In this document: piece after piece, positions 1 through 64,000 of the stretch
How the letters are laid out: every line of letters begins with the position of its first letter
Numbering within the stretch: the first letter of the stretch is position 1
From: a bacterium
Lineage (GTDB): Bacteria > Patescibacteriota > Minisyncoccia > Moranbacterales > UBA2206
Assembly (NCBI GenBank): GCA_030654225.1
Contig: JAURXY010000034.1
Span: 25,184 to 89,183 of the forward strand
Direction: 5' to 3'
DNA: 64,000 nucleotides
Position numbers and translations under genes: made by a program
The notes under the pieces: model-generated
What the model was told of the DNA's origin: nothing
The model's database searches: none
Seen by the model: the letters and a program-made list of their open reading frames with translations, nothing else

Positions 1-169
1 TATCTCCAAAACAAAAATTGTTGACAATGGTCGTTTTGGAATCGCCAGATTGCAAAGAGCTGGAAATACTTCTTGGACAAAAAATTTGACTTTTGGAATC
101 GCTCCAGAATTTTGGGGAAATATTTCCGGAGACATTTCTAGTGTGCTTTATATAAAATAAACTAACAGA

Positions 170-1336
170 ATGAAAATCGCATTTATAGGACAAAAAGGAA
201 TACCAGCAAAATCCGGCGGGGTTGAAAAACATGTTGAGGAAATTGCCACCAGACTTGCCCAAAAAGGACATGAGGTTTTTGTATATGTGCGAAATAATTA
301 TACACCAAAAAATCTCAATGGATACCGAGGGATAAAACTCGTTCATCTACCAAGTATTCCAACCAAACACCTCGATGCAATCAGTCATACTTTTTTTGCC
401 ACTATTCACGCACTGTTTCAAAATTATAATGTGATTCACTATCAAGCGATTGGGCCAAGCTCACTAAGTCCAATTATTAAAGTATTTAAAAGAAAAACAG
501 CACTTATTGCTACTTATCACTGCCAAGATTATTTTCACCAGAAATGGAATTGGTTTGCGCGTACCTGTCTTCGCTTTGGAGGAGCAATTGCATCATTAGT
601 TCCTGATAAAACTATAACAGTTTCAAAAATTTTGGAAAATCATATTCAAAATAAATTCAAAAAGCAAGCGGTGGTTATACCAAGTGGAATGGATGTTTTT
701 CCAACTTCAGAGAGTCAATATTTAGCTAAATGGAATTTGCAAAAAAACAGTTATGTCTTGTCTGTTAGCCGATTAATTAGACATAAGGGCGTTCACTACC
801 TCATCGAAGCTTTCAAAAATTTGGAAGATCAACATCTAACGCGTGGGAAAAAACTAGTAATTATTGGTGATGGATTTCATACTGATGATTATGTAAAAGA
901 AATCAAGGATTTGTCTCGTGGCCGAGAAAATATCATTTTTACTGGTAGCCAATTTGGCGAAGCGCTTAACCAATTTTTTTCCCATGCCTACTGCTTTGTT
1001 CAACCATCAGAATCAGAAGGTTTGTCAATAGCTCTTTTGGAAGCTATGGGTTATGGAAAAGCTATTTTATCCAGTGATATAAAAGAAAATATGCAAGCAC
1101 TTAATGACGATATGAGCGTATCTTTTCACTCTGGCGATGTATATGACTTGGAAGAAAAGCTAGTTTTTTTAATAAATAATCCAGCATTGGTAAAAACGAT
1201 GGGAGAAAAAGCAATGATCAAAGCTCAAACAGAATTTAGTTGGGATAAAATAGTGGATCAGACTGAAGCTGTTTATGAAGATGTCTTATTTAAAAAAAGA
1301 AGGGTGCTATCAAGACAATATGGAAAAAATATTTAA
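170..1336 (+). CDS. Glycosyltransferase family 4 (GT-B fold)
   Basis: 388 aa ORF; N-terminal 'GIPAKSGGVEKHVEE' and C-terminal 'ESEGLSIALLEAMGYGKAIL' (EX7E-type) motifs typical of GT4 enzymes. Confidence 0.75.
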   Translation: MKIAFIGQKGIPAKSGGVEKHVEEIATRLAQKGHEVFVYVRNNYTPKNLNGYRGIKLVHLPSIPTKHLDAISHTFFATIHALFQNYNVIHYQAIGPSSLSPIIKVFKRKTALIATYHCQDYFHQKWNWFARTCLRFGGAIASLVPDKTITVSKILENHIQNKFKKQAVVIPSGMDVFPTSESQYLAKWNLQKNSYVLSVSRLIRHKGVHYLIEAFKNLEDQHLTRGKKLVIIGDGFHTDDYVKEIKDLSRGRENIIFTGSQFGEALNQFFSHAYCFVQPSESEGLSIALLEAMGYGKAILSSDIKENMQALNDDMSVSFHSGDVYDLEEKLVFLINNPALVKTMGEKAMIKAQTEFSWDKIVDQTEAVYEDVLFKKRRVLSRQYGKNI

Positions 1337-2210
1337 ATCAAAAAAATTCTATATTATTTTTATTTTCGCAACCGCGTTTGTTTTTTTGTTGTTTATTAAT
1401 CTAAGTCGCACCTATAAATCCCAAACCGATATTCTAATTATCTTTAAAAGTGAAAACTCTGCCCAAAATGCTAATATTATCTTAGAAAATCTAACTACAC
1501 TACCAAAATCACTCTCCTTTTATGATAGAGTGGTGCAAGATGAAGAAGATGCACAAAATGAAGCGATATCAGAATTGCCTGACTATAAAAGAAAAGATTA
1601 TTGGAATAGAATAGTTGAAATCAGAAGAGTGGGCAATAGTTCTGTTTTGGAATTTATTGCAAAGGATAATGATTCATACACAGCAGAAGTTCTAAGTACA
1701 CAAACAGTTAAGACTCTTTTGAGTGTCATTGGTGTTTATTATGACATCAAAAATGATATTGGTATTAGGATAATTGACGGACCCGTAACTAAAACTTCTT
1801 TTTCTGGTTCATATTTTTATGCATTTATTGAAAGCTTACTAGCTGGATTTTTCTTGGCTCTTATATTGAATTATTTTTTGTTTTTATCTGGGCAAGAAAA
1901 ACCAAAAGAAAAAATAAAAACAAATCTAATTTGGTCATACAAGGAAACACCGAAGGATGAAGTTAAGCAAGTTGCTATAAAAATAGAGAAAGCAAAGAAA
2001 CCAATAGCGATGGCTGAAGAATATATTCCTATTTTTTCCAAAAAAGCCGTTGCGCCAGATAATTTGCCAATTGTTGAAGATATTCCCATATTTGAACAAC
2101 CTCAAAAGGAAGAACCTAAAAAAGAGGAAGTAAAAACTCCGCTAATTCATGAAGCTACTGCAGAAGAAGTTAAGGAAAGATTAAATCGACTTTTGAGCGG
2201 GAAATTATAA
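1320..2210 (+). CDS. Hypothetical membrane protein with Lys/Glu-rich C-terminal tail
   Basis: ORF 1275..2210. An internal ATG at 1320 gives a start 17 nt inside the upstream gene's end. Two predicted TM segments. No recognisable family. Confidence 0.5.
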   Translation: MEKIFKSKKFYIIFIFATAFVFLLFINLSRTYKSQTDILIIFKSENSAQNANIILENLTTLPKSLSFYDRVVQDEEDAQNEAISELPDYKRKDYWNRIVEIRRVGNSSVLEFIAKDNDSYTAEVLSTQTVKTLLSVIGVYYDIKNDIGIRIIDGPVTKTSFSGSYFYAFIESLLAGFFLALILNYFLFLSGQEKPKEKIKTNLIWSYKETPKDEVKQVAIKIEKAKKPIAMAEEYIPIFSKKAVAPDNLPIVEDIPIFEQPQKEEPKKEEVKTPLIHEATAEEVKERLNRLLSGKL

Positions 2211-2214
2211 CATT

Positions 2215-3582
2215 ATGCCAAAACAACACTCCCTAAAATTTTGGATTATTTTTTGGTCAATCGCAATTGTATTTCTGGCCGGTTTATATTTTTTCTTAGA
2301 AGCTAAAAAACAACCTGGAAAAGTAATTTCAGGCGCAATTGACTTTCTTCCAATTGAGCTTTCACAAAAAACAGAATATAAATCTATCGCCTATTTTGCA
2401 AATTATCTTTTGGCGCAAGATGATATGGAAAAAGCTTTTCTGATTCTTTTTCAAAATAATATGGAGCTTCGTCCAGGAGGAGGATTTATTGGAGCTTTTG
2501 GAATTTTGAAAATTAAAAATGGAAAAGTAATTGAATTTCAATCACACGATTTGTCTAATTTTGATGGGAGAATTCCATCAAATATTGAACCTCCATATCC
2601 AATGAAAGAAACCTTGCGTATAGATTCATGGAAATTGCGTGATTCCAATTGGTCGCCAGATTTTTCCGAAAATGCCAAGAAAGCTGAGTATTTTTATCGC
2701 CTAGGACAAGGTCAAGAAAATTTTGATGGCATCGTAGCCATCAACACCAATGTGCTAAATTCTTTTTTAAAAATCACTGGGCCTGTCACTTTGCCAGATT
2801 ATCCAGGAGAATTTAACAGCGAGAACGCTGTGTTGAATTTAGAATATCAAGTAGAGAAAGGTTATGCTGAGCAAGGAATTGAAAAGGGTGAGCGAAAAAC
2901 TATCATGAATGAACTGGCTGATGTACTAATGGAAAAAGTTTTTACTTTAAATAATTCACAAAAATTTGATTTGGCTAAAATTATTTTGGAGGATTTGAAT
3001 AATAAAAATATTCAACTATATTTCAAAGATCAGGATTTGGAAAATCAAGCCGAGAACTCTCTTTGGGCCGGAGAAACAAATTCAACTTGGGCAGGGGATT
3101 ATCTGATGATGATTGATGCAAATTTGGCATCATACAAAAGTGACTATTATATCGATCGCTCTTTTGATTACACAATTAATTTGTCTGGCGAAAAACCAAT
3201 CGCAACTCTCAAAATAACTTATACACACAGAGGAAAAGTCCAAGATTGGATGACTAAGGATTATCAAACCTATCTGCGAGTTTATGCGCCAAAAGACGCT
3301 TGGCTAGAAAATTCTAATAATGTCGGAAAAATTAATTTTGGTGAAGAATTCGGCAAAAAATATTTCGGCACACTTTTTACCGTGCCACTCAACCAAACCA
3401 AAACTGTGGAATTTAATTATACGCTAAAAGATTTAGACACAGAAAATTATGATTTACTAATCCAAAAACAATCTGGTGTCTCGCAGCTCCCAGGGAAAAT
3501 AACAGTTATTAATAAAAATGGAGAAAGGAAAGGTTATGATGTGAAAGTTGAGAATGAGTGGAAGCTGAATGAACACAAATAG
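2215..3582 (+). CDS. Hypothetical membrane-anchored extracytoplasmic protein (possibly DUF4012-like)
   Basis: 455 aa; N-terminal TM helix; 'MELRPGGGFIGAFGIL' motif recalled from DUF4012-type envelope proteins. Sits beside the dTDP-sugar genes. Confidence 0.4.
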   Translation: MPKQHSLKFWIIFWSIAIVFLAGLYFFLEAKKQPGKVISGAIDFLPIELSQKTEYKSIAYFANYLLAQDDMEKAFLILFQNNMELRPGGGFIGAFGILKIKNGKVIEFQSHDLSNFDGRIPSNIEPPYPMKETLRIDSWKLRDSNWSPDFSENAKKAEYFYRLGQGQENFDGIVAINTNVLNSFLKITGPVTLPDYPGEFNSENAVLNLEYQVEKGYAEQGIEKGERKTIMNELADVLMEKVFTLNNSQKFDLAKIILEDLNNKNIQLYFKDQDLENQAENSLWAGETNSTWAGDYLMMIDANLASYKSDYYIDRSFDYTINLSGEKPIATLKITYTHRGKVQDWMTKDYQTYLRVYAPKDAWLENSNNVGKINFGEEFGKKYFGTLFTVPLNQTKTVEFNYTLKDLDTENYDLLIQKQSGVSQLPGKITVINKNGERKGYDVKVENEWKLNEHK

Positions 3583-3603
3583 AAAAATATTAAATTTAAA
3601 TAA

Positions 3604-3645
3604 AGAAAGCCTGCACTAAAATGTGGGCTTTATTTAATTTTTGGG
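3604..3645 (+). terminator. Hairpin plus T-run downstream of the 2215..3582 ORF
   Basis: aaagcctgcactaaaatgtgggcttt stem-loop followed by tttatttaattttt. Confidence 0.45.
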
Positions 3646-3816
3646 TGTGGTAGAATAGAAAAAACAAAAGATTCCTTCTCTCCCTTTTGGAGAGATGTCG
3701 CGTACTCGCGACAGAGAGGGAAGAGTTAAATTAAAAATAATAAAATAATCTTAGTTTCTCCCTCATCCGCCCTTCGGGCACCTTCTCCCGAAGGGAGAAG
3801 GTGGAAATGAAAAATT

Positions 3817-4362
3817 ATGGAATTTATAAAAACCACTCTAAAAGACGCATACATAATCAAACCGCAAGTTTTTGGAGATAATCGGGGATTTTTTTTGGAG
3901 TCATATTCCAAGAAAAAATTTAAAAAAGAGGGGATTGGCGCAGAATTTGTGCAGGACAACCATTCAAAATCAGAAAAAAAAGGCACACTTCGCGGACTGC
4001 ATTTTCAAATTCCGCCATATACACAAGCTAAGCTCATCCGAGTTGTAAGTGGCAAAATTTTAGATGTAATCGTTGATCTTCGCCGTGACAGTGAGACTTT
4101 TGGAAAATGGGAGGTTTTCGAGCTATCAGCCGAAAATTTTCAAATACTTTTCGTTCCGCAAGGTTTTGCTCATGGTTTTATGACACTAGAAGATAACACG
4201 GAAGTTTTATATAAAGCGGACAATTTTTATGAGCCTTCGCATGAAGGAGGAATTGCCTGGAATGATCCAGATTTGAAAATTAACTGGCCACTAGAAAATC
4301 CGATTCTTTCCGAGCGCGACACCAAATGGCCTAATTTGAAAAATTTAGATAATCCGTTTTAA
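3817..4362 (+). CDS. rfbC: dTDP-4-dehydrorhamnose 3,5-epimerase
   Basis: 181 aa; 'RGLHFQ', 'FVPQGFAHGF' and 'DNRGFF' motifs of RmlC cupin epimerases. Confidence 0.9.
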   Translation: MEFIKTTLKDAYIIKPQVFGDNRGFFLESYSKKKFKKEGIGAEFVQDNHSKSEKKGTLRGLHFQIPPYTQAKLIRVVSGKILDVIVDLRRDSETFGKWEVFELSAENFQILFVPQGFAHGFMTLEDNTEVLYKADNFYEPSHEGGIAWNDPDLKINWPLENPILSERDTKWPNLKNLDNPF

Positions 4363-4372
4363 TAAAAAATAT

Positions 4373-5431
4373 ATGAAATTATTAGTCACTGGTGGTGCGG
4401 GGTTTATCGGTTCAAATTTCATTCACTATTGGATCGAAAAACATCCGCAAGATTTAATTGTCAATTTGGACGCCTTGACCTATGCCGGCAATTTGGAAAA
4501 TTTGAAATCCATTGAAAGCCCGCCTCGCGTCGACGAGCGATCGTCTTCGCGAGTCGAGGCGGGTAATCCGAATTATAAATTTGTCAAAGCTGATATTTCC
4601 GACAAGGAAAAAATCAACGAAATAATTTCCACTGAAAAACCAGATGCAATTGTGCACTACGCCGCTGAATCGCATGTTGATCGCTCAATTTTAGGACCAG
4701 AAGCTTTTGTTCGAACGAATGTTTTGGGCACGTTTAATTTATTAGAAGCAGCACGCCAAAATGGCAACATCCGCTTTCATCACGTTTCCACAGATGAGGT
4801 TTTTGGCTCACTAGGCCCAAATGACGCACCTTTCAATGAAACGACGCCTTATGACCCCAGAAGCCCCTATAGCGCTTCTAAAGCGTCTTCAGACCACTTA
4901 GTGCGAGCCTATTTTCACACTTTTGGCCTGCCAATTACTATCTCTAATTGTTCCAATAATTTTGGTCCATTTCAATTTCCAGAGAAACTAATTCCACTAT
5001 TTGTAACCAATCTGATCGAAGGCAAAAAAATTCCCCTTTATGGCGATGGAATGAATGTTCGCGATTGGCTCTATGTCGAAGATCACTCCGGCGCAATTGA
5101 TCTAATTTTGCAAAAAGGCAAGATTGGCGAAACTTATTGCGTTGGCGGAAACACGGAAAAAAACAATAAGGAAATTACTTATAAAATTTTGGAACTGATG
5201 GGTAAGGGCGAAGAGATGATTGAATTTGTAGCAGATCGAAAAGGACATGATTTGCGCTATTCAATTGATTTTTCCAAGATTCAGCACGAACTTGGCTGGA
5301 CGCCAAAAACTTCCTTTGAAGACGGAATGAAAAAAACTATCCAGTGGTACAAAGAAAATGAAAGTTGGTGGAAAGAAATAAAATCTGGCGAATACCAGAA
5401 TTACTACGAGAAAAATTATAAAGATAGATAA
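4373..5431 (+). CDS. rfbB: dTDP-glucose 4,6-dehydratase (SDR) with an in-frame 15-codon palindromic insertion
   Basis: 352 aa; 'LLVTGGAGFIGSNF' Rossmann motif, YxxxK and 'LDALTYAGNLENL'. Extra 'PPRVDERSSSRVEAG' is encoded by the GC-rich palindrome at 4519-4563. Confidence 0.9.
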   Translation: MKLLVTGGAGFIGSNFIHYWIEKHPQDLIVNLDALTYAGNLENLKSIESPPRVDERSSSRVEAGNPNYKFVKADISDKEKINEIISTEKPDAIVHYAAESHVDRSILGPEAFVRTNVLGTFNLLEAARQNGNIRFHHVSTDEVFGSLGPNDAPFNETTPYDPRSPYSASKASSDHLVRAYFHTFGLPITISNCSNNFGPFQFPEKLIPLFVTNLIEGKKIPLYGDGMNVRDWLYVEDHSGAIDLILQKGKIGETYCVGGNTEKNNKEITYKILELMGKGEEMIEFVADRKGHDLRYSIDFSKIQHELGWTPKTSFEDGMKKTIQWYKENESWWKEIKSGEYQNYYEKNYKDR

Positions 5432-5446
5432 TGATTATACTTTTGA

Positions 5447-5475
5447 AAAAGACCCTTTTGGGGAGTCTTTTTTTA
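5447..5475. terminator. Hairpin between convergent rfbB and the 5473..7008 ORF
   Basis: aaaaagacccttttggggagtcttttttt. Stem-loop with a flanking A-run and T-run, so likely bidirectional. Confidence 0.45.
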
Positions 5476-7008
5476 TCCGCCGATTCCGAAGAAAGTAGTT
5501 TTTTCAGGAAAAGTTATGGAGAATAGATTAGCAATAGCATCTTTCGTGTCGATAAAATACATTTTTTCCAAAGCGCTATTGTAGATAACGAAAGGATTTA
5601 GCGTCTCTGTGTTAATGAGATCCATGCAATTGGCATGATCTCGCGGGTCAATTTCGATAATTTTTATCCATTTCCCTGAATTGAAAATAACATGTTCATA
5701 ATCCTTAAACCATTGAACATTTTTAATCGGCTCGCTATAGCGAGTGATATTTTGCATTTCATTTTCTTGGCGAATTGGCTGAGAAAGTTGTTCGCGTAAA
5801 AAATAGACCGAGATTTCATTATTTGACCAAAAAAGAATTTTTTTGCCATCATCAGAAAAATGGGCTTCTTCAATATTATTGGATAGTTTTCTAAAATAAT
5901 CTCCGTAATCACCCTTGTTGAAAATATAGAAATCCTTGTTTTCCAAAATCAAAGCAATCCTCGAATCATCATAAACTACTATGGAAGAAATTCTGACATT
6001 TTGGAAGCCGGGAAAATTATTTGTAATTTGGGCTGGCTCGCTTTTTCCGTCGAGACTATTTTTATATAACATTCCTGAGTTTTGAGCATAATAAACATAG
6101 GAGCCAGAAAGATCAAAACTAGAAACATCAGAAGCGATTTGAATTATATCTTGAGGATTCTTTATGTCCGCGCGAAAAAGAATATTATTTTCCAAGAAAA
6201 ACAAGAAGCCACTATCTCTTGGATCCCACCTAACATTATGAATATTTTTTTTATTCAAAATTTCTGTTAAGTTGAGATTGTTTTTATTGACAAAATCATA
6301 AATAAAATAGTTATATTCATATTCACTGAGTGTTTCATCGGCTGTTTTCTTTACTGGATTTTTCACGAGAAGAGTTTTTTCTTTTTGAGCAGTTGGTTCG
6401 ATTATTTTTTTAACTGGAACAGAAAGAAAAAGATTATCTGGCGACCACTCGATGTTTTCTTTTTTGGTATCTTCGATAAATTCCCAACCAGAAAAATTAA
6501 TTTCTTGATCAACTAGGCTCGTCGCTATATTGAAAATCTTTACTGTCAAATCATTTTCCTTTTTTGTGATATAGGCCAAAAGATCATTCTTTGGCGAGGT
6601 GAAAAATTTTTGAATTTCTGGGGTATTAAGTTCGGTTTTTTCATAATCCTTTCTGACAAGAAGCACATTCCAAAATTCACTGGCCAATCCACTGTGCACT
6701 TGGGTTTTTTTGCTCCAAGTTTGAAAATCTGGTGCTGAAACCTGAACATCATATTCTCCCGGAACAATGCCGGAGACATTAAAGGAGCTATTTATTCGAT
6801 TTAATTTTTTCGATTCAAAAAGCTCATTGTTTAGTTTTACATCAACGGTTTGAGGGTTGGATTTGAAAGTAATGGTTCCGCTATGAACAAAAACACCCCG
6901 ATTCTTGTCGAAGCGATAACCTTTGGCATTAAGGATAATAACTGGTACTGTCATTAGAAACAGTAGCACTAAAATCCAAAAAAACACTTTTCTTTTCCAG
7001 CTTTCCAT
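5473..7008 (-). CDS. Hypothetical secreted or membrane-anchored protein, possibly beta-propeller
   Basis: 511 aa; N-terminal signal/TM (FFWILVLLFLMTVPVIIL). The repetitive C-terminal region suggests TolB-like repeats. No firm family. Confidence 0.5.
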   Translation of the reverse strand: MESWKRKVFFWILVLLFLMTVPVIILNAKGYRFDKNRGVFVHSGTITFKSNPQTVDVKLNNELFESKKLNRINSSFNVSGIVPGEYDVQVSAPDFQTWSKKTQVHSGLASEFWNVLLVRKDYEKTELNTPEIQKFFTSPKNDLLAYITKKENDLTVKIFNIATSLVDQEINFSGWEFIEDTKKENIEWSPDNLFLSVPVKKIIEPTAQKEKTLLVKNPVKKTADETLSEYEYNYFIYDFVNKNNLNLTEILNKKNIHNVRWDPRDSGFLFFLENNILFRADIKNPQDIIQIASDVSSFDLSGSYVYYAQNSGMLYKNSLDGKSEPAQITNNFPGFQNVRISSIVVYDDSRIALILENKDFYIFNKGDYGDYFRKLSNNIEEAHFSDDGKKILFWSNNEISVYFLREQLSQPIRQENEMQNITRYSEPIKNVQWFKDYEHVIFNSGKWIKIIEIDPRDHANCMDLINTETLNPFVIYNSALEKMYFIDTKDAIANLFSITFPEKTTFFGIGG

Positions 7009-7062
7009 ATTTAATATACTACTATAGAAAGCGCATTTTGTCCAGAAACAGTTGACAAATTA

Positions 7063-7091
7063 GCGTCTGTGCGATATAGTATTTAGGTAAT
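7063..7091 (+). promoter_or_regulatory. Sigma70-like promoter (TTGACA-17-TATAGT) upstream of rplU
   Basis: cagTTGACAaattagcgtctgtgcgaTATAGTatt; exact -35 with a 17-nt spacer and a near-consensus -10, about 33 nt before the rplU ATG. Confidence 0.6.
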
Positions 7092-7123
7092 ATTTTACTT
7101 ATAACAAATTCATAAAAACAGCT

Positions 7124-7432
7124 ATGTTGGCAATTATAAAAACTGGTGGAAAACAGTATAAAGTTAATGAAGGCGACAAAATCAAGGTAGAAAAATTGGA
7201 AGGCGAAGAGGGGAGCAAGATCGTTTTTTCTGAAGTCCTTTTTTTGGGCGATGAAAAAGATGTCAAAATTGGAACCCCAATTCTTACTGGTGTCACAGTT
7301 GAAGGCACAATCCTGAAAACTGCTAAAGGCAAGAAGGTGACGGGAATTAAATTCAAACCAAAGAAAAGATACAAAGTTAAATTCGGACATCGACAAACAA
7401 TGACAGAAGTGGAGATTACTAAGATTGGATAA
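7124..7432 (+). CDS. rplU: 50S ribosomal protein L21
   Basis: 102 aa; 'IIKTGGKQYKV...KFKPKKRYKVKFGHRQ' is a typical L21 sequence. Confidence 0.95.
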   Translation: MLAIIKTGGKQYKVNEGDKIKVEKLEGEEGSKIVFSEVLFLGDEKDVKIGTPILTGVTVEGTILKTAKGKKVTGIKFKPKKRYKVKFGHRQTMTEVEITKIG

Positions 7433-7458
7433 AAAAAATTATCTTTTACTATTTCAAA

Positions 7459-7490
7459 AAAGTCTTGATTTAAATCAAGACTTTTTTTAT
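7459..7490. terminator. Bidirectional rho-independent terminator between rplU and recR
   Basis: aaaaaagtcttgatttaaatcaagacttttttt: a perfect 9-bp stem flanked by an A-run and a T-run. Confidence 0.7.
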
Positions 7491-8074
7491 TTCCTATTTA
7501 TTATCGCGCTTCCTAATGTTAGTTCATCCGCATATTCAATATCAGAGCCCGTAGAAAGTCCGCGAGCGAGTTTGGTGACGTTGGCAGAGGTCTCTTTTAG
7601 CATTCTGGCAATGTAGAGCGCCGTAGCATCGCCTTCGGTAGTTGGATTCATTGCTAAAATTATTTCTTCTATTTTTTCGCTCAATACTCTTTTTTGCAAT
7701 TCGTTTAATTTCAATTGACTCGGATCATCATTTTTTGTGATGCCCAATGTTCCGCCCAAAACATGATAGAGCCCGTCATATTTTTTTGTTCGTTCAATGG
7801 CAATTATGTCGAGTGGTTCTTCCACGACACAAATTTTCTTTTGATTGCGGGATTTTTGCGAGCATATTTCACATAATTTTTCTTCACTGATATTGAAACA
7901 TTTTTCGCAATAGCGCAAATTAATTTTCAAATTTGAAAGAGAATTTCCAAACTCAACTAGCATTTCTTTGTCTTGTTTGAAGAGATACAAAACCAACCGT
8001 TCAGCCATTTTTGGCCCGACCGACGGAAGAGAAGAAAAATAATCAATTAGTTTTTTGAAAGATTTTGGATACAT
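7487..8074 (-). CDS. recR: Recombination protein RecR
   Basis: 195 aa; N-terminal 'LPSVGPKMAERL' HhH, C4 zinc finger (CEKC...CEIC) and Toprim region. Confidence 0.9.
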   Translation of the reverse strand: MYPKSFKKLIDYFSSLPSVGPKMAERLVLYLFKQDKEMLVEFGNSLSNLKINLRYCEKCFNISEEKLCEICSQKSRNQKKICVVEEPLDIIAIERTKKYDGLYHVLGGTLGITKNDDPSQLKLNELQKRVLSEKIEEIILAMNPTTEGDATALYIARMLKETSANVTKLARGLSTGSDIEYADELTLGSAIINRK

Positions 8075-8075
8075 G

Positions 8076-9443
8076 TTATTCTGTGTGAACCCTCTCTAAT
8101 GATTTAAAAGTAGTAGAATTTTCTTGGAAATATAGAGAAAATCTGCCCACTGGACCGTTTCTGTGCTTTGCTACATGCACCTCGACAATATTTTTGTTTG
8201 GCGTATCTGGTTTTTCTCGGTCTTCACGATAGAGAAACATCACAACATCGGCATCCTGCTCGATTGAACCTGATTCACGAAGGTCAGAAAGTTTTGGAAT
8301 TTGCGGACTGCGAGATTCCACCGCACGAGAAAGTTGAGAAAGAGCGATGACTGGAATATTGAGTTCACGCGCCAATTGTTTCAAGGCGCGGGAAATTTCC
8401 GAAATTTCATTCACGCGATTGTCCCCACCACCATTTCGACCTTCCATAAGTTGCAAATAATCGATGATAATTAGTCCCACATTATGTTCTGATTGCAATC
8501 GTCTCGCCATAGTACGCATTTCCATCACATTGGCACTTCCAGCGTCATCAATGTAAATTGGCGCTTCAGAGAGTGTTCCCATTGCTTCACCAATGCGTTG
8601 AAAATCATCATCACCTTCACCAGTTTTGAGTCGTCCGGTACGAAGTCGCCACAAATCCACGCCCGACTGAGCGGAAAGCATCCTGTCAATCAATTGGTCG
8701 GCGCCCATTTCTAAGGAGAAAATACCGACCGGAATTTTTTCCTTAACAGCAATTTGACGAGCTAAATCCAAAGCCAAAGTAGTTTTTCCAATCGAAGGTC
8801 GAGCAGCTAAAATTACTAAATCTGATTTTTGAAAACCAGCCAAGATATTGTCCATATCAGGATACCCGGTTGGAATTCCGCGCAATTTATGATCACCCTT
8901 GTGAAGTTCATCGATTCGATTGAAAGCCGCTTCCAGAATTGATTTGATTGGCACAAAATCCTGTTTGATATATTTTTGTGAAACGCCAAAAAGTTTTTGT
9001 TCAGCCGTATCAAGAATTTTTTCCACATCTTCTTCTTCGCGATACCCGAGTTCCACGATTTCACTAGCGGTGATGATTAGTTTTCGCAGAGTGGATTTTT
9101 TTTGCACCACCTTGGCATAATGAGCAATATTTGAACTAGAAGGCACAGAATTTACCAGTTCAGTCAAATAACTAGAACCGCCAATCTTATCCAAAAGTTT
9201 TTTTTCTTCCAAACGATTAGACAAACTCAAAACATCAATCGGCTCACGCTGTTCATAGAGTTCCATCATTGCCTCATAGATGATATTGTGATCATCCCGA
9301 TAGAAATCACCCAATCGCACCAGATTAGCAATCTTTATGACTGCATCTTTGTCCAACATCAAAGCCCCCAAAACTGATCTTTCAGCTTCGATATTTTGCG
9401 GTGGAATTTTTAGGTCGTTGTTTGAAGATGTGTTCTTTGCCAT
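8076..9443 (-). CDS. dnaB: Replicative DNA helicase DnaB
   Basis: 455 aa; 'GIPTGYPDMD', Walker A 'ARPSIGKTTLAL' and 'IIIDYLQLM' motifs. Confidence 0.95.
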   Translation of the reverse strand: MAKNTSSNNDLKIPPQNIEAERSVLGALMLDKDAVIKIANLVRLGDFYRDDHNIIYEAMMELYEQREPIDVLSLSNRLEEKKLLDKIGGSSYLTELVNSVPSSSNIAHYAKVVQKKSTLRKLIITASEIVELGYREEEDVEKILDTAEQKLFGVSQKYIKQDFVPIKSILEAAFNRIDELHKGDHKLRGIPTGYPDMDNILAGFQKSDLVILAARPSIGKTTLALDLARQIAVKEKIPVGIFSLEMGADQLIDRMLSAQSGVDLWRLRTGRLKTGEGDDDFQRIGEAMGTLSEAPIYIDDAGSANVMEMRTMARRLQSEHNVGLIIIDYLQLMEGRNGGGDNRVNEISEISRALKQLARELNIPVIALSQLSRAVESRSPQIPKLSDLRESGSIEQDADVVMFLYREDREKPDTPNKNIVEVHVAKHRNGPVGRFSLYFQENSTTFKSLERVHTE

Positions 9444-9530
9444 AATTTTTTTCTTTATCGTTTATACATTATAGCAACTGACTAGTAAAAATCAACTTGC
9501 GCTTTTACCCAATTTGTGCGCAAGTTATTC

Positions 9531-9553
9531 TCATAAATTATCCTAACATTCAA
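9531..9553. terminator. Palindromic hairpin downstream of dus
   Basis: atcctaacattcaatgttaggat is a perfect 9-bp inverted repeat immediately 3' of the dus stop. Confidence 0.4.
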
Positions 9554-9555
9554 TG

Positions 9556-10638
9556 TTAGGATAGAATTTCCTTTATTTCCTCTAAACTCTCCGCCATAAC
9601 TAATTTTCGGCGCAATTCTGAGGCTCCAGGGAAACCTTTGACATACCAACTCATATGCTTTCGAATTTCAAAAAGTCCTTGTTGACCCTTGTTTTTGTGG
9701 ATTAATTTTGCATGAAGAAGCATTATTTTCTTTACCCTGTTAAGTAAATTTTGCTCTGCAAAATTATTTTTCGTAATCGAAAAATACTTAACAGGGTGAA
9801 TTTTTTTAAAATCGTATTTTGCCCCCGTAGAGACGCCCCGACGGGGCGTCTCTACACAATTCAATAATTCTTTTATCTCCTCAAAAATCCACGGCTTACC
9901 CCAAGCGCCCCGGGCAATTCCAAGACCATCCAAAAGAGGATGGTCTTGCAAAATTTTCACGCCATCCTCAGCGGAATTTATCCCACCGTTCGCCAAAACG
10001 ATTTTTTCCGGAAACATTTTTTTGATTTTTTCAACAAGATTGAAATCTAGCGAACCAGAAAACCCACCTTCATATGTTCGACCATGAATCATAATGACCG
10101 AGTAGGGAAGATCAGCTGTGCTTTTGACAAAATCAAGGGCTGAAAATCCTAAAGCCGAGCTTTGAGAATTTTTTAAAAGCTCGGCTTTAGGATTTTCAAT
10201 ACCTGCTCGAATTTTTATAGACACCGGCAATTTGGTATTTTCACAAACAGCCGAAATAATTTCACGCGCCAATTTTTTTTGCATCATTAGCGCGCAACCC
10301 GAACCATGACCAAAAACTTTTTTGGCCGGACAACCAAAATTAATGTCAATTCCATCTGGCTTCACTATTTGCGAAATAATTTTAGTGGCCTTGGCAAAAT
10401 GCGCCGGGTCTTTCCCAAAAAGTTGCACCACGTATGGCCGTTCAGCTCTATTAAATTTTACTAATTCTAAAGTTTTTTGAGGTTTAAAAAATAAAGCGCT
10501 AACGCTTGCCATTTCCGAATATACCACATCCGCTCCATATCGCCGGCAAATTTGACGAAACGCACTGTCCGTTATGCCCGCCATCGGGGCTAGAGCCAGA
10601 ATTGGTTTTTTCAATTTTAACCAAAAATTTTTATTCAC
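9556..10638 (-). CDS. dus: tRNA-dihydrouridine synthase (probable GTG start) with an in-frame palindromic insertion
   Basis: 360 aa; 'LAPMAGITDSAFRQICRRYGADVVYSEM' plus FMN-binding TIM-barrel motifs. The 29-nt perfect palindrome at 9827-9855 encodes extra residues in 'ETPRRGVSTGA'. Confidence 0.9.
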   Translation of the reverse strand: MNKNFWLKLKKPILALAPMAGITDSAFRQICRRYGADVVYSEMASVSALFFKPQKTLELVKFNRAERPYVVQLFGKDPAHFAKATKIISQIVKPDGIDINFGCPAKKVFGHGSGCALMMQKKLAREIISAVCENTKLPVSIKIRAGIENPKAELLKNSQSSALGFSALDFVKSTADLPYSVIMIHGRTYEGGFSGSLDFNLVEKIKKMFPEKIVLANGGINSAEDGVKILQDHPLLDGLGIARGAWGKPWIFEEIKELLNCVETPRRGVSTGAKYDFKKIHPVKYFSITKNNFAEQNLLNRVKKIMLLHAKLIHKNKGQQGLFEIRKHMSWYVKGFPGASELRRKLVMAESLEEIKEILS

Positions 10639-10804
10639 TAATTTTAATGTCTCCCTCAGGAGTTTGTTCTACTTTAAAACCCAAGGCTGCAATAGCTTCT
10701 TTCAGATCCTCTACCTTATCCTCAGCTGACCTATGGATATCACACGCACAAGCATTTTTTTCCACATCCGTCACCTTACATTTTTTTATACAATCATCAG
10801 TCAT
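10634..10804 (-). CDS. Small Cys-rich protein (56 aa), unannotated
   Basis: Read by eye as MTDDCIKKCKVTDVEKNACACDIHRSAEDKVEDLKEAIAALGFKVEQTPEGDIKISE. It fills the cysS-dus gap exactly: it starts 4 nt after the cysS stop and stops 2 nt before the dus start. Confidence 0.4.
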
Positions 10805-10808
10805 GATT

Positions 10809-12245
10809 TTATTTTTTAATTAAATAATTATTATCTTTTAAATCTTCAATCACATAACCCGCCGATTCAATCTTCTTTCGCAGTTCATCTGAGGCTGCAA
10901 AATTCCCACTGATGCGAGCTTGTTTTCGCTCTTCGGCGAGCGTCAAAATATTCGCCGGAATTTCAATTTTATTTTCCGCAATTATCAATCCAAAAACTTT
11001 GTTTATTCTTTCCCAAAATTTCAAAATATTCTCAGCTGTTTCTTTGTCTAATTTATCCTCAGAAATCATTTTGTTAGTTTCACTAATCAGATCATATACT
11101 ACTGCCAAAGCCAATGGGGTATTGATATCATCATTCATGGCGCTTTCAAACCTTTTTTGATAGATATGAGAAAAATCTATTTTTTCTAAAGATTCCGCCT
11201 TTGGTGCGTCAGAAACATTTTTCAAATTACCCACCCAATCAGAAATTTTTTGCAAATTATTTTTGGCCTGAACGAGAACGCTAGGCGCATAATTCATAAC
11301 ACTTCTATATTGTGAACTCAGGATCCAGAGTCTTATCACCATTGGATCATATTCTTTTAGTATATCTTTTACAGAAGTGTGATTTCCTTTCGATTTAGAC
11401 ATTTTTTCACCATTTATATTGACCATATTCCAGAGTGTCCAGTAATTGGCCATTTTTTTGCCTAAATATGCTTCACTTTGAGCAACTTCATTTTCATTGT
11501 GCGGAAAAACATTCTCATTGCCTCCACCGTGGATGTCGAAAGTATCTTGACCAAGAAGATCAGCTGACATAACAGAACATTCAATATGCCAACCAGGATA
11601 TCCCAAACTCCAGGGACTTTGCCATTTCAAAATGTGATTTTCATCTGACTTTATCCAAAGAGCAAAATCTAGCTGATTTTTCTTTTCAGGATTATTTTCT
11701 ATACGCGCACCATCAATCAACTCCTCGGTTTTTCTTCCAGAAAGCTTTCCGTATTCTGGGAATTTGGTTACAGAAAAATATACGGATCCATTAGATTCGT
11801 AAGCATATTCTTTTTCAATTAAACCTTCAATGAATTTAATTATTTGTGCAATATATTGCGTTGGACGAGGATTAAAATTAGCTGGTTTGATATTTAGAGA
11901 TTGGAAATCTTCCTTGGCAGAATTGATATAATTTTCAACAATTTCCATTGGATCAATTTTTTCTGCTTTAGCTTTTTTTTCAATTTTATCTTCTCCTGTT
12001 TCGGCGTCATTCACAAGATGCCCAACATCTGTATAGTTCATAATAAATCTAACTTCATACCCTAAATATTCTAAATATTTTCTAAAAATATCCATTGAGA
12101 CATATCCGCGAGCATGACCGATGTGACAATGATCATAAACTGTCGGACCGCAAACATACATTCCGACTTTTCCCGTATAAATCGGTTTAAATTCTTCTTT
12201 TTTTCTAGTTAGAGTATTGTACAATAATAACATAATTTTTTTCAT
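10809..12245 (-). CDS. cysS: Cysteinyl-tRNA synthetase
   Basis: 478 aa; 'HIGH' (CHIGHARG) and 'KMSKS' motifs plus zinc-binding cysteines. Confidence 0.95.
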   Translation of the reverse strand: MKKIMLLLYNTLTRKKEEFKPIYTGKVGMYVCGPTVYDHCHIGHARGYVSMDIFRKYLEYLGYEVRFIMNYTDVGHLVNDAETGEDKIEKKAKAEKIDPMEIVENYINSAKEDFQSLNIKPANFNPRPTQYIAQIIKFIEGLIEKEYAYESNGSVYFSVTKFPEYGKLSGRKTEELIDGARIENNPEKKNQLDFALWIKSDENHILKWQSPWSLGYPGWHIECSVMSADLLGQDTFDIHGGGNENVFPHNENEVAQSEAYLGKKMANYWTLWNMVNINGEKMSKSKGNHTSVKDILKEYDPMVIRLWILSSQYRSVMNYAPSVLVQAKNNLQKISDWVGNLKNVSDAPKAESLEKIDFSHIYQKRFESAMNDDINTPLALAVVYDLISETNKMISEDKLDKETAENILKFWERINKVFGLIIAENKIEIPANILTLAEERKQARISGNFAASDELRKKIESAGYVIEDLKDNNYLIKK

Positions 12246-12301
12246 TTACGAACAAATTAAAATTTTCGTAGATTCGCATTAAATTCGTAGATTCGCATCG
12301 G

Positions 12302-13210
12302 TTATAGCCATTTTCTCATCTTAAAAATCGAAATAGTAACCGCTGAAAGGAAAAGCATAATCGCGAGATGAATCCAGAAAGCATTGGGGTTTTTTCCAAA
12401 AGGAATGTCGGCGCTCATGGCGAGAATATTAGAATAAACAGTCATCGGAAGCATCACGGCGGAAAAAATCGTGAGCACTTTCATGGTCATGTCTAGTTTG
12501 TTGGAAAGCAAGGAGTTATTAGTCTCTTCCAATGATTCGATCGTTTCTTTGGCACTTTCCAAATTATTCCAAATGCGAATATTAGTTCCGATCAAATCTT
12601 GATAGTATGGTTTCAAGGCTGGTTCGATTAGCTTGAAATCTTTTTGCGCCAAAGATTCAAAAACTGAGCGTTGCGGTTTCATTGTACGGCGAAAATTCAA
12701 AATGTCTCTTTTGACTACCGATATTTCAAAAACCATTTCTTTTTCGTGACCGGCAAAAATTTCTTTTTCCACATAATCCAATTTGTTGGAAATATGATCG
12801 AGTTTTGGAAAACAAGTTTCCAAAAGCATTTCGATAATATATCGTAACAGCGCACCAGGGGATTGATTCATATAAATTTCTCTTTTGGTTTTATCATTTT
12901 TCAATGAATTGAAAAAATCAGTAAGTTGAAAGATATCGCGATCATGAGAAGTGATCAAAGCATTTTCACAAAGAACTATGTCAATTTCTGCCGGATAGGT
13001 AGTTTTGTCCTCAGTGTCAAAAAGGGGAATGTGAATAGAGAGAAAGAGGCAGTTGTCATATTGCGTGGCTTTTGGCCTGAGAGTCGGCGTGGAAAATTCT
13101 TCAATGATAAGTGGATGCAAATTATATTTTTTCTGAATTTTCAGCACATCATCCGCGTTAGGTTCTTTGAAATAATGCCAAACTAAATCATTACATTTGA
13201 CTGTTTCCAT
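12302..13210 (-). CDS. CorA-family divalent cation transporter (divergent GMN motif)
   Basis: 302 aa; two C-terminal TM helices ending '...KMRKWL'; CorA-like cytoplasmic domain. Confidence 0.6.
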   Translation of the reverse strand: METVKCNDLVWHYFKEPNADDVLKIQKKYNLHPLIIEEFSTPTLRPKATQYDNCLFLSIHIPLFDTEDKTTYPAEIDIVLCENALITSHDRDIFQLTDFFNSLKNDKTKREIYMNQSPGALLRYIIEMLLETCFPKLDHISNKLDYVEKEIFAGHEKEMVFEISVVKRDILNFRRTMKPQRSVFESLAQKDFKLIEPALKPYYQDLIGTNIRIWNNLESAKETIESLEETNNSLLSNKLDMTMKVLTIFSAVMLPMTVYSNILAMSADIPFGKNPNAFWIHLAIMLFLSAVTISIFKMRKWL

Positions 13211-13223
13211 AACTTTTTAATCT

Positions 13224-13294
13224 TGTCATCCTGAATTTATTTCAGGATCTTATTTTTTTATTTTAGAGATGCTGAAACGAGTTCAGCATGACAA
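13224..13294. repeat. Hairpin repeat element, family C ('tgtcatcctgaa...ttcaggatc' plus 'gatgctgaaac..gttcagcatgaca')
   Basis: Two adjacent hairpins with GTCAT/ATGAC ends. Related copies at 22246-22314, 29807-29833 and 30129-30217. Confidence 0.7.
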
Positions 13295-13343
13295 TTTAAA
13301 TATAATTTTTTTTATGTTATTATTATAGCAATAAATTGCTTGA

Positions 13344-13616
13344 TTGACAAAGAGCTTTATGAAAAAGATAATTTTATTTTTAATCCGACTTTACCAAAAA
13401 ACACTCTCTCTTGACCACAGCTGGCTGTCTCGCGTCACCTTCGAGCGCTATTGTCGTTTTCATCCTTCCTGCAGTCAATATACTTATGAAGCCATTAATC
13501 GCTTCGGGGTGGCCAAGGGTGGATATCTTGGCATAAAACGAATTATCCGTTGCCATCCTTGGAATGATGGTGGATATGATCCGGTACCGAAGAGGCAGGT
13601 AGAAAGTAAGAAGTAG
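13344..13616 (+). CDS. yidD: Membrane protein insertion efficiency factor YidD
   Basis: 90 aa; conserved '[10 protein letters not shown]' and '[12 protein letters not shown]' motifs. Confidence 0.85.
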
Positions 13617-13719
13617 TAAGTATAAAGTATCCTTTACTAATTAATGAATATAAAGTATAGTATATAAACAATAATACATTAGTATATTCGTAATAAATTA
13701 GTAATTAGTAAAGAAAATC

Positions 13720-14679
13720 ATGCTTACTGACGAAGCTAAAATCAAGGTCGAAGCTGGCAAAGGAGGCGATGGGGCTGTGGCTTTTGACAAAATAATGATG
13801 TCACTTGGGCCGACTGGCGGAAAAGGTGGCAATGGAGGATCAGTCTATTTTGAAGGCGTATCTGATGTTTTTGCTTTGAATAAATATCGCCATCTCAAAG
13901 ATCATCACGCCCAAGATGGCGAGAGAGGCAAAAAAAATCGCTCCGATGGACAAAATGGAAAAGATTTGTTTTTGACCGTACCAATTGGAACAGTAATCAC
14001 ACAATTAGAAACCGGAAAAAATATTGAAATCACAAAAGTTGGAGAAAAAATTCTTGCCACTAGAGGAGGAACTGGCGGACAAGGCAATTTCTTTTTTCGC
14101 TCTTCGACCAATACCTCCCCACAAGAATTCAAAGAAGGTAAAATCGGTCAAAAATTTGAATTTTCTTTGGAGCTCCGCCTTATTGCTGATATTGGGCTAA
14201 TTGGCCTGCCAAGTGCCGGAAAATCATCTCTGCTCAACGAAATAACCTCCGCTCACGCCAAAGTGGCTGCCTATCATTTCACCACGCTTGAACCAAATTT
14301 GGGCGTATTCGATGATTTTATCATCGCCGATATCCCAGGTCTCATCGAAGGCGCTTCCGCTGGCAAAGGCTTGGGGATAAAATTTTTGCGTCACATTCAA
14401 AGAACAAAAATATTAGTTCATTGTTTGTCTCTCGAGTCAGATGATATCCTTCGTGATTACAAAGTAATTCGCAAAGAATTAGGAAAATATAATTCTGAAT
14501 TATTAGAAAAAAAAGAGCTAATTTTGTTTACCAAAAGTGATTTGATCGACCCTAAAGATTTAGCCAAGCAAATGAAAAAATTCCAAGCAAAAAATAAATG
14601 CGAAGTTATCCCAGTTTCTATCCATAATTTTGAAGAAATTGAAATGCTCAAAAAGAAACTTTTGATACTGTTGCGCTAA
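13720..14679 (+). CDS. obg: GTPase Obg
   Basis: 319 aa; Gly-rich Obg fold (GGKGGNGG) followed by a G domain 'GLIGLPSAGKSSLLN' and 'DIPGLIEGA'. Confidence 0.9.
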   Translation: MLTDEAKIKVEAGKGGDGAVAFDKIMMSLGPTGGKGGNGGSVYFEGVSDVFALNKYRHLKDHHAQDGERGKKNRSDGQNGKDLFLTVPIGTVITQLETGKNIEITKVGEKILATRGGTGGQGNFFFRSSTNTSPQEFKEGKIGQKFEFSLELRLIADIGLIGLPSAGKSSLLNEITSAHAKVAAYHFTTLEPNLGVFDDFIIADIPGLIEGASAGKGLGIKFLRHIQRTKILVHCLSLESDDILRDYKVIRKELGKYNSELLEKKELILFTKSDLIDPKDLAKQMKKFQAKNKCEVIPVSIHNFEEIEMLKKKLLILLR

Positions 14680-14722
14680 TTTTCTTGTTTGTGGTATATT
14701 AAAATTACTAAGACTTAATTAT

Positions 14723-14926
14723 ATGAAAACAGAAATCCTAATTATAATAATTGCCGTTGTTTGGACATTGCCTTGGAAAGGTTTTGCCCTTTGGAAATCA
14801 GCTCGCAAGGGGGATAGCATTTGGTTTACCATCCTTCTAATTGTGAATACTTTGGCTATTTTGGAAATTTTATATATTTTTATTTTTTCCGAAAGAAAAG
14901 TTGCTAACAGAATTCCCTCAAAATAA
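14723..14926 (+). CDS. Small hypothetical membrane protein
   Basis: 67 aa with two hydrophobic segments; no family assigned. Confidence 0.35.
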   Translation: MKTEILIIIIAVVWTLPWKGFALWKSARKGDSIWFTILLIVNTLAILEILYIFIFSERKVANRIPSK

Positions 14927-14929
14927 TTT

Positions 14930-15646
14930 ATGTATTGGATTTTTCTTATCATCTTCATAATAACGGTTCTTGTGCCTGACATCGTTCGCACAAATTTTGG
15001 TGTTATTTCAGAATCAAGGTTAGAAGAAATCTTGATTTTTTTTATGGGCGCAATGGCCTTTGCAATTTTCATAAAAAATGAACAGCAATTGATTTTTCAC
15101 AAAAAAGAAAAAGAGAAGGACAAGAAAAAAATTGAACAAACCGTCAAAGATTTGGTTGAGTCATACAGTTATATTGGAGAAGTAAATCGCAAGATGGATC
15201 TTTTGATGAACACCGCCCTTGGACTTTCGGATCGATCCGTGCTTAGCAAAGCTCATGAAAAAGAAACCTATCAGTCAATCGTGAGCGCCACCAGCTTTCT
15301 TTTGAAATCAGATTTTACCTCACTTCGTTTTGTCGATATGAAAAACATAAGAACTAAACAGGAATTTCGTTCGGAAAATAGCGGTCAGCCCATAAAAAAT
15401 AGTATGCTCGCTGAAATGAAAGATAATGTGAATGTGAAAAAACATGATGATTGTCTGATTATCTCTTCCAGTCAAAAAATAAATGACATCAAAGGTTATT
15501 TGATTATCTGTGGATTCGATGAAAAAGAAGAAAGCAACCCAAAAAACATCGAAATCCTCAAGGTCTTCGCCTCTCAAGCTCTTTTCCTATATTCATACAC
15601 CCACAACGAACCCAAAAACTGCCTGCCAAGCGAGAAGAAGAAATAA
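14930..15646 (+). CDS. Hypothetical membrane protein
   Basis: 238 aa; two N-terminal TM helices then a charged region; no family assigned. Confidence 0.5.
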   Translation: MYWIFLIIFIITVLVPDIVRTNFGVISESRLEEILIFFMGAMAFAIFIKNEQQLIFHKKEKEKDKKKIEQTVKDLVESYSYIGEVNRKMDLLMNTALGLSDRSVLSKAHEKETYQSIVSATSFLLKSDFTSLRFVDMKNIRTKQEFRSENSGQPIKNSMLAEMKDNVNVKKHDDCLIISSSQKINDIKGYLIICGFDEKEESNPKNIEILKVFASQALFLYSYTHNEPKNCLPSEKKK

Positions 15647-15670
15647 GATATTTTATTCGAATAAAAAAAT

Positions 15671-16150
15671 ATGAAGCAATGTATTTTTTGTGAAATTGGG
15701 AAGGGCAAAATCAAACCTCTTGGTGAAGCAGTCATCTTTGAAAATGAAGATTATCTAGCTTGGCTTTCTCCTTTTCCCAACACAGAAGGTTTTTCTGTCG
15801 TCATTCCAAAAAAACATTTTGGGAGTGATGTGCTAAAAATGCCAGACAAAAAATTGCAAGAATTTATTCTCGTTGCTAAAAAAATCTCAAAAATTTTGAT
15901 GAATTATTTTGAAGATGTTGGACGAGTTGGGCTTATTATGGAAGGTACCGGAATTGATCATGCGCATATAAAACTGTTTCCGATGCACGGCACAGGATAT
16001 ATGAAAAAAGGGGAGTGGAAACAATCCCACAGCAACAATGACAAATATTTCAAAAAATATGAAGGCTACATTTCTTCCCACGACGGCCCAAAAACTAATT
16101 TCAAAAAGTTGCAAAAAATGGCTGGGGAAATAACAGGCATGAGAAAATAA
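15671..16150 (+). CDS. HIT-family (histidine triad-like) protein
   Basis: 159 aa; N-terminal 'CIFCEI' and 'GIDHAHIKLFP' triad-like motif. Confidence 0.55.
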   Translation: MKQCIFCEIGKGKIKPLGEAVIFENEDYLAWLSPFPNTEGFSVVIPKKHFGSDVLKMPDKKLQEFILVAKKISKILMNYFEDVGRVGLIMEGTGIDHAHIKLFPMHGTGYMKKGEWKQSHSNNDKYFKKYEGYISSHDGPKTNFKKLQKMAGEITGMRK

Positions 16151-16184
16151 CAATGCGTTAAAATACGTATTTAAATTCAACCTT

Positions 16185-16292
16185 GCGATAGTGTCGCTAT
16201 AAATTGAAACTTTTTCGCGTTAAGAAATTTATCCTGTTTGAGGCCCGACGCATTTGGTCGGGTCGAGTTATAAATTTTAGCGAAAAAGTTGA
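16185..16292. repeat. Compound palindromic element in the convergent intergenic gap
   Basis: gcgatagtgtcgc hairpin; 12-bp inverted repeat aaactttttcgc...gcgaaaaagtt enclosing a cccgac/gtcggg hairpin. Possible bidirectional terminator or MITE. Confidence 0.5.
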
Positions 16293-16371
16293 AAATTTAT
16301 CGACACGAAAGCTTGGTTGAGAGTTTTTCTTTTGATACTTTTCTTTTTGCGGAAAAAAGAAAAGTATGTCA

Positions 16372-17211
16372 TCACTTCACCACCTCAAACCCTTTTTGTT
16401 TCCAATCATTTAGGCCGTCAGAGAGGGCGCTCACATTTAGGATGCCCATATCAAAAAGTCGGACAGCGCCTTGGAAGGCGAGTAGTCCGGTGTTGTCGTA
16501 GAGGATAATTCTTTTGTAAGTTGTAATTTCTTTGCGTCGGCTTTCCAAATTTTCTAGTGGAATGTTCACAGCATTTTTCAAATGATCAACAGTGAATTCT
16601 TTGGCGCTTCGCAAATCAAGTAGATATAGTGAGCCACCGTCTTCCGCCATCAAACTTTTCAATTCATCATTTTTGATATAATTTACTTTTGCTTGATTGG
16701 CAAATGAATTTTGATTGCCCGCTTCCACAATTGGATTTAGCTCATTAGCCCAAGCATATATTCCGCCTTCAAGATAAGAAACATTTTTGAAGCCATTTTT
16801 GACAAAAATATCAATGGCTTGTTTTTCATTAGGAGTGAGCCCCAAATCATCGACTATAAAATAGGTGCCATTTTTTTCAGTAAAAGGAAAATTTGCGGTC
16901 AACTCGTCGAGGGTTATATTTTTTGCATCTACGATGTGACTTTGTGAAAAATTTTGCGCGTCTCGAATATCAATAATTTCTATCTTTTCAGTACTATTGA
17001 TTTTTTTGAGCAATTCAGATGATTTTATGCTCGAATATTTTTGCAAATCATCAACCTTTTCCTGCGCCAAATTTTTCGCCAAAGTATCCTCATTTTTTTT
17101 GTTGAGCCAAGACGATTTCAGAAAAAAGAGAACTGTCACCAAAACAATCAAGAAAAAACCAATTGTGATTGGCAATAGATTATTTTTTGATTGATTATCA
17201 TTTTGATACAT
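16372..17211 (-). CDS. Membrane-anchored tandem rhodanese-like domain protein (catalytic Cys not evident)
   Basis: 279 aa; N-terminal TM and two rhodanese-like modules (IIDIRD..., LLDLRSAKEF...). Confidence 0.6.
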   Translation of the reverse strand: MYQNDNQSKNNLLPITIGFFLIVLVTVLFFLKSSWLNKKNEDTLAKNLAQEKVDDLQKYSSIKSSELLKKINSTEKIEIIDIRDAQNFSQSHIVDAKNITLDELTANFPFTEKNGTYFIVDDLGLTPNEKQAIDIFVKNGFKNVSYLEGGIYAWANELNPIVEAGNQNSFANQAKVNYIKNDELKSLMAEDGGSLYLLDLRSAKEFTVDHLKNAVNIPLENLESRRKEITTYKRIILYDNTGLLAFQGAVRLFDMGILNVSALSDGLNDWKQKGFEVVK

Positions 17212-17215
17212 ATTT

Positions 17216-18175
17216 TTATTTTAGCACGCTTCCAACAAAATTTGCATATCCGCAAACAAAATCCCGTGCGCTCATTTTGTTTTTTCCTTCCAATTGAACT
17301 TCTCCTAGGATTATATTACCCTTGCCAGTCTTGACTTTTATCATTTCATTTTCTTCAAAAACTTTTCCATTTTCAAAAACATTTTCTTTCGAATTTGCAT
17401 CTAAACTAATTTTGCTTAGTTTTAATCTTAGATTTCGATTGTCCTTTTCAAAATAGGTAAATATACCAGGCCAAGTGCAGAACGCCCTAAAGCGATTATA
17501 AATATCCTTTGCTTCATCTGACCAATTAATTTTTCCGTCTTCTTTTTTGATTAATTGACAAAAAGTTGCCTGCGTTTCATCCTGCTTTTTGGATTCTATC
17601 TTTCCTGTTGTCAAAAGGGGAATTGTTTCCACAAGAAGTCTCGCGGAAATTTCTGAAAGTCTTTGGGAAAGTTCAAGATATGTTTCTTTTTCTCCGATTT
17701 CAATCTCTTCTTGCATCAAAATATCACCCGCATCAACTTTTTCTTCAATGAACATAATAGTTGCTGATGTTTTCTTTTCGCCATTCAAAATAGCGTTTTG
17801 AATTGGTGAGGCTCCACGATATTTTGGTAAGCTCGACGGATGAGTGTTGATAACGCCAAAACGCGGAATTTCCAAAATGCTTTTTGGCAAAATTTTTCCA
17901 TAAGCCGAAACAATAATCAAATCAGGTTTTTTATTTTTGATCTCATTCACAACATCTTCATCAAATTTTTTCGGTTCAAAAATTTCAATTCCATAATCTT
18001 TGGCAACTTTCTTGACTGCTGATTTTTCCAATATTTGGTTCCTTCCAACTTTTTTGTCACCTTGAGTATAAACTGAAATGATATCAAACTTTTCTTTCAG
18101 CATCACACGCAAAATATTCGCCGCAAAATCCGGCGTCCCCATGAAAATAATTCTTATTTTTTTCAAATCATTCAT
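17216..18175 (-). CDS. fmt: Methionyl-tRNA formyltransferase
   Basis: 319 aa; 'IIFMGTPDFA' N-terminus, 'INTHPSLLPKYRG' and 'SLDANS' motifs. Confidence 0.9.
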   Translation of the reverse strand: MNDLKKIRIIFMGTPDFAANILRVMLKEKFDIISVYTQGDKKVGRNQILEKSAVKKVAKDYGIEIFEPKKFDEDVVNEIKNKKPDLIIVSAYGKILPKSILEIPRFGVINTHPSSLPKYRGASPIQNAILNGEKKTSATIMFIEEKVDAGDILMQEEIEIGEKETYLELSQRLSEISARLLVETIPLLTTGKIESKKQDETQATFCQLIKKEDGKINWSDEAKDIYNRFRAFCTWPGIFTYFEKDNRNLRLKLSKISLDANSKENVFENGKVFEENEMIKVKTGKGNIILGEVQLEGKNKMSARDFVCGYANFVGSVLK

Positions 18176-18180
18176 AATAT

Positions 18181-18327
18181 TGTCATCCTCGCACCCGCTT
18201 CGCGAGCATAAACTCCAGCGGGGATCCAGTATATAGACTAAGTTTATTGCGATAAAAATTATTTTGATACTAGATTCCCGTTTTCACTCGCCTCGCTGAA
18301 GCTTTGGCGAAGCGGGCGGGAATGACA
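18181..18327. mobile_element. MITE-like element, family A (TIR tgtcatcctcgc / gcgggaatgaca), copy 1
   Basis: 147 nt between fmt and def. Terminal inverted repeats; internal 'taagtttattgcgataaaaattatttt' shared with the copy at 18776-18872. Confidence 0.75.
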
Positions 18328-18328
18328 G

Positions 18329-18769
18329 CTATTTCTTGTCTATAAAAAGCATTCCGTTTAAATGATCAATCTCGTGTTGCAAGGCTCGCGAGAGAAGTCC
18401 TTCGGCTTTGATTTCAATTTTTTCTCCTTTTTTATCCAAGGCCTTCACGGTGACTTTTTTGTGTCTCTTGACTGGGATAAATTTTCCAGGAAAAGATAGA
18501 CAACCCTCTTCGCAAATTTCTTTTCCCCAAGATTTTCGAGCAATTTTCGGGTTGATTAGAATATGCGTTTTTCCATCTAATTTTATAATACAAAGTTGCA
18601 CTGATTGTCCCACTTGCGGAGCAGCCAAGCCCAAAGCATTGCCACTTTCTTCCATAGTCGCAATCATATCCAAAATCAAGTCTTTGATTTCTCGACTTTT
18701 TGGTTCTTTTATCTTCTTCGCTTTTTGACGAAGAATTTCATTAGGATAGGTTATTATTGGTAATATCAT
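18329..18769 (-). CDS. def: Peptide deformylase
   Basis: 146 aa; 'GLAAPQVG', 'EGCLSFPG' and 'HEIDHLNG' motifs. Confidence 0.95.
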   Translation of the reverse strand: MILPIITYPNEILRQKAKKIKEPKSREIKDLILDMIATMEESGNALGLAAPQVGQSVQLCIIKLDGKTHILINPKIARKSWGKEICEEGCLSFPGKFIPVKRHKKVTVKALDKKGEKIEIKAEGLLSRALQHEIDHLNGMLFIDKK

Positions 18770-18775
18770 ATTTTA

Positions 18776-18872
18776 TGTCATCTCCGCGTAGGCGGGGATC
18801 TAGTGTATAGATTAAGTTTATTGCGATAAAAATTATTTTTATGACTGGATTCCCGTTTTCACGGGAATGACA
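18776..18872. mobile_element. MITE-like element, family A, copy 2
   Basis: tgtcatctccgcgtaggcggggatc ... ggattcccgttttcacgggaatgaca. The two copies flank def. Confidence 0.75.
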
Positions 18873-18877
18873 ATGCT

Positions 18878-20902
18878 TTAAATAATTGAAATTGGATCTC
18901 GATCGATTATCCAACCTGATTTGAGTTTTCTAATTTCTTTTTCTAATTCAATTGGAATTTTATCTGGAAATTTAACAATCATTTGCTTTCGCCAGCGTCC
19001 TCTGATTTTTGAGAGCAGGGGAGTGTGCGGTTCAGATATTTTTATTCCTTTTGCTGATTTTAATATTTCAAAAACTGCCAGACTTTCTTTTTCAACTTTT
19101 TCAAAATTATAATCCTGAAAAACCAATTTGACAATTTTCCCATACGGCGGAAAATTCAAAGCTTTTCGTTCCTCAATTATCTTTTGAAAAAAACTTTGAA
19201 AATTATTTTCTCCGGCCAATTGAATAATTTTATTTTCCGGTTGATATGTTTGAATAACCACTTCTCCAGGAAAGCGCGCTCCAGGGCGATTCACTCTCCC
19301 GGCAAGCTGAGAGATTATTTGAAAGGCCTTTTCTTCAGCCGAAAAATCAGGAAATGACAAAAGATTATCTGCATCTATTATACCAACCAATGACACGCGA
19401 GGCAAATCCCAGCCCTTGGAAATCATCTGCGTTCCAATCAAAATATCCGCCTCACCTTTGGAAAAAGCATCATAAATTTTTTCATGAAAATTTTGTTCTT
19501 TTGAAGAGGCTGTGTCAGCCACAATTATTTTGGCCGAAGGAAACAAACTCAAAATTTCTTTTTCTACTTTTTGCGTTCCCAATCCAACGTTTTTGAAACT
19601 TATCCCGCCACATTTCTCGCATTTTGGAAAAATACTCGTCTTATAATTACAATGATTGCATTTATAGAATCCGCCTTTTTCATAAACAAGCGCCCGCTCA
19701 CACTCAGGACACTTGAGCACTGCTTTGCACGCTTCACAAATTGAAAAACTACTCATACCTTGGCGATTGATAAACAAGATTGATTGCTGTTTATTTTTTA
19801 GCGCATATTCAATTTCACCTTTTAATTTTCTTGATATGCAAGTATAGTTTCCTGCCTGCCGATGAGGCAGGTTGGTCCAGCGTTCTTTTTTCATGTCAAC
19901 GATGGTGGTGTTTGGTATTTTATATTTAGTGTCTAATATTTCAAGATGTGGCAATTCTAATAATTTCAAATCTTTGTTAATCGCACGATAATATGATTCG
20001 ATACTTGGCGTAGCTGAGCCACGAACGATTTTCGCTTTATGAATCTCAGCTAATTTTTCTGCCACCGTTCTAGCGTCGTAACGCGGATTCATATCCCACT
20101 GTTTGAAAGACATATCCTGTTCTTCATCAATCACAATAAGCCCGAGTTTTTTAAACGGCGCAAAAACCGCCATGCGAGTACCAATAACTATTTTTATTTT
20201 TCCTGATTGAATGCCTTGCCAAGTAGAAAAAATCTGTCCCTTGGAAATATTACTACTTAAAACCCCAATTTCTTCCGGCTTAAAATATGCACCATATCTT
20301 TCCATGGCCTGCGGAGTCAAAGTTTTTTCTGGGATAATAATCAGAAATTGAAAATTCTTATTTATTTTTCTTAATTCAATAATTGAATTTATATAAACCT
20401 CCGTCTTCCCCGATCCCGCCGGACCAAAAAGCAAGTAATTTGTAATTGGTAATTTGTAATTGGTAATTTTTTTGACAGCATCTTTTTGCTCTTTTGTTAA
20501 TACAATATTTCCTCCTCTCCCTTCGGGAGAGGATGTCCGAAGGACAGGAGAGGGAGCTTTGCGTGATTTCATACGCTTTGGGACAAAATTTTTCATCACT
20601 ACACCCAATGGAGAAATATAATAATCAGAAATAAATTTTGCCAATTCTATTTGGCTATCGGAGAGAAAATTTTCAACGATTATTTTTTCAACTTTTTTTA
20701 GTTCAATATTACCCAATCTTTCAAAATCCTGCCTCGTCCCCAAAACAATTCCTTCCACACTTCGATGAAAAAGGGGAATCGAGACCAAGGTTCCAGTTGA
20801 AATTTTGACATCTGACAAATAGGAAAAAGACTGATGGGAAGACATCGGAATTTTTGTTAGTGGAACAATGTCGATAATAAACTTCTGCTTTTTGTTTGCC
20901 AT
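18878..20902 (-). CDS. priA: Primosomal protein N' (PriA helicase) carrying two in-frame hairpin insertions
   Basis: 674 aa; Walker A 'GPAGSGKTEVY', DEEQ box and a Cys4 zinc finger (CEACKAVLKCPECE...CNHC). Palindromes at 19851-19871 and 20511-20556 lie in-frame. Confidence 0.9.
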   Translation of the reverse strand: MANKKQKFIIDIVPLTKIPMSSHQSFSYLSDVKISTGTLVSIPLFHRSVEGIVLGTRQDFERLGNIELKKVEKIIVENFLSDSQIELAKFISDYYISPLGVVMKNFVPKRMKSRKAPSPVLRTSSPEGRGGNIVLTKEQKDAVKKITNYKLPITNYLLFGPAGSGKTEVYINSIIELRKINKNFQFLIIIPEKTLTPQAMERYGAYFKPEEIGVLSSNISKGQIFSTWQGIQSGKIKIVIGTRMAVFAPFKKLGLIVIDEEQDMSFKQWDMNPRYDARTVAEKLAEIHKAKIVRGSATPSIESYYRAINKDLKLLELPHLEILDTKYKIPNTTIVDMKKERWTNLPHRQAGNYTCISRKLKGEIEYALKNKQQSILFINRQGMSSFSICEACKAVLKCPECERALVYEKGGFYKCNHCNYKTSIFPKCEKCGGISFKNVGLGTQKVEKEILSLFPSAKIIVADTASSKEQNFHEKIYDAFSKGEADILIGTQMISKGWDLPRVSLVGIIDADNLLSFPDFSAEEKAFQIISQLAGRVNRPGARFPGEVVIQTYQPENKIIQLAGENNFQSFFQKIIEERKALNFPPYGKIVKLVFQDYNFEKVEKESLAVFEILKSAKGIKISEPHTPLLSKIRGRWRKQMIVKFPDKIPIELEKEIRKLKSGWIIDRDPISII

Positions 20903-20957
20903 AATTTAATTGTATCACTTTATTGCTAAAACTTCTAAAAGAAGCTACACTTTATAT

Positions 20958-21500
20958 ATGAAAAATAAGATATTTATCAGTATTAATCTTCCCTCAAAAG
21001 TCAAAAAAAGGCTGGTTTTGGCAACTGAAAAATGGCAAGAACTGCCAGTAAAATGGGAAAAAGAAGCTGATTTACACATAACATTGGTCTATTTAGGCTT
21101 TACCGATGAAGAAGTTGTCCTAGAGATTTGTGAAAAAGTCAAAAAATCTTGCGAGGATGTAGATATTTTTGACATTAAACTCGACCAAATTGAACTTTTT
21201 CCCTCTGCCGAAGAACCAAAAGTAATTGCCCTCACAGGAGAACCAAGCGAAGAATTGAAAAACTTAGTTAATGCGATTGAAAAAGAATTGGGAATCTCCA
21301 CTTCACCCAAAAAATCTTTTCGTCCGCACATAACACTGGGACGAGTAAAGAAACATAAATGGGAAGATTTGGAAAATAAACCTGAAATTTTGGAGAAATT
21401 TCCTTTGACTGTTGATGCCAACAGCGTTGATGTTATGACTAGTCAATTTAGTTCCAAGGAAAGTCGCTATTCTATTCTTGATTCTTGCCCGCTACAATAA
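20958..21500 (+). CDS. thpR: RNA 2',3'-cyclic phosphodiesterase / 2'-5' RNA ligase (2H family)
   Basis: Two H-x-T-x motifs ('HITLVYLG' and 'HITLGRV'). Start chosen at the internal ATG 20958. Confidence 0.75.
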   Translation: MKNKIFISINLPSKVKKRLVLATEKWQELPVKWEKEADLHITLVYLGFTDEEVVLEICEKVKKSCEDVDIFDIKLDQIELFPSAEEPKVIALTGEPSEELKNLVNAIEKELGISTSPKKSFRPHITLGRVKKHKWEDLENKPEILEKFPLTVDANSVDVMTSQFSSKESRYSILDSCPLQ

Positions 21501-21504
21501 AAAA

Positions 21505-22236
21505 ATGAATATTTTAGGAGTAAAAGTTGATAATCTCACTAAAAAAGAAATTCTGGAAAAAATCAGAACTTTTTTGACTGAACCAAAATTTCATCAGATC
21601 GCCACTATTAATCCGGAATTTATCTTGGAAACACAGAAAAATTTAGAGTTTAAAAATATTTTGAACACTTGCGATTTGAATGTAGCTGATGGAGTTGGGA
21701 TAAAATTGGCTTTTTGGCGATTTGGAAAAAATTTGAAAACTAGACTTGCTGGCGCAGATTTGATGCTGGAAATTTTGAAAATTGCCCAGACACAAAAATT
21801 TTCAATTTTTTTAGCTGTAAATAAGAATGGTTTGAGTAATTTTGAAGAAACAAAAAAAGCTATATTGAAAATTTATCCTAAATTAGAAATTAATGGGGGA
21901 AATATAGACACAAAAACAGAAGCTAAGCTTCTGTTTGACAGAAGCTTAGCTTCTGTTTTTGGACAGATACTTTTTTGCAACTTCGGCGCCCCGCATCAAG
22001 AACTCTTCATAAATTCACAAAAATGTGATACTATAAGACTAGCCATGGGAGTTGGCGGAAGTTTCGATTTTCTTACCAAAAAAGTCCGTCGCGCTCCGCA
22101 ATTTATGCAAATTATTGGCTTAGAATGGCTCTGGCGAATATTTCAACCGCAAGAATGGAAATTCAAAAAAGAAAGACTTCGAAAAATTTTTCAAGCGGTA
22201 ATAATTTTTCCAATTAAAATAATAATCAACAAATAA
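21505..22236 (+). CDS. WecB/TagA/CpsF-family glycosyltransferase (GT26) with an in-frame palindromic insertion
   Basis: 'MNILGVKVDNLTKKEILEKI' N-terminus is typical of TagA-like enzymes. The palindrome pair at 21917-21957 encodes 'TEAKLLFDRSLASV'. Confidence 0.75.
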   Translation: MNILGVKVDNLTKKEILEKIRTFLTEPKFHQIATINPEFILETQKNLEFKNILNTCDLNVADGVGIKLAFWRFGKNLKTRLAGADLMLEILKIAQTQKFSIFLAVNKNGLSNFEETKKAILKIYPKLEINGGNIDTKTEAKLLFDRSLASVFGQILFCNFGAPHQELFINSQKCDTIRLAMGVGGSFDFLTKKVRRAPQFMQIIGLEWLWRIFQPQEWKFKKERLRKIFQAVIIFPIKIIINK

Positions 22237-22245
22237 AATTAAAAT

Positions 22246-22314
22246 TGTCATACTGAACTTGTTTCAGTATCTAAAAAATTGCAAAGCAGATCCCGAAATA
22301 AATTCGGGATGACA
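22246..22314. repeat. Hairpin repeat element, family C
   Basis: tgtcatactgaacttgtttcagtatc ... gatcccgaaataaattcgggatgacaa. Confidence 0.65.
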
Positions 22315-22325
22315 AAACAATAACT

Positions 22326-22766
22326 ATGACAACAAAGACAACAAGATTAGTTCGATCAATTTATTTGTATCTAGCAGCGCTTATTAGTCTTATTTTTGTA
22401 GCAGTTGGAGCCGGAAGAATTATAAACACGACCCTAAAGGCATATGTTTTTCCGGAAGCGGAAAAAGGAGGGTATGGAATGTGCAGAAATGAGCCTCCGA
22501 TGTATGAGCTTACAGCTTCCAAATCCATAGAAAATGCAAAAGATAGTGAAATAACAACTCAAGAACAAAAAGATCAACTAGCATCTCTTTTGGTTGATTA
22601 TAAAAACTGGAAAGAAAATAATTCCGGAGATATTTGCTTCAAAAGAGAAAGACAAACAAATTATGTCGATTCATTCACAATGCTTCTTGTTGCCCTACCA
22701 TTATGTCTTCTGCATTGGAGAATAATCAAAAAAGATAAGGAGGAAAAAGAAACTGAAAACGCTTAA
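22326..22766 (+). CDS. Hypothetical membrane protein
   Basis: 146 aa; N-terminal TM and a second C-terminal TM; no family assigned. Confidence 0.45.
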   Translation: MTTKTTRLVRSIYLYLAALISLIFVAVGAGRIINTTLKAYVFPEAEKGGYGMCRNEPPMYELTASKSIENAKDSEITTQEQKDQLASLLVDYKNWKENNSGDICFKRERQTNYVDSFTMLLVALPLCLLHWRIIKKDKEEKETENA

Positions 22767-22776
22767 AGTTAAATTT

Positions 22777-23370
22777 ATGCCACAACAAATTCTTATTATT
22801 CGCGGAGGAGATGCTCATAAAACTAATGAGGATTATTTAGATTTTCTTCGTACAAGAAACTTTGAAAAAGAAGATTTAGTTGGCAGAAAAAAATGGGCTA
22901 GCATCTTACAAAAAGACCTGGGAAGCAATTATGAAGTATTGTTGCCAGGAATGCCTTGTAGTTGCAATGCCAAATATATAAATTGGAAAATTTGGTTTGA
23001 AAGATTTTTTCCTTTTCTTAGAGACAATATAATTTTAATTGGTAGTTCATTAGGTGCCACCTTTCTAGCTAAATACCTCTCTGAAAACACTTTGCCCGTA
23101 AAAATAAAAGTTGTTTTTATGTTAGCAGGACCGTATGATAGTGAATATTTAGGAGATTTTTCTCTACCAGAATCTTTGGAAAAATTTTCCACCCAATGTC
23201 CCAAAATTTTTCTCTATCACAGCAAAGATGATCCTATTGTGCCATTTACTGAGCTCGAAAAATATTCAAAAGCCCTGCCTAAAGCTGAGAAAGTTATTTT
23301 TAAAGATAAGGGACATTTTGCTCTAAAAGAATTTCCGGAATTTGTAGAAAAATTAAAAAGTATAAAATAA
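22777..23370 (+). CDS. Alpha/beta-hydrolase-fold serine hydrolase (YdeN/RBBP9-like)
   Basis: 197 aa; GxSxG elbow 'GSSLGA' and His near the C-terminus (KDKGHF). Confidence 0.55.
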   Translation: MPQQILIIRGGDAHKTNEDYLDFLRTRNFEKEDLVGRKKWASILQKDLGSNYEVLLPGMPCSCNAKYINWKIWFERFFPFLRDNIILIGSSLGATFLAKYLSENTLPVKIKVVFMLAGPYDSEYLGDFSLPESLEKFSTQCPKIFLYHSKDDPIVPFTELEKYSKALPKAEKVIFKDKGHFALKEFPEFVEKLKSIK

Positions 23371-23371
23371 T

Positions 23372-24940
23372 ATGAACAAAATCAGAACTAGATTTGCGCC
23401 GTCGCCGACGGGATACTTGCATATTGGGGGTCTTCGGACTGCACTGTATGATTATTTATTCGCCAAAAAAAATGGTGGTGATTTTTTGTTGAAAATTGAA
23501 GATACTGATCGAAAAAGATTTGTTGAAGGTGCGGTGGAAAAATTAATAATTTCATTAGATTTTCTAGGATTGGAAAGAAATGAAGGAGTAATGTTAAACA
23601 ATAATACCAATGGTCAGGAATCAAAAAATTATCCCAGAGTTTTTGAAGTAGGCGAATATGGACCTTATATTCAATCAGAAAAATTAGAAATTTACAAAAA
23701 ACATGTTGATGAATTAGTGAAAAATGGCCATGCCTATTATTGTTTTTGCGAACCAAAAAGACTTGAGGAAATGAGATCTGAACAAACCGCCCAAAAACAA
23801 CCCCCTATTTATGATAGATTTTGTTTGCAAAATGTTAGCGAAGAAGAAATAAATAAAAATCTAAAAAATAATTGTCCCTATACTATTCGAATTAAAGTTC
23901 CGCACGACGAAATAATTGAAGTGGATGACGAAATCAGAGGACGCGTTAAATTTAATACTAATTTAGTCACCGATCAAATACTTTTGAAATCTGACGGCTT
24001 TCCCACTTATCATTTAGCTAGCATCATAGATGACCATGATATGCAAATCACACATGTTATTCGTGGCGAAGAATGGCTTCCGAGCATTCCAATTCATATT
24101 TTATTATATCGCTATTTCAATTGGGAAGCTCCGAAATTTGCTCACTTACCACTTCTTCTTAATCTAGACAAATCCAAACTTTCTAAGCGTCAGGGGGATG
24201 TGGCGGTGGAAGATTACATTAAAAACGGATATTTAAAAGAAGCTCTTATTAATTTTGTAGCCTTTTTAGGTTGGAATCCTGGGAAAGGAGAAACGCAAGA
24301 AATTTTCACGCTTGAAGAATTAGTGGAGAAATTTGATCTGACTCATGTTCACAAGGCGGGCGCAGTTTTTGACATCAAAAAATTAGATTGGATAAATTCA
24401 CAGTGGATCAAGAAACTTTCCATCGAAGAGTTATATCAAAAATCTTTGCCATTTCTTGAGGAAAAAGAATTTTATAAAAATGCTAGTGCAGAAAAAAAAT
24501 CCGAAGACTATATCAAAAAAATCCTTTCCATTGAACAGGACCGTCTCACAAATTTGTCAGAAGTGGGGGAGAGCAATCAGTTCTTTTTTAGGGATACAAA
24601 TTTTGACAAAGAACTTTTACGCTGGAAAGATATGAATGACGAAGACTTGAAAAAATCACTAGAAAAATCTCTCCGCGTTTTGGAAAATATAACGGACGAA
24701 AATTGGACGCGCGAAAATTTGGAAAAAATTCTGATGGAAAAGGCGGATGAAAAGCCTGCCTCGCCGGCTCGCCTCGCTGGAGCTATGGCGAAGCGGGCAG
24801 GCGGGAGGGGAGAGCTCCTCTGGCCACTGCGCGCCACGCTTACGGGAGAGAAAAAATCACCTTCACCATTTGAATGTGCGTGGGTGCTTGGGAAAGAAGA
24901 AACATTATCGAGATTAAAAAATACAATAGGCAAAATATAA
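23372..24940 (+). CDS. gltX: Glutamyl-tRNA synthetase with a GC-rich, MITE-derived in-frame insertion
   Basis: 522 aa; 'RFAPSPTGYLHIGG' and 'KLSKR' motifs. The 24751-24850 segment shares about 30 nt with the MITE family A arm. Confidence 0.9.
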   Translation: MNKIRTRFAPSPTGYLHIGGLRTALYDYLFAKKNGGDFLLKIEDTDRKRFVEGAVEKLIISLDFLGLERNEGVMLNNNTNGQESKNYPRVFEVGEYGPYIQSEKLEIYKKHVDELVKNGHAYYCFCEPKRLEEMRSEQTAQKQPPIYDRFCLQNVSEEEINKNLKNNCPYTIRIKVPHDEIIEVDDEIRGRVKFNTNLVTDQILLKSDGFPTYHLASIIDDHDMQITHVIRGEEWLPSIPIHILLYRYFNWEAPKFAHLPLLLNLDKSKLSKRQGDVAVEDYIKNGYLKEALINFVAFLGWNPGKGETQEIFTLEELVEKFDLTHVHKAGAVFDIKKLDWINSQWIKKLSIEELYQKSLPFLEEKEFYKNASAEKKSEDYIKKILSIEQDRLTNLSEVGESNQFFFRDTNFDKELLRWKDMNDEDLKKSLEKSLRVLENITDENWTRENLEKILMEKADEKPASPARLAGAMAKRAGGRGELLWPLRATLTGEKKSPSPFECAWVLGKEETLSRLKNTIGKI

Positions 24941-24959
24941 AAGAAAGAAAATAAAACTC

Positions 24960-26192
24960 ATGTTAAACAAAAAAACAAAATTAATATTTTTTATTTTTAT
25001 CGCAATTTTTTCATTTTTAAATTTGGAAAAAGTTTTTGCTGTTGATTGCGACGATAAATGCAAAACTCTTTATCCAACCGACCAAACACTGCAAAAAAAA
25101 TGCTCTGATGATTGCGATACTATTGAAAAATATCAAAAACTCATTGACATCAAAGACAAACAGCTGGAAGTTGTCACCACTCAACTCAGCTATATAAACA
25201 AAGAACAAGCCCAAAATCAACAAACTCTCCTTGAAACAATCAAAAATCTAACTAGTATTTCTGAAAAAATAACCAAACTCGAAGAAAGTATTGAACAGAA
25301 AGAAAAAGATATAATTTATCAAAAAAAGATGCTTTCTGGGCTGATGCAATCTTATTATGATTATGATCAACAGGGGATATTAGAAATAATCCTTCTGGAT
25401 AACACCTTTATAAATCCTTTTGGACAAGTCGACTATATTAACCAATCCGGAGTTAAGGTTTCAGATTTATTAAGCTCTATTAAAAAAAATCAACAAGAAT
25501 TAATCGATGATCAAAAAGAACTTCAGGGGTCTTATGATCAAAGCAATAAATTAAAAGATGAACTGCAGAGTGAAAAAAACGAATTACAATTAAACGAAAA
25601 TCAAAAACAAAAAGTTCTAGTCGATACTCAAGCTGAAAAAGCAAAATATGAAAAACTTTTGTCCGACATTGAAGATGAAATATATAATCTAGAATCAAAT
25701 AAAGCGGTTGATTATAGCAATCTACCCCCAGCCAAAGGCGGATATTTCAACTATCCAGTTTCTTCAGTGAGAATCACTCAAGGATATGGGATGACTGCCT
25801 ATGCTAAGCGAGGGGCTTATGGTGGCAAACCTCACAACGGGGTTGATTTTGGACTTAGCACTGGCAATAATATTTTCACGGCTAAGGGCGGAAAAGTTGT
25901 TGGTGTTGGTAATAATGGAAAATATGCTTATGGCAAATGGGTTGCAGTTGACCATGGTGATGGGCTGCTCACGCTATACGGACACCTTAGTAGTCAACTT
26001 GTTTCAAAAGGTAGCACTCTCAAAATAGGGGACAAGATTGGAAAAAGTGGCAATACAGGAAATTCAACTGGACCACATCTTCACTTTTCTGTTTTCACTT
26101 CAAAAAGTTTTGAAACTGTTCAATCGAAATATGTTAAAGGACTTATGATTCCTATTGGTGCTTCAATCAACCCAACCAAATATCTAAAATAA
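24960..26192 (+). CDS. M23-family metallopeptidase with N-terminal signal and coiled-coil
   Basis: 410 aa; 'HNGVDFG' and 'GNSTGPHLHF' LytM/M23 motifs. Long Gln/Glu-rich coiled-coil, EnvC-like. Confidence 0.85.
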   Translation: MLNKKTKLIFFIFIAIFSFLNLEKVFAVDCDDKCKTLYPTDQTLQKKCSDDCDTIEKYQKLIDIKDKQLEVVTTQLSYINKEQAQNQQTLLETIKNLTSISEKITKLEESIEQKEKDIIYQKKMLSGLMQSYYDYDQQGILEIILLDNTFINPFGQVDYINQSGVKVSDLLSSIKKNQQELIDDQKELQGSYDQSNKLKDELQSEKNELQLNENQKQKVLVDTQAEKAKYEKLLSDIEDEIYNLESNKAVDYSNLPPAKGGYFNYPVSSVRITQGYGMTAYAKRGAYGGKPHNGVDFGLSTGNNIFTAKGGKVVGVGNNGKYAYGKWVAVDHGDGLLTLYGHLSSQLVSKGSTLKIGDKIGKSGNTGNSTGPHLHFSVFTSKSFETVQSKYVKGLMIPIGASINPTKYLK

Positions 26193-26194
26193 AA

Positions 26195-26232
26195 ACAACC
26201 CTCAAAATTGACTTGAGTGTTGTTTTTATTTA
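26195..26232 (+). terminator. Hairpin plus T-run after the M23 peptidase gene
   Basis: aaacaaccctcaaaattgacttgagtgttgtttttatttattt. Confidence 0.45.
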
Positions 26233-26362
26233 TTTCGGGACACATTGATATGTATACGGAACCTAACCAATTCAATAAGGCCTGAAGTAATATATAGTGT
26301 CGCATAACTGTTCTTGTGCGACCCTTAATATATTTCCTTTAGCACTCCCCTCTAACAAAAAA

Positions 26363-26390
26363 ACCGCATTAAGAGCGGTTTTAAAAATAT
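26363..26390. terminator. Hairpin with flanking A-run and T-run in the convergent M23/iscU gap
   Basis: aaaaaaccgcattaagagcggtttt. Confidence 0.5.
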
Positions 26391-26404
26391 AATTAAAATA
26401 TTCT

Positions 26405-26791
26405 TTATTTTTTATTCTTCTCCCTATAATCTTTTATCGCTTCTCTTAAACTGTCAGCTGCCAAATTTGAACAATGCATTTTTATCGGTGGCAAACCTTC
26501 TAGTGCTTCCGCCACATCATTCCTGGTAATCTTCAATGCCTCCTCTAGGGTCTTGTTTTTTGCCAAATCCGTGATCATAGATGAGGTCGCAATCGCGCTA
26601 GCGCATCCTAGCGTCTCAAATTTGATGTCATTTATCACTTCCCTCTTTTTGGAATCTTTTTTTACCTTGATATAAATTTTCATCATATCTCCACAAGTTG
26701 GATTGCCAACCATCCCAACTCCTGACGGATTTTTTATCACGCCTTGATTGTGTGGACGAGTGAAATGTTCCAGAACTTTTTTACTATACAT
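26405..26791 (-). CDS. iscU: Fe-S cluster scaffold protein IscU/NifU
   Basis: 128 aa; 'GNPTCGDMMKI', 'LGCASAIATSS' and 'HCSNLAADSL' conserved cysteines. Confidence 0.9.
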   Translation of the reverse strand: MYSKKVLEHFTRPHNQGVIKNPSGVGMVGNPTCGDMMKIYIKVKKDSKKREVINDIKFETLGCASAIATSSMITDLAKNKTLEEALKITRNDVAEALEGLPPIKMHCSNLAADSLREAIKDYREKNKK

Positions 26792-26795
26792 AATT

Positions 26796-28004
26796 TTATT
26801 TTTTATTATTTAAATAGAAATCCCTAAGCACATTGCCAGAAACTTTTCTTAATTTTTCCACTGATCCCTTGATTACTTTCACAGCATAATCAATTTCTTT
26901 TTTGGTCGTATTTTTTCCGAGCGTCAATCGCAGTGACCCATGCGTTTCTTCCGGTTTCAAACCAAGTGCCAAAAGCACATGCGATGGAGAAAGCGATCCT
27001 GATGAACAAGCAGAACCAGTCGAAGCAAAAACTCCTTCTTGCGAGAGCATCATAAGTAGACTCTCCCCTTCTACTCGCGAAAAATTTACATTCACATTAT
27101 TTGGTGATCTTTTTATTTTCGAACCATTCAATCTTGAATCCGGAATTTCTTTGAGAATTTTTGCAATTAAATAATCTCTTAACTTTTGAATTTGCATATT
27201 GTTCTTTGTTCTTTGATCATTGATCATTGATATTGCACTTCCAAGACCAACAATTCCTGGCGTATTAATTGTGCCTGCGCGCAATCCAAATTCTTGCGCC
27301 CCACCATCTTGAATTTTGGCTATATTAAGCCCAAATTTGGCATATAACGCCCCCACTCCCTTTGGTCCATATATTTTATGCGCTGACATTGAAAGTAAAT
27401 CCACGCCTAATTTTTCCACATTACAATCAAAATAATTTACCGCCTGCGTCGCATCGGTATGGAAAATTATTTTAGCATTATTTTTTTTAATCATTTTTCC
27501 AATTTCGGAAATTGGTTGCACAGTGCCAATTTCATTGTTAACATACATCATAGAAACAAAAATTGTATTTGACTTGATCGCATTTTTTATATCCGCAACA
27601 CTTATAACCCCGTCTTTTTTTGGATTGATAAACGTTGCTTCGATTAGATTTTCTTTTTCCATTTTCTTCACTGTCTCCAAAACACAATGATGTTCAAAGG
27701 TAGTCGTGATTACATGTGGTTTCTTTTTTTCTTTTTTATAATACGCTTTCACCACTCCCTTTATAGCAAGGTTATTCGATTCGGTTGCGCCACTGGTAAA
27801 AATAATTTCATTTAAATTAGCATTGAAATATTTTGCCACTTGCATTCTGGCTTTTTCCACTGCTTGATCCGCTTCTTGACCAAAAGAATGAAGTGATGAA
27901 GCATTGCCAAAATTCTGACTAAAATACGGTATCATTTCCTTTAATACTTTTTTGTCTATCGGTGTAGTCGCTGCGTGATCTAAATAAATTGTTTTTTTTG
28001 TCAT
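26796..28004 (-). CDS. iscS: Cysteine desulfurase (IscS/NifS)
   Basis: 'YLDHAATTP' plus PLP lysine 'SAHKIYGPKG' and 'SACSSGS'. The ORF's first ATG (28019) lies inside the MITE terminus, so the second ATG (28004) is chosen. Confidence 0.9.
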   Translation of the reverse strand: MTKKTIYLDHAATTPIDKKVLKEMIPYFSQNFGNASSLHSFGQEADQAVEKARMQVAKYFNANLNEIIFTSGATESNNLAIKGVVKAYYKKEKKKPHVITTTFEHHCVLETVKKMEKENLIEATFINPKKDGVISVADIKNAIKSNTIFVSMMYVNNEIGTVQPISEIGKMIKKNNAKIIFHTDATQAVNYFDCNVEKLGVDLLSMSAHKIYGPKGVGALYAKFGLNIAKIQDGGAQEFGLRAGTINTPGIVGLGSAISMINDQRTKNNMQIQKLRDYLIAKILKEIPDSRLNGSKIKRSPNNVNVNFSRVEGESLLMMLSQEGVFASTGSACSSGSLSPSHVLLALGLKPEETHGSLRLTLGKNTTKKEIDYAVKVIKGSVEKLRKVSGNVLRDFYLNNKK

Positions 28005-28013
28005 AAAATGTTT

Positions 28014-28092
28014 TGTCATTCCCGTGAAAACGGGAATCTAGTCTCAAATCACTAAGTTTCTACACTAGATTCCCGCCTACGCGGGAATGACA
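28014..28092. mobile_element. MITE-like element, family B (TIR tgtcattcccg / cgggaatgaca), copy 1
   Basis: tgtcattcccgtgaaaacgggaatctagtctcaaatcactaagtttctacactagattcccgcctacgcgggaatgaca; between iscS and iscR. Confidence 0.75.
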
Positions 28093-28096
28093 GAGG

Positions 28097-28501
28097 TTAG
28101 TTTTTTATTAAATCGCTCAATTTTATTCCATACAAAGTTTTTCTAATTTGCTCACCTAATTTTATCCACACGAAACTGGAAGCACATTTTTTCATCGCCG
28201 AGCAATGTATTCCTTGGCATTTGGCTGTCATCGGCCCTTCCATGATCTCAATAATCTCCCCCGCAGAAATTTCTTTCGGTTTTCTCGCCAAGACATACCC
28301 ACCATTTTTTCCTTTGATACTTTTGACTAATCCACTCTTTCGCAAATCACCAATCAATCTTTCCAGATATTTAGCCGAGATTTTTTCTTCTATTGATATC
28401 TCTTTTATATTCTTAATTTGAGGATAATTACGCGCCAAATTAACTATTGCTCGAAGCCCATATTCCCCTTTTGTTGATATCTTTAACATTTGTTTATTCA
28501 T
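28097..28501 (-). CDS. iscR: Rrf2-family transcriptional regulator (IscR-like)
   Basis: 134 aa; wHTH 'KGEYGLRAIVNLA' and C-terminal Cys cluster 'CQGIHCSAMKKC'. Confidence 0.85.
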   Translation of the reverse strand: MNKQMLKISTKGEYGLRAIVNLARNYPQIKNIKEISIEEKISAKYLERLIGDLRKSGLVKSIKGKNGGYVLARKPKEISAGEIIEIMEGPMTAKCQGIHCSAMKKCASSFVWIKLGEQIRKTLYGIKLSDLIKN

Positions 28502-28582
28502 ACTAATTTAGTATGCTTTAATTATAATCTTTTTGAAATAATCTGTCAACAGTGTTATAATTAAAATGTAATTGTAATTTTT

Positions 28583-28662
28583 ATGTCATCCTCGCGAATG
28601 CGGGGATCCAGTCTCAAATCATTAATTTTCTACACTAGATTCCCGCATTCGCGGGAATGACA
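28583..28662. mobile_element. MITE-like element, family B, copy 2
   Basis: tgtcatcctcgcgaatgcggggatccagtctcaaatcattaattttctacactagattcccgcattcgcgggaatgaca. The two copies flank iscR. Confidence 0.75.
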
Positions 28663-28671
28663 AAAATTTTT

Positions 28672-29796
28672 ATGCGTATATCATACAGCGCCTTTGATGC
28701 CTATCAAAATTGCCCACTGAAATATAAATTTCAAAATATTGACCACATTAAGGTGCCCAAATCCAAGGAGGCGGTTTTTGGCTCGACAATCCACGAGACA
28801 ATGAAGTTTATCCATACTCCTGGCATTCTCTCCCCTACATTAGATCAAGCCATGGAACATTTTTCCAACTCTTGGAATCCGGCAGTTTTTGACGGAGAAA
28901 TGGAGGAGCGCGCCGCTTTTTCTCAGGGCGTAAAAATTATTCAGGACTACTATCAAAAAAATAATCCCGCAGATTTTAATATCATCAATTTAGAATCACG
29001 CTTTCAAATTGAAATTGGGCCGGAAAATGATCGGCATATTATCTCCGGCATCATCGACCGCATCGACAAAACTGAAGACGGTTTTGAAATTATTGATTAT
29101 AAAACTACCAAGAAAATGCCTAACCAAGAAAAAGTTGACAACGACATTCAACTTTCCGTTTATCTCCAAGCATTTCTCTCTAATTATCCTAAAGAAATTG
29201 AAAATCTGGATAAGATAAAAGTAAGTTTGTATTTTTTAAAGCATGGCGTTAAACTTTCTGCCACAAGAACTTTGGAGCAACTGAAAAAAAGCGAGCGACT
29301 TTTTTTAGACACTATAAAAGTCATCGAGGCTGGCAATTTTGAACCGACTATGTCCCCTCTTTGCGATTGGTGCGGATACCAAAATCTTTGCCCGATGTGG
29401 AAACATAAATTCAAGGAACTGCGCCATATCGACACAGAGGAAATTAATAAATCAATCGAAGAATATATTGATCTAAAATCAGCCATCGCTATGACGAAAG
29501 ATAGGATGGCTAAACTACAAGAAGATATTCTGGGTTATATGGATCAAGAAGGCGTGGAAAGAGTTTTTGGTCCGCAAGGCGTCATTGCCAGGTCACTTCG
29601 TAAGACTTATAAATACGACGAGAAAAAACTCCGCGAAGTTTTGGAACCGCTGGATCATTGGGAAGATGTGCTAAAAGTAGATGGCATTGCACTGCGAAAT
29701 ATTCTGGGTGTCTTACCATTTGAAGCCAAAAAAGAAATTGAAAAAGCTAAAGTTCTCGACAAAGAAACTAAAAGTTTAAGCGTGAAGAAAAAATGA
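28672..29796 (+). CDS. PD-(D/E)XK nuclease (Cas4/RecB-like Fe-S nuclease domain) with an ~140-aa C-terminal extension
   Basis: N-terminal Cys 'AYQNCPLKYKF'; 'IIDRID...EIIDYKT' catalytic D/E-K; C-terminal 'CDWCGYQNLC' cysteine triad. The first ATG (28657) lies within the MITE terminus, so 28672 is preferred. Confidence 0.7.
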   Translation: MRISYSAFDAYQNCPLKYKFQNIDHIKVPKSKEAVFGSTIHETMKFIHTPGILSPTLDQAMEHFSNSWNPAVFDGEMEERAAFSQGVKIIQDYYQKNNPADFNIINLESRFQIEIGPENDRHIISGIIDRIDKTEDGFEIIDYKTTKKMPNQEKVDNDIQLSVYLQAFLSNYPKEIENLDKIKVSLYFLKHGVKLSATRTLEQLKKSERLFLDTIKVIEAGNFEPTMSPLCDWCGYQNLCPMWKHKFKELRHIDTEEINKSIEEYIDLKSAIAMTKDRMAKLQEDILGYMDQEGVERVFGPQGVIARSLRKTYKYDEKKLREVLEPLDHWEDVLKVDGIALRNILGVLPFEAKKEIEKAKVLDKETKSLSVKKK

Positions 29797-29806
29797 TAAC
29801 CTCAGT

Positions 29807-29833
29807 TGTCATCCTGAACTTGTTTCAGGATCC
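29807..29833. repeat. Hairpin repeat element, family C
   Basis: tgtcatcctgaacttgtttcaggatcc, immediately upstream of the GIY-YIG ORF. Confidence 0.65.
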
Positions 29834-29843
29834 CTATTAATCT

Positions 29844-30152
29844 ATGAAACAATATTGTGTTTACATTATTACTAATAAACTAAATAAAGTTTTTTATATT
29901 GGATTTACTGGAAATTTACCAAAAAGAATTTACGAACATAAAAATAAATTAGTAAAAGGATTTTCTGAAAAATATAATTTAACAAAATTAGTTTATTTTG
30001 AGCAAACAACGGATGTTTATTCTGCTATCTCCAGAGAAAAACAACTAAAAAATTGGCACAGGGATTGGAAAATAAACCTGATAACTAAAAGTAATCCGGG
30101 TTGGATAGATTTGTATGACACATTATTAGATGCTGAAACAAGTTCAGCATGA
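29844..30152 (+). CDS. GIY-YIG nuclease-domain protein (stand-alone, about 100 aa)
   Basis: 'VYIITN...FYIGFTGNLPKRIYEHK' GIY-YIG motif. The ORF's 3' end overlaps the downstream hairpin element. Confidence 0.75.
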   Translation: MKQYCVYIITNKLNKVFYIGFTGNLPKRIYEHKNKLVKGFSEKYNLTKLVYFEQTTDVYSAISREKQLKNWHRDWKINLITKSNPGWIDLYDTLLDAETSSA

Positions 30153-30217
30153 CAGTCTTTTTTATCTTATCATCCTGAGTTTGTCTTTTTGTCATCCTGA
30201 ATTTATTTCAGGATCTC
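30129..30217. repeat. Hairpin repeat cluster, family C
   Basis: gatgctgaaacaagttcagcatgaca ... tcatcctgagtttgtc ... tgtcatcctgaatttatttcaggatc. Confidence 0.7.
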
Positions 30218-30230
30218 TATAAAAATTCAT

Positions 30231-30680
30231 ATGCATAAACTGAAAACCTTTCTCAAAAAATTCTTTCTCATCGACGACACTCCACACAAAATTGCTGCGG
30301 GAGCATCTTTGGGAATTTTTTTAGGAATCATTCCTGGTGAAGGAGTTTTAGCAACTCTTATTTTGGCTTCGCTTTTTCGCTTCAATCGTTTGTCAGCTAC
30401 TGCTGGAGTCTTGGTTTTTAATATGTGGGCCACGGTTGCAATCCTGCCCTTTTCCGCAGGAATTGGCGCTTTTATTTTCAAAACTAATCCGCAAGAATTG
30501 ATTGATAATTTTAATTCAACTTATCATCTTGGACTAAAATATTTTTTCAGTAAAATTATTTTTCTCGAATTATTACTTCCGCTTATTGTTGGCTTCTTCA
30601 TCACCGCCGGCATCATCGCTTTAGCTTTTTATTTCTTGATTTATTTTTTGTTGAAATATAAAAAAGTGAGTTTTAGGTAA
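30231..30680 (+). CDS. DUF2062-like small membrane protein
   Basis: 149 aa; 'DDTPHKIAAGASLGIFLGIIP' followed by several TM segments. Confidence 0.5.
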   Translation: MHKLKTFLKKFFLIDDTPHKIAAGASLGIFLGIIPGEGVLATLILASLFRFNRLSATAGVLVFNMWATVAILPFSAGIGAFIFKTNPQELIDNFNSTYHLGLKYFFSKIIFLELLLPLIVGFFITAGIIALAFYFLIYFLLKYKKVSFR

Positions 30681-30727
30681 ATTAAAAGGCATACGCAGTT
30701 ATGAACTGGATGCCTTTTTTGTTTTGT

Positions 30728-30800
30728 TGCTCTGGCAGGGATTTGAACCCCGGACTAAGACATTGACAGTGTCTTGTTCTGACCGCTGAACTACCAGAGC
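30728..30800 (-). tRNA. tRNA-Asp (anticodon GTC)
   Basis: Reverse complement folds as a 73-nt cloverleaf: acceptor GCTCTGG/CCAGAGC, D-arm GTTC/GAAC, anticodon stem AGACA-CTGTCAA-TGTCT, T-arm CGGGG-TTCAAAT-CCCTG, discriminator A. Confidence 0.85.
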
Positions 30801-30809
30801 ATAAAAAAT

Positions 30810-30896
30810 TGGCGGGAGAGAGAGGATTTGAACCTCCGTCATAAGGGATTATGTGTTGACCCTTCATCCTATCCATAATTTCTAGACGACTCTCCC
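30810..30896 (-). tRNA. tRNA-like gene with canonical acceptor/T-arm and encoded CCA, but non-canonical D/anticodon region
   Basis: Reverse complement: GGGAGAG...GGAGG-TTCAAAT-CCTCT-CTCTCCC-G-CCA. The middle region (52 nt) does not give a standard 5-bp/7-nt anticodon arm. AAGGG[12 nt]CCCTT is the only clean stem. Confidence 0.5.
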
Positions 30897-31000
30897 AAAA
30901 GAACAACATCTTAATAAAAAATCCTAGCATAACGCTAGTCTTTTTGTCAAGTATTAAAAAAGTAAAAATCCTATTCACTAATAAACTAATCAACTATTCA

Positions 31001-31708
31001 CTATCTTATCACCGTCCCTTGAAATTCCTTCTCCTCTAAAATATTTTTCAAATTCTTTAAATTTTTTCCTTCGGCAATGATGACCTCAAGATTGTTTTCC
31101 TGGGCAAGTTTTGAAGCTACTGGATCAAAAGGCATATTGAGTCCTGGGTCCCAACGATTGCCAACAATTTTGCGAAAATTTTTCCAATTAATTTCTTTGA
31201 TTATTTTAGCATCCGGATATTTTTTCGGATCTTTGTCGCAAGCATATTTAATGTTGGAAAGATTGATGAGTTTTTTAGCGCCCAGTCTTTCTGCGATAAT
31301 TGTGGCGACATAGTCAGTGGACGCTCCTGGCTTCCAACCAGCAGCCACCATAATCCCCTCCCCAGCCGCAAAGTGAGTGGATAAATTTTCTTTAGTGCGC
31401 GGGTTTTTGTTGATTCTTGGATGAGCATAGGCACGAAAAATAGTTTTCACTAAATGCGCATTGAGTCTTGTTGCATGAATACCTAGCCAGTCTTGGTCAT
31501 CCTTGGTAAGTTTAGTCACTTTATTAGCTGCTTGCGCATATTCCCTCGCCGCATATCCCCCGCCCGTAATAATCGCAAATTTTTTGCCTTTCTTAATTTC
31601 TGAGACTATCAACTCGCGAAACTTTTTCAAAAACTGCCAATCGATTCTTTTTGGAACGATTAGTGAACCTCCGAGAGAAATTACAATGATATTATTTTTA
31701 TTATTCAT
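31001..31708 (-). CDS. pyrH: Uridylate (UMP) kinase
   Basis: 235 aa; 'ISLGGSLI', 'ITGGGYAARE' and 'AAGEGIMVAAG' amino-acid kinase motifs. Confidence 0.9.
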   Translation of the reverse strand: MNNKNNIIVISLGGSLIVPKRIDWQFLKKFRELIVSEIKKGKKFAIITGGGYAAREYAQAANKVTKLTKDDQDWLGIHATRLNAHLVKTIFRAYAHPRINKNPRTKENLSTHFAAGEGIMVAAGWKPGASTDYVATIIAERLGAKKLINLSNIKYACDKDPKKYPDAKIIKEINWKNFRKIVGNRWDPGLNMPFDPVASKLAQENNLEVIIAEGKNLKNLKNILEEKEFQGTVIR

Positions 31709-31746
31709 AGTGTTTTAATTTTGTTCGTAGATTCGCATATAATTCG

Positions 31747-31790
31747 CCCGCCTCGCGTCGACGAGCAATCGTCTTGCGAGTCGAGGCGGG
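31747..31790. repeat. GC-rich palindromic element, second copy of the rfbB insert
   Basis: cccgcctcgcgtcgacgagcaatcgtcttgcgagtcgaggcggg, nearly identical to 4519-4563. Confidence 0.8.
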
Positions 31791-31808
31791 TAGTTTCGCA
31801 TCGGTTAA

Positions 31809-32240
31809 TTATTTAATACAATTTTTATCCGGCAAGTATCCTCTTGATTCTGCCTCAATTTTCGAAGAAAAGCAAACTAGGTTTTTCGGACTTATATTCT
31901 TGGCATAACGGCAAGTCGACAAATGATATTTATTGGAATTTTTTGACCCTACGAAAGCGCAATTTTGAGGTTGGCCAGTAGCGCCAGTTTCATCCTTTTT
32001 CGCCTCAGATGGCAAATTTTGGCTTTGAGAGACGCCACAAACCGCCTGATTGTTGTTATCGGCCGGCTTTTCAATAATAAGCGGGTTTTGAGCCATTTTT
32101 TGACCTTTCAAAACTCCCCCTTCAAAAGAAATTACAGCGACTAAAACAAAGCCCAGAATGAGAATTATCTTATGTTCGTATTTTTGCCAAAAATCTTTAG
32201 TTTTTGCTTTTATGACGTTTTTATCCATAGCTGTTGACAT
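31809..32240 (-). CDS. Membrane-anchored protein with a C-terminal Ada-type zinc-binding domain
   Basis: 143 aa; N-terminal TM. The C-terminal 'YHLSTCRYAKNISPKNLVCFSSKIEAESRGYLPDKNC' matches the Ada N-terminal Zn(Cys4) domain pattern. Confidence 0.6.
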   Translation of the reverse strand: MSTAMDKNVIKAKTKDFWQKYEHKIILILGFVLVAVISFEGGVLKGQKMAQNPLIIEKPADNNNQAVCGVSQSQNLPSEAKKDETGATGQPQNCAFVGSKNSNKYHLSTCRYAKNISPKNLVCFSSKIEAESRGYLPDKNCIK

Positions 32241-32300
32241 TATACCACAAATAAAGTAAGCTTATTTAAGTAATAATAAACAATTTAGTAATTCAATTAT

Positions 32301-32573
32301 ATGGCGCATAGAAAAGCAGGTGGTTCCACTCAACTGGGACGAGATTCAATTTCGAAAAGATTAGGTGTGAAAAAATTTGCGGGAGAAAAAGTTGCTCCCG
32401 GACAAATCATTATCCGCCAACGAGGAACAAAATTCCGACCTGGAAAAGATGTTAAACGAGCAGAAGACGATACTCTCTTTGCGTTGAAAGAGGGAGTAGT
32501 GAAATTTACTGCCAAAAAAGTTCGAAAATTTACTGGTAAAATGATTTCAAAGAAATTTGTTTCTGTAGAATAA
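32301..32573 (+). CDS. rpmA: 50S ribosomal protein L27
   Basis: 90 aa; '[28 protein letters not shown]'. Confidence 0.95.
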
Positions 32574-32597
32574 ATTCAAAGTCAAAAATTATCTTTC

Positions 32598-32628
32598 AAA
32601 AAACCCTGCTCATCTGCAGGGTTTTTTA
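32598..32628. terminator. Bidirectional rho-independent terminator between rpmA and pyrG
   Basis: aaaaaccctgctcatctgcagggtttttt. Confidence 0.7.
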
Positions 32629-32633
32629 TTATA

Positions 32634-34274
32634 TCAAGCTACTTTTTTTTTGCTACTTGCTTTTATAAATTCAAGAAATAGTGGGTGTGAATTAATTGGA
32701 TCGGTTTTGAATTCCGGATGAAATTGAGCTCCTAGAAAAAATGGATGAACATTTTTTGGCAACTCTGCTATCTCCATCAGTTTTCCGTCGGCTGATTTTC
32801 CAGAGAAAACTAAACCGGCTTTCTCTAATTTTTCAATATACTGCGGATTAACCTCCCAGCGATGTCGATGGCGTTCAGAAATTTTATTTTTCCCATAAGC
32901 CTGATGTGCCAGCGTTCCCTTTTTAATAACTGCCGAGTAGGCGCCGAGTCGCATAGTGGCTCCGAAATTATGGTCAGCTAGATTCTTCTTTTGCTCTGGC
33001 ATAATATCAATTACTGGATTTTTTGTTTTTCTGTCAATTTCGGTGGTATTAGCATCTTTCAAATCCAATACATTTCTGGCATATTCAACCACAGCGAGTT
33101 GCATTCCATAACAAAGTCCAAAAAAAGGAATCTTGTTTTCTCGCAAAAATTTGATGGCTTTTATTTTCCCCTCAATTCCGCGTGAGCCAAAGCCACCAGG
33201 GATAATCACCCCGTCATAATTTTTCAATTCTTCCAATTTTTCCGGCTCTTTTTCAAAAGCCTCACTGTTCACCCAACTTATTTTTGGTTTCAATTGAAAT
33301 TTGTAAGCAGCATGTTTTATCGCTTCAATCACACTAAGATACGCATCCGAAAGTACAAAATCACCTGTGCCAAAATATTTTCCCACTATACCAATCTTAA
33401 CTTCTCCCTTTGGATTCTTAATTTTTTCCAAAAGATCATACCATTTTTTCAAATTAGTTTTCTTGTATGGCAAACCTAATTTCTTAAGAAGCAACCGACT
33501 CAAATCATCTCGTTCAAAATTTATCCCCACTTCATAGATACTCTCAATATCCGGAGCGCTAATTACATATCTTTCTGGGATATTGCAAAACATCGCAATT
33601 TTTTCTTTTCTTTTTTGATCAAGTCGAGTGTCACTTCTAGCCACAATAACATCCGGCAAAATTCCGGCGCTATTAAGTGTTCGCACTGCATATTGAGTTG
33701 GTTTAGTTTTCATTTCTCCTACCTTAGAAGGAATTGGCAAATAACTCACCATCACAAACAGAACATCATCTGGATGTTTTATCTTCATCATCCTAGCCGC
33801 TTCTAAAAAAAGAATATTTTGATATTCACCAACTGTTCCGCCAATCTCAATCATAGTCACATCTGAATCAGCTTTCTTGGAAGCTTTTTCTATTCTTTCA
33901 ATAACTTCCATTGGAATATGTGGCACAACCTCCACACACTTTCCATTATATTCAAGATTTCTTTCCTTGTGAATCACTGTTTCATACACTCTGCCAGTGG
34001 TCATATAATTATCTCGATTCAAAGTAATACCCAAAAATCTTTCATAATTTCCCATATCTTGATCAGTCTCATCACCATCATCCAAAACAAAAACTTCTCC
34101 GTGTTCAGTTGGGTTCATTGTACCAGCATCAACATTAATGTAAGGATCAATTTTTATAGCCGTCACATTAAATCCACGCGCCTGAAGAATCGCGCCGATA
34201 GCTGAAGTAGTTATCCCCTTTCCCACTCCACTCATCACACCCCCAACAACAAAGATATACTTTCTGTTTTTCAT
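32634..34274 (-). CDS. pyrG: CTP synthase
   Basis: 546 aa; 'VVGGVMSGVGKGI' N-terminus and a glutamine amidotransferase domain with 'GLCYGMQ'. Confidence 0.95.
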   Translation of the reverse strand: MKNRKYIFVVGGVMSGVGKGITTSAIGAILQARGFNVTAIKIDPYINVDAGTMNPTEHGEVFVLDDGDETDQDMGNYERFLGITLNRDNYMTTGRVYETVIHKERNLEYNGKCVEVVPHIPMEVIERIEKASKKADSDVTMIEIGGTVGEYQNILFLEAARMMKIKHPDDVLFVMVSYLPIPSKVGEMKTKPTQYAVRTLNSAGILPDVIVARSDTRLDQKRKEKIAMFCNIPERYVISAPDIESIYEVGINFERDDLSRLLLKKLGLPYKKTNLKKWYDLLEKIKNPKGEVKIGIVGKYFGTGDFVLSDAYLSVIEAIKHAAYKFQLKPKISWVNSEAFEKEPEKLEELKNYDGVIIPGGFGSRGIEGKIKAIKFLRENKIPFFGLCYGMQLAVVEYARNVLDLKDANTTEIDRKTKNPVIDIMPEQKKNLADHNFGATMRLGAYSAVIKKGTLAHQAYGKNKISERHRHRWEVNPQYIEKLEKAGLVFSGKSADGKLMEIAELPKNVHPFFLGAQFHPEFKTDPINSHPLFLEFIKASSKKKVA

Positions 34275-34335
34275 ATTTTTTCAGACAAAAAGTCGCTCTT
34301 CCCCGCGACTTTTAAAAATAAATTTATTAAGGTTG

Positions 34336-34779
34336 CTACTCAATCCCCCTTACTTCTAATTTAATTTTTTCTCTTATTTCTTCTGACAATTTTATTTCAA
34401 TTTCATATTCTCCCACCTTCTTTATTGCTTGTTTAATTATAATTGAATTTGCTAAAATGTTCAAGCCTTCTTTTTTCAGGGCTTCTTCGATATTTTTGAC
34501 TGTTATCGAACCGAAAAGCTTACCCTTTTTTTCCTTAGCTTCAATAGTAATTTTTTTGCCTTTTAGAACACTGGCTAAATTTCTTAGTCGCTCCGTCTCG
34601 GCCAGTTTGTTTTTTTGTTCTTTTTCTTTTTGCGATTGAAAAAACTTAACTGCACTTTCTGTTGCAACGCCCGCTAATTTTTTGGGAAGCAAAAAATTTT
34701 GCGCATACCCTTCCGCCACTTCTTTCACATCTCCCTTCTTCCCCAAACTTTTCACATCTTGTAATAATATTATTTTCAT
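34336..34779 (-). CDS. rplI: 50S ribosomal protein L9
   Basis: 147 aa; 'MKIILLQDVKSLGKKGDVKEVAEGYAQNFLLP'. Confidence 0.9.
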   Translation of the reverse strand: MKIILLQDVKSLGKKGDVKEVAEGYAQNFLLPKKLAGVATESAVKFFQSQKEKEQKNKLAETERLRNLASVLKGKKITIEAKEKKGKLFGSITVKNIEEALKKEGLNILANSIIIKQAIKKVGEYEIEIKLSEEIREKIKLEVRGIE

Positions 34780-34797
34780 AGATTCGTATAATTAAAA

Positions 34798-36120
34798 TTA
34801 TTTAACAGGGTTAATTTTTTCCTTAATTATTTCCATCGCCTTATCCAATTGTGGATCGCGTTCGTTTTTATAGTCATCACTTGTCATTTTTACTTCTACA
34901 TCCGGAGCAATTCCTTTTTCCATAATGTAATCACCTTTGGGTGTGAGCCACTTGGCAACCGTAATTTTCACGCTTGAACCACCAGGAAGATCCATAAGTT
35001 GCTGAACACTACCCTTGCCAAAAGTTTTTTCTCCAATCAAGGTTATCCCACGATCATCTTTCAATGCTCCTGCTAAAATTTCTGAGGCGCTAGCACTACC
35101 TTCGTTAATGAGAACTACCATTGGAATAGAGCTTAACTTATCTCCTCCAATTGTATGTAGACTATCTTTCTTGCCCGCATTATTTTCTTCTAGTACCACA
35201 ACATTGCCCTTAGCTATCATGCGACTGGCTACTTTTATTGATTTATCCAAAAGACCGCCTGGATTATCACGCAAATCCAAGACTATCCCCTTACTTTTTT
35301 GGGCAATTATTTTATTCATTGCACTGTCAAACTGCACATCAACATCATCAGAAAATTTTATTATTTTTAGATACGCAATGCCGTCATCCTTAAATTCTAC
35401 CTTAGCACTATCTAATTTTATCGTTTCTCGAACCACTGTTATTTCTGTAGTCTCCTGATCTCCAGAATGAAGAATGGTGAGTTTAACTTGTGTGCCTTTC
35501 TTACCTCTTATTAAATCTACCGCTTGATCGATTGTGAGCTCCAAGGATGATTTTTCATCAATTTTCAAAATTTTATCCCCTGAGCGAATCCCAGCTTTTT
35601 GCGCTGGAGAACCATCTAGCGGAGCAATGACTGTTAGAATTTCATCTTTTATCCCGAGTTCGGCGCCTATTCCATCAAAAGAACCTGCGATATCCTGCGA
35701 AAACATCTTGCTTTCCTCCGGATTAAAAAAACTTGAATATGGATCGCCCGTAGCACTAAGCATTCCATTGATCGCTCCATAAACCATTTTTTGTGCATCT
35801 AAATTGTTTCGCTCAATATGCTTTTCTTTGACCAAATCCCAAACTTTCCAAAAAAGCGAGAAGTCAACTTTTTCATTTTGCGAAGACGCTTTATTTTCAA
35901 TAATCGCTTTTTCCAAAGGAACATTTTTATTATCAGGTATATTGGACTGCCCCTTTTTATATCCCAAAAAGAAACTGCCCGCCACTAAAAAAATAATCAC
36001 CAGTAAAGATGAATAACGCTTAAAAAGATGGAGATTTTTCTCCATATTTTCTTTTTCTTTTTTTTCTTTATCTTCTATTATTTCTTGTTTTATTTTTTCT
36101 TCAAAATTTTCTGATTCCAT
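34798..36120 (-). CDS. ctpA: Carboxyl-terminal processing protease (S41) with PDZ domain
   Basis: 440 aa; N-terminal TM, PDZ 'GIRSGDKILKID', and 'VVLINEGSASASE' with 'GEKTFGKGSVQ' S41 motifs. Confidence 0.85.
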   Translation of the reverse strand: MESENFEEKIKQEIIEDKEKKEKENMEKNLHLFKRYSSLLVIIFLVAGSFFLGYKKGQSNIPDNKNVPLEKAIIENKASSQNEKVDFSLFWKVWDLVKEKHIERNNLDAQKMVYGAINGMLSATGDPYSSFFNPEESKMFSQDIAGSFDGIGAELGIKDEILTVIAPLDGSPAQKAGIRSGDKILKIDEKSSLELTIDQAVDLIRGKKGTQVKLTILHSGDQETTEITVVRETIKLDSAKVEFKDDGIAYLKIIKFSDDVDVQFDSAMNKIIAQKSKGIVLDLRDNPGGLLDKSIKVASRMIAKGNVVVLEENNAGKKDSLHTIGGDKLSSIPMVVLINEGSASASEILAGALKDDRGITLIGEKTFGKGSVQQLMDLPGGSSVKITVAKWLTPKGDYIMEKGIAPDVEVKMTSDDYKNERDPQLDKAMEIIKEKINPVK

Positions 36121-36128
36121 AAATTTTT

Positions 36129-36938
36129 TCAGTTATGTTTTGGCAACGGCTTGCCCCGATATTTCCAAAAATACTTAATCGCACTAGCAATATGAATTCT
36201 AGAAAGTTTATTAAAAAAAAGGAGTTTGAAAATATTTTTACCAGCCGAACTTCTTCTGTGGTAATGATACATTTTAGCGATTGGATAATAAATAACTTTA
36301 TATCCGTTTTCCCAAAAATTTCGACACCAATCAATATCTTCGAAATAATATGTGAACCGCTTATCAATAAGTCCGACCACATCCGCTATTGCACGCCTTG
36401 TCATCATAGCTGATCCCAAAATCCAATCTACCTCCTGTATTTTATTATTATCCACATCTTTCATCAAATAATACTCAAGGTATTTCTTAGCAAACCACAA
36501 TTTTCCTAAAGGAGTTCTGCGATAAAGAATAGTTAGAGGAGTCATAAATCTAAAGCAGGATGTCTGGATAGAATCATTGAAATTAAGAAGTTGTGGTCCA
36601 ACAACACCCACTTCTTGATTATTTTTCATATATTCCAAAAGTTTCTCAATAGAATTTTCCTTGATAATAATATCGTCATTCAGAATGAGAATAAAATCTC
36701 CTGTACTCTCCTTATATCCTCTCCGTACCTCACCTCCAAACCATAAATTTATTTCCGAACTTAAAAATTTTATTTCAGAATAATCCTCTCTCATCATAGT
36801 AGAAATTTCTTCAGTAGTTTCAGAATCTGAAACTACAATTTCATAATCTGATCCGCTATAATTTTTCTTAATCGAATCAATGCAAACTTTCAAGAGTTCC
36901 GGACTTTTATAGCTAGTAATGATGATGGATAATTCCAT
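36129..36938 (-). CDS. Glycosyltransferase family 2
   Basis: 269 aa; 'LSIIITSYK' N-terminus and a DxD-like 'LNDDIII' motif. Confidence 0.75.
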   Translation of the reverse strand: MELSIIITSYKSPELLKVCIDSIKKNYSGSDYEIVVSDSETTEEISTMMREDYSEIKFLSSEINLWFGGEVRRGYKESTGDFILILNDDIIIKENSIEKLLEYMKNNQEVGVVGPQLLNFNDSIQTSCFRFMTPLTILYRRTPLGKLWFAKKYLEYYLMKDVDNNKIQEVDWILGSAMMTRRAIADVVGLIDKRFTYYFEDIDWCRNFWENGYKVIYYPIAKMYHYHRRSSAGKNIFKLLFFNKLSRIHIASAIKYFWKYRGKPLPKHN

Positions 36939-36943
36939 TTAAT

Positions 36944-38116
36944 TTATTTGGGTTTTATGTCTGATTGTGCTGGAAGGATAAAAATATCTTTTGCCATCTG
37001 GCGAATGCGATCGTAATTACCACCGATTGGCAAAAGAATATAACCGACTTCTTTTGGCATATCAGTTGGATTATAAAGTAATCCCTCTTCACTATTTTCC
37101 AAAACTCTTTGGTAAATTTGCAAATTTCCCAATTTCTTATAAAGCTCGTAGAATTTTTGCATTTCCCAAACCTGCATATCAGTTCTAACATTATCTCCTA
37201 AAGCCTTAAGCATAGCACTGCCCTTGGAAAAATCAGCTAGTGTTCCAATGCTTAACATTTTATCCTTAACTAGTTGAATTATTATTTGTTGCCTTTTAGC
37301 TCTTTCAAAATCACTAGAAGTCACACGAGATCTGGCATAGCAAAGAGCCTGATCACCATTAAGCATTTGCTTACCTGCAGGAAGCTTGAAATTTCCACCA
37401 CATTCCAAGGTGTTTTCAGGCGCTGCGCACAAAGGATAACTAGCTACAATTCTAGTTTTGTAAGTTTGTGTAGTTTTGCTAAAATATTTAACTGTTTTGT
37501 CTTCGTATTTTCCAGTTGGAATAGTGAAAAATGAATCGCAAACGTGAGGTTCCTTAAACTGCATAGCTTCTTCAAAAGGTTGATCAAGAGTTATTTCAAT
37601 TCCGCCAATAGCATCAATAAGTTGCTTGAAGCCAGCAAAATTTATACTCGCTCCATATTGAATCGGAAGTCCTGTCACTTCCCCAATAACTTTTTTCATA
37701 TCTTCCATTCCTTGTTTTTTGCCATTCTCTTCACCAGCAGCATAAACTGCATTAACTTTAGTTTTATTGCCCCAACCAGGGTTATCCACATATAAATCAC
37801 GCGGGATGGAAATTAATGAAGCCTTGTTATCTTTGATGTTGATACTAGCCACCATAATAGTGTCGGCTAAGGTTCCCCCGCCAACCACACCTTCTCCTCG
37901 CATTCCTAAAAGCAAAACATTGATTCTGCCGTCTTTTTCACCCTTTAAATCATTATTAACTCCAGGGATATTTTTTACTAATGATTGCAATAATCCACCC
38001 TTGGAAATTTTGTTAAGTATTCCGCCAGTTTTCCAAGCGAAAATTCCTCCGCCCAAAAACAAAACAACCGCAACAACTGCAAAAATTTTAAACCATCTTT
38101 TTTGATAAAATTTCAT
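36944..38116 (-). CDS. LytR-CpsA-Psr (LCP) family glycopolymer ligase
   Basis: 390 aa; N-terminal TM; 'VLLLGMRGEG...LADTIMVASI' and 'ISIPRDLYV' LCP core motifs. Confidence 0.8.
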   Translation of the reverse strand: MKFYQKRWFKIFAVVAVVLFLGGGIFAWKTGGILNKISKGGLLQSLVKNIPGVNNDLKGEKDGRINVLLLGMRGEGVVGGGTLADTIMVASINIKDNKASLISIPRDLYVDNPGWGNKTKVNAVYAAGEENGKKQGMEDMKKVIGEVTGLPIQYGASINFAGFKQLIDAIGGIEITLDQPFEEAMQFKEPHVCDSFFTIPTGKYEDKTVKYFSKTTQTYKTRIVASYPLCAAPENTLECGGNFKLPAGKQMLNGDQALCYARSRVTSSDFERAKRQQIIIQLVKDKMLSIGTLADFSKGSAMLKALGDNVRTDMQVWEMQKFYELYKKLGNLQIYQRVLENSEEGLLYNPTDMPKEVGYILLPIGGNYDRIRQMAKDIFILPAQSDIKPK

Positions 38117-38198
38117 TTTATTTTTTTAAATTTAAATTAATACTGCCAAATTATTGATTTGGCAATTATTACTATTTTACTTACAATTATATATTTAG

Positions 38199-39359
38199 TC
38201 AATGACTCATCTGCAAAAAAATTTCTAGCAATTTTTCCGCAGTTTTTTGCCAGGAAAATTTTTCAGCTTGCAACTTTCCATTTTTCGACAAACTATCTCG
38301 CACCATCTCATTGGTCATTATTTCCTTGATTTTTTGGGTCAACTCTCCGGGAATTTCTGGTTTGAAATATAGCGTTGCGTTATCTGCAATTTCTCTGTGT
38401 GGTGGAATATCGGAAACTATGGTTGGCACACCTAGCGACATCGCTTCGATAATTGGCATACCAAAACCTTCATAAAATGAAGGGAACACAAAAATATCCG
38501 CACCTTTGATTATCCCTGCCTTATCTTCTTCATCAATATACCCAGGAAAGAAAACGTCTTCAATTAAATTATTTTTTTTAGTTACTTCATCTATTAATTT
38601 GTCATAATTATACCCCTTACCTCCGGCGATAACTAATTTCAAAGAATTAAGTTTTAACTTTAAGTTGAGTTCGGTTTTTAACAGTGCCACTGCTTCGATA
38701 AGCGCTGGTATATTTTTTCTTGGTTGTAATGTGCCGATATATAGAATGTATCTTTCTGGAAGATTATATTTTATCTTGATTGCTTTTATTTTTTCCTCGG
38801 ATATATCTTGCGTCGAAAAATCCTCTGACACCGCATTATGAAACCAATCAACTTTTTTTGGATCAGTTTTATAATATTTAATTATTTCGTCTTGAGTGAA
38901 TTGGGACACCGCAATTATCTTGTCCGCACGCTTGAGACTTTTTGGAATCAAAGTTTTTAGAAATAACAAATCCCAAAATTTGATAAATTGCGGATAAAAA
39001 TTGAAAGAAATGTCATGAATAATTGTGACGATTTTTATTTTTTTCGGCACGAACCATGGTGTGATATATTGCGTGAGATAAACATCGACTGGTTTTTTTC
39101 GCAAATACATTGGAAGCGTCCAAAAATTCCAACTAAATTTGTTTTTCGTTGGAAGTGAAATTATTTCAAAATTTTTCTGATTATCTATTCCAAGACTTAC
39201 TCCAGTATTCTGTAATACTGTAGTATCAGTTATGTCGGTGAATAATTTATATTCATTCTCACTATCTATTTTAGCTAAATTTTTAGTCAAATTGAAAAAC
39301 ACCGCTTCGCTGCCAGTTTGTTTTTTGCCTATAAGTCGAATGTCAATACCTATTTTCAT
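38199..39359 (-). CDS. Glycosyltransferase family 4
   Basis: 'FPSFYEGFGMPIIEAMSLGVPTIVSD' EX7E motif. Start placed at the internal Met (MKIGIDIR) to avoid overlapping the upstream ORF. Confidence 0.75.
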   Translation of the reverse strand: MKIGIDIRLIGKKQTGSEAVFFNLTKNLAKIDSENEYKLFTDITDTTVLQNTGVSLGIDNQKNFEIISLPTKNKFSWNFWTLPMYLRKKPVDVYLTQYITPWFVPKKIKIVTIIHDISFNFYPQFIKFWDLLFLKTLIPKSLKRADKIIAVSQFTQDEIIKYYKTDPKKVDWFHNAVSEDFSTQDISEEKIKAIKIKYNLPERYILYIGTLQPRKNIPALIEAVALLKTELNLKLKLNSLKLVIAGGKGYNYDKLIDEVTKKNNLIEDVFFPGYIDEEDKAGIIKGADIFVFPSFYEGFGMPIIEAMSLGVPTIVSDIPPHREIADNATLYFKPEIPGELTQKIKEIMTNEMVRDSLSKNGKLQAEKFSWQKTAEKLLEIFLQMSH

Positions 39360-40957
39360 TTTTTTATTTGTGCTATTCCCAGCCAGAGCCAAAAAAATCC
39401 CAAAAATATTCCAGCATTAAAAAAATTGGGAACAATGATCGCAAACCAAGAAATTATTAAAAATAAACTAATAATTATTTGCGAATCATTTTGTGCTGCG
39501 TAATATTCTTTTATCGCTCTACCTAGTATATACGATAGCATAATCACAAAGGACGCAAAACCTAGAATTCCACTGCCAAGCCAAATTTCCAAAAATATAT
39601 TGGAAGAATTGAAGTTCATGCCTCGACCGTCTTCTCCTAAAATTTTCCCAATACTCCCCCAACCTATTCCTAAAATCGGGTGATTTTTTATCTCCTGCCA
39701 AGATCTTTGATAAATAAAGCTTCGAATTGAAATATTTGGATCTTTTCTAAAAATCTCCGTTACTAAATTTCCCTGATTTTTTTCTATTTCAATTTCTTCC
39801 AAGTTAATATGTCGACAACTATATTTTTCCAATTCAGAAATATTTTCAATTTCTTTTGGTAGGGAACGCAAATTTGCGTTCCCTACATTACAGGAAACGG
39901 TGATTTTCTGCATTCCTGATCCGGTTGACTGAACACGATTAAATAATTGGAAATTAGTTAGATGAAAAATATAAACCAGACCAACAGCAACAAAAAGCGC
40001 CGGGACTATAATCAGCTTTATTTTAATAGTTTCCCTCCATTGCCAATTTTTGGGATGGAATTTTAAATTTGTAAAAATAGTGAAAAGAAAAATAAATGTC
40101 ACGGCAAATGCACCGAGCCAAGCGCTTCTGCTTACAGTTAGGATAAGTAAAACATATGAAATAGTAAGTAATAAAAATAAACCGCCCAACAGAAGCTTAG
40201 CTTCGGGAGCTCCCGAAGCTAAGCTTCTGTCTGAGTCTTCGAAGTAATATATCAAAACATAAATTAAACTTATAACTAGCACTATAAAAATTCCCAACCA
40301 ATCCGCCTCCGAAAAAGTCGCATTTGGTCGTCCGGGCATCGTTTCAAAACTATTTAGCCCTCGCAAGAACCAAATATTTTGCCAAATTCCATAAAACACA
40401 ACGACCAAAGAAGAGCTAAGAAAAAATGGCACTACTTTTTTCAAGTCCTCGATATTTTGAATATAATTTCGCACTAAAAAATATAGCGCGGAAAATGTGG
40501 CCAGGATTATCGCCAATTTTAAACTTAAAATTTTATTCGACGCATTTATAATACTAAAAAGTCCGCCGATATTTATTATGACAATTAACCAATCATACCA
40601 TTCCAATTTAACTAATTTGAAATTCAGTTTTCCGGAAAGCAATCTGATTATTATGGCAGTAATTGTGAGTGCGCCGATAAATTGATATGGCCTGATTGCA
40701 ATTCCAAGCTCCAATGGCGCCAGATTGATGTTTTCTAGCGCAATCGTTCCAACAAAAAACAGAAACGCCCACCCAGGACGGTATAGCGCCAAAAACAAAG
40801 TCAGAATTGCAAAGAAAACAAAATCCCCTATTCGCAAAGGAATAATCCCTAAATTATTAAAAATAATCAAAAATAAAACTAAAGCCACATTCACCAAAAT
40901 CAACCAGCTCTTTGGTTTGTTGAGGTTATTAATTATTTTTTCAAAAAATAAATTCAT
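39356..40957 (-). CDS. O-antigen ligase/polymerase-like polytopic membrane protein (Wzy/WaaL family) with two in-frame palindromic insertions
   Basis: 533 aa with at least 10 TM helices and a large periplasmic loop. Palindromes at 39860-39887 and 40189-40238 are in-frame. Confidence 0.55.
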   Translation of the reverse strand: MNLFFEKIINNLNKPKSWLILVNVALVLFLIIFNNLGIIPLRIGDFVFFAILTLFLALYRPGWAFLFFVGTIALENINLAPLELGIAIRPYQFIGALTITAIIIRLLSGKLNFKLVKLEWYDWLIVIINIGGLFSIINASNKILSLKLAIILATFSALYFLVRNYIQNIEDLKKVVPFFLSSSLVVVFYGIWQNIWFLRGLNSFETMPGRPNATFSEADWLGIFIVLVISLIYVLIYYFEDSDRSLASGAPEAKLLLGGLFLLLTISYVLLILTVSRSAWLGAFAVTFIFLFTIFTNLKFHPKNWQWRETIKIKLIIVPALFVAVGLVYIFHLTNFQLFNRVQSTGSGMQKITVSCNVGNANLRSLPKEIENISELEKYSCRHINLEEIEIEKNQGNLVTEIFRKDPNISIRSFIYQRSWQEIKNHPILGIGWGSIGKILGEDGRGMNFNSSNIFLEIWLGSGILGFASFVIMLSYILGRAIKEYYAAQNDSQIIISLFLIISWFAIIVPNFFNAGIFLGFFWLWLGIAQIKK

Positions 40958-42160
40958 TTACATTTCTTCAATTATATTCAAAATCTTCTCACTAAATTTT
41001 TCCCACGAAAATTGCTTGGCTCGTTCTTGACCTCTGTTTTTTAGTTGTTCTCGCAAGTCATGATTAGTCAAAACATTCTTCAAAACCATCGCGATATCAG
41101 TTATGTCATCAGGATTACAATATAGCACACTATCTCCACCAACTTCTGGCAGTGAGGAAACTTTTGAAGTGATGACAGGCGTGCCAACATTCATTGCTTC
41201 CAGAATTTGCATGCCGAAACCTTCATAATGTGATGGATAGACAAACATAACAGCCTCACTAAACAGTGCTGGCAAATCTTTTTGCGGAACTTCACCCAAA
41301 AGAATCACGTGTTTCGTTAAATTTAATTCTTTAAGAATTCTTTCTATCGGCGTTGCCAGGCTCAAACTTTCCGGCAAAACTTTCCCGTATATCGCTAACT
41401 TCGGAAAATTTGGCAAGAAATTTTCTTTTTTGTTTCTTTCCAAAAGCAACTTATATGCCCGCACCACTCCTTCGACATTTTTCCGCACTTCATATCCCCC
41501 ACCAGCCAAAACATATCCGGGATTTATTTTGTATTTCTTCAAAATATTCGCATGTCCAGCATTCGTAGCGCCGGTTCGCGAAGCGAATAACTCATCTACA
41601 TCTATATAATTAGTAGTAATTTTGTCTGCGCCTATATTTAAGTGTTCAATTAGATCTTTTTCTGTCCTTTTGGAAACAGCAACAATTTTGTCCGCCTTTT
41701 TTATCCCATATTCTGTTAATTTCCAATACAATTTCTTTCTAAAGTTATCCAGATATTTGGGAAACAATTTTGGAATAATATCATGCACCAGCATAATATG
41801 CTTCACTTCCTTATATGGTTGAATGCCCGCCTGCCGGCGAGGCAGGGAAGTAGGACATTGGTACATACTAACAAAAACATCGCAACCGTCTTTTTTGACA
41901 AGGCGCGGCAAAAGGATTTTTTCCCACCAAATTTTTCGAATCAAATCATCGCGCTTATAAACTGGTAGGAATATTTTCTTGCTAAAATTATCAGGAAGCT
42001 TAAAATCTTTTGGAATATCTTCCTCCAAATACAAAACAAATTCAAAATCATTCTGCTTATATCTTACCAACATTTTCAAAAAATTGGTTGTCACTTGCCC
42101 GATGCCCGTATGAGGCTTTCGAAGATAACTTGCATTGATTCCTACTTTTTTCTTTTTCAT
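40958..42160 (-). CDS. Glycosyltransferase family 4 with an in-frame hairpin insertion
   Basis: 400 aa; 'YPSHYEGFGMQILEAMNVGTPVI'. The hairpin at 41826-41848 encodes 'LPRRQAG'. Confidence 0.75.
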   Translation of the reverse strand: MKKKKVGINASYLRKPHTGIGQVTTNFLKMLVRYKQNDFEFVLYLEEDIPKDFKLPDNFSKKIFLPVYKRDDLIRKIWWEKILLPRLVKKDGCDVFVSMYQCPTSLPRRQAGIQPYKEVKHIMLVHDIIPKLFPKYLDNFRKKLYWKLTEYGIKKADKIVAVSKRTEKDLIEHLNIGADKITTNYIDVDELFASRTGATNAGHANILKKYKINPGYVLAGGGYEVRKNVEGVVRAYKLLLERNKKENFLPNFPKLAIYGKVLPESLSLATPIERILKELNLTKHVILLGEVPQKDLPALFSEAVMFVYPSHYEGFGMQILEAMNVGTPVITSKVSSLPEVGGDSVLYCNPDDITDIAMVLKNVLTNHDLREQLKNRGQERAKQFSWEKFSEKILNIIEEM

Positions 42161-42280
42161 ATTTATATTGTAAAGCCAAAATCAAATTATGTCATCTGCT
42201 GAAATTATGCATTGCCAGATAATCACTTCTGAGCTATAATCAAGTTATAATAAAAGCTAATTTTTAAGCCTATAATACTT

Positions 42281-42511
42281 ATGTTTAGTATTGTTAAATT
42301 TGCCATTTGGATTGTCCTTTTTTTGGCCGCAACCTATTTTGTGCTTAAATTTTTCGGTTATGATGTTAATCGGGAATATTTTTCCGGCACCAGAAAGCAA
42401 TGTGAAGAAAGATTAAAAGAATGCACTAATGATATTTTTCATCAAGGCGTCGATAACGCCAAATGCGATTTTAATTGCGTCGACCCGAAACTAATAATTA
42501 AAAAGAACTAA
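42281..42511 (+). CDS. Small membrane-anchored Cys-containing protein
   Basis: 76 aa; N-terminal TM then four Cys (CEERLKEC...CDFNC). Lies immediately upstream of, and 1 nt from, the GT2 gene. Confidence 0.4.
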   Translation: MFSIVKFAIWIVLFLAATYFVLKFFGYDVNREYFSGTRKQCEERLKECTNDIFHQGVDNAKCDFNCVDPKLIIKKN

Positions 42512-42512
42512 T

Positions 42513-43496
42513 ATGAAATTAATCATCAACATTCCAGCCTACAACGAAGAAAAGGATCTTGGAAAAACAATTGAGCGAATCAAAGAAAGTCTTTCTAATG
42601 ATTTCTATTCTAATGAGGGCGCGCGTATTACTGAAAAATTAATTCAAGTAGTGGATGACGGTTCAAGTGATAATACTGCTGAAGTTGCTAGAAACAGCGG
42701 AGCAGATATAGTAATCTCCTACAAACCCAACAGACGCCTCGCCTATTCTTTCAAACAAGCAGTGGAAAGCTCCTTAGAAAAAGGCGCTGATTTTATGGTC
42801 AACATCGACGCTGACGGACAATTTGATCCTAACGATATTCCAAAGCTTCTTTTGCCAATACTGAATGGTGAAGCTGATATGGTGATTGCTAATCGTTTTG
42901 GAAGTCACAAAGCTAAAAACATTCCATGGGTGCGAAGTTTCTTTAATCGCTTTGCCGCTTCGGTTATTAGTTTTTTCCTAAATTGTAAAACCGATGACCT
43001 CACTTGTGGATTTCGTGCTCACTCTCGAGAAACCTTGCTCCGTTTTAATCTAACTAATATTCATTTCACCTACACTCAGGATACTATTATTGACGCCATT
43101 GGAAAAAATTTGAAACTAAAATGGGTGCCGATTACCGTCACTTATTTTGATAATCGCGAAGCCAAAATCACTAAGTCTATTTTTAAGTATATCAATGACT
43201 CTGGAAAAATAATTTTGAAAGCTGTTCGGGATGTCAGACCTTTGAAATTTTTCGGCTGGCCGGGAATATTTCTAATGTCAATCGGAGTTATTGGCTTTCT
43301 TATTTTCCTTTTTAATTACATTCAAGATTTGAAAATCGCCCCCTATCTTCATTATATAGTTTTTTCTGCTATCTCTTTACTCCTTGGAATTCAGCTGGTT
43401 GTTTTCGCCTTGATTGCTGATATGATCAAATCTGCCCGCCAACTCACCGAAGAACTTTTCTACCAATGGAAGAAAGATAAATACAATAAAAATTAA
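42513..43496 (+). CDS. GT2 polyprenyl-phosphate sugar synthase (DPM1/GtrB/ArnC-like) with C-terminal TM helices
   Basis: 327 aa; 'INIPAYNEEKDL', 'VVDDGSSDNT' and 'NIDADGQFD' motifs. Two C-terminal TM helices as in GtrB. Confidence 0.75.
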   Translation: MKLIINIPAYNEEKDLGKTIERIKESLSNDFYSNEGARITEKLIQVVDDGSSDNTAEVARNSGADIVISYKPNRRLAYSFKQAVESSLEKGADFMVNIDADGQFDPNDIPKLLLPILNGEADMVIANRFGSHKAKNIPWVRSFFNRFAASVISFFLNCKTDDLTCGFRAHSRETLLRFNLTNIHFTYTQDTIIDAIGKNLKLKWVPITVTYFDNREAKITKSIFKYINDSGKIILKAVRDVRPLKFFGWPGIFLMSIGVIGFLIFLFNYIQDLKIAPYLHYIVFSAISLLLGIQLVVFALIADMIKSARQLTEELFYQWKKDKYNKN

Positions 43497-43499
43497 TTC

Positions 43500-44618
43500 A
43501 TGAAAATTCTTTTTATCTCCCATTCCTATCCTCCAATTCTTGGTGGAGTGGAAAGTCAAAATTACAATTTAGCCCAGGGGCTTTCAAAAATTGCCCAAGT
43601 TAAGATTATCGCTAATGGCCGTGGTAAATGGTGGCTGCCTGTTTTTGTGCCGATAACATTCATACGGGCATTTTTTTTGATGATGAATTATGACGCCTGT
43701 CTCGTAGGGAATGGCGTTTTAGCTCCCCTAGCTTATGCTCTAAAACTTTTTCATCCCAAAAAGAAGTTTTTTTCAATTATCCATGCGCTTGATATAACCT
43801 TTTGTCATAAAAAAGGAATTCTACCAAAAATCTATAGCCTTACAAATATTCCTTCTATAAAAAAAATGGATAAACTTTTCATGGTGGGAAATTTTGCCGT
43901 CGAAGAAGCTATAAAAATTGGAGTGCCTAAGGAAAATTGCGTTTTTATTCCTAATGGAGTTTTTATTGAAAATTTCAGAAAAGAATTTTCTAGGCAAGAC
44001 TTGTCCGCTCTTTGGGGTGCAGACACCACCGAAAAAAAAGTTATTTTGCGCCTTGGCAGATTTGTTCCTCACAAAGGTACAGCTTGGTTTATAAAAAATA
44101 TAATGCCAAGACTCCCGGAAAATGTAATACTACTTGCCGTAGGAGGTCGCGTTGATAAAAATACCCCTGGCGATCCGGATAATTTTTCCGATTGCGAGAA
44201 AGAAATAAAAGAAAACAATTTAGAAAACAGAGTGAAACTTATCCCTAACATTCCACAAAAAGATTTGGAGATTTTGCTAAACACTGCTGATTTGGTAGTT
44301 TCTCCTAATATTCATTATAAAAGTTCCTCAGAAGGTTTTGGCATCAACGCTATTGAAGCTGCAGCTTGTGAAAGAGTAGTTATCGCTTCAAATATGCAAG
44401 GTTTGGCTGACGCAATCAAGGATGGCAAAAATGGTTTTCTAGTTGAAAGCGAAAACATAGATCAATGGGTCAAAAAAATCAACGCTATTTTTTCCGCCGG
44501 ACCGGAATTCGCCAAGAACTTTGGAATAATGGCTGGAAAATATGTGCAGGAAAATTTCACTTGGGAAAAAATTTCGAGGAAGTATTTAGAAGAGATGGAG
44601 AAAATAAGTAGCAAATAG
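43500..44618 (+). CDS. Glycosyltransferase family 4
   Basis: 372 aa; 'SEGFGINAIEAAACERVVIAS' motif. Confidence 0.7.
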   Translation: MKILFISHSYPPILGGVESQNYNLAQGLSKIAQVKIIANGRGKWWLPVFVPITFIRAFFLMMNYDACLVGNGVLAPLAYALKLFHPKKKFFSIIHALDITFCHKKGILPKIYSLTNIPSIKKMDKLFMVGNFAVEEAIKIGVPKENCVFIPNGVFIENFRKEFSRQDLSALWGADTTEKKVILRLGRFVPHKGTAWFIKNIMPRLPENVILLAVGGRVDKNTPGDPDNFSDCEKEIKENNLENRVKLIPNIPQKDLEILLNTADLVVSPNIHYKSSSEGFGINAIEAAACERVVIASNMQGLADAIKDGKNGFLVESENIDQWVKKINAIFSAGPEFAKNFGIMAGKYVQENFTWEKISRKYLEEMEKISSK

Positions 44619-44636
44619 AAAATATAAAGCAATAAA

Positions 44637-46595
44637 ATGTTAAATTTTATTTACAGTCAAATTTTATTTTATATATCTATTTTAGTAATTCTGTTTGTCC
44701 CAGGATATTTTTTGCTTTTGGCGGTTTTTGGTAAATATGAAAATCAGATAAGTAAATTAGAAAGATTTATTTTTTCTTTTGGATTAAGTTTAATCGTTGT
44801 TGATTTTATCGCTTTTGCTTATTCCAAACTAAACGTTCCGATTACTGCCCTCTCTTCAATTTTGGGGGTACTGTTTTTTGCCATAATTTGCCTTGCATTT
44901 AGACACTGGGTGTCTAAAAAGACACCCAGTGTCTCTGTAGGCATTCAAGAAGAAGATAAATTATTTTCTTTTTCCAAAAATCAATTTCTCCTCCTTTTGC
45001 TTCTTTTGTTTTTGACAATTTTTATTAAAACTGCCTATCTCAGTGGAACAGTTGCCCCAACTGCCACTGACATGGGTCATCACACCTATTGGGCTAAAGA
45101 AATGTCCACCACTCACAAACTTCCTGTTTATGAAGGAATGCCTGATTTTATCATTGGTGAACATATTGCTTTGTCAGAGATAAATATGATCAGTGGAAAA
45201 AGTTTCTTTTCAGCTTTCCCGGTTATTTTTTTGCTACTGATTAATCTTCTTAGTATCCTCACTGTTTTTATCTTGACTTTACGAATTTTCAAAAACAAGA
45301 ATGTTGCTATTCTTTCAATTCTTTTTTTGGGAGTTCTTTTTGCTGTTTCCTCACCTCAGGCTAAATTTGTTAGTGGTGGTGTAATAGGAAATATCTTGGG
45401 AAATCTTCTGATGCCTATGGCCTTTTATTTTTATTTCAGAGCTACAGAATTTCTAAATGTAGGGGTTCAATTTATTGAACCCACTAATAAACCGATTGGG
45501 TTTGATAAATCAAACCCCTACATTTTAAATGATAGTCAGAAATTTCTTTCCCTTGGAATTTTTTCCACTTTCGGACTTTTTTATACGCATCATCTCACTG
45601 CTTTTATATTTTTATTTATTTTTTCCTTACTTATTATTATTTTCCTAGCTCTAAATTACAAAGACCTGAAAAATATTTTTGGAAAAATATTTGATTTGGT
45701 TTTTTCCGTTCCTGTTATCACAACTTTTGCAGTCGGATTGATTTTTTTCTTTTTTATTTTCACTCCAAATTATATGCAGACTAGTGCGGTAGAAACCGCT
45801 GTCGGCACACCCTCAAAAGCCACTCGCGAAGGATTGAGTATGGACAACATAAAATCTTCCGTGGGCGAAGTTCGTCTGGCTCTTGGATTTTTAGGACTTC
45901 TGATTTTATCTTTGAATTATAAAAGAAAAAATTTCGGCTTCACTTTGATTTCTGCTTGGACAGTTATGCTTTTTATCATGTCCACTAAACCAGAATTAAT
46001 TTTCATCAACTTGCCTAGTTCTCGAATTGGAAATTATATGAGCTATCCCCTTGCCATCCTTTCTGCCTATGGATTATTTTCTATTTTCAATCCCAGTTTA
46101 GTTGATTCAAAAAAAATAATTCCCAAGAAATTTCTAGCTGGCTCATTTTTGATTATCCTAATTTTTGTTTTAACTAGCGGGATAAGCGACAGCGTTCAAG
46201 CTTTCAAAAAAGCCCCTGACTTCACTCCCGTTATTGAAACTTATGACGCTTCTAATTATTTAGTGAAAAATACTAACGAGGAAGATGTGATTCTAAAAGA
46301 TCATAATTATATCACTGCAGATTCTTGGATAAAATTGTTTTTTATGCAAGGTTATAGATACCCTCAGTCTCGTGGCTATTTCAAGCGTTATGAAGATCCC
46401 ACTAAACCTCGTGAAATGTGCACCCTCTATATGATTTCCAATCCGGCCGGTCAAGACGCCCAGGATTGTTTTTTTGAAACAAAAACTAATTATATTTTGG
46501 TTAATCCAAAATTTGATAGCTCCCAATTTGTAAAACTCAAAAATTTTAGCAAAGTTTATAACAATGGCGATGTAGCTGTTTATTATAAAAAATAA
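44637..46595 (+). CDS. Large polytopic membrane protein, possibly a third GT-C-type glycosyltransferase
   Basis: 652 aa; about 12 TM helices then a soluble C-terminal domain. Conserved-looking loop 'TATDMGHHTYWAKEM'. Confidence 0.45.
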   Translation: MLNFIYSQILFYISILVILFVPGYFLLLAVFGKYENQISKLERFIFSFGLSLIVVDFIAFAYSKLNVPITALSSILGVLFFAIICLAFRHWVSKKTPSVSVGIQEEDKLFSFSKNQFLLLLLLLFLTIFIKTAYLSGTVAPTATDMGHHTYWAKEMSTTHKLPVYEGMPDFIIGEHIALSEINMISGKSFFSAFPVIFLLLINLLSILTVFILTLRIFKNKNVAILSILFLGVLFAVSSPQAKFVSGGVIGNILGNLLMPMAFYFYFRATEFLNVGVQFIEPTNKPIGFDKSNPYILNDSQKFLSLGIFSTFGLFYTHHLTAFIFLFIFSLLIIIFLALNYKDLKNIFGKIFDLVFSVPVITTFAVGLIFFFFIFTPNYMQTSAVETAVGTPSKATREGLSMDNIKSSVGEVRLALGFLGLLILSLNYKRKNFGFTLISAWTVMLFIMSTKPELIFINLPSSRIGNYMSYPLAILSAYGLFSIFNPSLVDSKKIIPKKFLAGSFLIILIFVLTSGISDSVQAFKKAPDFTPVIETYDASNYLVKNTNEEDVILKDHNYITADSWIKLFFMQGYRYPQSRGYFKRYEDPTKPREMCTLYMISNPAGQDAQDCFFETKTNYILVNPKFDSSQFVKLKNFSKVYNNGDVAVYYKK

Positions 46596-46606
46596 ATTTC
46601 ATTTTT

Positions 46607-46966
46607 ATGCAACAAAAAAAGATTATTCTCTTCCTATTGATTACCTTCATAGCCAGCTCCGTTTGGCTTTTTTATGTGAGTGACAAAATTCTTGATCCGA
46701 ATGTTGGGAAAAATTGGTGGTCAATCTCTTTTTCCGATTCTAAATCAGAGAATTTAGATTTCGTAATTGAAAATCATAGTGATAAGGATAATTTTCAATG
46801 GGTTGTTTTGTCTGGCAATGATACAATCAAAGAAAGCGATGTGACTATCAAAAAAGGAGAGATCAGTTCAGTTAATGTTAATTTTGAAGATAGCTATAGA
46901 AACAAAAAAATTACCATTCAAGTAACTTCAGGAGATGAGAAAAAAGAAATTTATAAAAACTTATGA
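46607..46966 (+). CDS. Hypothetical secreted or membrane-anchored protein
   Basis: 119 aa; N-terminal TM/signal. Confidence 0.4.
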   Translation: MQQKKIILFLLITFIASSVWLFYVSDKILDPNVGKNWWSISFSDSKSENLDFVIENHSDKDNFQWVVLSGNDTIKESDVTIKKGEISSVNVNFEDSYRNKKITIQVTSGDEKKEIYKNL

Positions 46967-48081
46967 AAAAGATACTTCTAGTAACGAGGCCAATTGCCCC
47001 GCCGTGGGACGAAGGTTCAAAAAATTTCGCCTATTACCTAGCAAAAAATCTAGCAGGTTTTGAAATTAATTTAATGACTAAAGGAATTTTGTCCGGACTA
47101 TCTGATAATGTTCACCAGCATTCGGTTTATTCAACTTCAGAAATTCGCGATTTCAATTTTTCACAAAAGCTTCGCGCGCTTCTTTTCCAATTCAAAACCA
47201 AAGGCAAGTTCGATATCAATCACTATTTTTTCACTCCAACAAAACTCAACTCCTTCCTGATTAAGCATTTTTTCAAATCATCCAAAACTAAAACTATTCA
47301 AACTGTCGCTTCTCTTCGTGATGACTTGTGGTCGTCGGATGATATTCGAAAATTGATGTTTGCAGATCTCATCATCACCTATTCTGATTATGCCAAGAAC
47401 AAATTAAATTCACTTGGATTTCAAAATGTCAAAAGGGTTTATCCAGGAATTGATCTGGAAAAATATCAACTACAAGAAAGAAACTTGGAGCTTATGCAAG
47501 AAAAAAACATTTCGCCAACGGACTTTGTGATAAATTTCACTGGCGAGTATGTGCGCCTTGGTGCGATTGATTTAGTGATTGACAGTTTTATCGAAATTTC
47601 CAAAAAAATTCCCGAAGCCAAACTCACTCTAGCAGTTAGAATCAAAAACGAAAAAGACGCTCAGAAAAAAGAAGAGGTTATGGAAAAGATCAAAAAAAGT
47701 AATCTTCTGGAAAAAGTTTCTTTTTTTGATAATGGTAAATATGATATGCCAGAAGTTTATAATCTTTGCGACATTAGTCTTTTCCCAGTACAAAATATGC
47801 ACGGAAAATTTGATATCCCTCTCGCTGTTATCGAAACGATGGCCTGTGAAAAACCAGTCATCTTAACAGATTTGGAAATTCTAAAAGAATTGGGAAATAA
47901 TAATAACTCTGTTATAATTGAGAAAGACAATCTAAAACAATTGACTGACGCAATTTTTGATTTATACCAAGACACAGAAAAAAGAAAAATGCTCGGGAAA
48001 AATGCTAGAAAGTTTTGTGAGGAAAATTTCGACATAAAAAATATAGCTAGGGCTTATGAAAAAATATATGAACAATTATAA
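46963..48081 (+). CDS. GT-B fold glycosyltransferase (GT4-like, divergent)
   Basis: 372 aa; C-terminal 'FPVQNMHGKFDIPLAVIETMACEKPVILTDL' resembles an EX7E region. Confidence 0.55.
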   Translation: MKKILLVTRPIAPPWDEGSKNFAYYLAKNLAGFEINLMTKGILSGLSDNVHQHSVYSTSEIRDFNFSQKLRALLFQFKTKGKFDINHYFFTPTKLNSFLIKHFFKSSKTKTIQTVASLRDDLWSSDDIRKLMFADLIITYSDYAKNKLNSLGFQNVKRVYPGIDLEKYQLQERNLELMQEKNISPTDFVINFTGEYVRLGAIDLVIDSFIEISKKIPEAKLTLAVRIKNEKDAQKKEEVMEKIKKSNLLEKVSFFDNGKYDMPEVYNLCDISLFPVQNMHGKFDIPLAVIETMACEKPVILTDLEILKELGNNNNSVIIEKDNLKQLTDAIFDLYQDTEKRKMLGKNARKFCEENFDIKNIARAYEKIYEQL

Positions 48082-49570
48082 TTTTGAAAATTTAAACGAA
48101 AACAAAAAAAAGTTCCAAACGGAAAAAATGAAAGTGCCGGCTATTTTTTTTATGAGTGAAGATTTAATACCTAAGGATGATTCTTTCGAAAAATTAGAAG
48201 ATATTGCTTCTAATCAAGATACACTTTTCCGTAATTTAGTCGCTATGCCTGATGTTTGTTCAAAGCCAGGCAGGAAAAATGCTTCCGGAACAACTATAGT
48301 CAGCGAAAATTACATACTGCCTCAAGTTAATGACTCAGACCCAAACTGTGGAATGCGTCTAATTAAAACTAATTTAACTGAAGATAATCTAACTAGTAAT
48401 GATATTGAAAATATTTTCAAGGAATTAGTAAGCACCGTTCCAACTAAAAAATTCGTCGGAACCAAAGTCCCTTTTAATGTTGTCGTTGATATTTGTCGAG
48501 AAGGAACATCCGCCATAATCAAACATCTCGGAATCAAAACAAAAAACGAACTCGAAAACACTCAGGATGGTGGTAATTTTTTCGGACGTATTATGGAAAG
48601 AAAAGATATTTTTGATGTAATACCAAAGCTGTACTTGTTTTTTGCGCGGTATCGCTTGGGAATTTTAGGCGCAGCTGGAAACCATTTTTCAGATCTTATG
48701 AAAGTAGATGAGATTATAGATTCCGAAATTGCCAAAAAAATGGGAATAGAAAAGGGACAGTATCTCTTTATGATTCACACTGGTTCAGGAATTTTGGGAC
48801 AATACACAATGTATACTCATACTGCCAAGAAACGCGAGCATCTTTCACAAGCTCTTATGGTAACACTTGGAAAAATGACTTTCAATTCCAGAAAAAAAGA
48901 AACTTATAAAAAGATGCAACAAAAAATAAAATTGCATATGTCAGGAGAAGAATCACTGCTTAGATATGACGGCAACGGAGAGGATGGAGAATTATATATG
49001 AACGCGCGAGCAGCCGCTTCTAATTTCGGCACTGCCAATAGAGCTGTTATCACTCACAATATCTCCGAAACGATAAAAAAAGTTCTTGGGCGTGACCCCG
49101 AAATGGATTTGATCTATGACATGCCTCACATTTCAATTTCCAAGGAAGAACATTTTGGGCGTGAAGTTTTTGTTCACCGAAGCAACACTTCAAGAGCATA
49201 TGGCCCTAGCAAGATGAAAAGTCATCCGATTTACGGCGAAACCGGCGAACCTGTCTTTATTCCATCTTCAATGGCCACTGACGCCTACATTTGCGTCGGA
49301 ACAGATGAAAATCAAGACAGTTTTTTCTCAGCTCCTCATGGCACCGGCAAAGGAACTAACGATAATGAAAAAACCATTGCCAATAAAGATGACCTTTTCG
49401 CCAAAATGAAAGAAAAAAATATCCGTCTTTACAATGCCCAATCTTCCATTGTTATCAATCAAGATTCTTCTCGATACAAAAATATAGACAAAGTAATTGA
49501 AGGTATTGAAGCCAACAAAATCGCTCACATTGTAGCAAAAATGAAACCCGTAGCGGTTATAATGTATTAA
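48056..49570 (+). CDS. rtcB: RtcB-family RNA ligase (divergent)
   Basis: 'AMPDVCSKPG', 'DPNCGMR' and 'HTGSGILGQ' are RtcB-like motifs, with C-terminal 'KMKPVAVIMY'. The start may instead be at 48128 (MKVPAIFF). Confidence 0.65.
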   Translation: MKKYMNNYNFENLNENKKKFQTEKMKVPAIFFMSEDLIPKDDSFEKLEDIASNQDTLFRNLVAMPDVCSKPGRKNASGTTIVSENYILPQVNDSDPNCGMRLIKTNLTEDNLTSNDIENIFKELVSTVPTKKFVGTKVPFNVVVDICREGTSAIIKHLGIKTKNELENTQDGGNFFGRIMERKDIFDVIPKLYLFFARYRLGILGAAGNHFSDLMKVDEIIDSEIAKKMGIEKGQYLFMIHTGSGILGQYTMYTHTAKKREHLSQALMVTLGKMTFNSRKKETYKKMQQKIKLHMSGEESLLRYDGNGEDGELYMNARAAASNFGTANRAVITHNISETIKKVLGRDPEMDLIYDMPHISISKEEHFGREVFVHRSNTSRAYGPSKMKSHPIYGETGEPVFIPSSMATDAYICVGTDENQDSFFSAPHGTGKGTNDNEKTIANKDDLFAKMKEKNIRLYNAQSSIVINQDSSRYKNIDKVIEGIEANKIAHIVAKMKPVAVIMY

Positions 49571-49575
49571 ATTTT

Positions 49576-50160
49576 ATGAAACTAATCACAATTTCTGGTC
49601 TTGATGGCTCAGGGAAATCAACTCAAATTGAAATGCTAAAAAAGCATTTAGAATCGCAAAGTAAGCGGGTTTTTTATTTTCATGCTGGGCAATTTAGTAT
49701 TAGTAAGATTTATAATATTTTAAGACCACACAAGATTATTACTGGCAAACATCATGAAAGCGTGGTCAAAGCTAATGTTTTTCAAATTTATCTTCGTCGT
49801 TTTGCATTACTGATAGATTTGGTGCGCTTTAAGTTATTACATAATAAATTACGTAATAAAAATTATGATTATATTTTGAGTGACCGGTATTTTTATGATA
49901 GTGTGGTTAATATTGAATTTTTATGTAGGGAACGCATATATGCGTTCCCTACGTGGATTGTAAATCCCGATTTGGCAATCTATCTTCAAACTGATCCGGA
50001 AATAATAATGCAAAGAGAAAGAAAGCCTGATCAAGGAATTGATTATCTCAAAAAGAAAAAAAATATATATGACGCAAAAATTCTCGATTGGAATATGAAA
50101 CTAATTAATGGCAATCGAGGCCAAGAAGAAATTTTTAAAGAAATAAAATCATTTTTATGA
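49576..50160 (+). CDS. tmk: Thymidylate kinase-like P-loop kinase with an in-frame palindromic insertion
   Basis: 194 aa; 'ISGLDGSGKSTQ' P-loop and 'LSDRYFYDS' DRY motif. The palindrome at 49925-49952 encodes 'RERIYAFP'. Confidence 0.6.
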   Translation: MKLITISGLDGSGKSTQIEMLKKHLESQSKRVFYFHAGQFSISKIYNILRPHKIITGKHHESVVKANVFQIYLRRFALLIDLVRFKLLHNKLRNKNYDYILSDRYFYDSVVNIEFLCRERIYAFPTWIVNPDLAIYLQTDPEIIMQRERKPDQGIDYLKKKKNIYDAKILDWNMKLINGNRGQEEIFKEIKSFL

Positions 50161-51638
50161 AAAACAATTTAGTAAAATCAGTTTTCTGGGTAACGGTTTC
50201 GGAAATTTTATTTAATCTTTCCGGTTATGTAATCCATTCTGTTGCTGGAAGAGTTTTGGGTCCGGGTGATTATGGTCGCTATGGAATTGTAATAACACTC
50301 ACTACGATGATTATTATTCTTGTTGGCAATGGCGTGCCAACTGCTATGGCAAAATATTTGAGTGAAGTTTTTGAATCCAATCCGATAATGATTGGTGTAA
50401 TTAAGAAAAAAGCTATCATTCTCCAATCCATTATTATTGGAACGCTAACCGTAATATTTTTTCTTTTAGCGCCAGTTTTGGCATGGGCGTTAAAAGATCC
50501 AACACTTACCAATCTTTTTCGTCTTTCCACTTTGATTATTCCTGCTTTTGCTATGTCCTCTTTCTATTTTTCCTATTACACCGGTCTTCACAAGTTCAAC
50601 ATTCAATCTCTGCTAAAAACTCTGCGCTCGCTTTTTAGAGTGACTATTATTGTTGCTCTCGCCTATTTCTACAAAGTGCCCGGAGCAATCTTGGGTTATG
50701 TCATCGCTCCGTTTCTAACTTTTATTATCGGTTGGTGTATTGATAAATTTAGAGTTAAAGCAGAAATTGAAAATCAAATACAACTTAATCCCAATAAAGC
50801 AGAAATAGTTTTTGAATATAAAAAACTTATGCGTTATGCTTGGCAAATCGTTATTTTTTTTCTCGCCTACGAGCTTTTTATCAGCATTGATTTATATTTA
50901 GTAAAAGGAATTTTGAGAAATGATTATTTAACCGGAATATATAATGGCGCCCTTACAGTTGGACGCATCCCCTATTATGTTTTTTATGCCCTCACCGTTG
51001 TTCTTCTTCCGGCAATTTCCAAAAGCACTTCCGAGAACAACCATGCAAAAACCAGCCAGATCATTGGAAATTCCTTGCGCTTAATGTTGATTATTTTGGC
51101 CCCCGCTATTATCTTGATGGCCTATTTTTCTCAACCAATAATAAAGATTTTTTATAGCGCTAGATATTTGGCGGCTGCTGAACCGATGGCGGTTTTGGTT
51201 TATGGGGTGGGATTTTTGACAATTTTCTATGTGATGAGTTTTGTTATGAATGGAGCGGGAAAAACTAAGATCCCGATGATTATTTCTATTATTGGCTTGA
51301 CTTTGAATTCTGTTTTGAACTATTTTTTCATTCAAAAATTTGGACTTATGGGTTCCGCTTGGGCCACAACAATTTCTTCATTTCTAGCCATGCTTCTAAT
51401 GGTCTATTTCCTCTATAGAGAGTTTGGGGTTGTAATTAGTATAAAGAGCCTTCTAAGAGTTATTTTCTCCTCAGGAGGGCTTTATTTGACTTCCACACTC
51501 TTCCCTAATGAAAATTATTACTTTATTATCTGGTCTATAATTCTGCTATCTTTCTATTTTATTTTTCTTTATATACTAGGAGAAATAAAAAAAGATGATA
51601 TTTCATATTTCAGAAATATCATCCTTAAGAAAAAATAA
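50157..51638 (+). CDS. Polysaccharide flippase (Wzx-like, MOP superfamily)
   Basis: 493 aa; about 14 TM helices; N-terminal 'VFWVTVSEILFNLSGYVIHSVAGRVLGPGDYGRYG'. Confidence 0.7.
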   Translation: MKNNLVKSVFWVTVSEILFNLSGYVIHSVAGRVLGPGDYGRYGIVITLTTMIIILVGNGVPTAMAKYLSEVFESNPIMIGVIKKKAIILQSIIIGTLTVIFFLLAPVLAWALKDPTLTNLFRLSTLIIPAFAMSSFYFSYYTGLHKFNIQSLLKTLRSLFRVTIIVALAYFYKVPGAILGYVIAPFLTFIIGWCIDKFRVKAEIENQIQLNPNKAEIVFEYKKLMRYAWQIVIFFLAYELFISIDLYLVKGILRNDYLTGIYNGALTVGRIPYYVFYALTVVLLPAISKSTSENNHAKTSQIIGNSLRLMLIILAPAIILMAYFSQPIIKIFYSARYLAAAEPMAVLVYGVGFLTIFYVMSFVMNGAGKTKIPMIISIIGLTLNSVLNYFFIQKFGLMGSAWATTISSFLAMLLMVYFLYREFGVVISIKSLLRVIFSSGGLYLTSTLFPNENYYFIIWSIILLSFYFIFLYILGEIKKDDISYFRNIILKKK

Positions 51639-51642
51639 TTTT

Positions 51643-53262
51643 CTATTTAACCTTCAAAGCAAAAACTGAAAATTGGCGAAAGATTGAACATTTTTCAATG
51701 TCATATTTTTTTGCTATCTCTTGGGAAAGCTCGCATTTAGCCGAAGCATTTTTAAGATAGAATAGCTTGTCTCCTGAGTTTAATTTAATTTCTTTTCTAA
51801 GTTGAATTATTTCAATTTGTTCTTTCCCTGCTAAAAACTGAAGTGAGCGAAGAGATTTGAAAAGATAACCAGCTTGCGCATCAATGTAGGCTGTTTTATT
51901 TTCTGAATTATTTTTGATAAAATCAACGATATATTTCCCCTCTCCTAAAGTCAGATAATCAAAATCTCCATTGATTTCTCTTCCGCCATATTGCAAATCT
52001 TTATAGGTATAGAATATTTTTTGCAAATTGAAAGATGAAAAAATGGCAATAATAGCTATCGCAACCCACAAGCCTTTTTTGAATTTTTTCTCAAAAAAAT
52101 TCAACCAAAATCCCAAGATCAGCAATGGAATAAATAACAACGGCAAAAAGAAACGAACCGCCAATTCAGTGGCCCAAGTTATATAGAAAAGAAAAGACAA
52201 TATTATATAACTAGATATAAGCCCCAGGAAAAGTTTTTTATTCCTATCGCTTTCTTTTATAGCTTTTTTAAATAAGAGAAAATATCCACCCAAAGAAAAT
52301 ACTAGCGACAAAATAATCAAAACAACAAAACTTGCTTTTTCTCCTATGGTCATCCTTGTTCCATCTAACTTTTTGAAAATTTTCCAATCATTTTCATACC
52401 CGCATTCATTTTCATTGCCTAATGATGTGAGGATGTGATTATTGGTTTTGATATGACAAGAAAAATTCAAAAGCAAATTATTCGCCCAACTTCCATTTCG
52501 TTCATTCTTGCTGGTAATTCCCAAAATAAACTGATATGAATTAGCCCCACCGCTTCTAACTTCACTTACAATCTGGGGAATATTAACAAAAATAGTGGAC
52601 GCCACAATGATTACTATTGCCGTTGCTGAAATTATTTTTTTCTTGAAAAAGATAATCGCCGTGAAAAAAGAAAGCACTGGAAGGATTATCAAAAGCGAAG
52701 TATGCAATTGAATGCAAATTCCCAGAGATATTCCTGTCAAAATTGCCCAGGCAATTTTTCTTTTTTGTAAAATTGCCAAATTATAAAGTGCGTAGATAAA
52801 AAGCATCACAAAAAACGGGGTGGAATTTGGATTCCAAGCAAAACGAGAAAATTTAATCGCAAAATATGAAATTGAATACAGCCAAGCCAAAGCCAATGCG
52901 ATGGGAATTTTGAAATAAATTTTTGCTAAAAGAAAAAACATCCCGATTGACAAAATAGAAAAAAATAAATCCGGATAAGCTACTTTTTCCGGCTCTGCCC
53001 CAAATATTTTCGCTGAAACTAACTGAAAATAATAGAATGCTGGGCCAAGCAAAAATTCTGTTCCGCCTGCTCCAGGACCAAGATCTGGCAATCTGTTATT
53101 TTCGCTTAAATTTTCTATCAATTCCACATCGCGCGATTGATCCATATTGAATCTGAGCCAATCAGAAAAATGATAGGTACGCAAAAATATTCCCACTAAA
53201 ATAATCAGCATCAATAATATTGCGACTTGATGTTTTTTTATTTTTCCAAAAAAATTATTCAT
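51643..53262 (-). CDS. ArnT/PMT-like membrane (GT-C fold) glycosyltransferase, subfamily A, paralog 1
   Basis: 539 aa; N-terminal 'FLRTYHFSDWLRFNMDQSRDV' loop motif and 'GPAFYYFQ'. Polytopic; 'FAWNPNS'. Confidence 0.65.
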   Translation of the reverse strand: MNNFFGKIKKHQVAILLMLIILVGIFLRTYHFSDWLRFNMDQSRDVELIENLSENNRLPDLGPGAGGTEFLLGPAFYYFQLVSAKIFGAEPEKVAYPDLFFSILSIGMFFLLAKIYFKIPIALALAWLYSISYFAIKFSRFAWNPNSTPFFVMLFIYALYNLAILQKRKIAWAILTGISLGICIQLHTSLLIILPVLSFFTAIIFFKKKIISATAIVIIVASTIFVNIPQIVSEVRSGGANSYQFILGITSKNERNGSWANNLLLNFSCHIKTNNHILTSLGNENECGYENDWKIFKKLDGTRMTIGEKASFVVLIILSLVFSLGGYFLLFKKAIKESDRNKKLFLGLISSYIILSFLFYITWATELAVRFFLPLLFIPLLILGFWLNFFEKKFKKGLWVAIAIIAIFSSFNLQKIFYTYKDLQYGGREINGDFDYLTLGEGKYIVDFIKNNSENKTAYIDAQAGYLFKSLRSLQFLAGKEQIEIIQLRKEIKLNSGDKLFYLKNASAKCELSQEIAKKYDIEKCSIFRQFSVFALKVK

Positions 53263-55048
53263 TCATATTTATATCACTGGTTAATTCCTCATCTTCTTCA
53301 ATAGTTTGTTTTTTTATCCCAAAAACATCCTTCCAAAAAAGTCGATCAGTTTTGGAATATTTTTTGTTAAACCTAAAATTCTTGGAAATGTTTCTCTCTG
53401 GAAAATTTATCTCATAAACTGAAATTTGTCCACAATCTTGAGAAGACAATATTTCAACTGGCACCCCATATTTTTTTTCTAAGGCTTTTTTTGGCTCCGT
53501 GTCAGAAGGAATAGTTGCAAAATATTGGGCGTTAGGATTATCATTCAAACTCAAAGTTTCATAAACAAAATTAGGATCATTTTTTTGCGCCAAAATATAT
53601 TTTATCGGATTTATATGCTCCGGCTTAGTATAAAAATAACTCGTATCGCCAGTTTTTCTTTTTGTATATATAAAATCGGCCACTTTTTGCAGTTCACTCA
53701 AGGTCACACCATCTTTTGTTTTCAAAATCAAAGTGCGGTTTATTTCCACATCCTTGATTTGAGACTGCTTCATTTCCGAAAACCACGCCAGCGTTCCATA
53801 CACATTCAAGCTAAATATAATGATTGCGACTGCCGAAATAGGATACGCTGATTTTTTCGGCCATCTTTCTTGAAAAAAATTAAATACTACTCCGCTCAAC
53901 AAAAATGGCACAGCAAAAACCAAGATAAAAAATCTTGGACGAAGTTGAAAAGAAACTGGGAAAGTAAAAATGAAAAACACACCTATCCACAAAAACAACA
54001 GTGCCAAAAAATTTCTTCTGCTAGAATCTTTTTCTCTCCTTAGGGCTCGTGCCGACAAAATTATTCCGGAAGAAATAAGGATAATTGTGAGAATTGACGG
54101 CAAATCATTATTTGTGCCATCAAACGGCTCACCTTCTCCGCAAAAAGAAGTAGTGATGAGACAATAATATTTGGTATTCTCAGAAAAATTTTTGGAAATT
54201 TTTTCTGCAAATGATTTGTCTTTTGCTTTGGAACTCAAAGCTTGAATGAAATTTCCGGCATTTTCCCCTTTTCTCATCACATCACTTATAATCACAGGCG
54301 AATAAATCAAAGCAAAAACAGAAATAAAAACCAAAGAATAAATGGCTATTTTTTGCAAAATATTTTTTTGGAATATATCCTTGATTTTTTGCAATTTCCA
54401 AAACTGACTATGAAACAAAATCAAACATCCGGAGATAGCGGTGAGCACAAAGAAACCAAAAAAATGCAGTTGTGATCCGATAGAAAGTCCGAGTACCCAA
54501 ATAATGAGCCAACCTATTTTTCTTTTGAGCTTTTGTTCACTCAGAAACTTCAGGAGTCCAAAAAAAGTCAATAAGGCAAAAAATTGCAACGGATTAGGAT
54601 TCCAAGCAAAACGAGAATATTGAATCACAATGAAAGAAAAAGCATACATCGCCATAGTAAGCAATGAAATATTTTTGGAAAAATAAATTCTCGCCAGAAA
54701 ATACAGCAGGACTATCGCCAAGATTGAAAAAAATAAATCCGGATAGGCAAAAACTTGCGGGGCAGTAGAGTTGGAAATGGCACCCGCGATATATTGAAAA
54801 TAATAATAGGCGGGACCGAGTCTCAAAAATCCACTATCCACTTCGGTTGCACCGGCTCTTGGCCCCAAAAGCGGAAGCATCATTGGTCCTTCATTTATCG
54901 CATGACTAACGAGTTGCGCATCACGCGATTGATCCATTTTGAAATATAGCCAATCGGAAAAATTGTAAAAACGGAAAGCAAAAGCACCGATAACTATCGC
55001 TAGCATAATAATCGTAACGGCATATTTTTTGGTTAGTAAGTTTTTCAT
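53255..55048 (-). CDS. ArnT/PMT-like membrane (GT-C fold) glycosyltransferase, subfamily A, paralog 2
   Basis: 597 aa; 'FYNFSDWLYFKMDQSRDAQL', 'GPAYYYFQ' and 'FAWNPNP'. Confidence 0.65.
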   Translation of the reverse strand: MKNLLTKKYAVTIIMLAIVIGAFAFRFYNFSDWLYFKMDQSRDAQLVSHAINEGPMMLPLLGPRAGATEVDSGFLRLGPAYYYFQYIAGAISNSTAPQVFAYPDLFFSILAIVLLYFLARIYFSKNISLLTMAMYAFSFIVIQYSRFAWNPNPLQFFALLTFFGLLKFLSEQKLKRKIGWLIIWVLGLSIGSQLHFFGFFVLTAISGCLILFHSQFWKLQKIKDIFQKNILQKIAIYSLVFISVFALIYSPVIISDVMRKGENAGNFIQALSSKAKDKSFAEKISKNFSENTKYYCLITTSFCGEGEPFDGTNNDLPSILTIILISSGIILSARALRREKDSSRRNFLALLFLWIGVFFIFTFPVSFQLRPRFFILVFAVPFLLSGVVFNFFQERWPKKSAYPISAVAIIIFSLNVYGTLAWFSEMKQSQIKDVEINRTLILKTKDGVTLSELQKVADFIYTKRKTGDTSYFYTKPEHINPIKYILAQKNDPNFVYETLSLNDNPNAQYFATIPSDTEPKKALEKKYGVPVEILSSQDCGQISVYEINFPERNISKNFRFNKKYSKTDRLFWKDVFGIKKQTIEEDEELTSDINMNE

Positions 55049-55095
55049 AATTTGCTATTTTAGTTTAAGCCAAAAATTATAATTTGGCAAAAAAA

Positions 55096-56721
55096 TTATT
55101 TGGGGTCATTTTTAATTTTCAAAATTGTAACATCATAAATCCGATGAAATTTTTCGACTTCACCATATTTTTTATATGACATTCCGACATAGAAGTTTTC
55201 CGATGATTCATTCACTGCAACAAATATCGGTAAATTTTTATCTCTCTCTATTCCTTCATTCAGCATAATAATTTCAATTTTTGCATCGGATAAAAAATAT
55301 TTTATTCTACCAACAAAACGACCCAGATAAACACTCTGTCCATCCAATTGGATTCTCTTATATGAGCCAGCTTCAGAAACTATGTATTCAGCAATTTCCT
55401 TGGCTTGATTCATGGTTCCGTCAATCATATTACTGGGAATATTAGTAGCATAAGTGCGAAAAGTTAATAAACAAAAAAATAAATTATACCCGATTAAAAT
55501 AGACATCGTCATCCAAGCCAAAAATTTAGTCGCCACCATATTTTGACTTAACAAAAATTCAAGCCATAGACCTAACAATATAAATGGAATAAAAATTAAT
55601 AAAATAAAATATCTCAAACTAACTTCAGCTCCAAATGGCACAAAAACACTCAATAGCGATAAGCTAAACAACACTAAGATAATATACTTACCATTTTTTT
55701 CTTTATCTTTCTTTATTTTTTTATATATAAAAAAATAACTCACACCCGAAAATATCACGACCGCAATAATCTTAGCTACATACAAAAACCAATCCACAAA
55801 ACCATCGTTTCTTCTTTCGAGTCGTTTTAGATATTTATCTGCAAGCGGAAAATCACAACTCTCTTGATTTGCGTATGGCGCTAGAATTTTCGCATTTGAT
55901 TGAACCTGACAAGAAGCAATGAAGAGTGCATTTTTCCAAAGTGAATTCTGATCATCAGATTTATATACGAGAGCATTTTTAAAATCCAAATAATTACCCC
56001 TTCCGGTTTTTATCTCACTTACAATCTGAGTATTATTTAAAATTAAAACGATCAAGGCAATTAACACCATACCTGAAAATTTAATCCGTTTATTTTTGAA
56101 CAAATATATTGCCAATATCAAGGATGCGAATGGCATACCGAACAAAAGCAATGTATGAAGTTGCATACTTATGCCAAGAGAAATTCCAATTAAAATAATC
56201 CAGGGCATTTTTTTCCTCTCCAGACTATTCCATAATTTAAGCACGGAATAAACAAAGAGCATATCAAAAAACTGAGCGGAGTTAGGATTCCAAGCAAATC
56301 TTGAATATTGCACAGTGAAAGATGCTATTGCATATAGTGCAGTCAATATCAATGAAATATTTTTTTCAAAATATTGTCGTGCTAAAAGATACAACAATGG
56401 GATAGCCAGAATACCAAAAAACAAATCTGGATAAGCCATCGTGTTAGGCGACACTCCAAAAACTCTTGCACTTAAATATTGAAAATAATAAAAAGCCGGA
56501 CCAAGTTTGAATAATGTACCACCAGCTACAGGACCGAGTAGCGGAATTTTATTTTCTTCAATCATACTTCGTACTACGGAAGCGTCTCTGGCTTGATCAG
56601 AATTAAATTTTAGCCAATCGGAAAAATGATAGGTGCGAAGAAAAATACCAACGATTATAATAATAACTAATGCCCAAAAATAAATAGATATTTTTCTAAT
56701 TTTTTTTATCAAATCATCCAT
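55096..56721 (-). CDS. ArnT/PMT-like membrane (GT-C fold) glycosyltransferase, subfamily A, paralog 3
   Basis: 541 aa; 'YHFSDWLKFNSDQARDAS', 'GPAFYYFQ' and 'FAWNPNS'. Confidence 0.65.
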   Translation of the reverse strand: MDDLIKKIRKISIYFWALVIIIIVGIFLRTYHFSDWLKFNSDQARDASVVRSMIEENKIPLLGPVAGGTLFKLGPAFYYFQYLSARVFGVSPNTMAYPDLFFGILAIPLLYLLARQYFEKNISLILTALYAIASFTVQYSRFAWNPNSAQFFDMLFVYSVLKLWNSLERKKMPWIILIGISLGISMQLHTLLLFGMPFASLILAIYLFKNKRIKFSGMVLIALIVLILNNTQIVSEIKTGRGNYLDFKNALVYKSDDQNSLWKNALFIASCQVQSNAKILAPYANQESCDFPLADKYLKRLERRNDGFVDWFLYVAKIIAVVIFSGVSYFFIYKKIKKDKEKNGKYIILVLFSLSLLSVFVPFGAEVSLRYFILLIFIPFILLGLWLEFLLSQNMVATKFLAWMTMSILIGYNLFFCLLTFRTYATNIPSNMIDGTMNQAKEIAEYIVSEAGSYKRIQLDGQSVYLGRFVGRIKYFLSDAKIEIIMLNEGIERDKNLPIFVAVNESSENFYVGMSYKKYGEVEKFHRIYDVTILKIKNDPK

Positions 56722-56723
56722 AT

Positions 56724-58382
56724 TTAATTTTCTAATTTATAAATTATAATTCTTCCAAAAACTTTATGCCTTTCTATTTTATACATAGCAAAATAATTAT
56801 CTGCCGCATCTTTCAATTTATCAGTTATATAAAATACTGACTTTGAGGGAGGTGCATCGTTTTTTTTATAATCAAATTCAATGATATCGACATTTTGTCG
56901 TTGAGCTATATACTTTAATGGTGGCAGTAGCGAGAATCTATCACCAGAAATATAAATATCTTTTTGGTTATTTGAATTATCAACTAGGTATCTTATTATC
57001 GATTCAAGCTCTCCTAAAACAGCATAGTGATAATATGCATCGCTTTTCACCCCAGCTTGAAACTTTTTAAATTCATTTTTTATGGAAACTATATTTGTGA
57101 TTATAATAAATAAAATAATAGCAAAGGAAATTACTAAATACTTTTTTGATAGTTTATTGTTTATAAAATCAATCAGAAAACCTAAAAATATAAGTGGGAC
57201 AAAAAAAGTTGGGCTAAAATATCTAAACGAATCAAAGCTTTTGCCAATAATAAAAAGCATAAGTAAAAAGAAAAATGCAATAAATATTGTTATCAATCCC
57301 AGAAAATATTTCTTACCATTATCCTTTTCTCTCCAGAGCAAATAAAGCAAAGAGGCGTATCCAAAAATAGCAAATAGTGCTTGCAGAAAAATGAGGATAA
57401 TAAAATCAGCGGACTTAAGCTCTGCTATTAATGTCTTGGATTTCTTATTTTTCAATATATCACTATATGAAAAATTACAATTTTCACTACCATAAGAAGA
57501 TAGTATGTATAAATTAGCCTCTGCGTGGCAATCAATGTTGTTGACTAATTTTCCTAAAAAATTTTCATTATTGACCCGCTCTGATTTGAAAAGAATTCTT
57601 GTGTTAGAAAAATCATTTTTATATTCACTTATCAAATAACCTAAATTCAAAATAATAACAATCAGTAAGGCGACAGCCAATTTTTTCCATATACTGCGAT
57701 TGCACACAAGTAAATATGAAAAAACTAAGAGGGTGACTGCTGAAAATAAAACGAGAAGCATAATATGAAGCTGGATACCAATTCCAATAGCAATTCCAAC
57801 AGCAACTACCCATATCCAATTGGTTTTTTCTTTATTTAATAGTAATTCCAATAACGAAAACAAAAATAGAATTGTAAAAAAGGGAATCAAGTTAGGATTC
57901 CAAGCAAAGCGAGAATAGCGGATAGAAAAAAAAGATATAGTATAAAGACTAACTAAAATAAGTGTGGTATTTATACTAAAATATCGTTTTAAAAAAATAA
58001 ATAATAATGGGATAGATAAAAAAGAAAAAAATAAATCAGGATATCCGAGCTTTTCTGGTTCGTTTCCAAAAAAATTAGCAGATAAAATTTGAAAGTAATA
58101 ATAAATTGGACCGATGTGAAATAGTTCGTCTTTCGAATCGCTTGATTTTCTCATTGTTGGTCCAAGCAGAGGCCAGCTGGTACTTCCATCCAAAACATCA
58201 CTCACTAAAATTGCATCCCTCAATTGATCATTTTCAAAATGAAGCCAATCATGAAAATTATATGTTCGCAAAAAAATACCTATCAACAAAACAGCCAAAA
58301 GAAACCATAAATATTTTGGGATTGTTTTTATTCTGTTTAATAATTTACTATAATTTATATTTAATTTCATTCTAGGATGCAT
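56724..58382 (-). CDS. ArnT/PMT-like membrane (GT-C fold) glycosyltransferase, subfamily A, paralog 4
   Basis: 552 aa; 'YNFHDWLHFENDQLRDAIL', 'GPIYYYFQ' and 'FAWNPN'. Confidence 0.65.
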   Translation of the reverse strand: MHPRMKLNINYSKLLNRIKTIPKYLWFLLAVLLIGIFLRTYNFHDWLHFENDQLRDAILVSDVLDGSTSWPLLGPTMRKSSDSKDELFHIGPIYYYFQILSANFFGNEPEKLGYPDLFFSFLSIPLLFIFLKRYFSINTTLILVSLYTISFFSIRYSRFAWNPNLIPFFTILFLFSLLELLLNKEKTNWIWVVAVGIAIGIGIQLHIMLLVLFSAVTLLVFSYLLVCNRSIWKKLAVALLIVIILNLGYLISEYKNDFSNTRILFKSERVNNENFLGKLVNNIDCHAEANLYILSSYGSENCNFSYSDILKNKKSKTLIAELKSADFIILIFLQALFAIFGYASLLYLLWREKDNGKKYFLGLITIFIAFFFLLMLFIIGKSFDSFRYFSPTFFVPLIFLGFLIDFINNKLSKKYLVISFAIILFIIITNIVSIKNEFKKFQAGVKSDAYYHYAVLGELESIIRYLVDNSNNQKDIYISGDRFSLLPPLKYIAQRQNVDIIEFDYKKNDAPPSKSVFYITDKLKDAADNYFAMYKIERHKVFGRIIIYKLEN

Positions 58383-58464
58383 AAATATACTATCTTTACA
58401 ATAAGCCTATTTTTAATTATATTATATACAGATAGATTGTCAAAGTTTAATCTCAATAAAAATT

Positions 58465-60342
58465 ATGTCTAAAAAAACAATTCATATCCTAATAATTATT
58501 GTCGTTATTTGCACTAATCTTTTTTTTGGGTTTCCTAGAATTTCCCACTTTACTGCTGGCGATGAAACACTTTGGTCTTATGATCGAGTTCCGAAATTTT
58601 GGCGTAGTGTCGCCAAGGGAAACTGGCGCGGAACAAACTTGTGCGATAAGCCTGGCATAACTCTGGCAATGATTTCCGGGGCTGGATTGCCTTTCATTCC
58701 AGATCCGAGAGATTATGAAAAATTAACTCGACTGCCAAAAACGCCAGAGCAACTGGCTATGATTGAAAAAATTTATTTTTCTCTTCGATTGCCAGTCTAT
58801 CTTTTTACTCTCGCCTCGCTATTTATTTTTTATTTCTTACTCAAACGACTACTCTCAGCAGAAATCGCACTGTTATCAGTCATATTTATCGGGCTATCCC
58901 CAATCCTTCTAGGCATTTCACTTATTGTCAATACTGATGCAATTCTATGGATTTTAATGCCTATCACTTTGGTTAGTTTTCTAATTTACCAAAAAGAACC
59001 TACTTCACCGGCAGACAAGAGTAATCAAAAATTTCTCTATTTAACTGGCTTTCTGCTTGGACTAGCAATTCTTGATAAATTTGTAGCTAATTTTCTGTTT
59101 CCATTTTTGTTAGTTTTGGTTTTTGTTAAATATATTTTGAGTAATTATGTCAAAACAGAAGATAAGATTGAATATTTCAAAAAAGCAATGCGTGATTACT
59201 TAATTATCATTGCAATTGCACTACTAACTATTTTTCTTTTTTATCCATCTGCTTGGATCAAACCCAAAGAACTGCTCAACACTACCATCTATAGTCTGGC
59301 ATTTGCAAAAATATGGCCACTAATCATTGGCACTATCGCAATTATTTCAGCGGATATTTTTCTTTGGAAAAGCACAGTTTCCAGAAAAATTTGTGATTTT
59401 TTTTCAAACCACAAAACAGCTTTCGTTAGAATTTTAAGTGTTATTATTTTAGTCGTAATTGCTTTTACCCTCCTAAACACCTATGTAGGAATGAAATTTT
59501 ACAATTTTGAAAAAATTCTTTCGGATCCAAAAGATGGAGAATTTTTTGAAAATTTTTTCTCAGCTTTTTACCCCTTGCTTTTTGGTCTTACCCCGCTAAT
59601 CTCCTTATTATTTTTGTCATCAATAATATTACTAACAAAAATAAAAAGCACAGAGTTAACAAAAAACATAGGCTCGATGCGCATCCTTCCTTTTATTTTA
59701 TTCGTACTAATCTACTATGTCGCCAATTCAATTTCAAACACGGGGTCAACTATTCGATATCAAATCGTAAATTATCCCATTGCCTCAATAATTGCTGTTA
59801 TAGGATTATGTGAACTAATTGAGATTAAATCAATTAAAAAATATTTTTCTGGAATAAGATTTTATTTTCTTATCTTTTTTATTTTTATAATTTCCATTAT
59901 TTCCCTCGCATTAACAAAACCATTCTTTCTTGCCTATTCTTCAAAACTATTGCCCGCCAAATTCATAACCAATCTGAAGGATATGGGTGATGGTAGCTGG
60001 GAGACATCCCAATATCTAAATAGCCTGCCCAACGCCAACCAACTTAGTATTTGGTCGGACAAAAAACAGGTGTGTGAAAAATTTGTCGGCAAGTGTAACG
60101 CCAGTTCCAACCAGAAATATATTGGAACTTCAAAATTTGATTATTTAGTTTCATCCAGAGGCGGAATAATAAATATCCCAACTTCAAAAAATCAAAAGTC
60201 CGCACTAAGAATTGGTGCTGACATCGTTGACACAAAGAAACTTTATTCACCAAATGAATATTATGACTTTAAAGTAAACATTGATAATAGAGAAAATGAT
60301 TTTATCAAGGTTATTAATCCTACTAAGATACTATCTAATTAA
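58465..60342 (+). CDS. ArnT/PMT-like membrane (GT-C fold) glycosyltransferase, subfamily B, paralog 1
   Basis: 625 aa; 'GDETLWSYDRVPKFW' DE-loop motif, 'CDKPGITLAMISGAGLPF' and 'SPILLGISLIVNTDAILW'. Confidence 0.65.
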   Translation: MSKKTIHILIIIVVICTNLFFGFPRISHFTAGDETLWSYDRVPKFWRSVAKGNWRGTNLCDKPGITLAMISGAGLPFIPDPRDYEKLTRLPKTPEQLAMIEKIYFSLRLPVYLFTLASLFIFYFLLKRLLSAEIALLSVIFIGLSPILLGISLIVNTDAILWILMPITLVSFLIYQKEPTSPADKSNQKFLYLTGFLLGLAILDKFVANFLFPFLLVLVFVKYILSNYVKTEDKIEYFKKAMRDYLIIIAIALLTIFLFYPSAWIKPKELLNTTIYSLAFAKIWPLIIGTIAIISADIFLWKSTVSRKICDFFSNHKTAFVRILSVIILVVIAFTLLNTYVGMKFYNFEKILSDPKDGEFFENFFSAFYPLLFGLTPLISLLFLSSIILLTKIKSTELTKNIGSMRILPFILFVLIYYVANSISNTGSTIRYQIVNYPIASIIAVIGLCELIEIKSIKKYFSGIRFYFLIFFIFIISIISLALTKPFFLAYSSKLLPAKFITNLKDMGDGSWETSQYLNSLPNANQLSIWSDKKQVCEKFVGKCNASSNQKYIGTSKFDYLVSSRGGIINIPTSKNQKSALRIGADIVDTKKLYSPNEYYDFKVNIDNRENDFIKVINPTKILSN

Positions 60343-60357
60343 ATCTTGCTTTGTTTT

Positions 60358-62253
60358 ATGAAAAATAAAAATATTCCCATTGTTCTAATTTTTATCAGCA
60401 TCATCACCTCTAGCTTGTATTTTGGATTACCGCGTCTCAAAAATTTTTCCGGCGTGGATGAACCGTATTGGTCATATGAACGCGTGCCAACCTTTTGGAA
60501 AGCCATCAAAAATATGAAATGGGAAAAGACTAATATTTGTGACAAGCCAGGGATACCTCTGGCAATAATTTCTGGCACAGGATTGCCATTTATAAGTGGC
60601 AATATTAAGGAGCTAAAAAATCTACGCTATAGCACAAGAACACTCCAGCAACGCGAAGATATAACTGACCTCTATTTCTATCTCCGTCTTCCCATTTTTC
60701 TTTTCACATTAGTTATACTTCCACTTTTTTACTATCTTATTAGAAAATTATTAGGAACTGAAACGGCTGGCTTTGCGCTTATATTCATTGGCTTTTCCCC
60801 TATTCTTCTGGGGATTTCACTCATAATAAATTCAGACGCAATGCTTTGGATTTTTACAGCACTCTCAATTCTGAATCTTTTTGTTTTTTTAAAAAACAAT
60901 AAAAGGAGGTACTTATTGTTTTCAGGTTTTTTTCTCGGACTTTCAGTTATCACTAAATATGTTGCCAATATACTTTTCGTATATTTCTTCTTAATATTCT
61001 TTTTAGAATACATATTTTTTGCTTATAATAAAATTGCCATTGGCAAATATCTTAAATCCGCCCTAGTCAATTATCTCGTCCTTTCCGTCACCGCCCTTGC
61101 TACCGCTTTCGTTTTTTTTCCAGCCACTTGGGTAGATTTTTCAGTTCTTATAAATGCCACCATCGGCAACCTCGTTTTTTCTTCAATATGGCCGATTTTT
61201 GTTGGAATTATGGGTATACTAACTTTAGATATATTAATTTTTAAAACAAAATTTTCAAACTTTCTGTTTAATTTTTTGATTAAATATAAACAAGTATTGA
61301 CAAAAATTATCAGTATCCTATTTCTTATCTTTGCCATAATTGTTTTTCTTCATATATTTTTTAAGATTAATATTTTTGACATTCAAGGAATGGTATCCTC
61401 TCCTAAGGGCATTGGTCAGGATTTGGACACCAGAGATCCCCGATTAGAAAATCTCATATCAGCTTCAAAAGGAATTGGGATCGCAAATATATCCCGCGAA
61501 TATATTGGAGCAATTTTAGCTGATTTTTATAGCCTACTTTTTAGTATCTCTCCAATCGTTCTCTTGGCTATTCTATTCGCAATTATTAATCTAGCACGCA
61601 AAAAAGAAATGACCCGTAATTCCATAGTTGCCCTATATATAATAATTTTTATCCTTCTTTTTTATTTTAGTTCGACTTTCAATAATGTGATTGCCACTGT
61701 GAGATATCAAATTATAATATATCCCTTAGCTTTTATTTTGGCAGCGATTGGGATTTCAGAATTTATGAAGATTGAAATAATTAGAAAGTATATAAATTTA
61801 CCAATCGCATATGCATCATTAATTATCCTGCTTCTCATAAGTCTCTTCTTCGTCAAGCCACACTATCTTGCTTATTCAAGTGAAATTCTACCCGATGCAT
61901 TTCTTGTCAATCTTAAGGGTATGGGAGAAGGTAGTTTTGAAGCTACAAATTATCTAAATAGTCTTCCAAACGCACAGAATATGATCATCTGGACAGACAA
62001 AGGAACTGTATGCGAAAGATTTGCTGGACTTTGCTATACGGACTTCAAACCAAAAACACAACAAAAAAATATTGACTATTTTGTAGTTTCCACAGATAGA
62101 AAATTAAGAACCTTGAAATTAATTGTAAACCCGTCCGATTTACAACAAGCCTACGAAAGCAAAAATCCCGCTTTTGAAGTTTTGATAAACAATAATCCTA
62201 ATAATTTTGTAAAAGTTGTAAAAAGTGATATTATAATCAAATTAAACAAGTAA
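60358..62253 (+). CDS. ArnT/PMT-like membrane (GT-C fold) glycosyltransferase, subfamily B, paralog 2
   Basis: 'VDEPYWSYERVPTFW', 'CDKPGIPLAIISGTGLPF'. Start at the internal ATG 60358 (MKNKNIP); the ORF opens at 60346. Confidence 0.65.
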   Translation: MKNKNIPIVLIFISIITSSLYFGLPRLKNFSGVDEPYWSYERVPTFWKAIKNMKWEKTNICDKPGIPLAIISGTGLPFISGNIKELKNLRYSTRTLQQREDITDLYFYLRLPIFLFTLVILPLFYYLIRKLLGTETAGFALIFIGFSPILLGISLIINSDAMLWIFTALSILNLFVFLKNNKRRYLLFSGFFLGLSVITKYVANILFVYFFLIFFLEYIFFAYNKIAIGKYLKSALVNYLVLSVTALATAFVFFPATWVDFSVLINATIGNLVFSSIWPIFVGIMGILTLDILIFKTKFSNFLFNFLIKYKQVLTKIISILFLIFAIIVFLHIFFKINIFDIQGMVSSPKGIGQDLDTRDPRLENLISASKGIGIANISREYIGAILADFYSLLFSISPIVLLAILFAIINLARKKEMTRNSIVALYIIIFILLFYFSSTFNNVIATVRYQIIIYPLAFILAAIGISEFMKIEIIRKYINLPIAYASLIILLLISLFFVKPHYLAYSSEILPDAFLVNLKGMGEGSFEATNYLNSLPNAQNMIIWTDKGTVCERFAGLCYTDFKPKTQQKNIDYFVVSTDRKLRTLKLIVNPSDLQQAYESKNPAFEVLINNNPNNFVKVVKSDIIIKLNK

Positions 62254-62291
62254 AGAATAAACATTTTTTATTAATCACTAATTAAAAGAAC

Positions 62292-64000
62292 ATGAAAGAA
62301 AAAATAGCGGTTATTCTAATTTTTCTAAGCATACTAACCTCCAGCCTATATTTCGGACTTCCTCGCCTTAGGAATTTTTCTGGCGTGGATGAACCATATT
62401 GGTCGTATGATCGCGTTCCTCAATTTTGGAACAGCATCAAAACTCAAAATTGGAAAAGTACCAACATTTGCGACAAACCAGGAATACCGCTAGCGATAAT
62501 TTCCGGCACTGGGTTGTCATTTATCTCCCAAGATATCAAAGAATTGGGCAAACTTCGCTATGAACCAAAAACTGTTTCCGAACTCAACGCTATTCGCGAT
62601 ATTTATCACAAACTTCGTTTTCCGGTTTTTATTTTCACGCTTCTGGTCTTGCCGATTTTCTATTTTCTCATCCGAAAATTACTAGGAGAAAACACAGCTA
62701 ATTTTGCCTTGATTTTCATCGGTCTCTCCCCTGTTCTGCTTGGAATTTCACTCATCATCAATTCTGATGCCATACTTTGGATCCTCACCGCCCTTTCAAC
62801 CTTGAGTTTATTCAACTTTTTCAAATCAGATAATAAAAAATATTTGATTTTGTCCGGTTTTATTTTGGGTCTTTCCGTCATTACTAAATATGTAGCCAAT
62901 ATGCTTTTCATCTACTTCTTTTTGCTTTTCTTTTTAGAATATATCTTTTATGCTCACCAAAAAATAGAAGTGGGAAAATATCTAAAACAATCTTTTCTAA
63001 ACTATCTCACTCTATTTGCTAGCGCCATGGCAACAGCCTTCATTTTTTTCCCGGCTACCTGGGTGAAAATTTCCGTCCTCTTCAACGCCACTATTGGAAA
63101 TCCGGTTTTTTCTTCAACTTGGCCGATTTTTATGGGAATAATTTTGCTTTTAGGCGTTGATACATTCCTTTTGAAAAACAAAATATTCTCCTATATTTTC
63201 AAATTCCTAATTCGCTACAAAAGAATTCTTTCCCGCTCAATTGTTGCAATTTTTGTCATTTTTACCATCATTGTCTTTTTGCATGTATTTTTAAAAATAA
63301 ATATTTATAATATTCAAGAATTTATTTCTTCACCCAAAGGAATCGGCATTGATCTTGACACGATTGACGCCAGCGTAAAAACTATCACTTCCACTCAAAA
63401 AATGGGTTCTTTTTGGATTATCGCCAATCAATATGTCGGCTCAATGATTGCTGATCTATACAGCTTGATGTTTAGCATTTCCCCGCTTATCTTGTGCCTT
63501 ATACTTGCGCCGATATTTTTCATTTTTCGCAAAAAAGAAATAGACCGAGATCTGATCACGGTGATCTATATAATTATTTTCATTTTATTTTTCTATCTCG
63601 GTTCCGCCCTTAATAATGTCACCACCACTGTGCGCTATCAAATTATGACTTACCCTTTGGTTTTTGTTATGGCAGCCATCGGAATGGTTCAACTTCTGAA
63701 ATATATAAAAATAAAAGAAAATTTGAAATTTCCCGTGGCTTATATTTTCTCTATCTTAATTCTCCTAACTAGTCTCTTTCAAATCAAGCCTGACTTTCTC
63801 GCTTATGCTTCGGAAATATTGCCGAAAGACTACATCGTCAATTTGAAAGGAATGGGTGAAGGCAGTTTTGAAGCAGGAAGCTATCTCAATACTTTGCCCA
63901 ACGCTCACGAGATGACAATTTGGTCGGACAAGGGAGCGGTGTGCGAAGCTTTTGTTGGCAAGTGTTATATTGATTTCAAAAACAAAACTTTCAAAGAAAA
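62292..64000 (+). CDS. ArnT/PMT-like membrane (GT-C fold) glycosyltransferase, subfamily B, paralog 3 (3' end beyond window)
   Basis: Read by eye from the ATG at 62292: MKEKIAVILIFLSILTSSLYFGLPRLRNFSGVDEPYWSYDRVPQFW...CDKPGIPLAIISGTGLSF... The frame is open to the window end. Highly similar to paralog 2. Confidence 0.65.
   Translation, partial: MKEKIAVILIFLSILTSSLYFGLPRLRNFSGVDEPYWSYDRVPQFWNSIKTQNWKSTNICDKPGIPLAIISGTGLSFISQDIKELGKLRYEPKTVSELNAIRDIYHKLRFPVFIFTLLVLPIFYFLIRKLLGENTANFALIFIGLSPVLLGISLIINSDAILWILTALSTLSLFNFFKSDNKKYLILSGFILGLSVITKYVANMLFIYFFLLFFLEYIFYAHQKIEVGKYLKQSFLNYLTLFASAMATAFIFFPATWVKISVLFNATIGNPVFSSTWPIFMGIILLLGVDTFLLKNKIFSYIFKFLIRYKRILSRSIVAIFVIFTIIVFLHVFLKINIYNIQEFISSPKGIGIDLDTIDASVKTITSTQKMGSFWIIANQYVGSMIADLYSLMFSISPLILCLILAPIFFIFRKKEIDRDLITVIYIIIFILFFYLGSALNNVTTTVRYQIMTYPLVFVMAAIGMVQLLKYIKIKENLKFPVAYIFSILILLTSLFQIKPDFLAYASEILPKDYIVNLKGMGEGSFEAGSYLNTLPNAHEMTIWSDKGAVCEAFVGKCYIDFKNKTFKE

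Follow-up and report, generated by a model that had tools for sequence, protein, structure and literature searches.

In-frame selfish palindromes are textbook elements of two settings, Rickettsia and mitochondria. Rickettsia palindromic elements (RPEs) are non-coding sequences found in frame in unrelated housekeeping genes, where they are translated, are compatible with the protein fold and vary between relatives (PMC10969869). The GC clusters, double-hairpin elements and repetitive hairpin-forming elements (RHEs) of fungal and sponge mitochondria are short GC-rich hairpins that invade AT-rich genomes; they are mostly intergenic, are found as well in variable regions of protein-coding and rRNA genes, can build multi-hairpin composites, and, where they lie in genes of fungi and yeast, are reported as kept in the transcripts (PMC2800124). 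QMITE1 and QMITE2 of Coxiella are bacterial MITEs; for QMITE2 a palindromic tip that varies between taxa, 7-11-nt direct repeats and more than one class have been described (PMC5896051).

We analysed an in-frame insert in gltX, the essential glutamate--tRNA ligase (GluRS) gene of a Candidatus Moranbacteria bacterium, an AT-rich member of the candidate phyla radiation (CPR). The window (the whole 64,000-nt stretch of DNA analysed) has 34.7% GC, versus up to 70% in the gltX segment. The ORF (23,372-24,940, forward strand, 522 aa in the ORF list) encodes a protein that is 100% identical to a database GluRS from one metagenome-assembled genome (MAG), matches PF00749 and PF19269 in Pfam, and has intact HIGH-type (HIGG at residue 17) and KMSKS-type (KLSKR at residue 269) motifs. 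An earlier note, made from this DNA alone, had described a GC-rich segment of about 100 nt in this ORF, translated in frame within the C-terminal anticodon-binding region, as derived from the arm of a MITE beside def and exapted into the synthetase. The in-frame reading holds: the segment lies within the GluRS ORF, in that C-terminal region, and reads ...PASPARLAGAMAKRAGGRGELLWPLRATL... The ortholog alignment that the note had proposed delimits a shorter insert at 24,755-24,805 (forward strand, codons 462-478, PASPARLAGAMAKRAGG), exactly 51 nt at the DNA level with the closest relative, L003, as reference, and 76% GC throughout. It is absent from L003 and from the closest relatives of the protein (P0002-P0005, 85-89% identical), in which AGDK is followed directly by RGELLWPL; the 51 nt are thus, by this comparison, recent rather than ancestral, and the exact insert is known from a single assembled contig. 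Sister MAGs of this genome include RIFOXYA12_FULL_35_19, GW2011_GWF2_36_839 and the source of L003. The GC-rich coding sequence that follows (24,806-24,857, forward strand; RGELLWPLRATLTGEKK; RGELLWPLRATLTGE) lies outside the insert and is ancestral, being conserved at the DNA and protein levels in L003 (where the counterpart is likewise GC-rich), L001, L004 and all 120 homologs.

The insert consists of two nested hairpin modules. The outer module is split into a 5′ part (CCTGCCTCGCCGG, 24,755-24,767) and a 3′ part (CAGGCGGG, 24,798-24,805), both on the forward strand; joined, they give the 21-nt sequence CCTGCCTCGCCGGCAGGCGGG, which is identical to uninterrupted copies at 41,826-41,846 of the window (reverse strand) and at 8,013-8,033 of L003, the latter intergenic. 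The inner 30-nt module (CTCGCCTCGCTGGAGCTATGGCGAAGCGGG, 24,768-24,797, forward strand), which has a near match in a MITE copy (see below), sits within the outer hairpin's loop, on the 3′ side. The whole insert is palindromic and hairpin-forming, as RPEs are: it is predicted to fold into a single long imperfect hairpin, with energies of -16.4 kcal/mol as DNA (z -1.3) and -35.6 kcal/mol as RNA (z -2.5), a modest improvement on shuffled GC-rich sequence. Rfam gave no family matching at 24,700-24,860. An intrinsic terminator was considered and rejected: the hairpin precedes AGGGGAGAGC, inside the ORF, 135 nt upstream of the stop codon. There is no target-site duplication at the gltX insert; direct repeats of 7-13 nt flank other copies of the 30-mer, and the copies thus give no sign of a single, uniform mechanism.

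Both modules recur at unrelated loci, genic and intergenic, and in either orientation. The uninterrupted 21-nt copy in the window lies in a GT4 glycosyltransferase ORF (40,958-42,160), where it reads LPRRQAG; a variant (CCTGCCTCATCGGCAGGCAGG) in priA (19,851-19,871, reverse strand) reads LPHRQAG and is a 21-nt insertion relative to L003. No common target motif is evident between the empty sites of gltX and priA. The closest relative of the gltX insert is a 51-nt composite (48 of 51 positions identical) in a glycosyltransferase gene of the sister genome L035, an ortholog of the window's glycosyltransferase, in which it is in frame in the opposite coding orientation; the window's own glycosyltransferase lacks this composite, and the GluRS of the L035 MAG (P0090) lacks the gltX insert. 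All of the intragenic hairpins, namely those in gltX, priA (two sites), an rfbB-like gene, dus and the glycosyltransferase, are in frame, and none of those examined contains a stop codon.

The gltX segment is thus probably a non-coding, GC-rich, palindromic mini-element, two-layered, selfish and tolerated, that was recently inserted in frame. Under this reading the outer hairpin (CCTGCCTCGCCGG/CAGGCGGG) would have the inner 30-nt hairpin lodged at the 3′ side of its loop, and the modules would belong to a family of tiny selfish palindromes that prefer the loops of existing hairpins and also land in genes, where only copies that keep the frame in tolerant surface loops would survive. They may move by trans-acting nicking or recombination at hairpin loops, or by short-homology conversion between related hairpins. 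No transposase was found by Pfam among the 30 window ORFs scanned or in the Pfam labels of the genes of L003, and no trans-acting enzyme serving the modules was identified among these ORFs.

By behaviour, as a palindromic insert that keeps the frame and is present or absent among relatives, the gltX insert resembles the RPEs. It is set apart from them by description, since RPEs are about 100-150 bp long and confined to Rickettsia (PMC10969869), whereas the modules here measure 21-51 nt, are far GC-richer than their AT-rich host, are nested in loops, and include one sub-module with identical stems across several phyla. The mitochondrial GC hairpins are organellar, whereas the present ones are in a free-standing bacterial genome; recursive loop insertion and cross-phylum spread are features here that are undescribed for the mitochondrial elements in the literature examined. 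Bacterial MITEs are likewise small non-autonomous repeats that vary between relatives and sometimes overlap ORFs, with inverted termini, but the gltX insert is a bare 51-nt hairpin with no MITE termini, AT-rich core or detectable target-site duplication. REPs and BIMEs are also hairpin repeats (20-40 nt, single or composite, mobilized by RAYT transposases); however, REPs are extragenic and have a conserved GTAG-type head, which the modules here lack, and the window yielded no RAYT or Y1 transposase. Searches of the literature by sequence strings and by topic returned no description of such elements in CPR.

The codon boundary at which the insert lies is a hot spot, since other Moranbacteria have different hairpins there, one of them also nested. 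Across lineages this one boundary shows a graded series, empty or filled with 21, 36, 51 or 72 nt: a 21-nt version in L001 (read PASPAGG), with the same 21-nt-only state in L002 and L154, and a second series of 36 nt in L004 and 36+36 nt in L144, where a 36-nt hairpin has a further 36 nt in its loop. The outer ends are common to all carriers (CC[CT]GCC...GCAGGCGG). Such a series speaks for stepwise growth in place, by which a 21-nt hairpin would have entered gltX first and the 30-mer its loop later, the scattered carriers all going back to one old insertion that recombination spread or that was often lost. However, the immediate relatives of the window's GluRS have an empty site and not a 21-mer, the 51-nt composite is found whole in a different gene of a sister genome, and the five carriers fall at scattered places in the neighbour-joining tree. 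We therefore regard growth in place as rather unlikely, and lean towards a 51-nt composite that arrived as a unit or converted a resident 21-mer. A metagenome census of the site, made with a narrow sequence pattern, gave only 4 GluRS among 47 matches. Nesting itself recurs beyond gltX: the L180 ortholog of the window arm at 30,187-30,216 has a 22-nt GC hairpin in its loop, and in L180 as in L144 the insertion point is at the 3′ side of the loop. Taken as a whole, the gltX series is a natural experiment in proteins gaining loop sequence from non-coding DNA.

The similarity from which the earlier note derived the segment, to the right arm of the MITE near def (18,290-18,325), is real. Positions 24,768-24,798 (CTCGCCTCGCTGGAGCTATGGCGAAGCGGGC) and 18,287-18,317 are identical at 29 of 31 sites (28 of 30 for the module itself, 24,768-24,797 versus 18,287-18,316, to which the next base, C, adds one), both differences falling within the module's own 8-nt loop; blastn-short gives E ~1e-7, none of 100 dinucleotide-preserving shuffles gave two matches, and none is expected by chance. 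The 3-4 differences counted earlier become two mismatches over 31 nt, the earlier count requiring a 4-nt gap. What does not stand is the length of about 100 nt, since 31 nt match the MITE copy and the sequences diverge beyond, and with it the derivation from the arm, since the shared 30-mer is a separate hairpin module, itself nested in the arm of one copy. This copy (MITE family A, 18,181-18,327, 147 nt, between fmt and def, absent from the syntenic relative L003) has TGTCAT...ATGACA termini and enlarged loops in both terminal hairpins, and carries the second copy of the 30-nt module in the right one (18,287-18,316, forward strand; ATTCCCG-TTTTCA-[30 nt]-CGGGAAT), with a diverged version in its left arm. 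A sister copy of about 97 nt between def and priA (18,776-18,873, ending ...GGGAATGACA) reads ATTCCCG-TTTTCA-CGGGAAT and serves as the empty-loop reference; the copies at 28,014-28,092 and 28,584-28,662 are also without the 30-mer. The 30-mer thus occurs in one of the four copies, in the right-arm loop only, and is not part of the MITE core, since the three sister copies lack it.

All four copies have the family's terminal inverted repeats (TGTCAT[CT]C...G[AG]GAATGACA) and its ATC[CT]AGT box; the gltX insert (24,755-24,805) has neither, nor an AT-rich core, and its 30-mer is flanked by the 21-nt CCTGCC module and not by MITE sequence. MITEs with TGTCAT...ATGACA termini can lie in frame in genes (one of about 100 nt does so in the glycosyltransferase of L035), which together with the 29/31 match favours copying of an arm fragment into gltX and its exaptation there. 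This model is nevertheless largely refuted, and in our view improbable: the match is confined to the nested 30-mer, the 48/51-identical composite exists elsewhere, and only 3 of 120 public copies of the 30-mer are clearly in MITE-arm-type hairpins (up to 6 more are one-sided matches), while 15 are in CCTGCC/GGCAGG hairpins and 89 elsewhere. What the gltX and MITE loci have in common is a sub-module, and neither locus is the source of the other; the MITE adjoining def would have acquired its 30-nt module in one arm independently. The only repeat-related Rfam match was a weak one of the MITE at 18,761-18,886 to WsnRNA46 (33 bits, below the gathering score of 65). In L003 the orthologous intergenic sites of the MITEs are filled by other hairpin elements, so target-site duplications of the MITEs are not readable. 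A small GIY-YIG protein (102 aa, 29,844-30,152) is encoded in the window between MITE arms; PDB sequences and NCBIfam gave nothing informative on its sub-type.

At the protein level the insert is predicted to sit in a surface loop, where the fold tolerates it. The AlphaFold2 model of the GluRS (mean pLDDT 88) places it in a coil at residues 459-479, between helices 447-458 and 480-491, and confidence is low only at this loop (pLDDT <50 at residues 463-477); HMMER alignment to solved GluRS structures misaligned the insert region. Conserved residues flank the insert on both sides, and the ORF beyond it runs on to the invariant C-terminal residues. Going by preservation of the frame only, the insert would be translated as a 17-residue disordered loop. 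The peptide is rich in Pro, Ala, Gly and Arg, and its three Arg and one Lys, placed in the anticodon-binding domain, make a role in tRNA contact possible; the same site is filled in several lineages, and the native loop at this place is longer in 17 of 120 homologs. These features would fit an adaptive insert, a new basic loop affecting tRNA recognition or binding a partner. However, the peptides differ completely between lineages (PASPAGG, PARNATHSVAGG and PASPARLAGAMAKRAGG), as set by the hairpin present; the same DNA is read elsewhere in other frames and orientation; the loop is predicted to be disordered; and the closest relatives manage without it. We give adaptation as little credence as the MITE arm, and consider it most likely that the insert is neutral or slightly deleterious and confers no new function. 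Of the exaptation claimed earlier, what survives is that a sequence from a repeat family was inserted in frame; a coil with pLDDT <50 fits a tolerated passenger.

The insert may alternatively be untranslated, through excision from the mRNA or ribosomal bypass, as happens with T4 gene 60 and the mitochondrial byp elements, which are also short structured inserts of mobile origin in essential genes. GC-rich mobile hairpins are bypassed in yeast mitochondria, and the mRNA hairpin here is very stable (-35.6 kcal/mol). But T4 gene 60 and byps break the frame and need take-off and landing codons, whereas the gltX insert is open and in frame, and lacks both matching take-off and landing codons and a stop codon after the putative take-off site; every intragenic hairpin seen keeps the frame and is free of stop codons, which would be needless if they were skipped; and the GC hairpins in mitochondrial genes of fungi and yeast are reported to stay in the transcripts (PMC2800124). 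Two public copies of the 30-mer appeared to interrupt tRNA genes, which would have spoken for excision from the RNA, but neither interrupts a working tRNA: the one in L073 is in an incomplete duplicate of tRNA-Glu, with the intact gene downstream, and the one in L039 is just downstream of an intact tRNA-Ile, beside a partial tRNA fragment. We consider skipping very improbable. Least credible of all is that low-complexity, GC-rich sequence is similar by chance, or that the assembly is chimeric: the exact protein is on one contig only, and high GC content makes folding and mutual matches easier than in average sequence, but no shuffle reproduced the match, the insert is exactly in frame between conserved residues, and independent assemblies have related inserts at the same gltX site.

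The 30-mer is widely distributed. Its stems, which include C·A mismatch and G·T wobble positions, occur, identical, in many phyla (at least 119 public genome stretches; by our own estimate, less than one match is expected by chance), with a loop consensus of NNAGCTNN. The hosts are mostly low-GC genomes (Patescibacteria, Saccharibacteria), together with MAGs labelled Gammaproteobacteria, Lentimicrobiaceae and WOR-3, and Chelativorans isolates. More than half of the public copies (63 of 120) are within open frames of 150 codons or more, and each of the six frames is represented. Among the fetched loci, a search with relaxed stems turned up only 8 copies whose stems were altered, too small a number for covariation analysis. 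A phage vector into CPR genomes is unsupported, as viral contigs gave 8 stretches with the 30-mer, in a few related contigs of 61-71% GC. The identical 30-nt stems in very different phyla, and the hairpins within hairpin loops, point to an uncharacterised mobility mechanism. We tentatively suggest, as a possibility that is still doubtful, that the 21-, 30- and 36-nt GC hairpins may form an undescribed class of ultra-small modules that cross phyla and insert one within another, each into the 3′ side of the loop of a hairpin already present in the DNA, essential genes included, possibly by way of a structure-specific nuclease such as the small GIY-YIG protein noted above. If so, hairpin loops would be targets for integration in general, and would keep supplying CPR proteins with new loop peptides. 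In CPR annotation such hairpins inflate protein lengths and create spurious low-complexity peptides, and they probably break assemblies. Elsewhere in the window, a separate hairpin at 9,811-9,865 begins with GTAG.

The GC content of the window is 34.7%, interrupted by a few sharp GC-rich islands; one of these (24736-24857) lies inside the GluRS ORF (gltX; 23372-24940, plus strand, 522 aa), which matches a database glutamate--tRNA ligase of a metagenome-assembled genome (MAG) at 100% identity and has its nearest named relatives in Candidatus Moranbacteria. The protein retains the GluRS signature motifs and every invariant column of the family. An earlier note had proposed that about 100 nt of gltX come from the right arm of a MITE flanking def. 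The resemblance to that arm is real: the 31-mer at 24768-24798 matches 18287-18317 with two mismatches (blastn-short, E about 1e-7), and two matches of the 31-mer were reproduced in none of 100 shuffles. The length was overstated, since the match spans 31 nt only.

The alignment of GluRS orthologs suggested in the earlier note, made here with the 120 best homologs, delimits the insert. The closest homologs (P0002-P0005, 85-89% identity) lack it, with AGDK running directly into RGELLWPLR, and the window protein reads ...ADEK[PASPARLAGAMAKRAGG]RGELLWPLR.... At the nucleotide level, we compared window positions 14317-35169 with L003, the syntenic contig of P0002 (about 80-93% identity); relative to it the insertion in gltX is exactly 51 nt (24755-24805, codons 462-478). 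The adjoining 24806-24857 (RGELLWPLRATLTGE) is ancestral; it is conserved and GC-rich in L003 too.

The insert is a hairpin within a hairpin. Its central 30 nt, CTCGCCTCGCTGGAGCTATGGCGAAGCGGG, form a separate hairpin, whose two differences from 18287-18316 both fall within the 8-nt loop; removal of this 30-mer (24768-24797) leaves the 21-mer CCTGCCTCGCCGGCAGGCGGG. The 21-mer occurs uninterrupted at 41826-41846 (minus strand), within the ORF of a GT4 glycosyltransferase and read as LPRRQAG, and is also found intergenic in L003; a variant at 19851-19871 (minus strand, read LPHRQAG) lies inside priA and is a 21-nt insertion compared with L003 priA. Folded as RNA, the whole insert is predicted to form a single long imperfect hairpin (-35.6 kcal/mol; z -2.5 vs shuffles). 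Around the glycosyltransferase copy, 41806-41852 and L003 8007-8053 share 47 nt at 96% identity, covering the 21-mer and its flanks (...CATTCAACCATATA[AT]GGAAG). This stretch is coding in the window and intergenic in L003, where it adjoins a Trp-repressor-like gene not present in the window; the mobile unit at these sites may be longer than 21 nt.

The window copies of MITE family A (TGTCAT...ATGACA repeats; 18181-18327, 18776-18873, 28014-28092, and 28584-28662) have ends of the form TGTCAT[CT]C-hairpin-G[AG]ATC[CT]AGT ... ACTAGATTCCCG-loop-CGGGAATGACA, and the two copies flanking def are both absent from L003. The right terminal hairpin is ATTCCCG-TTTTCA-CGGGAAT in copy 18776-18873 and ATTCCCG-TTTTCA-(30-mer)-CGGGAAT in copy 18181-18327: the 30-mer is an addition to a single arm loop of a single MITE copy and does not belong to the MITE core. 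A MITE terminus, box, and AT-rich core were looked for in the gltX insert, and none is present. Because the 30-mer is extra to one arm and the insert holds none of these parts, descent of the gltX sequence from a MITE arm is unsupported; gltX and copy 18181-18327 have one sub-module in common. The L003 sites orthologous to 28014-28092 and 28584-28662 (about 14690-14730 and 15205-15235) hold unrelated GC hairpins, e.g., ACCTGCCTCATCGGCAGACAAG; small elements turn over fast at fixed intergenic spots. The region 18761-18886 of MITE family A weakly matches Rfam WsnRNA46, Wolbachia sRNA 46 (33 bits vs a gathering score of 65; E 7.5e-4), and TGTCAT-type relatives may exist in Wolbachia.

The closest relative of the insert is found in L035, a locus of the sister MAG Candidatus Moranbacteria RIFOXYA12_FULL_35_19 that is syntenic with window positions 38308-44804. 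There, the ortholog of the window glycosyltransferase gene (40958-42160) contains a 51-nt composite near residue 30 that agrees with the gltX insert at 48/51 positions, lies in the opposite coding orientation, and is read in frame as PPARFAKALARRAGEAG. The window glycosyltransferase lacks this composite, and the GluRS of the sister MAG (P0090) lacks the gltX insert; the 51-nt composite thus behaves like a single unit whose presence varies by locus between sister genomes. The L035 glycosyltransferase gene also contains a TGTCAT...ATGACA MITE, about 100 nt long and in frame (about 3690-3800), at the site of the 21-mer in the window gene (41804-41848); this single site thus holds different elements in the two genomes.

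Of the 120 homologs, five have GC hairpins at exactly the same gltX codon boundary: the window (51 nt), P0006/L001 (21 nt, PASPAGG), P0013 and P0024/L004 (PTRNATHSVAGG and PARNATHSVAGG; 36 nt in L004), and P0087 (PARNAPRIGAGG). A metagenome scan added L144, a 36-nt gltX hairpin with another 36 nt in its loop (PARNAT[PARQPDGSHGGG]HSVAGG), so that the site has states of 0, 21, 36, 51, and 72 nt, every one a multiple of three. In a neighbour-joining tree with the insert masked, the five carriers are scattered, which could reflect repeated targeting, by lateral spread of one allele through recombination, or by many precise losses. Nesting is also seen outside gltX: in L180, the loop of the arm orthologous to the window MITE-B arm 30187-30216 contains a 22-nt GC hairpin that is missing from the window, and L184 has a 16-nt palindrome in a loop of the same kind. 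In gltX, the MITE arm, L144, and L180, the extra piece occupies the 3′ side of its host loop or the point where loop and 3′ stem meet.

We scanned one genome per species for the 30-mer pattern CTCGCCTCGCT-N4-12-GGCGAAGCGGG, and found it in at least 119 genome stretches; by our estimate, less than one match is expected by chance at uniform composition, and far fewer in low-GC genomes. A few of the listed matches, in high-GC genomes, could be chance. Most come from genomes of 30-50% GC, which belong to Saccharibacteria, to many classes of Patescibacteria, and to MAGs with the labels Gammaproteobacteria, Lentimicrobiaceae, and WOR-3, and which also include cultured Chelativorans (three scaffolds). 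Among 120 listed copies, 84 have an 8-nt loop (consensus NNAGCTNN), 15 are inside CCTGCC.../...GGCAGG hairpins (plus 7 matching one side), only three are clearly inside ATTCCCG.../...CGGGAAT arm-type hairpins (plus up to six one-sided), and 89 are in other contexts; 63 fall within open frames of 150 codons or more, with all six frames used. Nesting of the 30-mer is indicated by its flanks, where inverted repeats of 8 nt or longer are over-represented (13/119 listed vs 0.5% in controls). Direct repeats of at least 8 nt flank 10/119 listed copies (0.7% in controls), and may be target-site duplications or tandem heptamers. Many public copies of the 30-mer, or of a composite that includes it, have direct repeats of 7-13 nt at their flanks (L099, L060, L118, L078, L082, L019, and L116); these often resemble heptamers in tandem, for instance (CATTCGT)n, (TTTTGAC)n, and (TCAGTCG)n, and may be either target-site duplications or products of replication slippage. 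In other phyla, the 30-mer family is also found inside a partial tRNA-Glu duplicate upstream of the intact gene (L073 5216-5280) and with tRNA-Ile on one side and a tRNA fragment on the other (L039 4404-4500), arrangements that look like integration-site remnants.

In the AlphaFold2 model of the window GluRS (46 homologs; mean pLDDT 88, pTM 0.86), a coil at residues 459-479 joins helices 447-458 and 480-491, and the only residues with pLDDT below 50 are 463-477 and 270-273. The site tolerates length variation, since 17 of the 120 homologs have a naturally longer loop there. Every intragenic GC hairpin of the window is in frame: those in gltX, the glycosyltransferase, priA (two sites, the second at 20516-20556, APSPVLRTSSPEGRGG), an rfbB-like dehydratase (4512-4574, PPRVDERSSSRVEAG), and dus (9811-9865, VETPRRGVST, a GTAG-headed palindrome). 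Judged from sequence, this frame keeping fits ordinary translation with purifying selection. It also argues against removal or bypass of the insert, and neither take-off/landing codons nor a stop codon were found at the gltX insert. The peptide at the site changes with the resident hairpin, and with the frame and orientation of reading, which argues against a selected function. The earlier note was right that a repeat had inserted in frame in gltX, but neither a MITE-arm fragment nor exaptation is borne out. Further GC-rich hairpins lie at 31743-31796 and 3756-3810; within them, intergenic 31747-31790 is nearly identical to 4518-4562, and 3758-3798 is the inverted partner of the priA hairpin copy.

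That the elements insert, nest, differ in presence between sister genomes, and are widely distributed is directly observed; we infer that they are selfish palindromic modules. No transposase was found among the window ORFs tested. The modules might spread through a structure-specific activity that acts in trans and opens hairpin loops by nicking or recombination, or through short-homology conversion between hairpins with similar stems, in which the longer-tipped copy would be the donor; at gltX, conversion could use the 13 + 8 nt of flanking identity with an L035-type composite. Both routes fit the data. A lead for the first is a GIY-YIG nuclease ORF (29844-30152, 102 aa) between arms of MITE-B, the second MITE family of the window (left 29806-29833, right 30128-30154, then a solo left arm at 30187-30216); the segment with this ORF and its arms (29797-30236) is absent from L003. 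Short copies of MITE-B (13223-13293 and 22244-22314) resemble internal-deletion derivatives, and the ORF may be their autonomous partner. A second GIY-YIG subfamily in other metagenomes (L184-L189, P0166; L180-L183, P0122) is again flanked by arms, of the TGTCATCC.../...GCATGACA type; the arm loops in L180 and L184 hold nested GC palindromes, which the window ortholog lacks.

The closest parallel in behaviour is with the Rickettsia palindromic elements (PMC10969869). Fungal and sponge mitochondria offer another close parallel in their GC clusters and repetitive hairpin-forming elements, which reportedly stay in transcripts (PMC2800124), and QMITE2 of Coxiella likewise has a taxon-variable palindromic tip and variable direct repeats (PMC5896051). 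The window elements differ from these systems in their very small size, recursive loop nesting, CPR host, and identical stems across phyla; we found no description of such elements in CPR in the literature searched, whose coverage was incomplete. Elsewhere in the window, RtcB is encoded at 48056-49570, and a large gene cluster for glycosyltransferases, Wzy, and flippase includes, at 51643-62253, PMT/PMT_2-type glycosyltransferases encoded by four tandem minus-strand paralogs and by at least two plus-strand ones.

Follow-up and report, generated by a model that had tools for sequence, protein, structure and literature searches.

The window, a 64,000-nucleotide stretch of a Moranbacteria (Patescibacteria) contig, carries a 102-amino acid open reading frame on its plus strand (29844-30152), in the spacer between a PD-(D/E)XK nuclease gene and a DUF2062 gene. 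GIY-YIG (Pfam PF01541, E=6e-17 over residues 3-78) is the sole Pfam domain of the product, and an accessory domain is absent. On the basis of Pfam, BLASTP and the topology of a structure model, we name the gene ssn and its product a single-domain GIY-YIG nuclease of the Ssn family. Its core comprises 94 amino acids (29844-30125), and the remaining eight codons, LDAETSSA, are read-through into the hairpin repeat on the right. The TGA stop (30150-30152) lies inside that repeat (...CAGCATGACA), so that the last seven codons (DAETSSA) are repeat-encoded. Many homologues end at 94 amino acids, and others share the DAETSSA tail.

The predicted structure has a topology of the GIY-YIG type (beta-beta-alpha...beta-alpha), with pLDDT below 50 for tail residues 96-102. 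Foldseek returned the UPF0213 protein BH0048 (1zg2) as best match to the model (E=1.5e-3), along with 7cq2 and 1yd6. When PDB sequences were searched with the protein by phmmer, no GIY-YIG chain appeared at E<=0.01, a single match to NuoH was spurious, and no Ssn structure was found. UPF0213 (YhbQ/BH0048), Slx1 and UvrC N-terminal domains have the fold in common with Ssn and are similar in size, with no significant sequence match, and we know of no repeat association in any of these families. The protein had no match in 50,697 phage records and no significant match to a defence family in PADLOC. Homologues 50-75% identical to it are spread over many phyla.

Hairpin repeats at the locus and elsewhere in the window

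Inverted copies of a CTGAA-type hairpin repeat (family C; consensus TGTCATCCTGAAyttrtTTCAGGATC), which we treat as an Ssn-related repeat (SRM), bracket the ssn open reading frame. The left copy, TGTCATCCTGAACTTGTTTCAGGATC, is on the plus strand at 29807-29832, 11 nt upstream of the ssn start codon; the right copy, TGTCATGCTGAACTTGTTTCAGCATC in the minus-strand reading, is at 30129-30154 and holds the stop codon. The arms of the two are 92% complementary. The preliminary description had proposed a GIY-YIG gene with hairpin ends, its last codons and stop within a hairpin, and both points were borne out. It had also placed two more hairpins after the gene; only the second, TGTCATCCTGAATTTATTTCAGGATCT (30190-30216, plus strand, 14 nt upstream of the DUF2062 start codon), is complete, the other being a truncated 5' half-copy, TTATCATCCTGAGTTTGTC (30167-30185, plus strand, 60% match). 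This third complete copy is present alone at the orthologous site of a relative (L093).

With up to three mismatches, the pattern GTCATCCTGAAYNNNTTTCAGGAT has seven matches in the 64-kb window (13225+, 13269-, 22247+, 22290-, 29808+, 30130- and 30191+) and none in 100 dinucleotide shuffles. The positions and strands of these matches make 13224-13294 and 22246-22314, both correctly noted before as carrying the same hairpin, convergent (+,-) doublets of about 70 nt. Neither doublet holds a gene. The first lies in a divergent intergenic spacer, with 18 nt between its plus and minus copies; it can form either a pair of hairpins or a single long one (-14.5 kcal/mol, z=-4.7), and it resembles a REPIN or MITE. 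The second carries compensatory stem variants (ACTGAA/TTCAGT and CCCGAA/TTCGGG) and is missing or decayed in the orthologous spacer of L174, a close relative with a 96% identical Ssn protein.

As single-stranded DNA, each CTGAA-type copy forms an 8-bp stem with a 5-nt loop (-6.1 to -6.7 kcal/mol, z -2.7 to -4.1). Stem complementarity was perfect in 228 of 241 elements when the three variable positions, at which eight different triplets occur, were left free; with shuffled partners, the count averaged 65 and never exceeded 86. A C stands directly 3' of the palindrome in 239 of the 241. The hairpin is under selection. At gathering thresholds, Rfam matched only tRNA in the whole window, which places the hairpins outside every curated RNA family, and since they have no T-run they are not intrinsic terminators.

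An Ssn-family element

Ssn proteins are site-specific, hairpin-guided ssDNA nucleases, represented by SsnA of Neisseria meningitidis and CDD cd10448 (GIY-YIG_unchar_3), with E < 1e-10 as the homology criterion for the family (Chenal et al., Nat Commun 2025, PMC11893778). BLASTP aligned the protein described here to an SsnA orthologue of N. gonorrhoeae (L169:1498-1782, 94 aa) at 46% identity over 89 gap-free residues (E=6e-31), and tblastn matched a N. gonorrhoeae chromosome record at E=7e-21. Residues Y7, Y18 and E65 align with the catalytic Tyr/Tyr/Glu of SsnA, Y6, Y17 and E64, which are the residues mutated in the published study (PMC11893778). In Neisseria the layout is NTS-ssnA-NTS, cleavage takes place upstream of the hairpin and in ssDNA only, and SsnA neither binds nor cuts dsDNA (PMC11893778). 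NTS copies lie directly 3' of the Neisseria ssn gene.

The locus resembles these systems in its single-domain GIY-YIG protein of about 94 amino acids, in its homology and catalytic residues, in the inverted hairpins with 5' GTCAT and 3' C that bracket the gene, and in the dispersal of the repeats over the window, where they are intergenic and clustered and occur together with canonical NTS-type copies. Judged from sequence, the hairpin-gene-hairpin element is of an already described kind and has the layout of the Ssn family. It departs from the published systems in its host, a member of the Patescibacteria, in an open reading frame that runs into the right repeat, and in its presumed cognate palindrome, ATCCTGAA/TTCAGGAT with a 5-nt loop, which falls outside the published SRM motif. 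The words "Patescibacteria", "Candidatus" and "candidate phyla" are absent from the main text of Chenal et al. (PMC11893778).

That motif, HGTCWYN(0-2)YYVSBRHN(0-5)WNVSBRGN(0-2)RNCYNB, is degenerate and serves as a search heuristic, not as a definition of the protein family (PMC11893778). It matches none of the seven CTGAA-type copies in the window. Six canonical NTS-type matches to it were found there, against an average of 0.055 over 200 Markov simulations. They include a convergent doublet at 18776-18872; further NTS-type doublets lie at 28014-28092, between a cysteine desulfurase gene and an Rrf2 gene, and at 28584-28662, in the 5' leader of the PD-(D/E)XK gene (-25 kcal/mol, z=-8.2). At the counterpart of the last, one relative (L093) has a CTGAA-type doublet and two others (L109, L115) have none. 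GTAG-tagged palindromes of the classical REP type also occur in the window.

SsnA depends critically on the GTC that precedes the palindrome and on the C that follows it, and the Neisseria enzyme is inactive on an altered palindrome (PMC11893778). The CTGAA-type copies retain both the GTC and the C. Their palindrome differs, and given the effect of such changes in Neisseria a different specificity must be assumed. By homology with Neisseria SsnA (46% identity), we suggest that the Ssn protein here would bind its hairpin only in single-stranded DNA, and that it would read the GTC, the palindrome sequence and the C. Because the flanking copies are inverted, the predicted cuts would fall outside the cassette, one on each strand.

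The association between gene and hairpin is general. Among the homologous loci from other genomes that could be assessed, 77 in all and drawn from many phyla, 69 have GTCAY-tagged hairpins within 200 nt of the gene; in 39 of the 77 the hairpins lie on both sides and are oriented as here, and in 26 of the 77 the stop codon falls in the same register within the repeat. This pattern bears on the idea that the hairpins are REP or REPIN sequences mobilised by a RAYT (a Y1 HUH transposase) encoded elsewhere, with the GIY-YIG gene as a passenger. The doublet architecture is indeed REPIN-like and classical REP-type palindromes are present in the window, but the tag here is GTCAT and not GTAG or CGTC, the gene found between such hairpins across many phyla encodes a GIY-YIG protein, and the published Ssn enzyme binds hairpins of precisely this class (PMC11893778). 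We consider mobilisation by a RAYT very improbable. The likeness to REP/REPIN-RAYT systems and to IS200/IS605 "peel and paste" elements nevertheless extends to short palindromes that carry a tag and are recognised in ssDNA as hairpins, inverted doublets able to fold into one long hairpin, and one repeat-flanked gene alongside hundreds of gene-less copies. The difference lies in the tag and in the enzyme, which is GIY-YIG and not Y1 HUH, so that covalent 5'-phosphotyrosine chemistry is not expected.

Neighbouring genes

The C-terminal region of about 140 amino acids in the PD-(D/E)XK protein, described earlier as an unusual extension, turned out to match Pfam DUF7376 (E=3.6e-7, 30.6 bits, where the cutoff is 27), and query coverage was 96-100% in all 120 homologues among the matches listed. 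The true start of the gene is probably 28672, preferred because ATG 28657 lies inside a hairpin and because most orthologues among the matches listed are 374 amino acids long. The structure model of the protein was poor (mean pLDDT 59, C-terminal region mostly below 60), and the alignment used for it was shallow, every member being at least 78% identical to the query.

The preliminary description had also raised a functional pairing of the two nucleases, that is, a two-gene defence or repair module made up of the GIY-YIG protein and a PD-(D/E)XK Fe-S nuclease. The two genes lie next to each other in the same orientation, neither a promoter-like nor a terminator-like site was found in the gap that separates them, and the PD-(D/E)XK protein has weak Cas4-like profile matches. 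Against a module, neither a PD-(D/E)XK nor a DUF2062 neighbour occurs in any of 80 Ssn loci from other genomes, 77 of 80 orthologous PD-(D/E)XK loci have no GIY-YIG gene of any sort, a near-identical cassette adjoins quite different genes (below), and the Ssn protein has no significant PADLOC match. The comparative data refute the pairing, to which we give next to no credence.

The same loci bear on the view that the gene encodes a housekeeping YhbQ/UPF0213-like protein and is surrounded by unrelated intergenic repeats only by chance, a view for which the fold match to BH0048 could be cited. That match is undetectable by sequence in the phmmer search. A GIY-YIG gene that was syntenic and ubiquitous in relatives had been named in advance as the observation that would speak for a housekeeping role; a GIY-YIG gene of any kind is instead found in only three of the 80 orthologous loci and is absent from the other 77, very close relatives included, and across phyla the hairpins follow the gene in fixed position and orientation. 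Synteny analysis refutes the housekeeping alternative, which is extremely unlikely. In about 40 of the 80 orthologous loci, the PD-(D/E)XK gene is followed directly by the DUF2062 gene. The PD-(D/E)XK/DUF7376 gene, which is conserved in the lineage, and the DUF2062 gene are ordinary genes of these bacteria, and the cassette has landed in the spacer between them.

Evidence for mobility

The cassette measures about 370-410 bp and extends from about 29806 to 30178, possibly to 30216. A block 94.9% identical over 373 nt to window positions 29806-30178 lies at L170:9963-10335, between the genes for TGT and peptidase U32, where it encodes a 98% identical Ssn protein; L170 belongs to a related Moranbacterium and could be either a different organism or another part of a closely related genome. 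The shared block runs from the outer boundary of the left hairpin (29806) into the truncated half-copy, where it ends at 30178. Otherwise L170 and the window share only three short stretches (41-65 nt), in which repeat aligns with repeat. Assembly GCA_001784915.1 (L002), which carries the cassette at the PD-(D/E)XK site, has an empty TGT-U32 spacer.

A hairpin scan found no SRM in 61 of 68 assessable orthologous spacers downstream of the PD-(D/E)XK gene, a count that includes one locus (L094) whose long-loop variant the scan missed. The same spacer in L094 is occupied by another Ssn paralogue, 48% identical, whose hairpin also differs (GTCATTGCGAG...). The spacer is empty in L090 even though its PD-(D/E)XK protein is 96% identical. 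The gene-less 70-nt doublets share the cassette ends and have no gene.

The cassette block is also more conserved than its surroundings. It is 91-95% identical to that of the syntenic relative, whereas the adjacent DUF2062 gene is 61-65% identical and the background about 80-87%. Synonymous differences affect 14 of 103 codons in ssn and 115 of 375 in the PD-(D/E)XK gene (chi-square about 12). The 3' end of the PD-(D/E)XK gene is likewise 91-92% identical to the syntenic relative, and conservation of the block could partly reflect constraint instead of recent transfer.

As regards the usual marks of a transposon, we see occupation of different loci, a sharp left end and empty sites. A target-site duplication or exact excision footprint could not be defined from filled and empty pairs, whose spacers are too diverged or contain other repeat remnants, and 39-nt tandem duplications and truncated half-copies make the junctions messy. 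The mini mobile cassette proposed earlier is upheld by the block of about 95% identity at another locus, its start at a hairpin edge, and the empty sites in close relatives. At the level of nucleotide comparison, these loci show it to behave as an insertion-polymorphic, horizontally spreading unit in Moranbacteria. Mobility of the cassette in the Ssn family had been put forward as a hypothesis only (PMC11893778), whereas the comparative data here point to a cassette that moves.

Presence and absence among close relatives is also what a free-standing homing endonuclease of the I-TevI or SegA type would produce, by breaking dsDNA in the cassette-less allele and being copied in during repair. The GIY-YIG core is shared with such enzymes, the first 35 or so residues weakly resemble group I intron endonucleases (TIGR01453, E=1.8e-5), and the PADLOC "HEase" model was matched at E=0.003. 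The TIGR01453 match, however, covers residues 6-39 only and reaches 24.9 bits against a cutoff of 56, the 94-amino acid protein is a catalytic domain alone with no DNA-binding module, and it has neither an intron nor a phage context. Moreover, the cassette occupies several unrelated sites and not one cognate site, and the characterised homologue is inactive on dsDNA (PMC11893778). The label "homing-endonuclease-like" can stand loosely, for the GIY-YIG core, and fails for the single-domain architecture of a family that acts on ssDNA only. Domain architecture, the TIGR01453 score and the ssDNA-only homologue all go against a classical homing endonuclease, which we judge very unlikely.

We favour, with a probability of roughly 85%, an SRM-ssn-SRM cassette: a gene for a 94-amino acid Ssn-family nuclease with inverted, presumed cognate repeats, apparently mobile in Moranbacteria, that landed between lineage genes.

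Modes of movement

The SRM-ssn-SRM cassette could move through active mobilisation by Ssn or through recombination that uses the repeats as homology. GIY-YIG nucleases have, to our knowledge, no strand transfer or transposase chemistry; with that and the lack of a target-site duplication, self-mobilisation is only a proposal and movement could be passive. Indeed, it is quite possible, if short of an even chance, that the cassette is a domesticated host system relocated passively by homologous or illegitimate recombination between the abundant repeats and by DNA import. Modulation of transformation is the sole demonstrated biology of the Ssn family (PMC11893778). The conserved tract reaches the 3' end of the PD-(D/E)XK gene, as expected for import by homologous recombination, and the messy junctions are in keeping with it. 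Less easily accommodated by domestication are the presence of the same 373-bp block, with its hairpin-edge boundary, in unrelated contexts, the different Ssn/hairpin pairs in one spacer, and homologues of 50-75% identity in many phyla. These patterns fit a selfish unit more readily, although they are compatible with passive movement.

Tentatively, SRM-ssn-SRM cassettes may instead form a new mechanistic class of autonomous mobile element, with the 70-nt doublets as their non-autonomous derivatives; we regard this as less likely than not. Where DNA becomes single-stranded, whether at a replication fork or upon entry into the cell, Ssn would nick either strand immediately beyond the inverted hairpins, and repair or template switching would then copy the cassette into other hairpin-marked sites. 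Such "homing into its own repeats" would be a GIY-YIG analogue of RAYT/REPIN. The same ends in varied contexts, the reciprocal filled and empty sites, the unlike Ssn/hairpin pairs of one spacer and the cassettes younger than their flanks fit an autonomous element and go beyond the published hypothesis.

Implications

At the level of annotation, the repeats extend or create open reading frames, as in the DAETSSA tail of ssn and the false PD-(D/E)XK start at ATG 28657. More broadly, the locus extends the Ssn family, first described in 2025 (PMC11893778), and its repeats to candidate-phyla bacteria, with their small genomes. One hairpin class that is widespread, GTCAT-NCTGAA-loop-TTCAGN-ATC, escapes the published search motif and probably marks a distinct enzyme specificity, which would be relevant to the programmable ssDNA cutters that have been proposed from Ssn enzymes. 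Finally, comparison with relatives provides evidence for movement of the hairpin-gene-hairpin unit from one genomic site to another, which is relevant to whether such units are selfish elements or tools of their hosts.

Results

The GIY-YIG open reading frame (29844-30152, + strand) encodes 102 amino acids (Pfam GIY-YIG, E=6e-17), and its product shares 96% identity with a Moranbacteria bacterium RIFOXYA12_FULL_35_19 protein. The window (G+C 34.7%) has its nearest public relatives among groundwater-metagenome assemblies of Candidatus Moranbacteria (Patescibacteria). The Ssn family (CDD cd10448) comprises ~94-aa single-domain GIY-YIG proteins (Chenal et al. 2025, PMC11893778). The window protein aligns without gaps over 89 residues (46% identity, E=6e-31) with a 94-aa ORF of N. 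gonorrhoeae that carries the three residues targeted by mutation in PMC11893778 (Y6, Y17 and E64) and that is followed directly 3' by copies of the Neisseria hairpin, NTS. The gonococcal sequences come from PLSDB records NZ_CP119140.1 and NZ_CP119142.1, 2.17 Mb each, "plasmid" entries that are evidently mislabelled whole chromosomes. An AlphaFold model shows GIY-YIG topology (pLDDT 73), with UPF0213 BH0048, Slx1 and the UvrC N-terminal domain as best PDB matches; a sequence search of the PDB found no Ssn structure. SsnA-like homology, the Y6/Y17/E64 orthologue and the topology therefore place the protein in the Ssn family, and its catalytic residues are conserved. The C-terminal DAETSSA is repeat-encoded, since the stop codon is the TGA within ATGACA of the right hairpin, and this tail is disordered in the model. 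Such repeat-derived extensions, for example VILNLFQD and DAETSSA, are common among homologues and would mislead annotation.

According to PMC11893778, ssn genes typically have hairpin repeats, Ssn-related motifs (SRMs), on both sides. Here the gene lies between a left CTGAA-type hairpin, TGTCATCCTGAACTTGTTTCAGGATC (29807-29832), and its inverted partner, GATGCTGAAACAAGTTCAGCATGACA (30129-30154), followed by a truncated half-copy (30167-30185) and a third, full copy (30190-30216). The CTGAA-type pattern has seven matches in 64 kb and none in 100 shuffles. The structure pointed out earlier is real and non-random. Convergent doublets at 13224-13294 and 22246-22314 (+ copy, ~18 nt spacer, - copy) share the ends of the cassette but lack the gene. 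As ssDNA, a single copy forms an 8-bp stem with a 5-nt loop, and the doublets can also fold into one long hairpin.

A second, NTS-type class (TGTCATTCCCGYGNNNRCGGGAATCYAG) forms doublets at 18776-18872, 28014-28092 and 28584-28662. Within 2.2 kb (28014-30216), SRMs occupy all four consecutive intergenic spacers, IscS-Rrf2, Rrf2-PD-(D/E)XK, PD-(D/E)XK-ssn and ssn-DUF2062, a cluster that resembles the Neisseria NTS clusters around particular genes. Since the 64-kb window holds a single ssn gene, any enzyme matching the NTS-type copies would be encoded elsewhere. The first ATG of the PD-(D/E)XK ORF (28657) falls inside an NTS-type hairpin (GGGAATGACA); its true start is probably 28672, because most listed orthologues have 374 aa.

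Other palindromes are also present in the window. GTAG...CTAC-tagged families at 9828-9854, 39859-39886, 49925-49952 and 45459-45521 comprise gtAGAGACGCCCCGACGGGGCGTCTCtac, two copies of gtAGGGAACGCaaatttGCGTTCCCTac with different loops, and an GGGTTCAA/GGGTTTGA doublet. Similar GTAG-tagged REPs, as a rule associated with RAYT transposases, were described by Di Nocera et al. 2013 (PMC3733652). Another small repeat family is apparently formed by palindromes of the AGAAGCTTAGCTTCT type at 21915-21956 and 40198-40221, partly nested or tandem.

The published degenerate SRM motif matched six times among the NTS-type copies of the window, versus a mean of 0.055 in 200 Markov simulations, and matched none of the seven CTGAA-type copies. 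The positions that mattered most in PMC11893778 were the GTC triplet preceding the palindrome, for cutting, and the C that immediately follows it, for binding. Both are kept in CTGAA-type hairpins, and the trend holds over 233-241 elements from all fetched loci, with C following the palindrome in 239 of 241. When the 241 elements were searched with a pattern leaving three stem positions free per side, 228 showed perfect complementarity, with eight different triplets in use; after shuffling of the partners the mean was 65 and the maximum 86. Because stem covariation exceeds that of shuffled partners, we conclude that the hairpin itself is under selection.

Covariation is also seen within the loop of the collected CTGAA-type hairpins, between bases 1 and 4 (positions 11 and 14 after the G of GTCAT): ~170 loops read CTTG(T/A) or CTCG, ~55 read TTTA or TTCA, and mixed forms are almost absent. 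This hints at either an extra C:G/T:A pair closing a 2-nt loop with one base extruded or a dinucleotide read by the protein. In the syntenic relative (L001/L174), the loop of the third hairpin is interrupted, at the position equivalent to window 30205, by 22 nt of GC-rich sequence (CTGTGCCTCGCCGGCAGGCGGG), which suggests another tiny palindromic element targeting hairpin loops. A similar string, GCCGGCGGGCTTGCCTCGCC, occurs at the starts of peptidase U32 genes in two other loci (L170 and L181) and apparently forms part of the coding sequence there.

The association of gene and hairpin extends across phyla. Our scan of species-representative genomes yielded 80 loci (77 assessable) with proteins 50-75% identical to the query, spanning Patescibacteria, Nitrospirota, Bacteroidota, Proteobacteria, Campylobacterota, Spirochaetes, Melainabacteria and others. 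GTCAY-tagged hairpins lay within 200 nt of the gene in 69/77 loci. A + copy was found upstream in 52/77 (end to ATG, median 34 nt) and a - copy at or after the stop codon in 53/77; 39/77 had both, and in 26/77 the stop codon fell in exactly the window's register within the repeat. CTGAA-type stems predominate around the subclade of the window protein, and canonical NTS hairpins occur at some loci with 57-61% identical proteins (L068, L077).

The PD-(D/E)XK protein combines a PDDEXK_1 domain with DUF7376, and its translation shows a Cys-X2-Cys-X5-Cys motif and an N-terminal Cys. It is a lineage-conserved "RecB family exonuclease", most often of 374 aa, 97% identical to its best public homologue; the best 120 of 2,508 homologues returned were 77-97% identical. 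The DUF2062 gene follows it directly in ~40 of 80 orthologous metagenomic loci (gap 3-290 nt), and a GIY-YIG gene was present in only three of the 80 (L091, L094, L153). Conversely, no PD-(D/E)XK, DUF2062 or Rrf2 homologue was found in the 80 Ssn loci from other genomes. The adjacency with ssn is therefore incidental, and the partnership between the two nucleases proposed in the preliminary description is not supported.

Orthologous PD-(D/E)XK loci vary in what follows the gene, and among the closest relatives the site may be empty or partly filled. One (L090, protein 96% identical) has a 78-nt spacer and no hairpin; L092 (93%) has one variant hairpin and shares the left junction AACCTCAGTTGTCATCCTGA with the window; L093 (93%) has only the half-copy and third hairpin; and the same spacer of L094 (87%) holds an Ssn paralogue of just 48% identity between GTCATTGCGAG...CTCGCAATGAC repeats. 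NTS-type hairpin pairs occupy the downstream spacer in five other loci. In the PD-(D/E)XK-DUF2062 spacer of the more distant L144, L150, L151 and L159, NTS-type +/- copies lie 160-165 nt apart with AT-rich sequence and no ORF between them, and could be decayed or internally deleted Ssn cassettes.

On a contig of 67 kb, the gene for a protein 98% identical to that of the window has TGT and peptidase U32 as its neighbours (locus L170). By blastn, L170:9963-10335 matches window 29806-30178 at 94.9% identity over 373 nt, starting at the left hairpin's outer edge and ending within the half-copy after the right hairpin; the only further homology between L170 (16.8 kb) and the window (64 kb) was three short repeat-to-repeat matches of 41-65 nt. 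A 93% relative lies at the same TGT site and a 76% relative after a TatD gene. Reciprocally, in GCA_001784915.1 the TGT-U32 spacer (L181) lacks the cassette and the PD-(D/E)XK site (L002) is filled. The same unit is found at several loci, with insertion polymorphism and empty sites, and the cassette nature first proposed is correct.

As to the age of the cassette, 29700-30299 is 91-95% identical to the syntenic relative, versus mostly 75-88% across a 12-kb background and 61-65% in DUF2062; synonymous codon differences number 14/103 in ssn versus 115/375 in the PD-(D/E)XK gene. The DUF2062 value (30300-30680 against L001) is far below the local background of an otherwise close relative, reflecting either fast evolution or replacement by recombination at the cassette boundary.

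Doublets are polymorphic as well. L174 has lost or never had an intact 22246 doublet, and the doublet in the PD-(D/E)XK leader is of the NTS type in the window and of the CTGAA type in L093, with none in L109 and L115. Turnover on a smaller scale is seen in the syntenic relative, which has an extra 39-nt hairpin unit with a duplicated AACCTCAG flank besides the loop insertion noted above.

Discussion

The Neisseria Ssn member binds the NTS hairpin (CGTCATTCCCGCGMAVGCGGGAATCYRG) only as ssDNA and cuts a few nucleotides upstream of it (PMC11893778). By analogy with that enzyme, the window's Ssn would bind its hairpin only in single-stranded form and would cleave the GTCAT strand a few nucleotides 5' of that hairpin. 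Because the flanking copies are inverted, cuts are predicted just outside the cassette on both strands.

Two routes to new sites are possible. Ssn-triggered repair could copy the cassette into hairpin-marked sites, the 26-nt repeats serving as homology, or the cassette could be spread by passive recombination. No GIY-YIG enzyme is known to join DNA, and neither a target-site duplication nor a clean footprint could be extracted from the filled/empty comparisons.

As an instance of the Ssn family, published in 2025, the window cassette is not a new kind of system, and an IS-like architecture of Ssn loci has been raised, only as a hypothesis (PMC11893778). What distinguishes it is its host among the Patescibacteria, a CTGAA-type hairpin outside the published motif, and signs of mobility from genome comparison. 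Of greater interest would be mobilisation of these elements by Ssn itself.

Follow-up and report, generated by a model that had tools for sequence, protein, structure and literature searches.

The minus-strand segment 30810-30896 of the window (the whole 64,000-nt stretch of DNA that was analysed) carries the ends of a tRNA around an interior that the initial annotation had been unable to fold into a standard D arm, raising the question of whether this is an intron-containing tRNA, an unusual class-II tRNA, or a tRNA pseudogene or mimic. The segment reads GGGAGAGTCGTCTAGAAATTATGGATAGGATGAAGGGTCAACACATAATCCCTTATGACGGAGGTTCAAATCCTCTCTCTCCCGCCA, 87 nt with an encoded CCA, and is a real tRNA-derived gene with an intact class-I body. 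Its tRNA likeness is not due to chance: Rfam RF00005 aligns it over the full model (1-71) with 35.9 bits (E = 4e-6 for a search of 351 nt), above the gathering score of 29 bits, and the motif GGTTCRANTCC occurs twice in the window against 0.2 expected occurrences. The gene is nevertheless missed by ARAGORN in default mode and by Rfam scans of the whole window, in which it is filtered out, and Rfam detects it only if the search is restricted to a short region. In ARAGORN the native sequence fails, as does every repair of a single loop, and a cloverleaf results only once both loops are shortened by 5 nt. The irregularity first noted stands, while the verdict that the interior is unfoldable does not. 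A spurious 103-codon ORF (30682-30993) overlies both this gene and the adjacent tRNA-Asp, and its 103-aa product has no match among 5.8 billion proteins.

Stems, core bases and two enlarged loops

At the acceptor end, the 5' strand GGGAGAG (30890-30896) forms seven out of seven Watson-Crick pairs with CTCTCCC (30814-30820), which is followed by the discriminator G73 and the encoded CCA (30810-30813), and the T arm GGAGG-UUCAAAU-CCUCU (30821-30837) holds G53-C61, U54, U55, C56 and A58 in the RF00005 alignment, so that the ends were rightly described from the outset as perfect. The variable loop AUGAC (30838-30842) is 5 nt long, as had been read at first, and supplies A44, G46 and C48. G26 and the anticodon arm occupy 30843-30865, with the stem AAGGG (30860-30864)/CCCUU (30843-30847) enclosing a 12-nt loop, UCAACACAUAAU (30848-30859), in agreement with the stem-loop AAGGG/TCAACACATAAT/CCCTT originally proposed. 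U8-C9 and the D arm occupy 30866-30889; contrary to the earlier reading, a normal D stem of 4 bp, GUCU (30884-30887)/GGAU (30866-30869), emerges both from the covariance model and from inspection, with all bases for tertiary contacts in place. The D loop, AGAAAUUAUGGAUA (30870-30883), counts 14 nt and contains A14, G15, G18-G19 and A21, its excess being limited to 5 nt between G15 and G18, where the spacing is 7 nt. Taken together, the acceptor, D, anticodon and T stems contain 21 pairs, all standard and three of them G-U, and every one of the core bases U8, A14, R15-Y48, G18-G19, A21, G53-C61, U54-U55-C56 and A58 is present. The RF00005 alignment hence bears out a class-I body whose anticodon loop is about 5 nt too long and whose D region exceeds the standard by 5-6 nt. 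A D loop of 14 nt exceeds the normal size range; in tRNA-Ser the loop measures 8-11 nt according to a review of non-canonical tRNAs (PMC7609411).

Several other classes of tRNA or tRNA-like molecule can be set aside on this structure. An unusual class-II tRNA of the Ser/Leu/Tyr type, one of the explanations offered initially, is ruled out because the variable region consists of only the 5 nt AUGAC without a long arm. tRNA-Sec is distinguished by an 8/5 (or 9/4) acceptor/T branch, a 6-bp D stem with a 4-nt loop, a UCA anticodon and a long variable arm (PMC7609411), and is likewise out, the gene having a 7/5 branch, a 4-bp D stem with a 14-nt loop and a short variable loop. A tmRNA was also rejected, and so was a chimera generated by integrase crossover, since the two strands of each stem still match.

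As to isotype, the gene shares with bacterial class-I elongator tRNAs the acceptor, U8, 4-bp D stem, G26, 5-bp anticodon stem, T arm and G73-CCA, and differs from them in its 14-nt D loop, its 12-nt anticodon loop and its evasion of tRNA finders. The closest D arm is that of tRNA-Glu, whereas the acceptor and T arm rather resemble those of tRNA-Ser, tRNA-Asn and tRNA-Trp. The same acceptor with G73 is found in viral tRNA-Ser, tRNA-Asn and tRNA-Trp, and is therefore not diagnostic of isotype. In an unselected sample, three of eight tRNA-Glu genes have UCGUCUA at the D-arm position, versus one of the 141 tRNAs of other kinds, and the tRNA-Glu D-arm signature UCGUCUAG...GGAY (compare the tRNA-Glu of contig L032) is present. 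Work on E. coli has defined tRNA-Glu identity by an augmented D helix (U11-A24, U13-G22) together with a YUC anticodon. The Glu-type D-stem features are present here without a UUC or CUC anticodon, with position 47 occupied and with an acceptor unlike that of the L032 tRNA-Glu. GluRS is encoded in the window at 23372-24940.

The anticodon loop: decoding, splicing or error

The gene is almost certainly unable to read codons. A canonical tRNA has a 7-nt anticodon loop with U33, a 3-nt anticodon and purine 37; the initial statement that no anticodon is defined holds, as the 12-nt loop here offers neither U33 nor a usable anticodon. No contiguous 5-nt deletion of the loop regains U33; the repaired loops carry C33 with the anticodons AUA, AAA or AAC, none of them canonical. 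In the window, the complement of the 12-nt loop matches only the gene itself. Frameshift suppressor tRNAs possess anticodon loops of 8-9 nt in an otherwise normal cloverleaf. The yeast mitochondrial tRNA-Thr(UAG) similarly has extra bases in the form of an 8-nt anticodon loop within a normal cloverleaf, and this is the single enlarged natural loop described in a review in which 7 nt is the rule (PMC7609411). These tRNAs have one or two extra bases, a recognizable anticodon and demonstrated decoding, whereas the gene studied here has five extra bases and an expanded D loop as well.

That it nonetheless works in translation, as a tRNA with a non-standard anticodon loop or by reading some unusual codon or frame with its larger loop, is improbable. 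Such a decoder could for example use the pair A41-U49 to close a 7-nt loop, CACAUAA, with the anticodon CAU above a 3-nt bulge. CACAUAA is the heptamer of the 12-nt loop that most resembles an anticodon loop; by inspection it differs only at position 33 from CUCAUAA, which we take to be a Met/Ile2-type anticodon loop, and ARAGORN calls a tRNA-Met when it is substituted as the loop. However, no reading of the loop has U33, a lone A-U pair above a 3-nt bulge is an unstable closure, and A73 is usual for tRNA-Met in place of the G73 found here. All 58 ORFs scanned in the window read normally in code 11 and show no sign of recoding. Enlarged loops of 8 nt can decode, but no natural decoder with a loop of more than 8 nt is described in the review (PMC7609411).

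It is very improbable that the extra nucleotides are cut out and the RNA re-ligated to give a normal tRNA, which would call for a new kind of pathway in the candidate phyla radiation (CPR), one handling mini-introns or processing insertions. The rRNA genes of CPR bacteria are known to carry insertions, and the window encodes RtcB (48056-49570, 241 bits) as well as a LigT-type 2',5'-ligase/phosphoesterase (20910-21500); both, however, are common bacterial RNA-repair genes, and the window ORFs yielded no domain of a splicing endonuclease. ARAGORN gives a single intron model, and this one solely at 80% stringency: a tRNA-Phe(GAA) interrupted by 15 nt at the canonical 37/38 position. Its product would have two mismatched positions in the D stem, no G18-G19 pair of guanines in the D loop and a 3-nt variable loop, and its proposed 5' splice site falls within the AAGGG/CCCUU helix. 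Splicing would moreover require two separate 5-nt excisions, and no 5-nt deletion creates a canonical anticodon loop. Group I introns run to roughly 200 nt or more, so that an excess of 5 nt is far too short for one, and there is no Rfam group I match; it is also too short for a bulge-helix-bulge intron, and in the inspected ARAGORN model the 3-nt bulges around a 4-bp helix cannot be drawn. The resemblance to archaeal-type intron tRNAs processed by EndA and RtcB thus extends to the extra nucleotides near the anticodon loop and the RtcB gene in the window, and ends with the absence of a bulge-helix-bulge, the short insert, the bacterial host, the lack of a visible endonuclease and the non-canonical outcome of excision. 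With an excess this short, and with a model that needs a defective D arm and a 3-nt variable loop, the intron-containing tRNA suggested at first is not supported. Literature searches on tRNA oddities or introns in CPR bacteria and on very large anticodon loops returned nothing specific.

It is very improbable that the metagenome-assembled genome (MAG) is in error here, through assembly or consensus calling, and that the true gene is an ordinary tRNA. The source is indeed a MAG with a single contig record, and there are metagenome contigs (L080, L082 and L086) whose tRNA-Glu genes have part of the D loop artefactually duplicated in tandem, one of them with an NN gap. Against this, the extra bases here are not tandem copies of their flanks, an error would have hit two separate sites while leaving 21 base pairs perfect, no trimming of the anticodon loop by 5 nt makes that loop canonical, and the surrounding synteny is clean.

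Transcription unit and genomic slot

On the strand that it shares with pyrH (31001-31708), the gene is found downstream of pyrH, and not upstream of it as had been stated. It is the first of two tRNA genes, being followed by tRNA-Asp(GUC) (30728-30800, minus strand), a canonical cloverleaf with A73 and no encoded CCA that is called by ARAGORN and scores 70.2 bits on Rfam. The minus-strand spacer between them (30801-30809; ATTTTTTAT = AUUUUUUAU) measures 9 nt by Rfam coordinates or 8 nt by ARAGORN, rather than the 10 nt initially given. About 25 nt upstream of the tRNA-like gene lies a sigma-70-type promoter-like site (30921-30950, minus strand) composed of TTGACA, 18 nt and TG-n-TAGGAT, with 10 of 12 matches and an extended -10, and a terminator-like hairpin, AAAAGGCAU...AUGCCUUUU (30684-30718), forms an inverted repeat between tRNA-Asp and the convergent DUF2062 gene. 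The predicted promoter-like site would transcribe both tRNA genes as one precursor, from which RNase P would remove a leader of about 18 nt and free the 5' end of tRNA-Asp by a cut in the 9-nt spacer. The upstream product would end in its encoded CCA and would adopt an L-shaped tRNA fold or, in competition with it, a rod in which AUUAUG of the D loop would pair with CAUAAU of the anticodon loop. The calculated energies are -26.5 kcal/mol for the rod and -22.8 to -25.4 kcal/mol for the cloverleaf, and the D-loop/anticodon-loop pairs, which reflect a 6-bp complementarity between the two inserts, reach an ensemble probability of about 0.70. In a shuffling test this complementarity is marginal, with P about 0.045-0.05.

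Comparison with relatives places the two tRNAs in an insert of about 225 bp (approximately 30722-30945, minus strand), comprising the -10 region, leader, tRNA-like gene, spacer and tRNA-Asp, within a hypervariable slot between pyrH and the DUF2062 gene. The relatives were gathered by a pyrH search of 185,579 reference genomes and show about 89-93% pyrH identity. In a search for closer strains, the nearest relative stood at 93.6%. Similarity to the slot relatives breaks off around 30960-30945 and, beyond the insert, is regained near 30721. The loci L001-L008, L030 and L100-L102 keep the order pyrH ... DUF2062 ... PD-(D/E)XK, and their slots contain unrelated small ORFs, a dCMP deaminase gene, intergenic sequence or nothing. 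No tRNA-like remnant was found in these slots, and a relaxed pattern scan of the relatives' loci gave only noise and known tRNAs. The syntenic comparison proposed at the outset consequently shows the tRNA pair to be absent from the slot in relatives and provides no homologue. Judged by this content, the insert is apparently lineage-specific and recent. L003 and L030 share with the window about 40 nt past the pyrH stop and each carry a TTGACA shortly beyond, and the hairpin is kept in L008, L030 and L006, all of which lack the tRNAs; by this comparison the terminator hairpin is ancestral to the slot, and together with the upstream conserved sequence (containing the TTGACA box in relatives) it predates the insert. 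The window shows no direct repeats bordering the insert and no duplicated tRNA 3' ends, either of which would betray an integrated element. Among the 58 window ORFs scanned, the neighbouring genes are housekeeping genes, and none encodes an aminoacyl-tRNA-dependent transferase, a toxin or a defence function.

Recent copy or selected RNA

Of the explanations initially listed, a pseudogene and a mimic both remain live. We tentatively favour, with slightly less than even confidence, a young and transcribed tRNA copy without decoding ability, which is functionally a tRNA pseudogene travelling with tRNA-Asp. Its RNA would go unused on the ribosome and would probably remain uncharged, because it lacks the anticodon and other marks that synthetases for G73 tRNAs presumably need. 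The gene would persist because it is young and shares a transcription unit with the needed tRNA-Asp. With bacterial tRNA pseudogenes it has in common a low covariance-model score, an undeterminable anticodon and a variable region absent from close relatives, and it differs from them in having no stem damage, an encoded CCA and an apparently functional unit with tRNA-Asp. The lack of stem damage argues against long decay, and the confinement of the changes to two loops, with 21 pairs and the core intact, agrees better with purifying selection acting on the fold than with neutral decay. A copy must also account for at least three events (two insertions and the loss of U33) within about 16 of 76 canonical positions, for a CCA that is encoded although none of 10 Patescibacteria tRNA genes in the compared loci nor the neighbouring tRNA-Asp encodes one, and for the promoter-proximal position in the unit.

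These same features are those that suggest a selected, non-decoding tRNA-like RNA, a reading that is possible if doubtful. The body would be kept for RNase P, for end-processing enzymes and possibly for a synthetase or another tRNA-binding protein, the loops would be remodelled for a job off the ribosome, such as that of decoy or regulator of a tRNA-binding factor or of amino-acid carrier in a non-ribosomal reaction, and the RNA may switch between the L-shape and the rod-like fold. Perfect stems with all tertiary-contact bases and change only in two loops, a CCA encoded contrary to the habit of the clade, a gene directly behind a promoter-like site and inserts whose complementarity lets a rod compete with the cloverleaf all argue for it. 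Against it stand the marginal significance of that complementarity, the housekeeping neighbours with no candidate partner gene adjacent, and the closest sequenced relatives, which live without the gene. G3-U70, a long variable arm, A73 and G-1, which we assume to be the marks permitting anticodon-independent charging, are absent as well. Because no homologue was found, there is also neither covariation nor conservation for the RNA. The absence of homologues is itself weak, coming from narrow searches of viral contigs, phages, plasmids, proteins and one metagenome pattern scan. Pattern scans of viral contigs gave no real match, the single hits in L079 and L103 being due to chance and not tRNA-like; BLAST against phages and plasmids matched only the generic T arm and acceptor; and a pattern for Glu-type D arms with enlarged loops, which demanded exact matches to three D-arm and T-loop motifs, returned seven hits from JGI metagenomes, none of them homologous.

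Established non-decoding tRNA-like RNAs include the cell-wall tRNA-Gly isoacceptors of Staphylococcus, the tRNA-Other of Bacillus cereus and the tRNA-like domains of tmRNA and YrlA, which keep a tRNA body for processing and recognition but serve less, or no longer, on the ribosome. They are conserved families with demonstrated roles, most with a 7-nt anticodon loop or no anticodon arm, whereas the searches for the present gene found no homologue and no candidate partner gene lies next to it. An independent case, which suggests that such RNAs exist, is the metagenome contig L085, with three tandem Glu-type tRNA-like genes that have a mini-hairpin in the D loop and 5-nt 'anticodon' loops, show compensatory changes in 6 of 26 pairs, are missed by ARAGORN and score about 38 bits on the Rfam tRNA model. 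Both L085 and the present gene combine a D stem of Glu type with an expanded D loop and an irregular 'anticodon' loop. In L085, however, the insert is a UUCG hairpin after G18-G19, the anticodon loop is shrunk to 5 nt and not enlarged, sequence similarity does not extend beyond the tRNA-Glu D stem, and the context is different and probably viral. That a CPR bacterium keeps under selection a tRNA-bodied RNA toggling between L and rod off the ribosome is a claim that we regard as rather unlikely; if true, this RNA and the L085 genes together would hint at an unrecognised class of Glu-type tRNA-like RNAs overlooked by standard tRNA finders.

Should the gene be no more than a disabled tRNA copy, its importance lies chiefly in annotation, where ARAGORN and filtered Rfam skip it and a spurious ORF covers it. 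If it is selected, it would represent a tRNA mimic in bacteria whose loop sizes lie far outside those of any documented functional tRNA, and a reason to re-scan CPR genomes with insertion-tolerant models for tRNA-like RNAs that are invisible to current pipelines. The slot downstream of pyrH, for its part, is a small gene-swapping hotspot in Moranbacteria.

Anatomy of the tRNA-like gene

The tRNA-like gene runs from 30896 to 30810 on the minus strand as GGGAGAG-UC-GUCU-AGAAAUUAUGGAUA-GGAU-G-AAGGG-UCAACACAUAAU-CCCUU-AUGAC-GGAGG-UUCAAAU-CCUCU-CUCUCCC-G-CCA, and covariance-model alignment and direct inspection agree in assigning to it a complete class-I cloverleaf. In it, an acceptor stem of 7 Watson-Crick bp leads through U8 and C9 into a D arm with the 4-bp stem GUCU/GGAU, whose loop includes A14, G15, G18-G19 and A21. 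After G26 come the 5-bp stem of the anticodon arm (AAGGG/CCCUU) and a variable loop of 5 nt (AUGAC), in which A44, G46 and C48 are present, so that a G15-C48 pair is possible. The T arm has G53-C61 and UUCAAAU as its loop, and the 3' end is composed of G73 and CCA. Every one of the 21 stem pairs is standard and only two features are abnormal, namely a D loop of 14 nt, in which 7 nt as against 1-3 separate G15 from G18, and an anticodon loop of 12 nt. Both the loop of 12 nt and the variable loop of 5 nt had already been described in the initial annotation, as had a longer D region, and all of these recur in the alignment and on inspection; that annotation's statement that no D arm could be drawn is superseded by the GUCU/GGAU stem found by both routes.

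The Rfam tRNA model aligns end to end with the gene at 35.9 bits, with E = 4e-6 for a search of 351 nt only, against a curated cut-off of 29 bits, and because of this full-length alignment the gene proposed at 30810-30896 is accepted as genuine and not due to chance. In both whole-window Rfam scans it was dropped at the speed filters, and ARAGORN left it unreported in default, intron and relaxed modes. When edited versions were submitted to ARAGORN, the native sequence and every single-loop repair were rejected; the gene was accepted at default stringency once both loops were shortened by 5 nt, so that the enlarged D and anticodon loops are the sole obstacles. It belongs to an already known kind, that of aberrant tRNA or tRNA-like genes, and we infer its transcription, RNase P processing, final fold and charging state.

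Several candidate readings do not fit this anatomy. A class-II tRNA is ruled out by the absence of a variable arm, and with it that earlier suggestion falls. By the criteria of PMC7609411, neither the branch, which is 7/5, nor the D arm nor the variable region agrees with tRNA-Sec, which is ruled out as well. The proposal of an intron likewise finds no support: a group I intron is ruled out by size and zero Rfam matches, and the sole alternative, a tRNA-Phe GAA with a 15-nt intron at 37/38 returned by ARAGORN only at 80% stringency, requires two mismatches in the D stem, a D loop that lacks GG and a variable region of 3 nt; around its proposed junctions, no bulge-helix-bulge motif could be drawn. 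Removal of the inserts at the RNA level retains a small probability, since the window encodes an RtcB RNA ligase (48056-49570) and a LigT-type 2',5'-ligase/cyclic phosphodiesterase (phosphoesterase; 20910-21500), although no splicing endonuclease domain was seen in the 58 window ORFs scanned. That the enlarged loops reflect an assembly error is judged the least probable reading.

The anticodon loop yields no canonical product upon any contiguous 5-nt deletion, as all such deletions leave C33 with AUA, AAA or AAC as the 'anticodon'. The heptamer that best resembles an anticodon loop is CACAUAA, equivalent to the Met/Ile2-type loop CUCAUAA with A in place of U33. An exotic decoder is improbable, and the unusable anticodon loop argues for a transcribed, non-decoding relic, that is, a disabled tRNA copy, a reading that we hold plausible at somewhat less than even confidence. 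It is further favoured by the general situation in genomes, where aberrant tRNA genes are common in variable regions and proven non-decoding tRNA-like genes are rare. The sizes of the two loops, which exceed any described in a review of natural non-canonical tRNAs (PMC7609411), point the same way.

Pseudogene and mimic are nevertheless both live, and a selected non-decoding RNA is a tentative second possibility. It is supported by the intactness of all stem pairs and tertiary-contact bases, while two insertions and the loss of U33, at least three changes in all, fall within about 16 of 76 positions, and by the complementarity of the inserts to each other. The latter involves D-loop AUUAUG (30879-30874) and anticodon-loop CAUAAU (30853-30848), which lie in the two inserted segments, and hence the predicted minimum-free-energy structure is a rod on the acceptor/T-arm base at -26.5 kcal/mol, as compared to -22.8 kcal/mol for the cloverleaf, which reaches -25.4 if C9 and G26 are paired in addition. 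The inter-loop pairs have a probability of about 0.70 across the computed ensemble. At least six contiguous pairs arise in 4.5-5% of trials with shuffled loops, and the folding energy of the whole molecule is unremarkable (z = -1.3); the modelled loop-loop complementarity may thus be regarded as suggestive only. What the disabled copy, the selected RNA, the exotic decoder and the RNA-level removal of inserts have in common is a gene truly derived from a tRNA, its core intact and two of its loops enlarged, in a small inserted unit together with tRNA-Asp.

An inserted unit in a gene-swapping hotspot

Downstream of the tRNA-like gene, beyond a 9-nt spacer (30801-30809), lies an ordinary tRNA-Asp(GUC) (30728-30800, minus strand), which is called by ARAGORN and scores 70.2 bits with Rfam. 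The usual discriminator of tRNA-Asp is G73; this gene has A73, which could pair with the U preceding G1, and does not encode CCA. Encoding of CCA by the tRNA-like gene, as against none of 10 clade tRNA genes in the compared loci, nor the adjacent tRNA-Asp, speaks for the selected RNA, as does its promoter-proximal position. Both tRNA genes are spanned by a minus-strand ORF of 103 codons (30682-30993), a spurious one with no homologue among 5.8 billion proteins, which does not merit annotation as a gene.

The tRNA-like gene and tRNA-Asp share a small inserted unit in a neighbourhood of housekeeping genes. By its pyrH relatives, found in a scan of reference genomes with this gene, the window belongs to Candidatus Moranbacteria. 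In the nearest relatives, which have about 89-93% pyrH identity, the order pyrG, L27, pyrH, slot, DUF2062 and PD-(D/E)XK nuclease is kept. Comparison of the pyrH-DUF2062 gap (window 30681-31000) with loci L001-L008, L030, L032 and L100-L102 of relatives reveals it to be a gene-swapping hotspot with at least six contents: a small membrane ORF (L001, L002, L004, L006, L007), another small ORF, unlike the first and driven by a promoter (L003, L005, L008, L030), in L006 additionally a GC-richer, structured-looking intergenic stretch with its own TTGACA box (3940-4240; without Rfam matches at E <= 0.001), a gene for dCMP deaminase (L100), nothing (L102, with 17 nt between pyrH and DUF2062), and tRNA-Glu(CUC) in the more distant L032. 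The swapped contents are bounded by a conserved post-pyrH segment, with about 40 nt past the pyrH stop conserved in L003 and L030 and a TTGACA box soon after in each, and by a terminator-like hairpin (30684-30718) conserved in L008, L030 and L006. Conservation of these borders delimits a lineage-specific insert spanning some 225 bp (approximately 30945-30722), whose only contents are a -10 region, a leader of about 18 nt, the tRNA-like gene, the spacer and tRNA-Asp; the promoter-like site reads TTGACA, 18 nt, TG-n-TAGGAT. Neither direct repeats on its flanks nor tRNA ends in duplicate, marks of integrated elements, were found around the insert. The comparison with relatives called for initially recovered no tRNA-like remnant in any slot compared, and the absence of the gene from all sequenced relatives compared, together with its recent arrival in a slot of fast turnover, favours the disabled copy. 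Nearby, a small GIY-YIG nuclease ORF (29844-30152) lies within an insertion of about 400 bp that L001, L002, L003 and L030 lack at this point.

Ancestry and the search for relatives

On sequence resemblance, the isotype ancestry is ambiguous, since the D arm is of Glu type but the acceptor and 3' part are as in tRNA-Ser, tRNA-Asn or tRNA-Trp. The D arm, with U8-C9 and GUCUAG...GG.UA-GGAY, bears the tRNA-Glu signature and is matched by tRNA-Glu(CUC) of L032; among 149 ARAGORN-called tRNAs from loci not chosen by this motif, UCGUCUA occurs at the D-arm position in 3 of 8 tRNA-Glu versus 1 of 141 others. The acceptor stem and G73 are found again in viral tRNA-Ser, tRNA-Asn and tRNA-Trp, and BLAST with the 3' third matches phage tRNA-Ser genes and also, on the chromosomes of Mycoplasmopsis and enterobacteria, sites that carry no annotation. 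Marks that we take to permit anticodon-independent charging (G3-U70, a long variable arm, A73, G-1) are all absent from the gene, as are the anticodons presumably read by synthetases for G73 tRNAs. The window also has a GluRS gene at a distance of 6 kb (23372-24940), a proximity treated as coincidence because in relatives the synteny to either side of the slot is kept although the tRNA is absent.

Pattern searches, exact and degenerate, for the anticodon arm, D arm, 3' end, and loop plus T loop, as well as for the neighbouring tRNA-Asp, gave no real match in 2.9 million viral contigs, single matches being chance on inspection. A metagenome scan for a T loop together with a Glu-type D arm whose loop is expanded by 5-14 bases returned seven loci, none of them a homologue: three tRNA-Glu genes with assembly-type tandem duplications, a further locus that is broken, and one locus with a different family were among them. 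Exact short-motif searches have found no homologue, which does not thereby establish absence.

The different family, on metagenome contig L085 (JGI contig Ga0255039_10004642), consists of three tandem tRNA-Glu-like genes (4146-4532, minus strand) with one acceptor stem common to all. In each of them the D loop contains a UUCG-capped mini-hairpin of 4 bp, and the 'anticodon' stem of 5 bp closes a loop of just 5 nt. Between copies, 6 of 26 predicted pairs are altered on both sides; two of the three score 38-39 bits with the Rfam tRNA model, ARAGORN calls none, and the adjoining ORFs have no Pfam match. Their sequences suggest that structurally constrained, non-decoding tRNA-Glu look-alikes exist in uncultivated genomes, escaping standard finders. 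Three large viral contigs (L090 659-779, L096 298-418, L097 1204-1324) carry tRNA-shaped genes of 121 nt in which the acceptor and T arms are perfect and the anticodon region has about 48 extra nt; they are possibly intron-bearing phage tRNAs.

Other features of the window

The occurrence of RtcB and LigT-type genes in a small candidate phyla radiation genome bears on RNA repair or splicing capacity. Repeated intergenic elements of about 120 nt (18761-18886, 27996-28111, 28562-28680), matching on both strands, show sub-threshold Rfam WsnRNA46 matches and have related copies in L006. Six consecutive large paralogous membrane glycosyltransferase genes of the PMT_2/PMT family occupy 51643-62253, adjoining a GT1, GT2 and GT4 cluster and an O-antigen-ligase-like gene.
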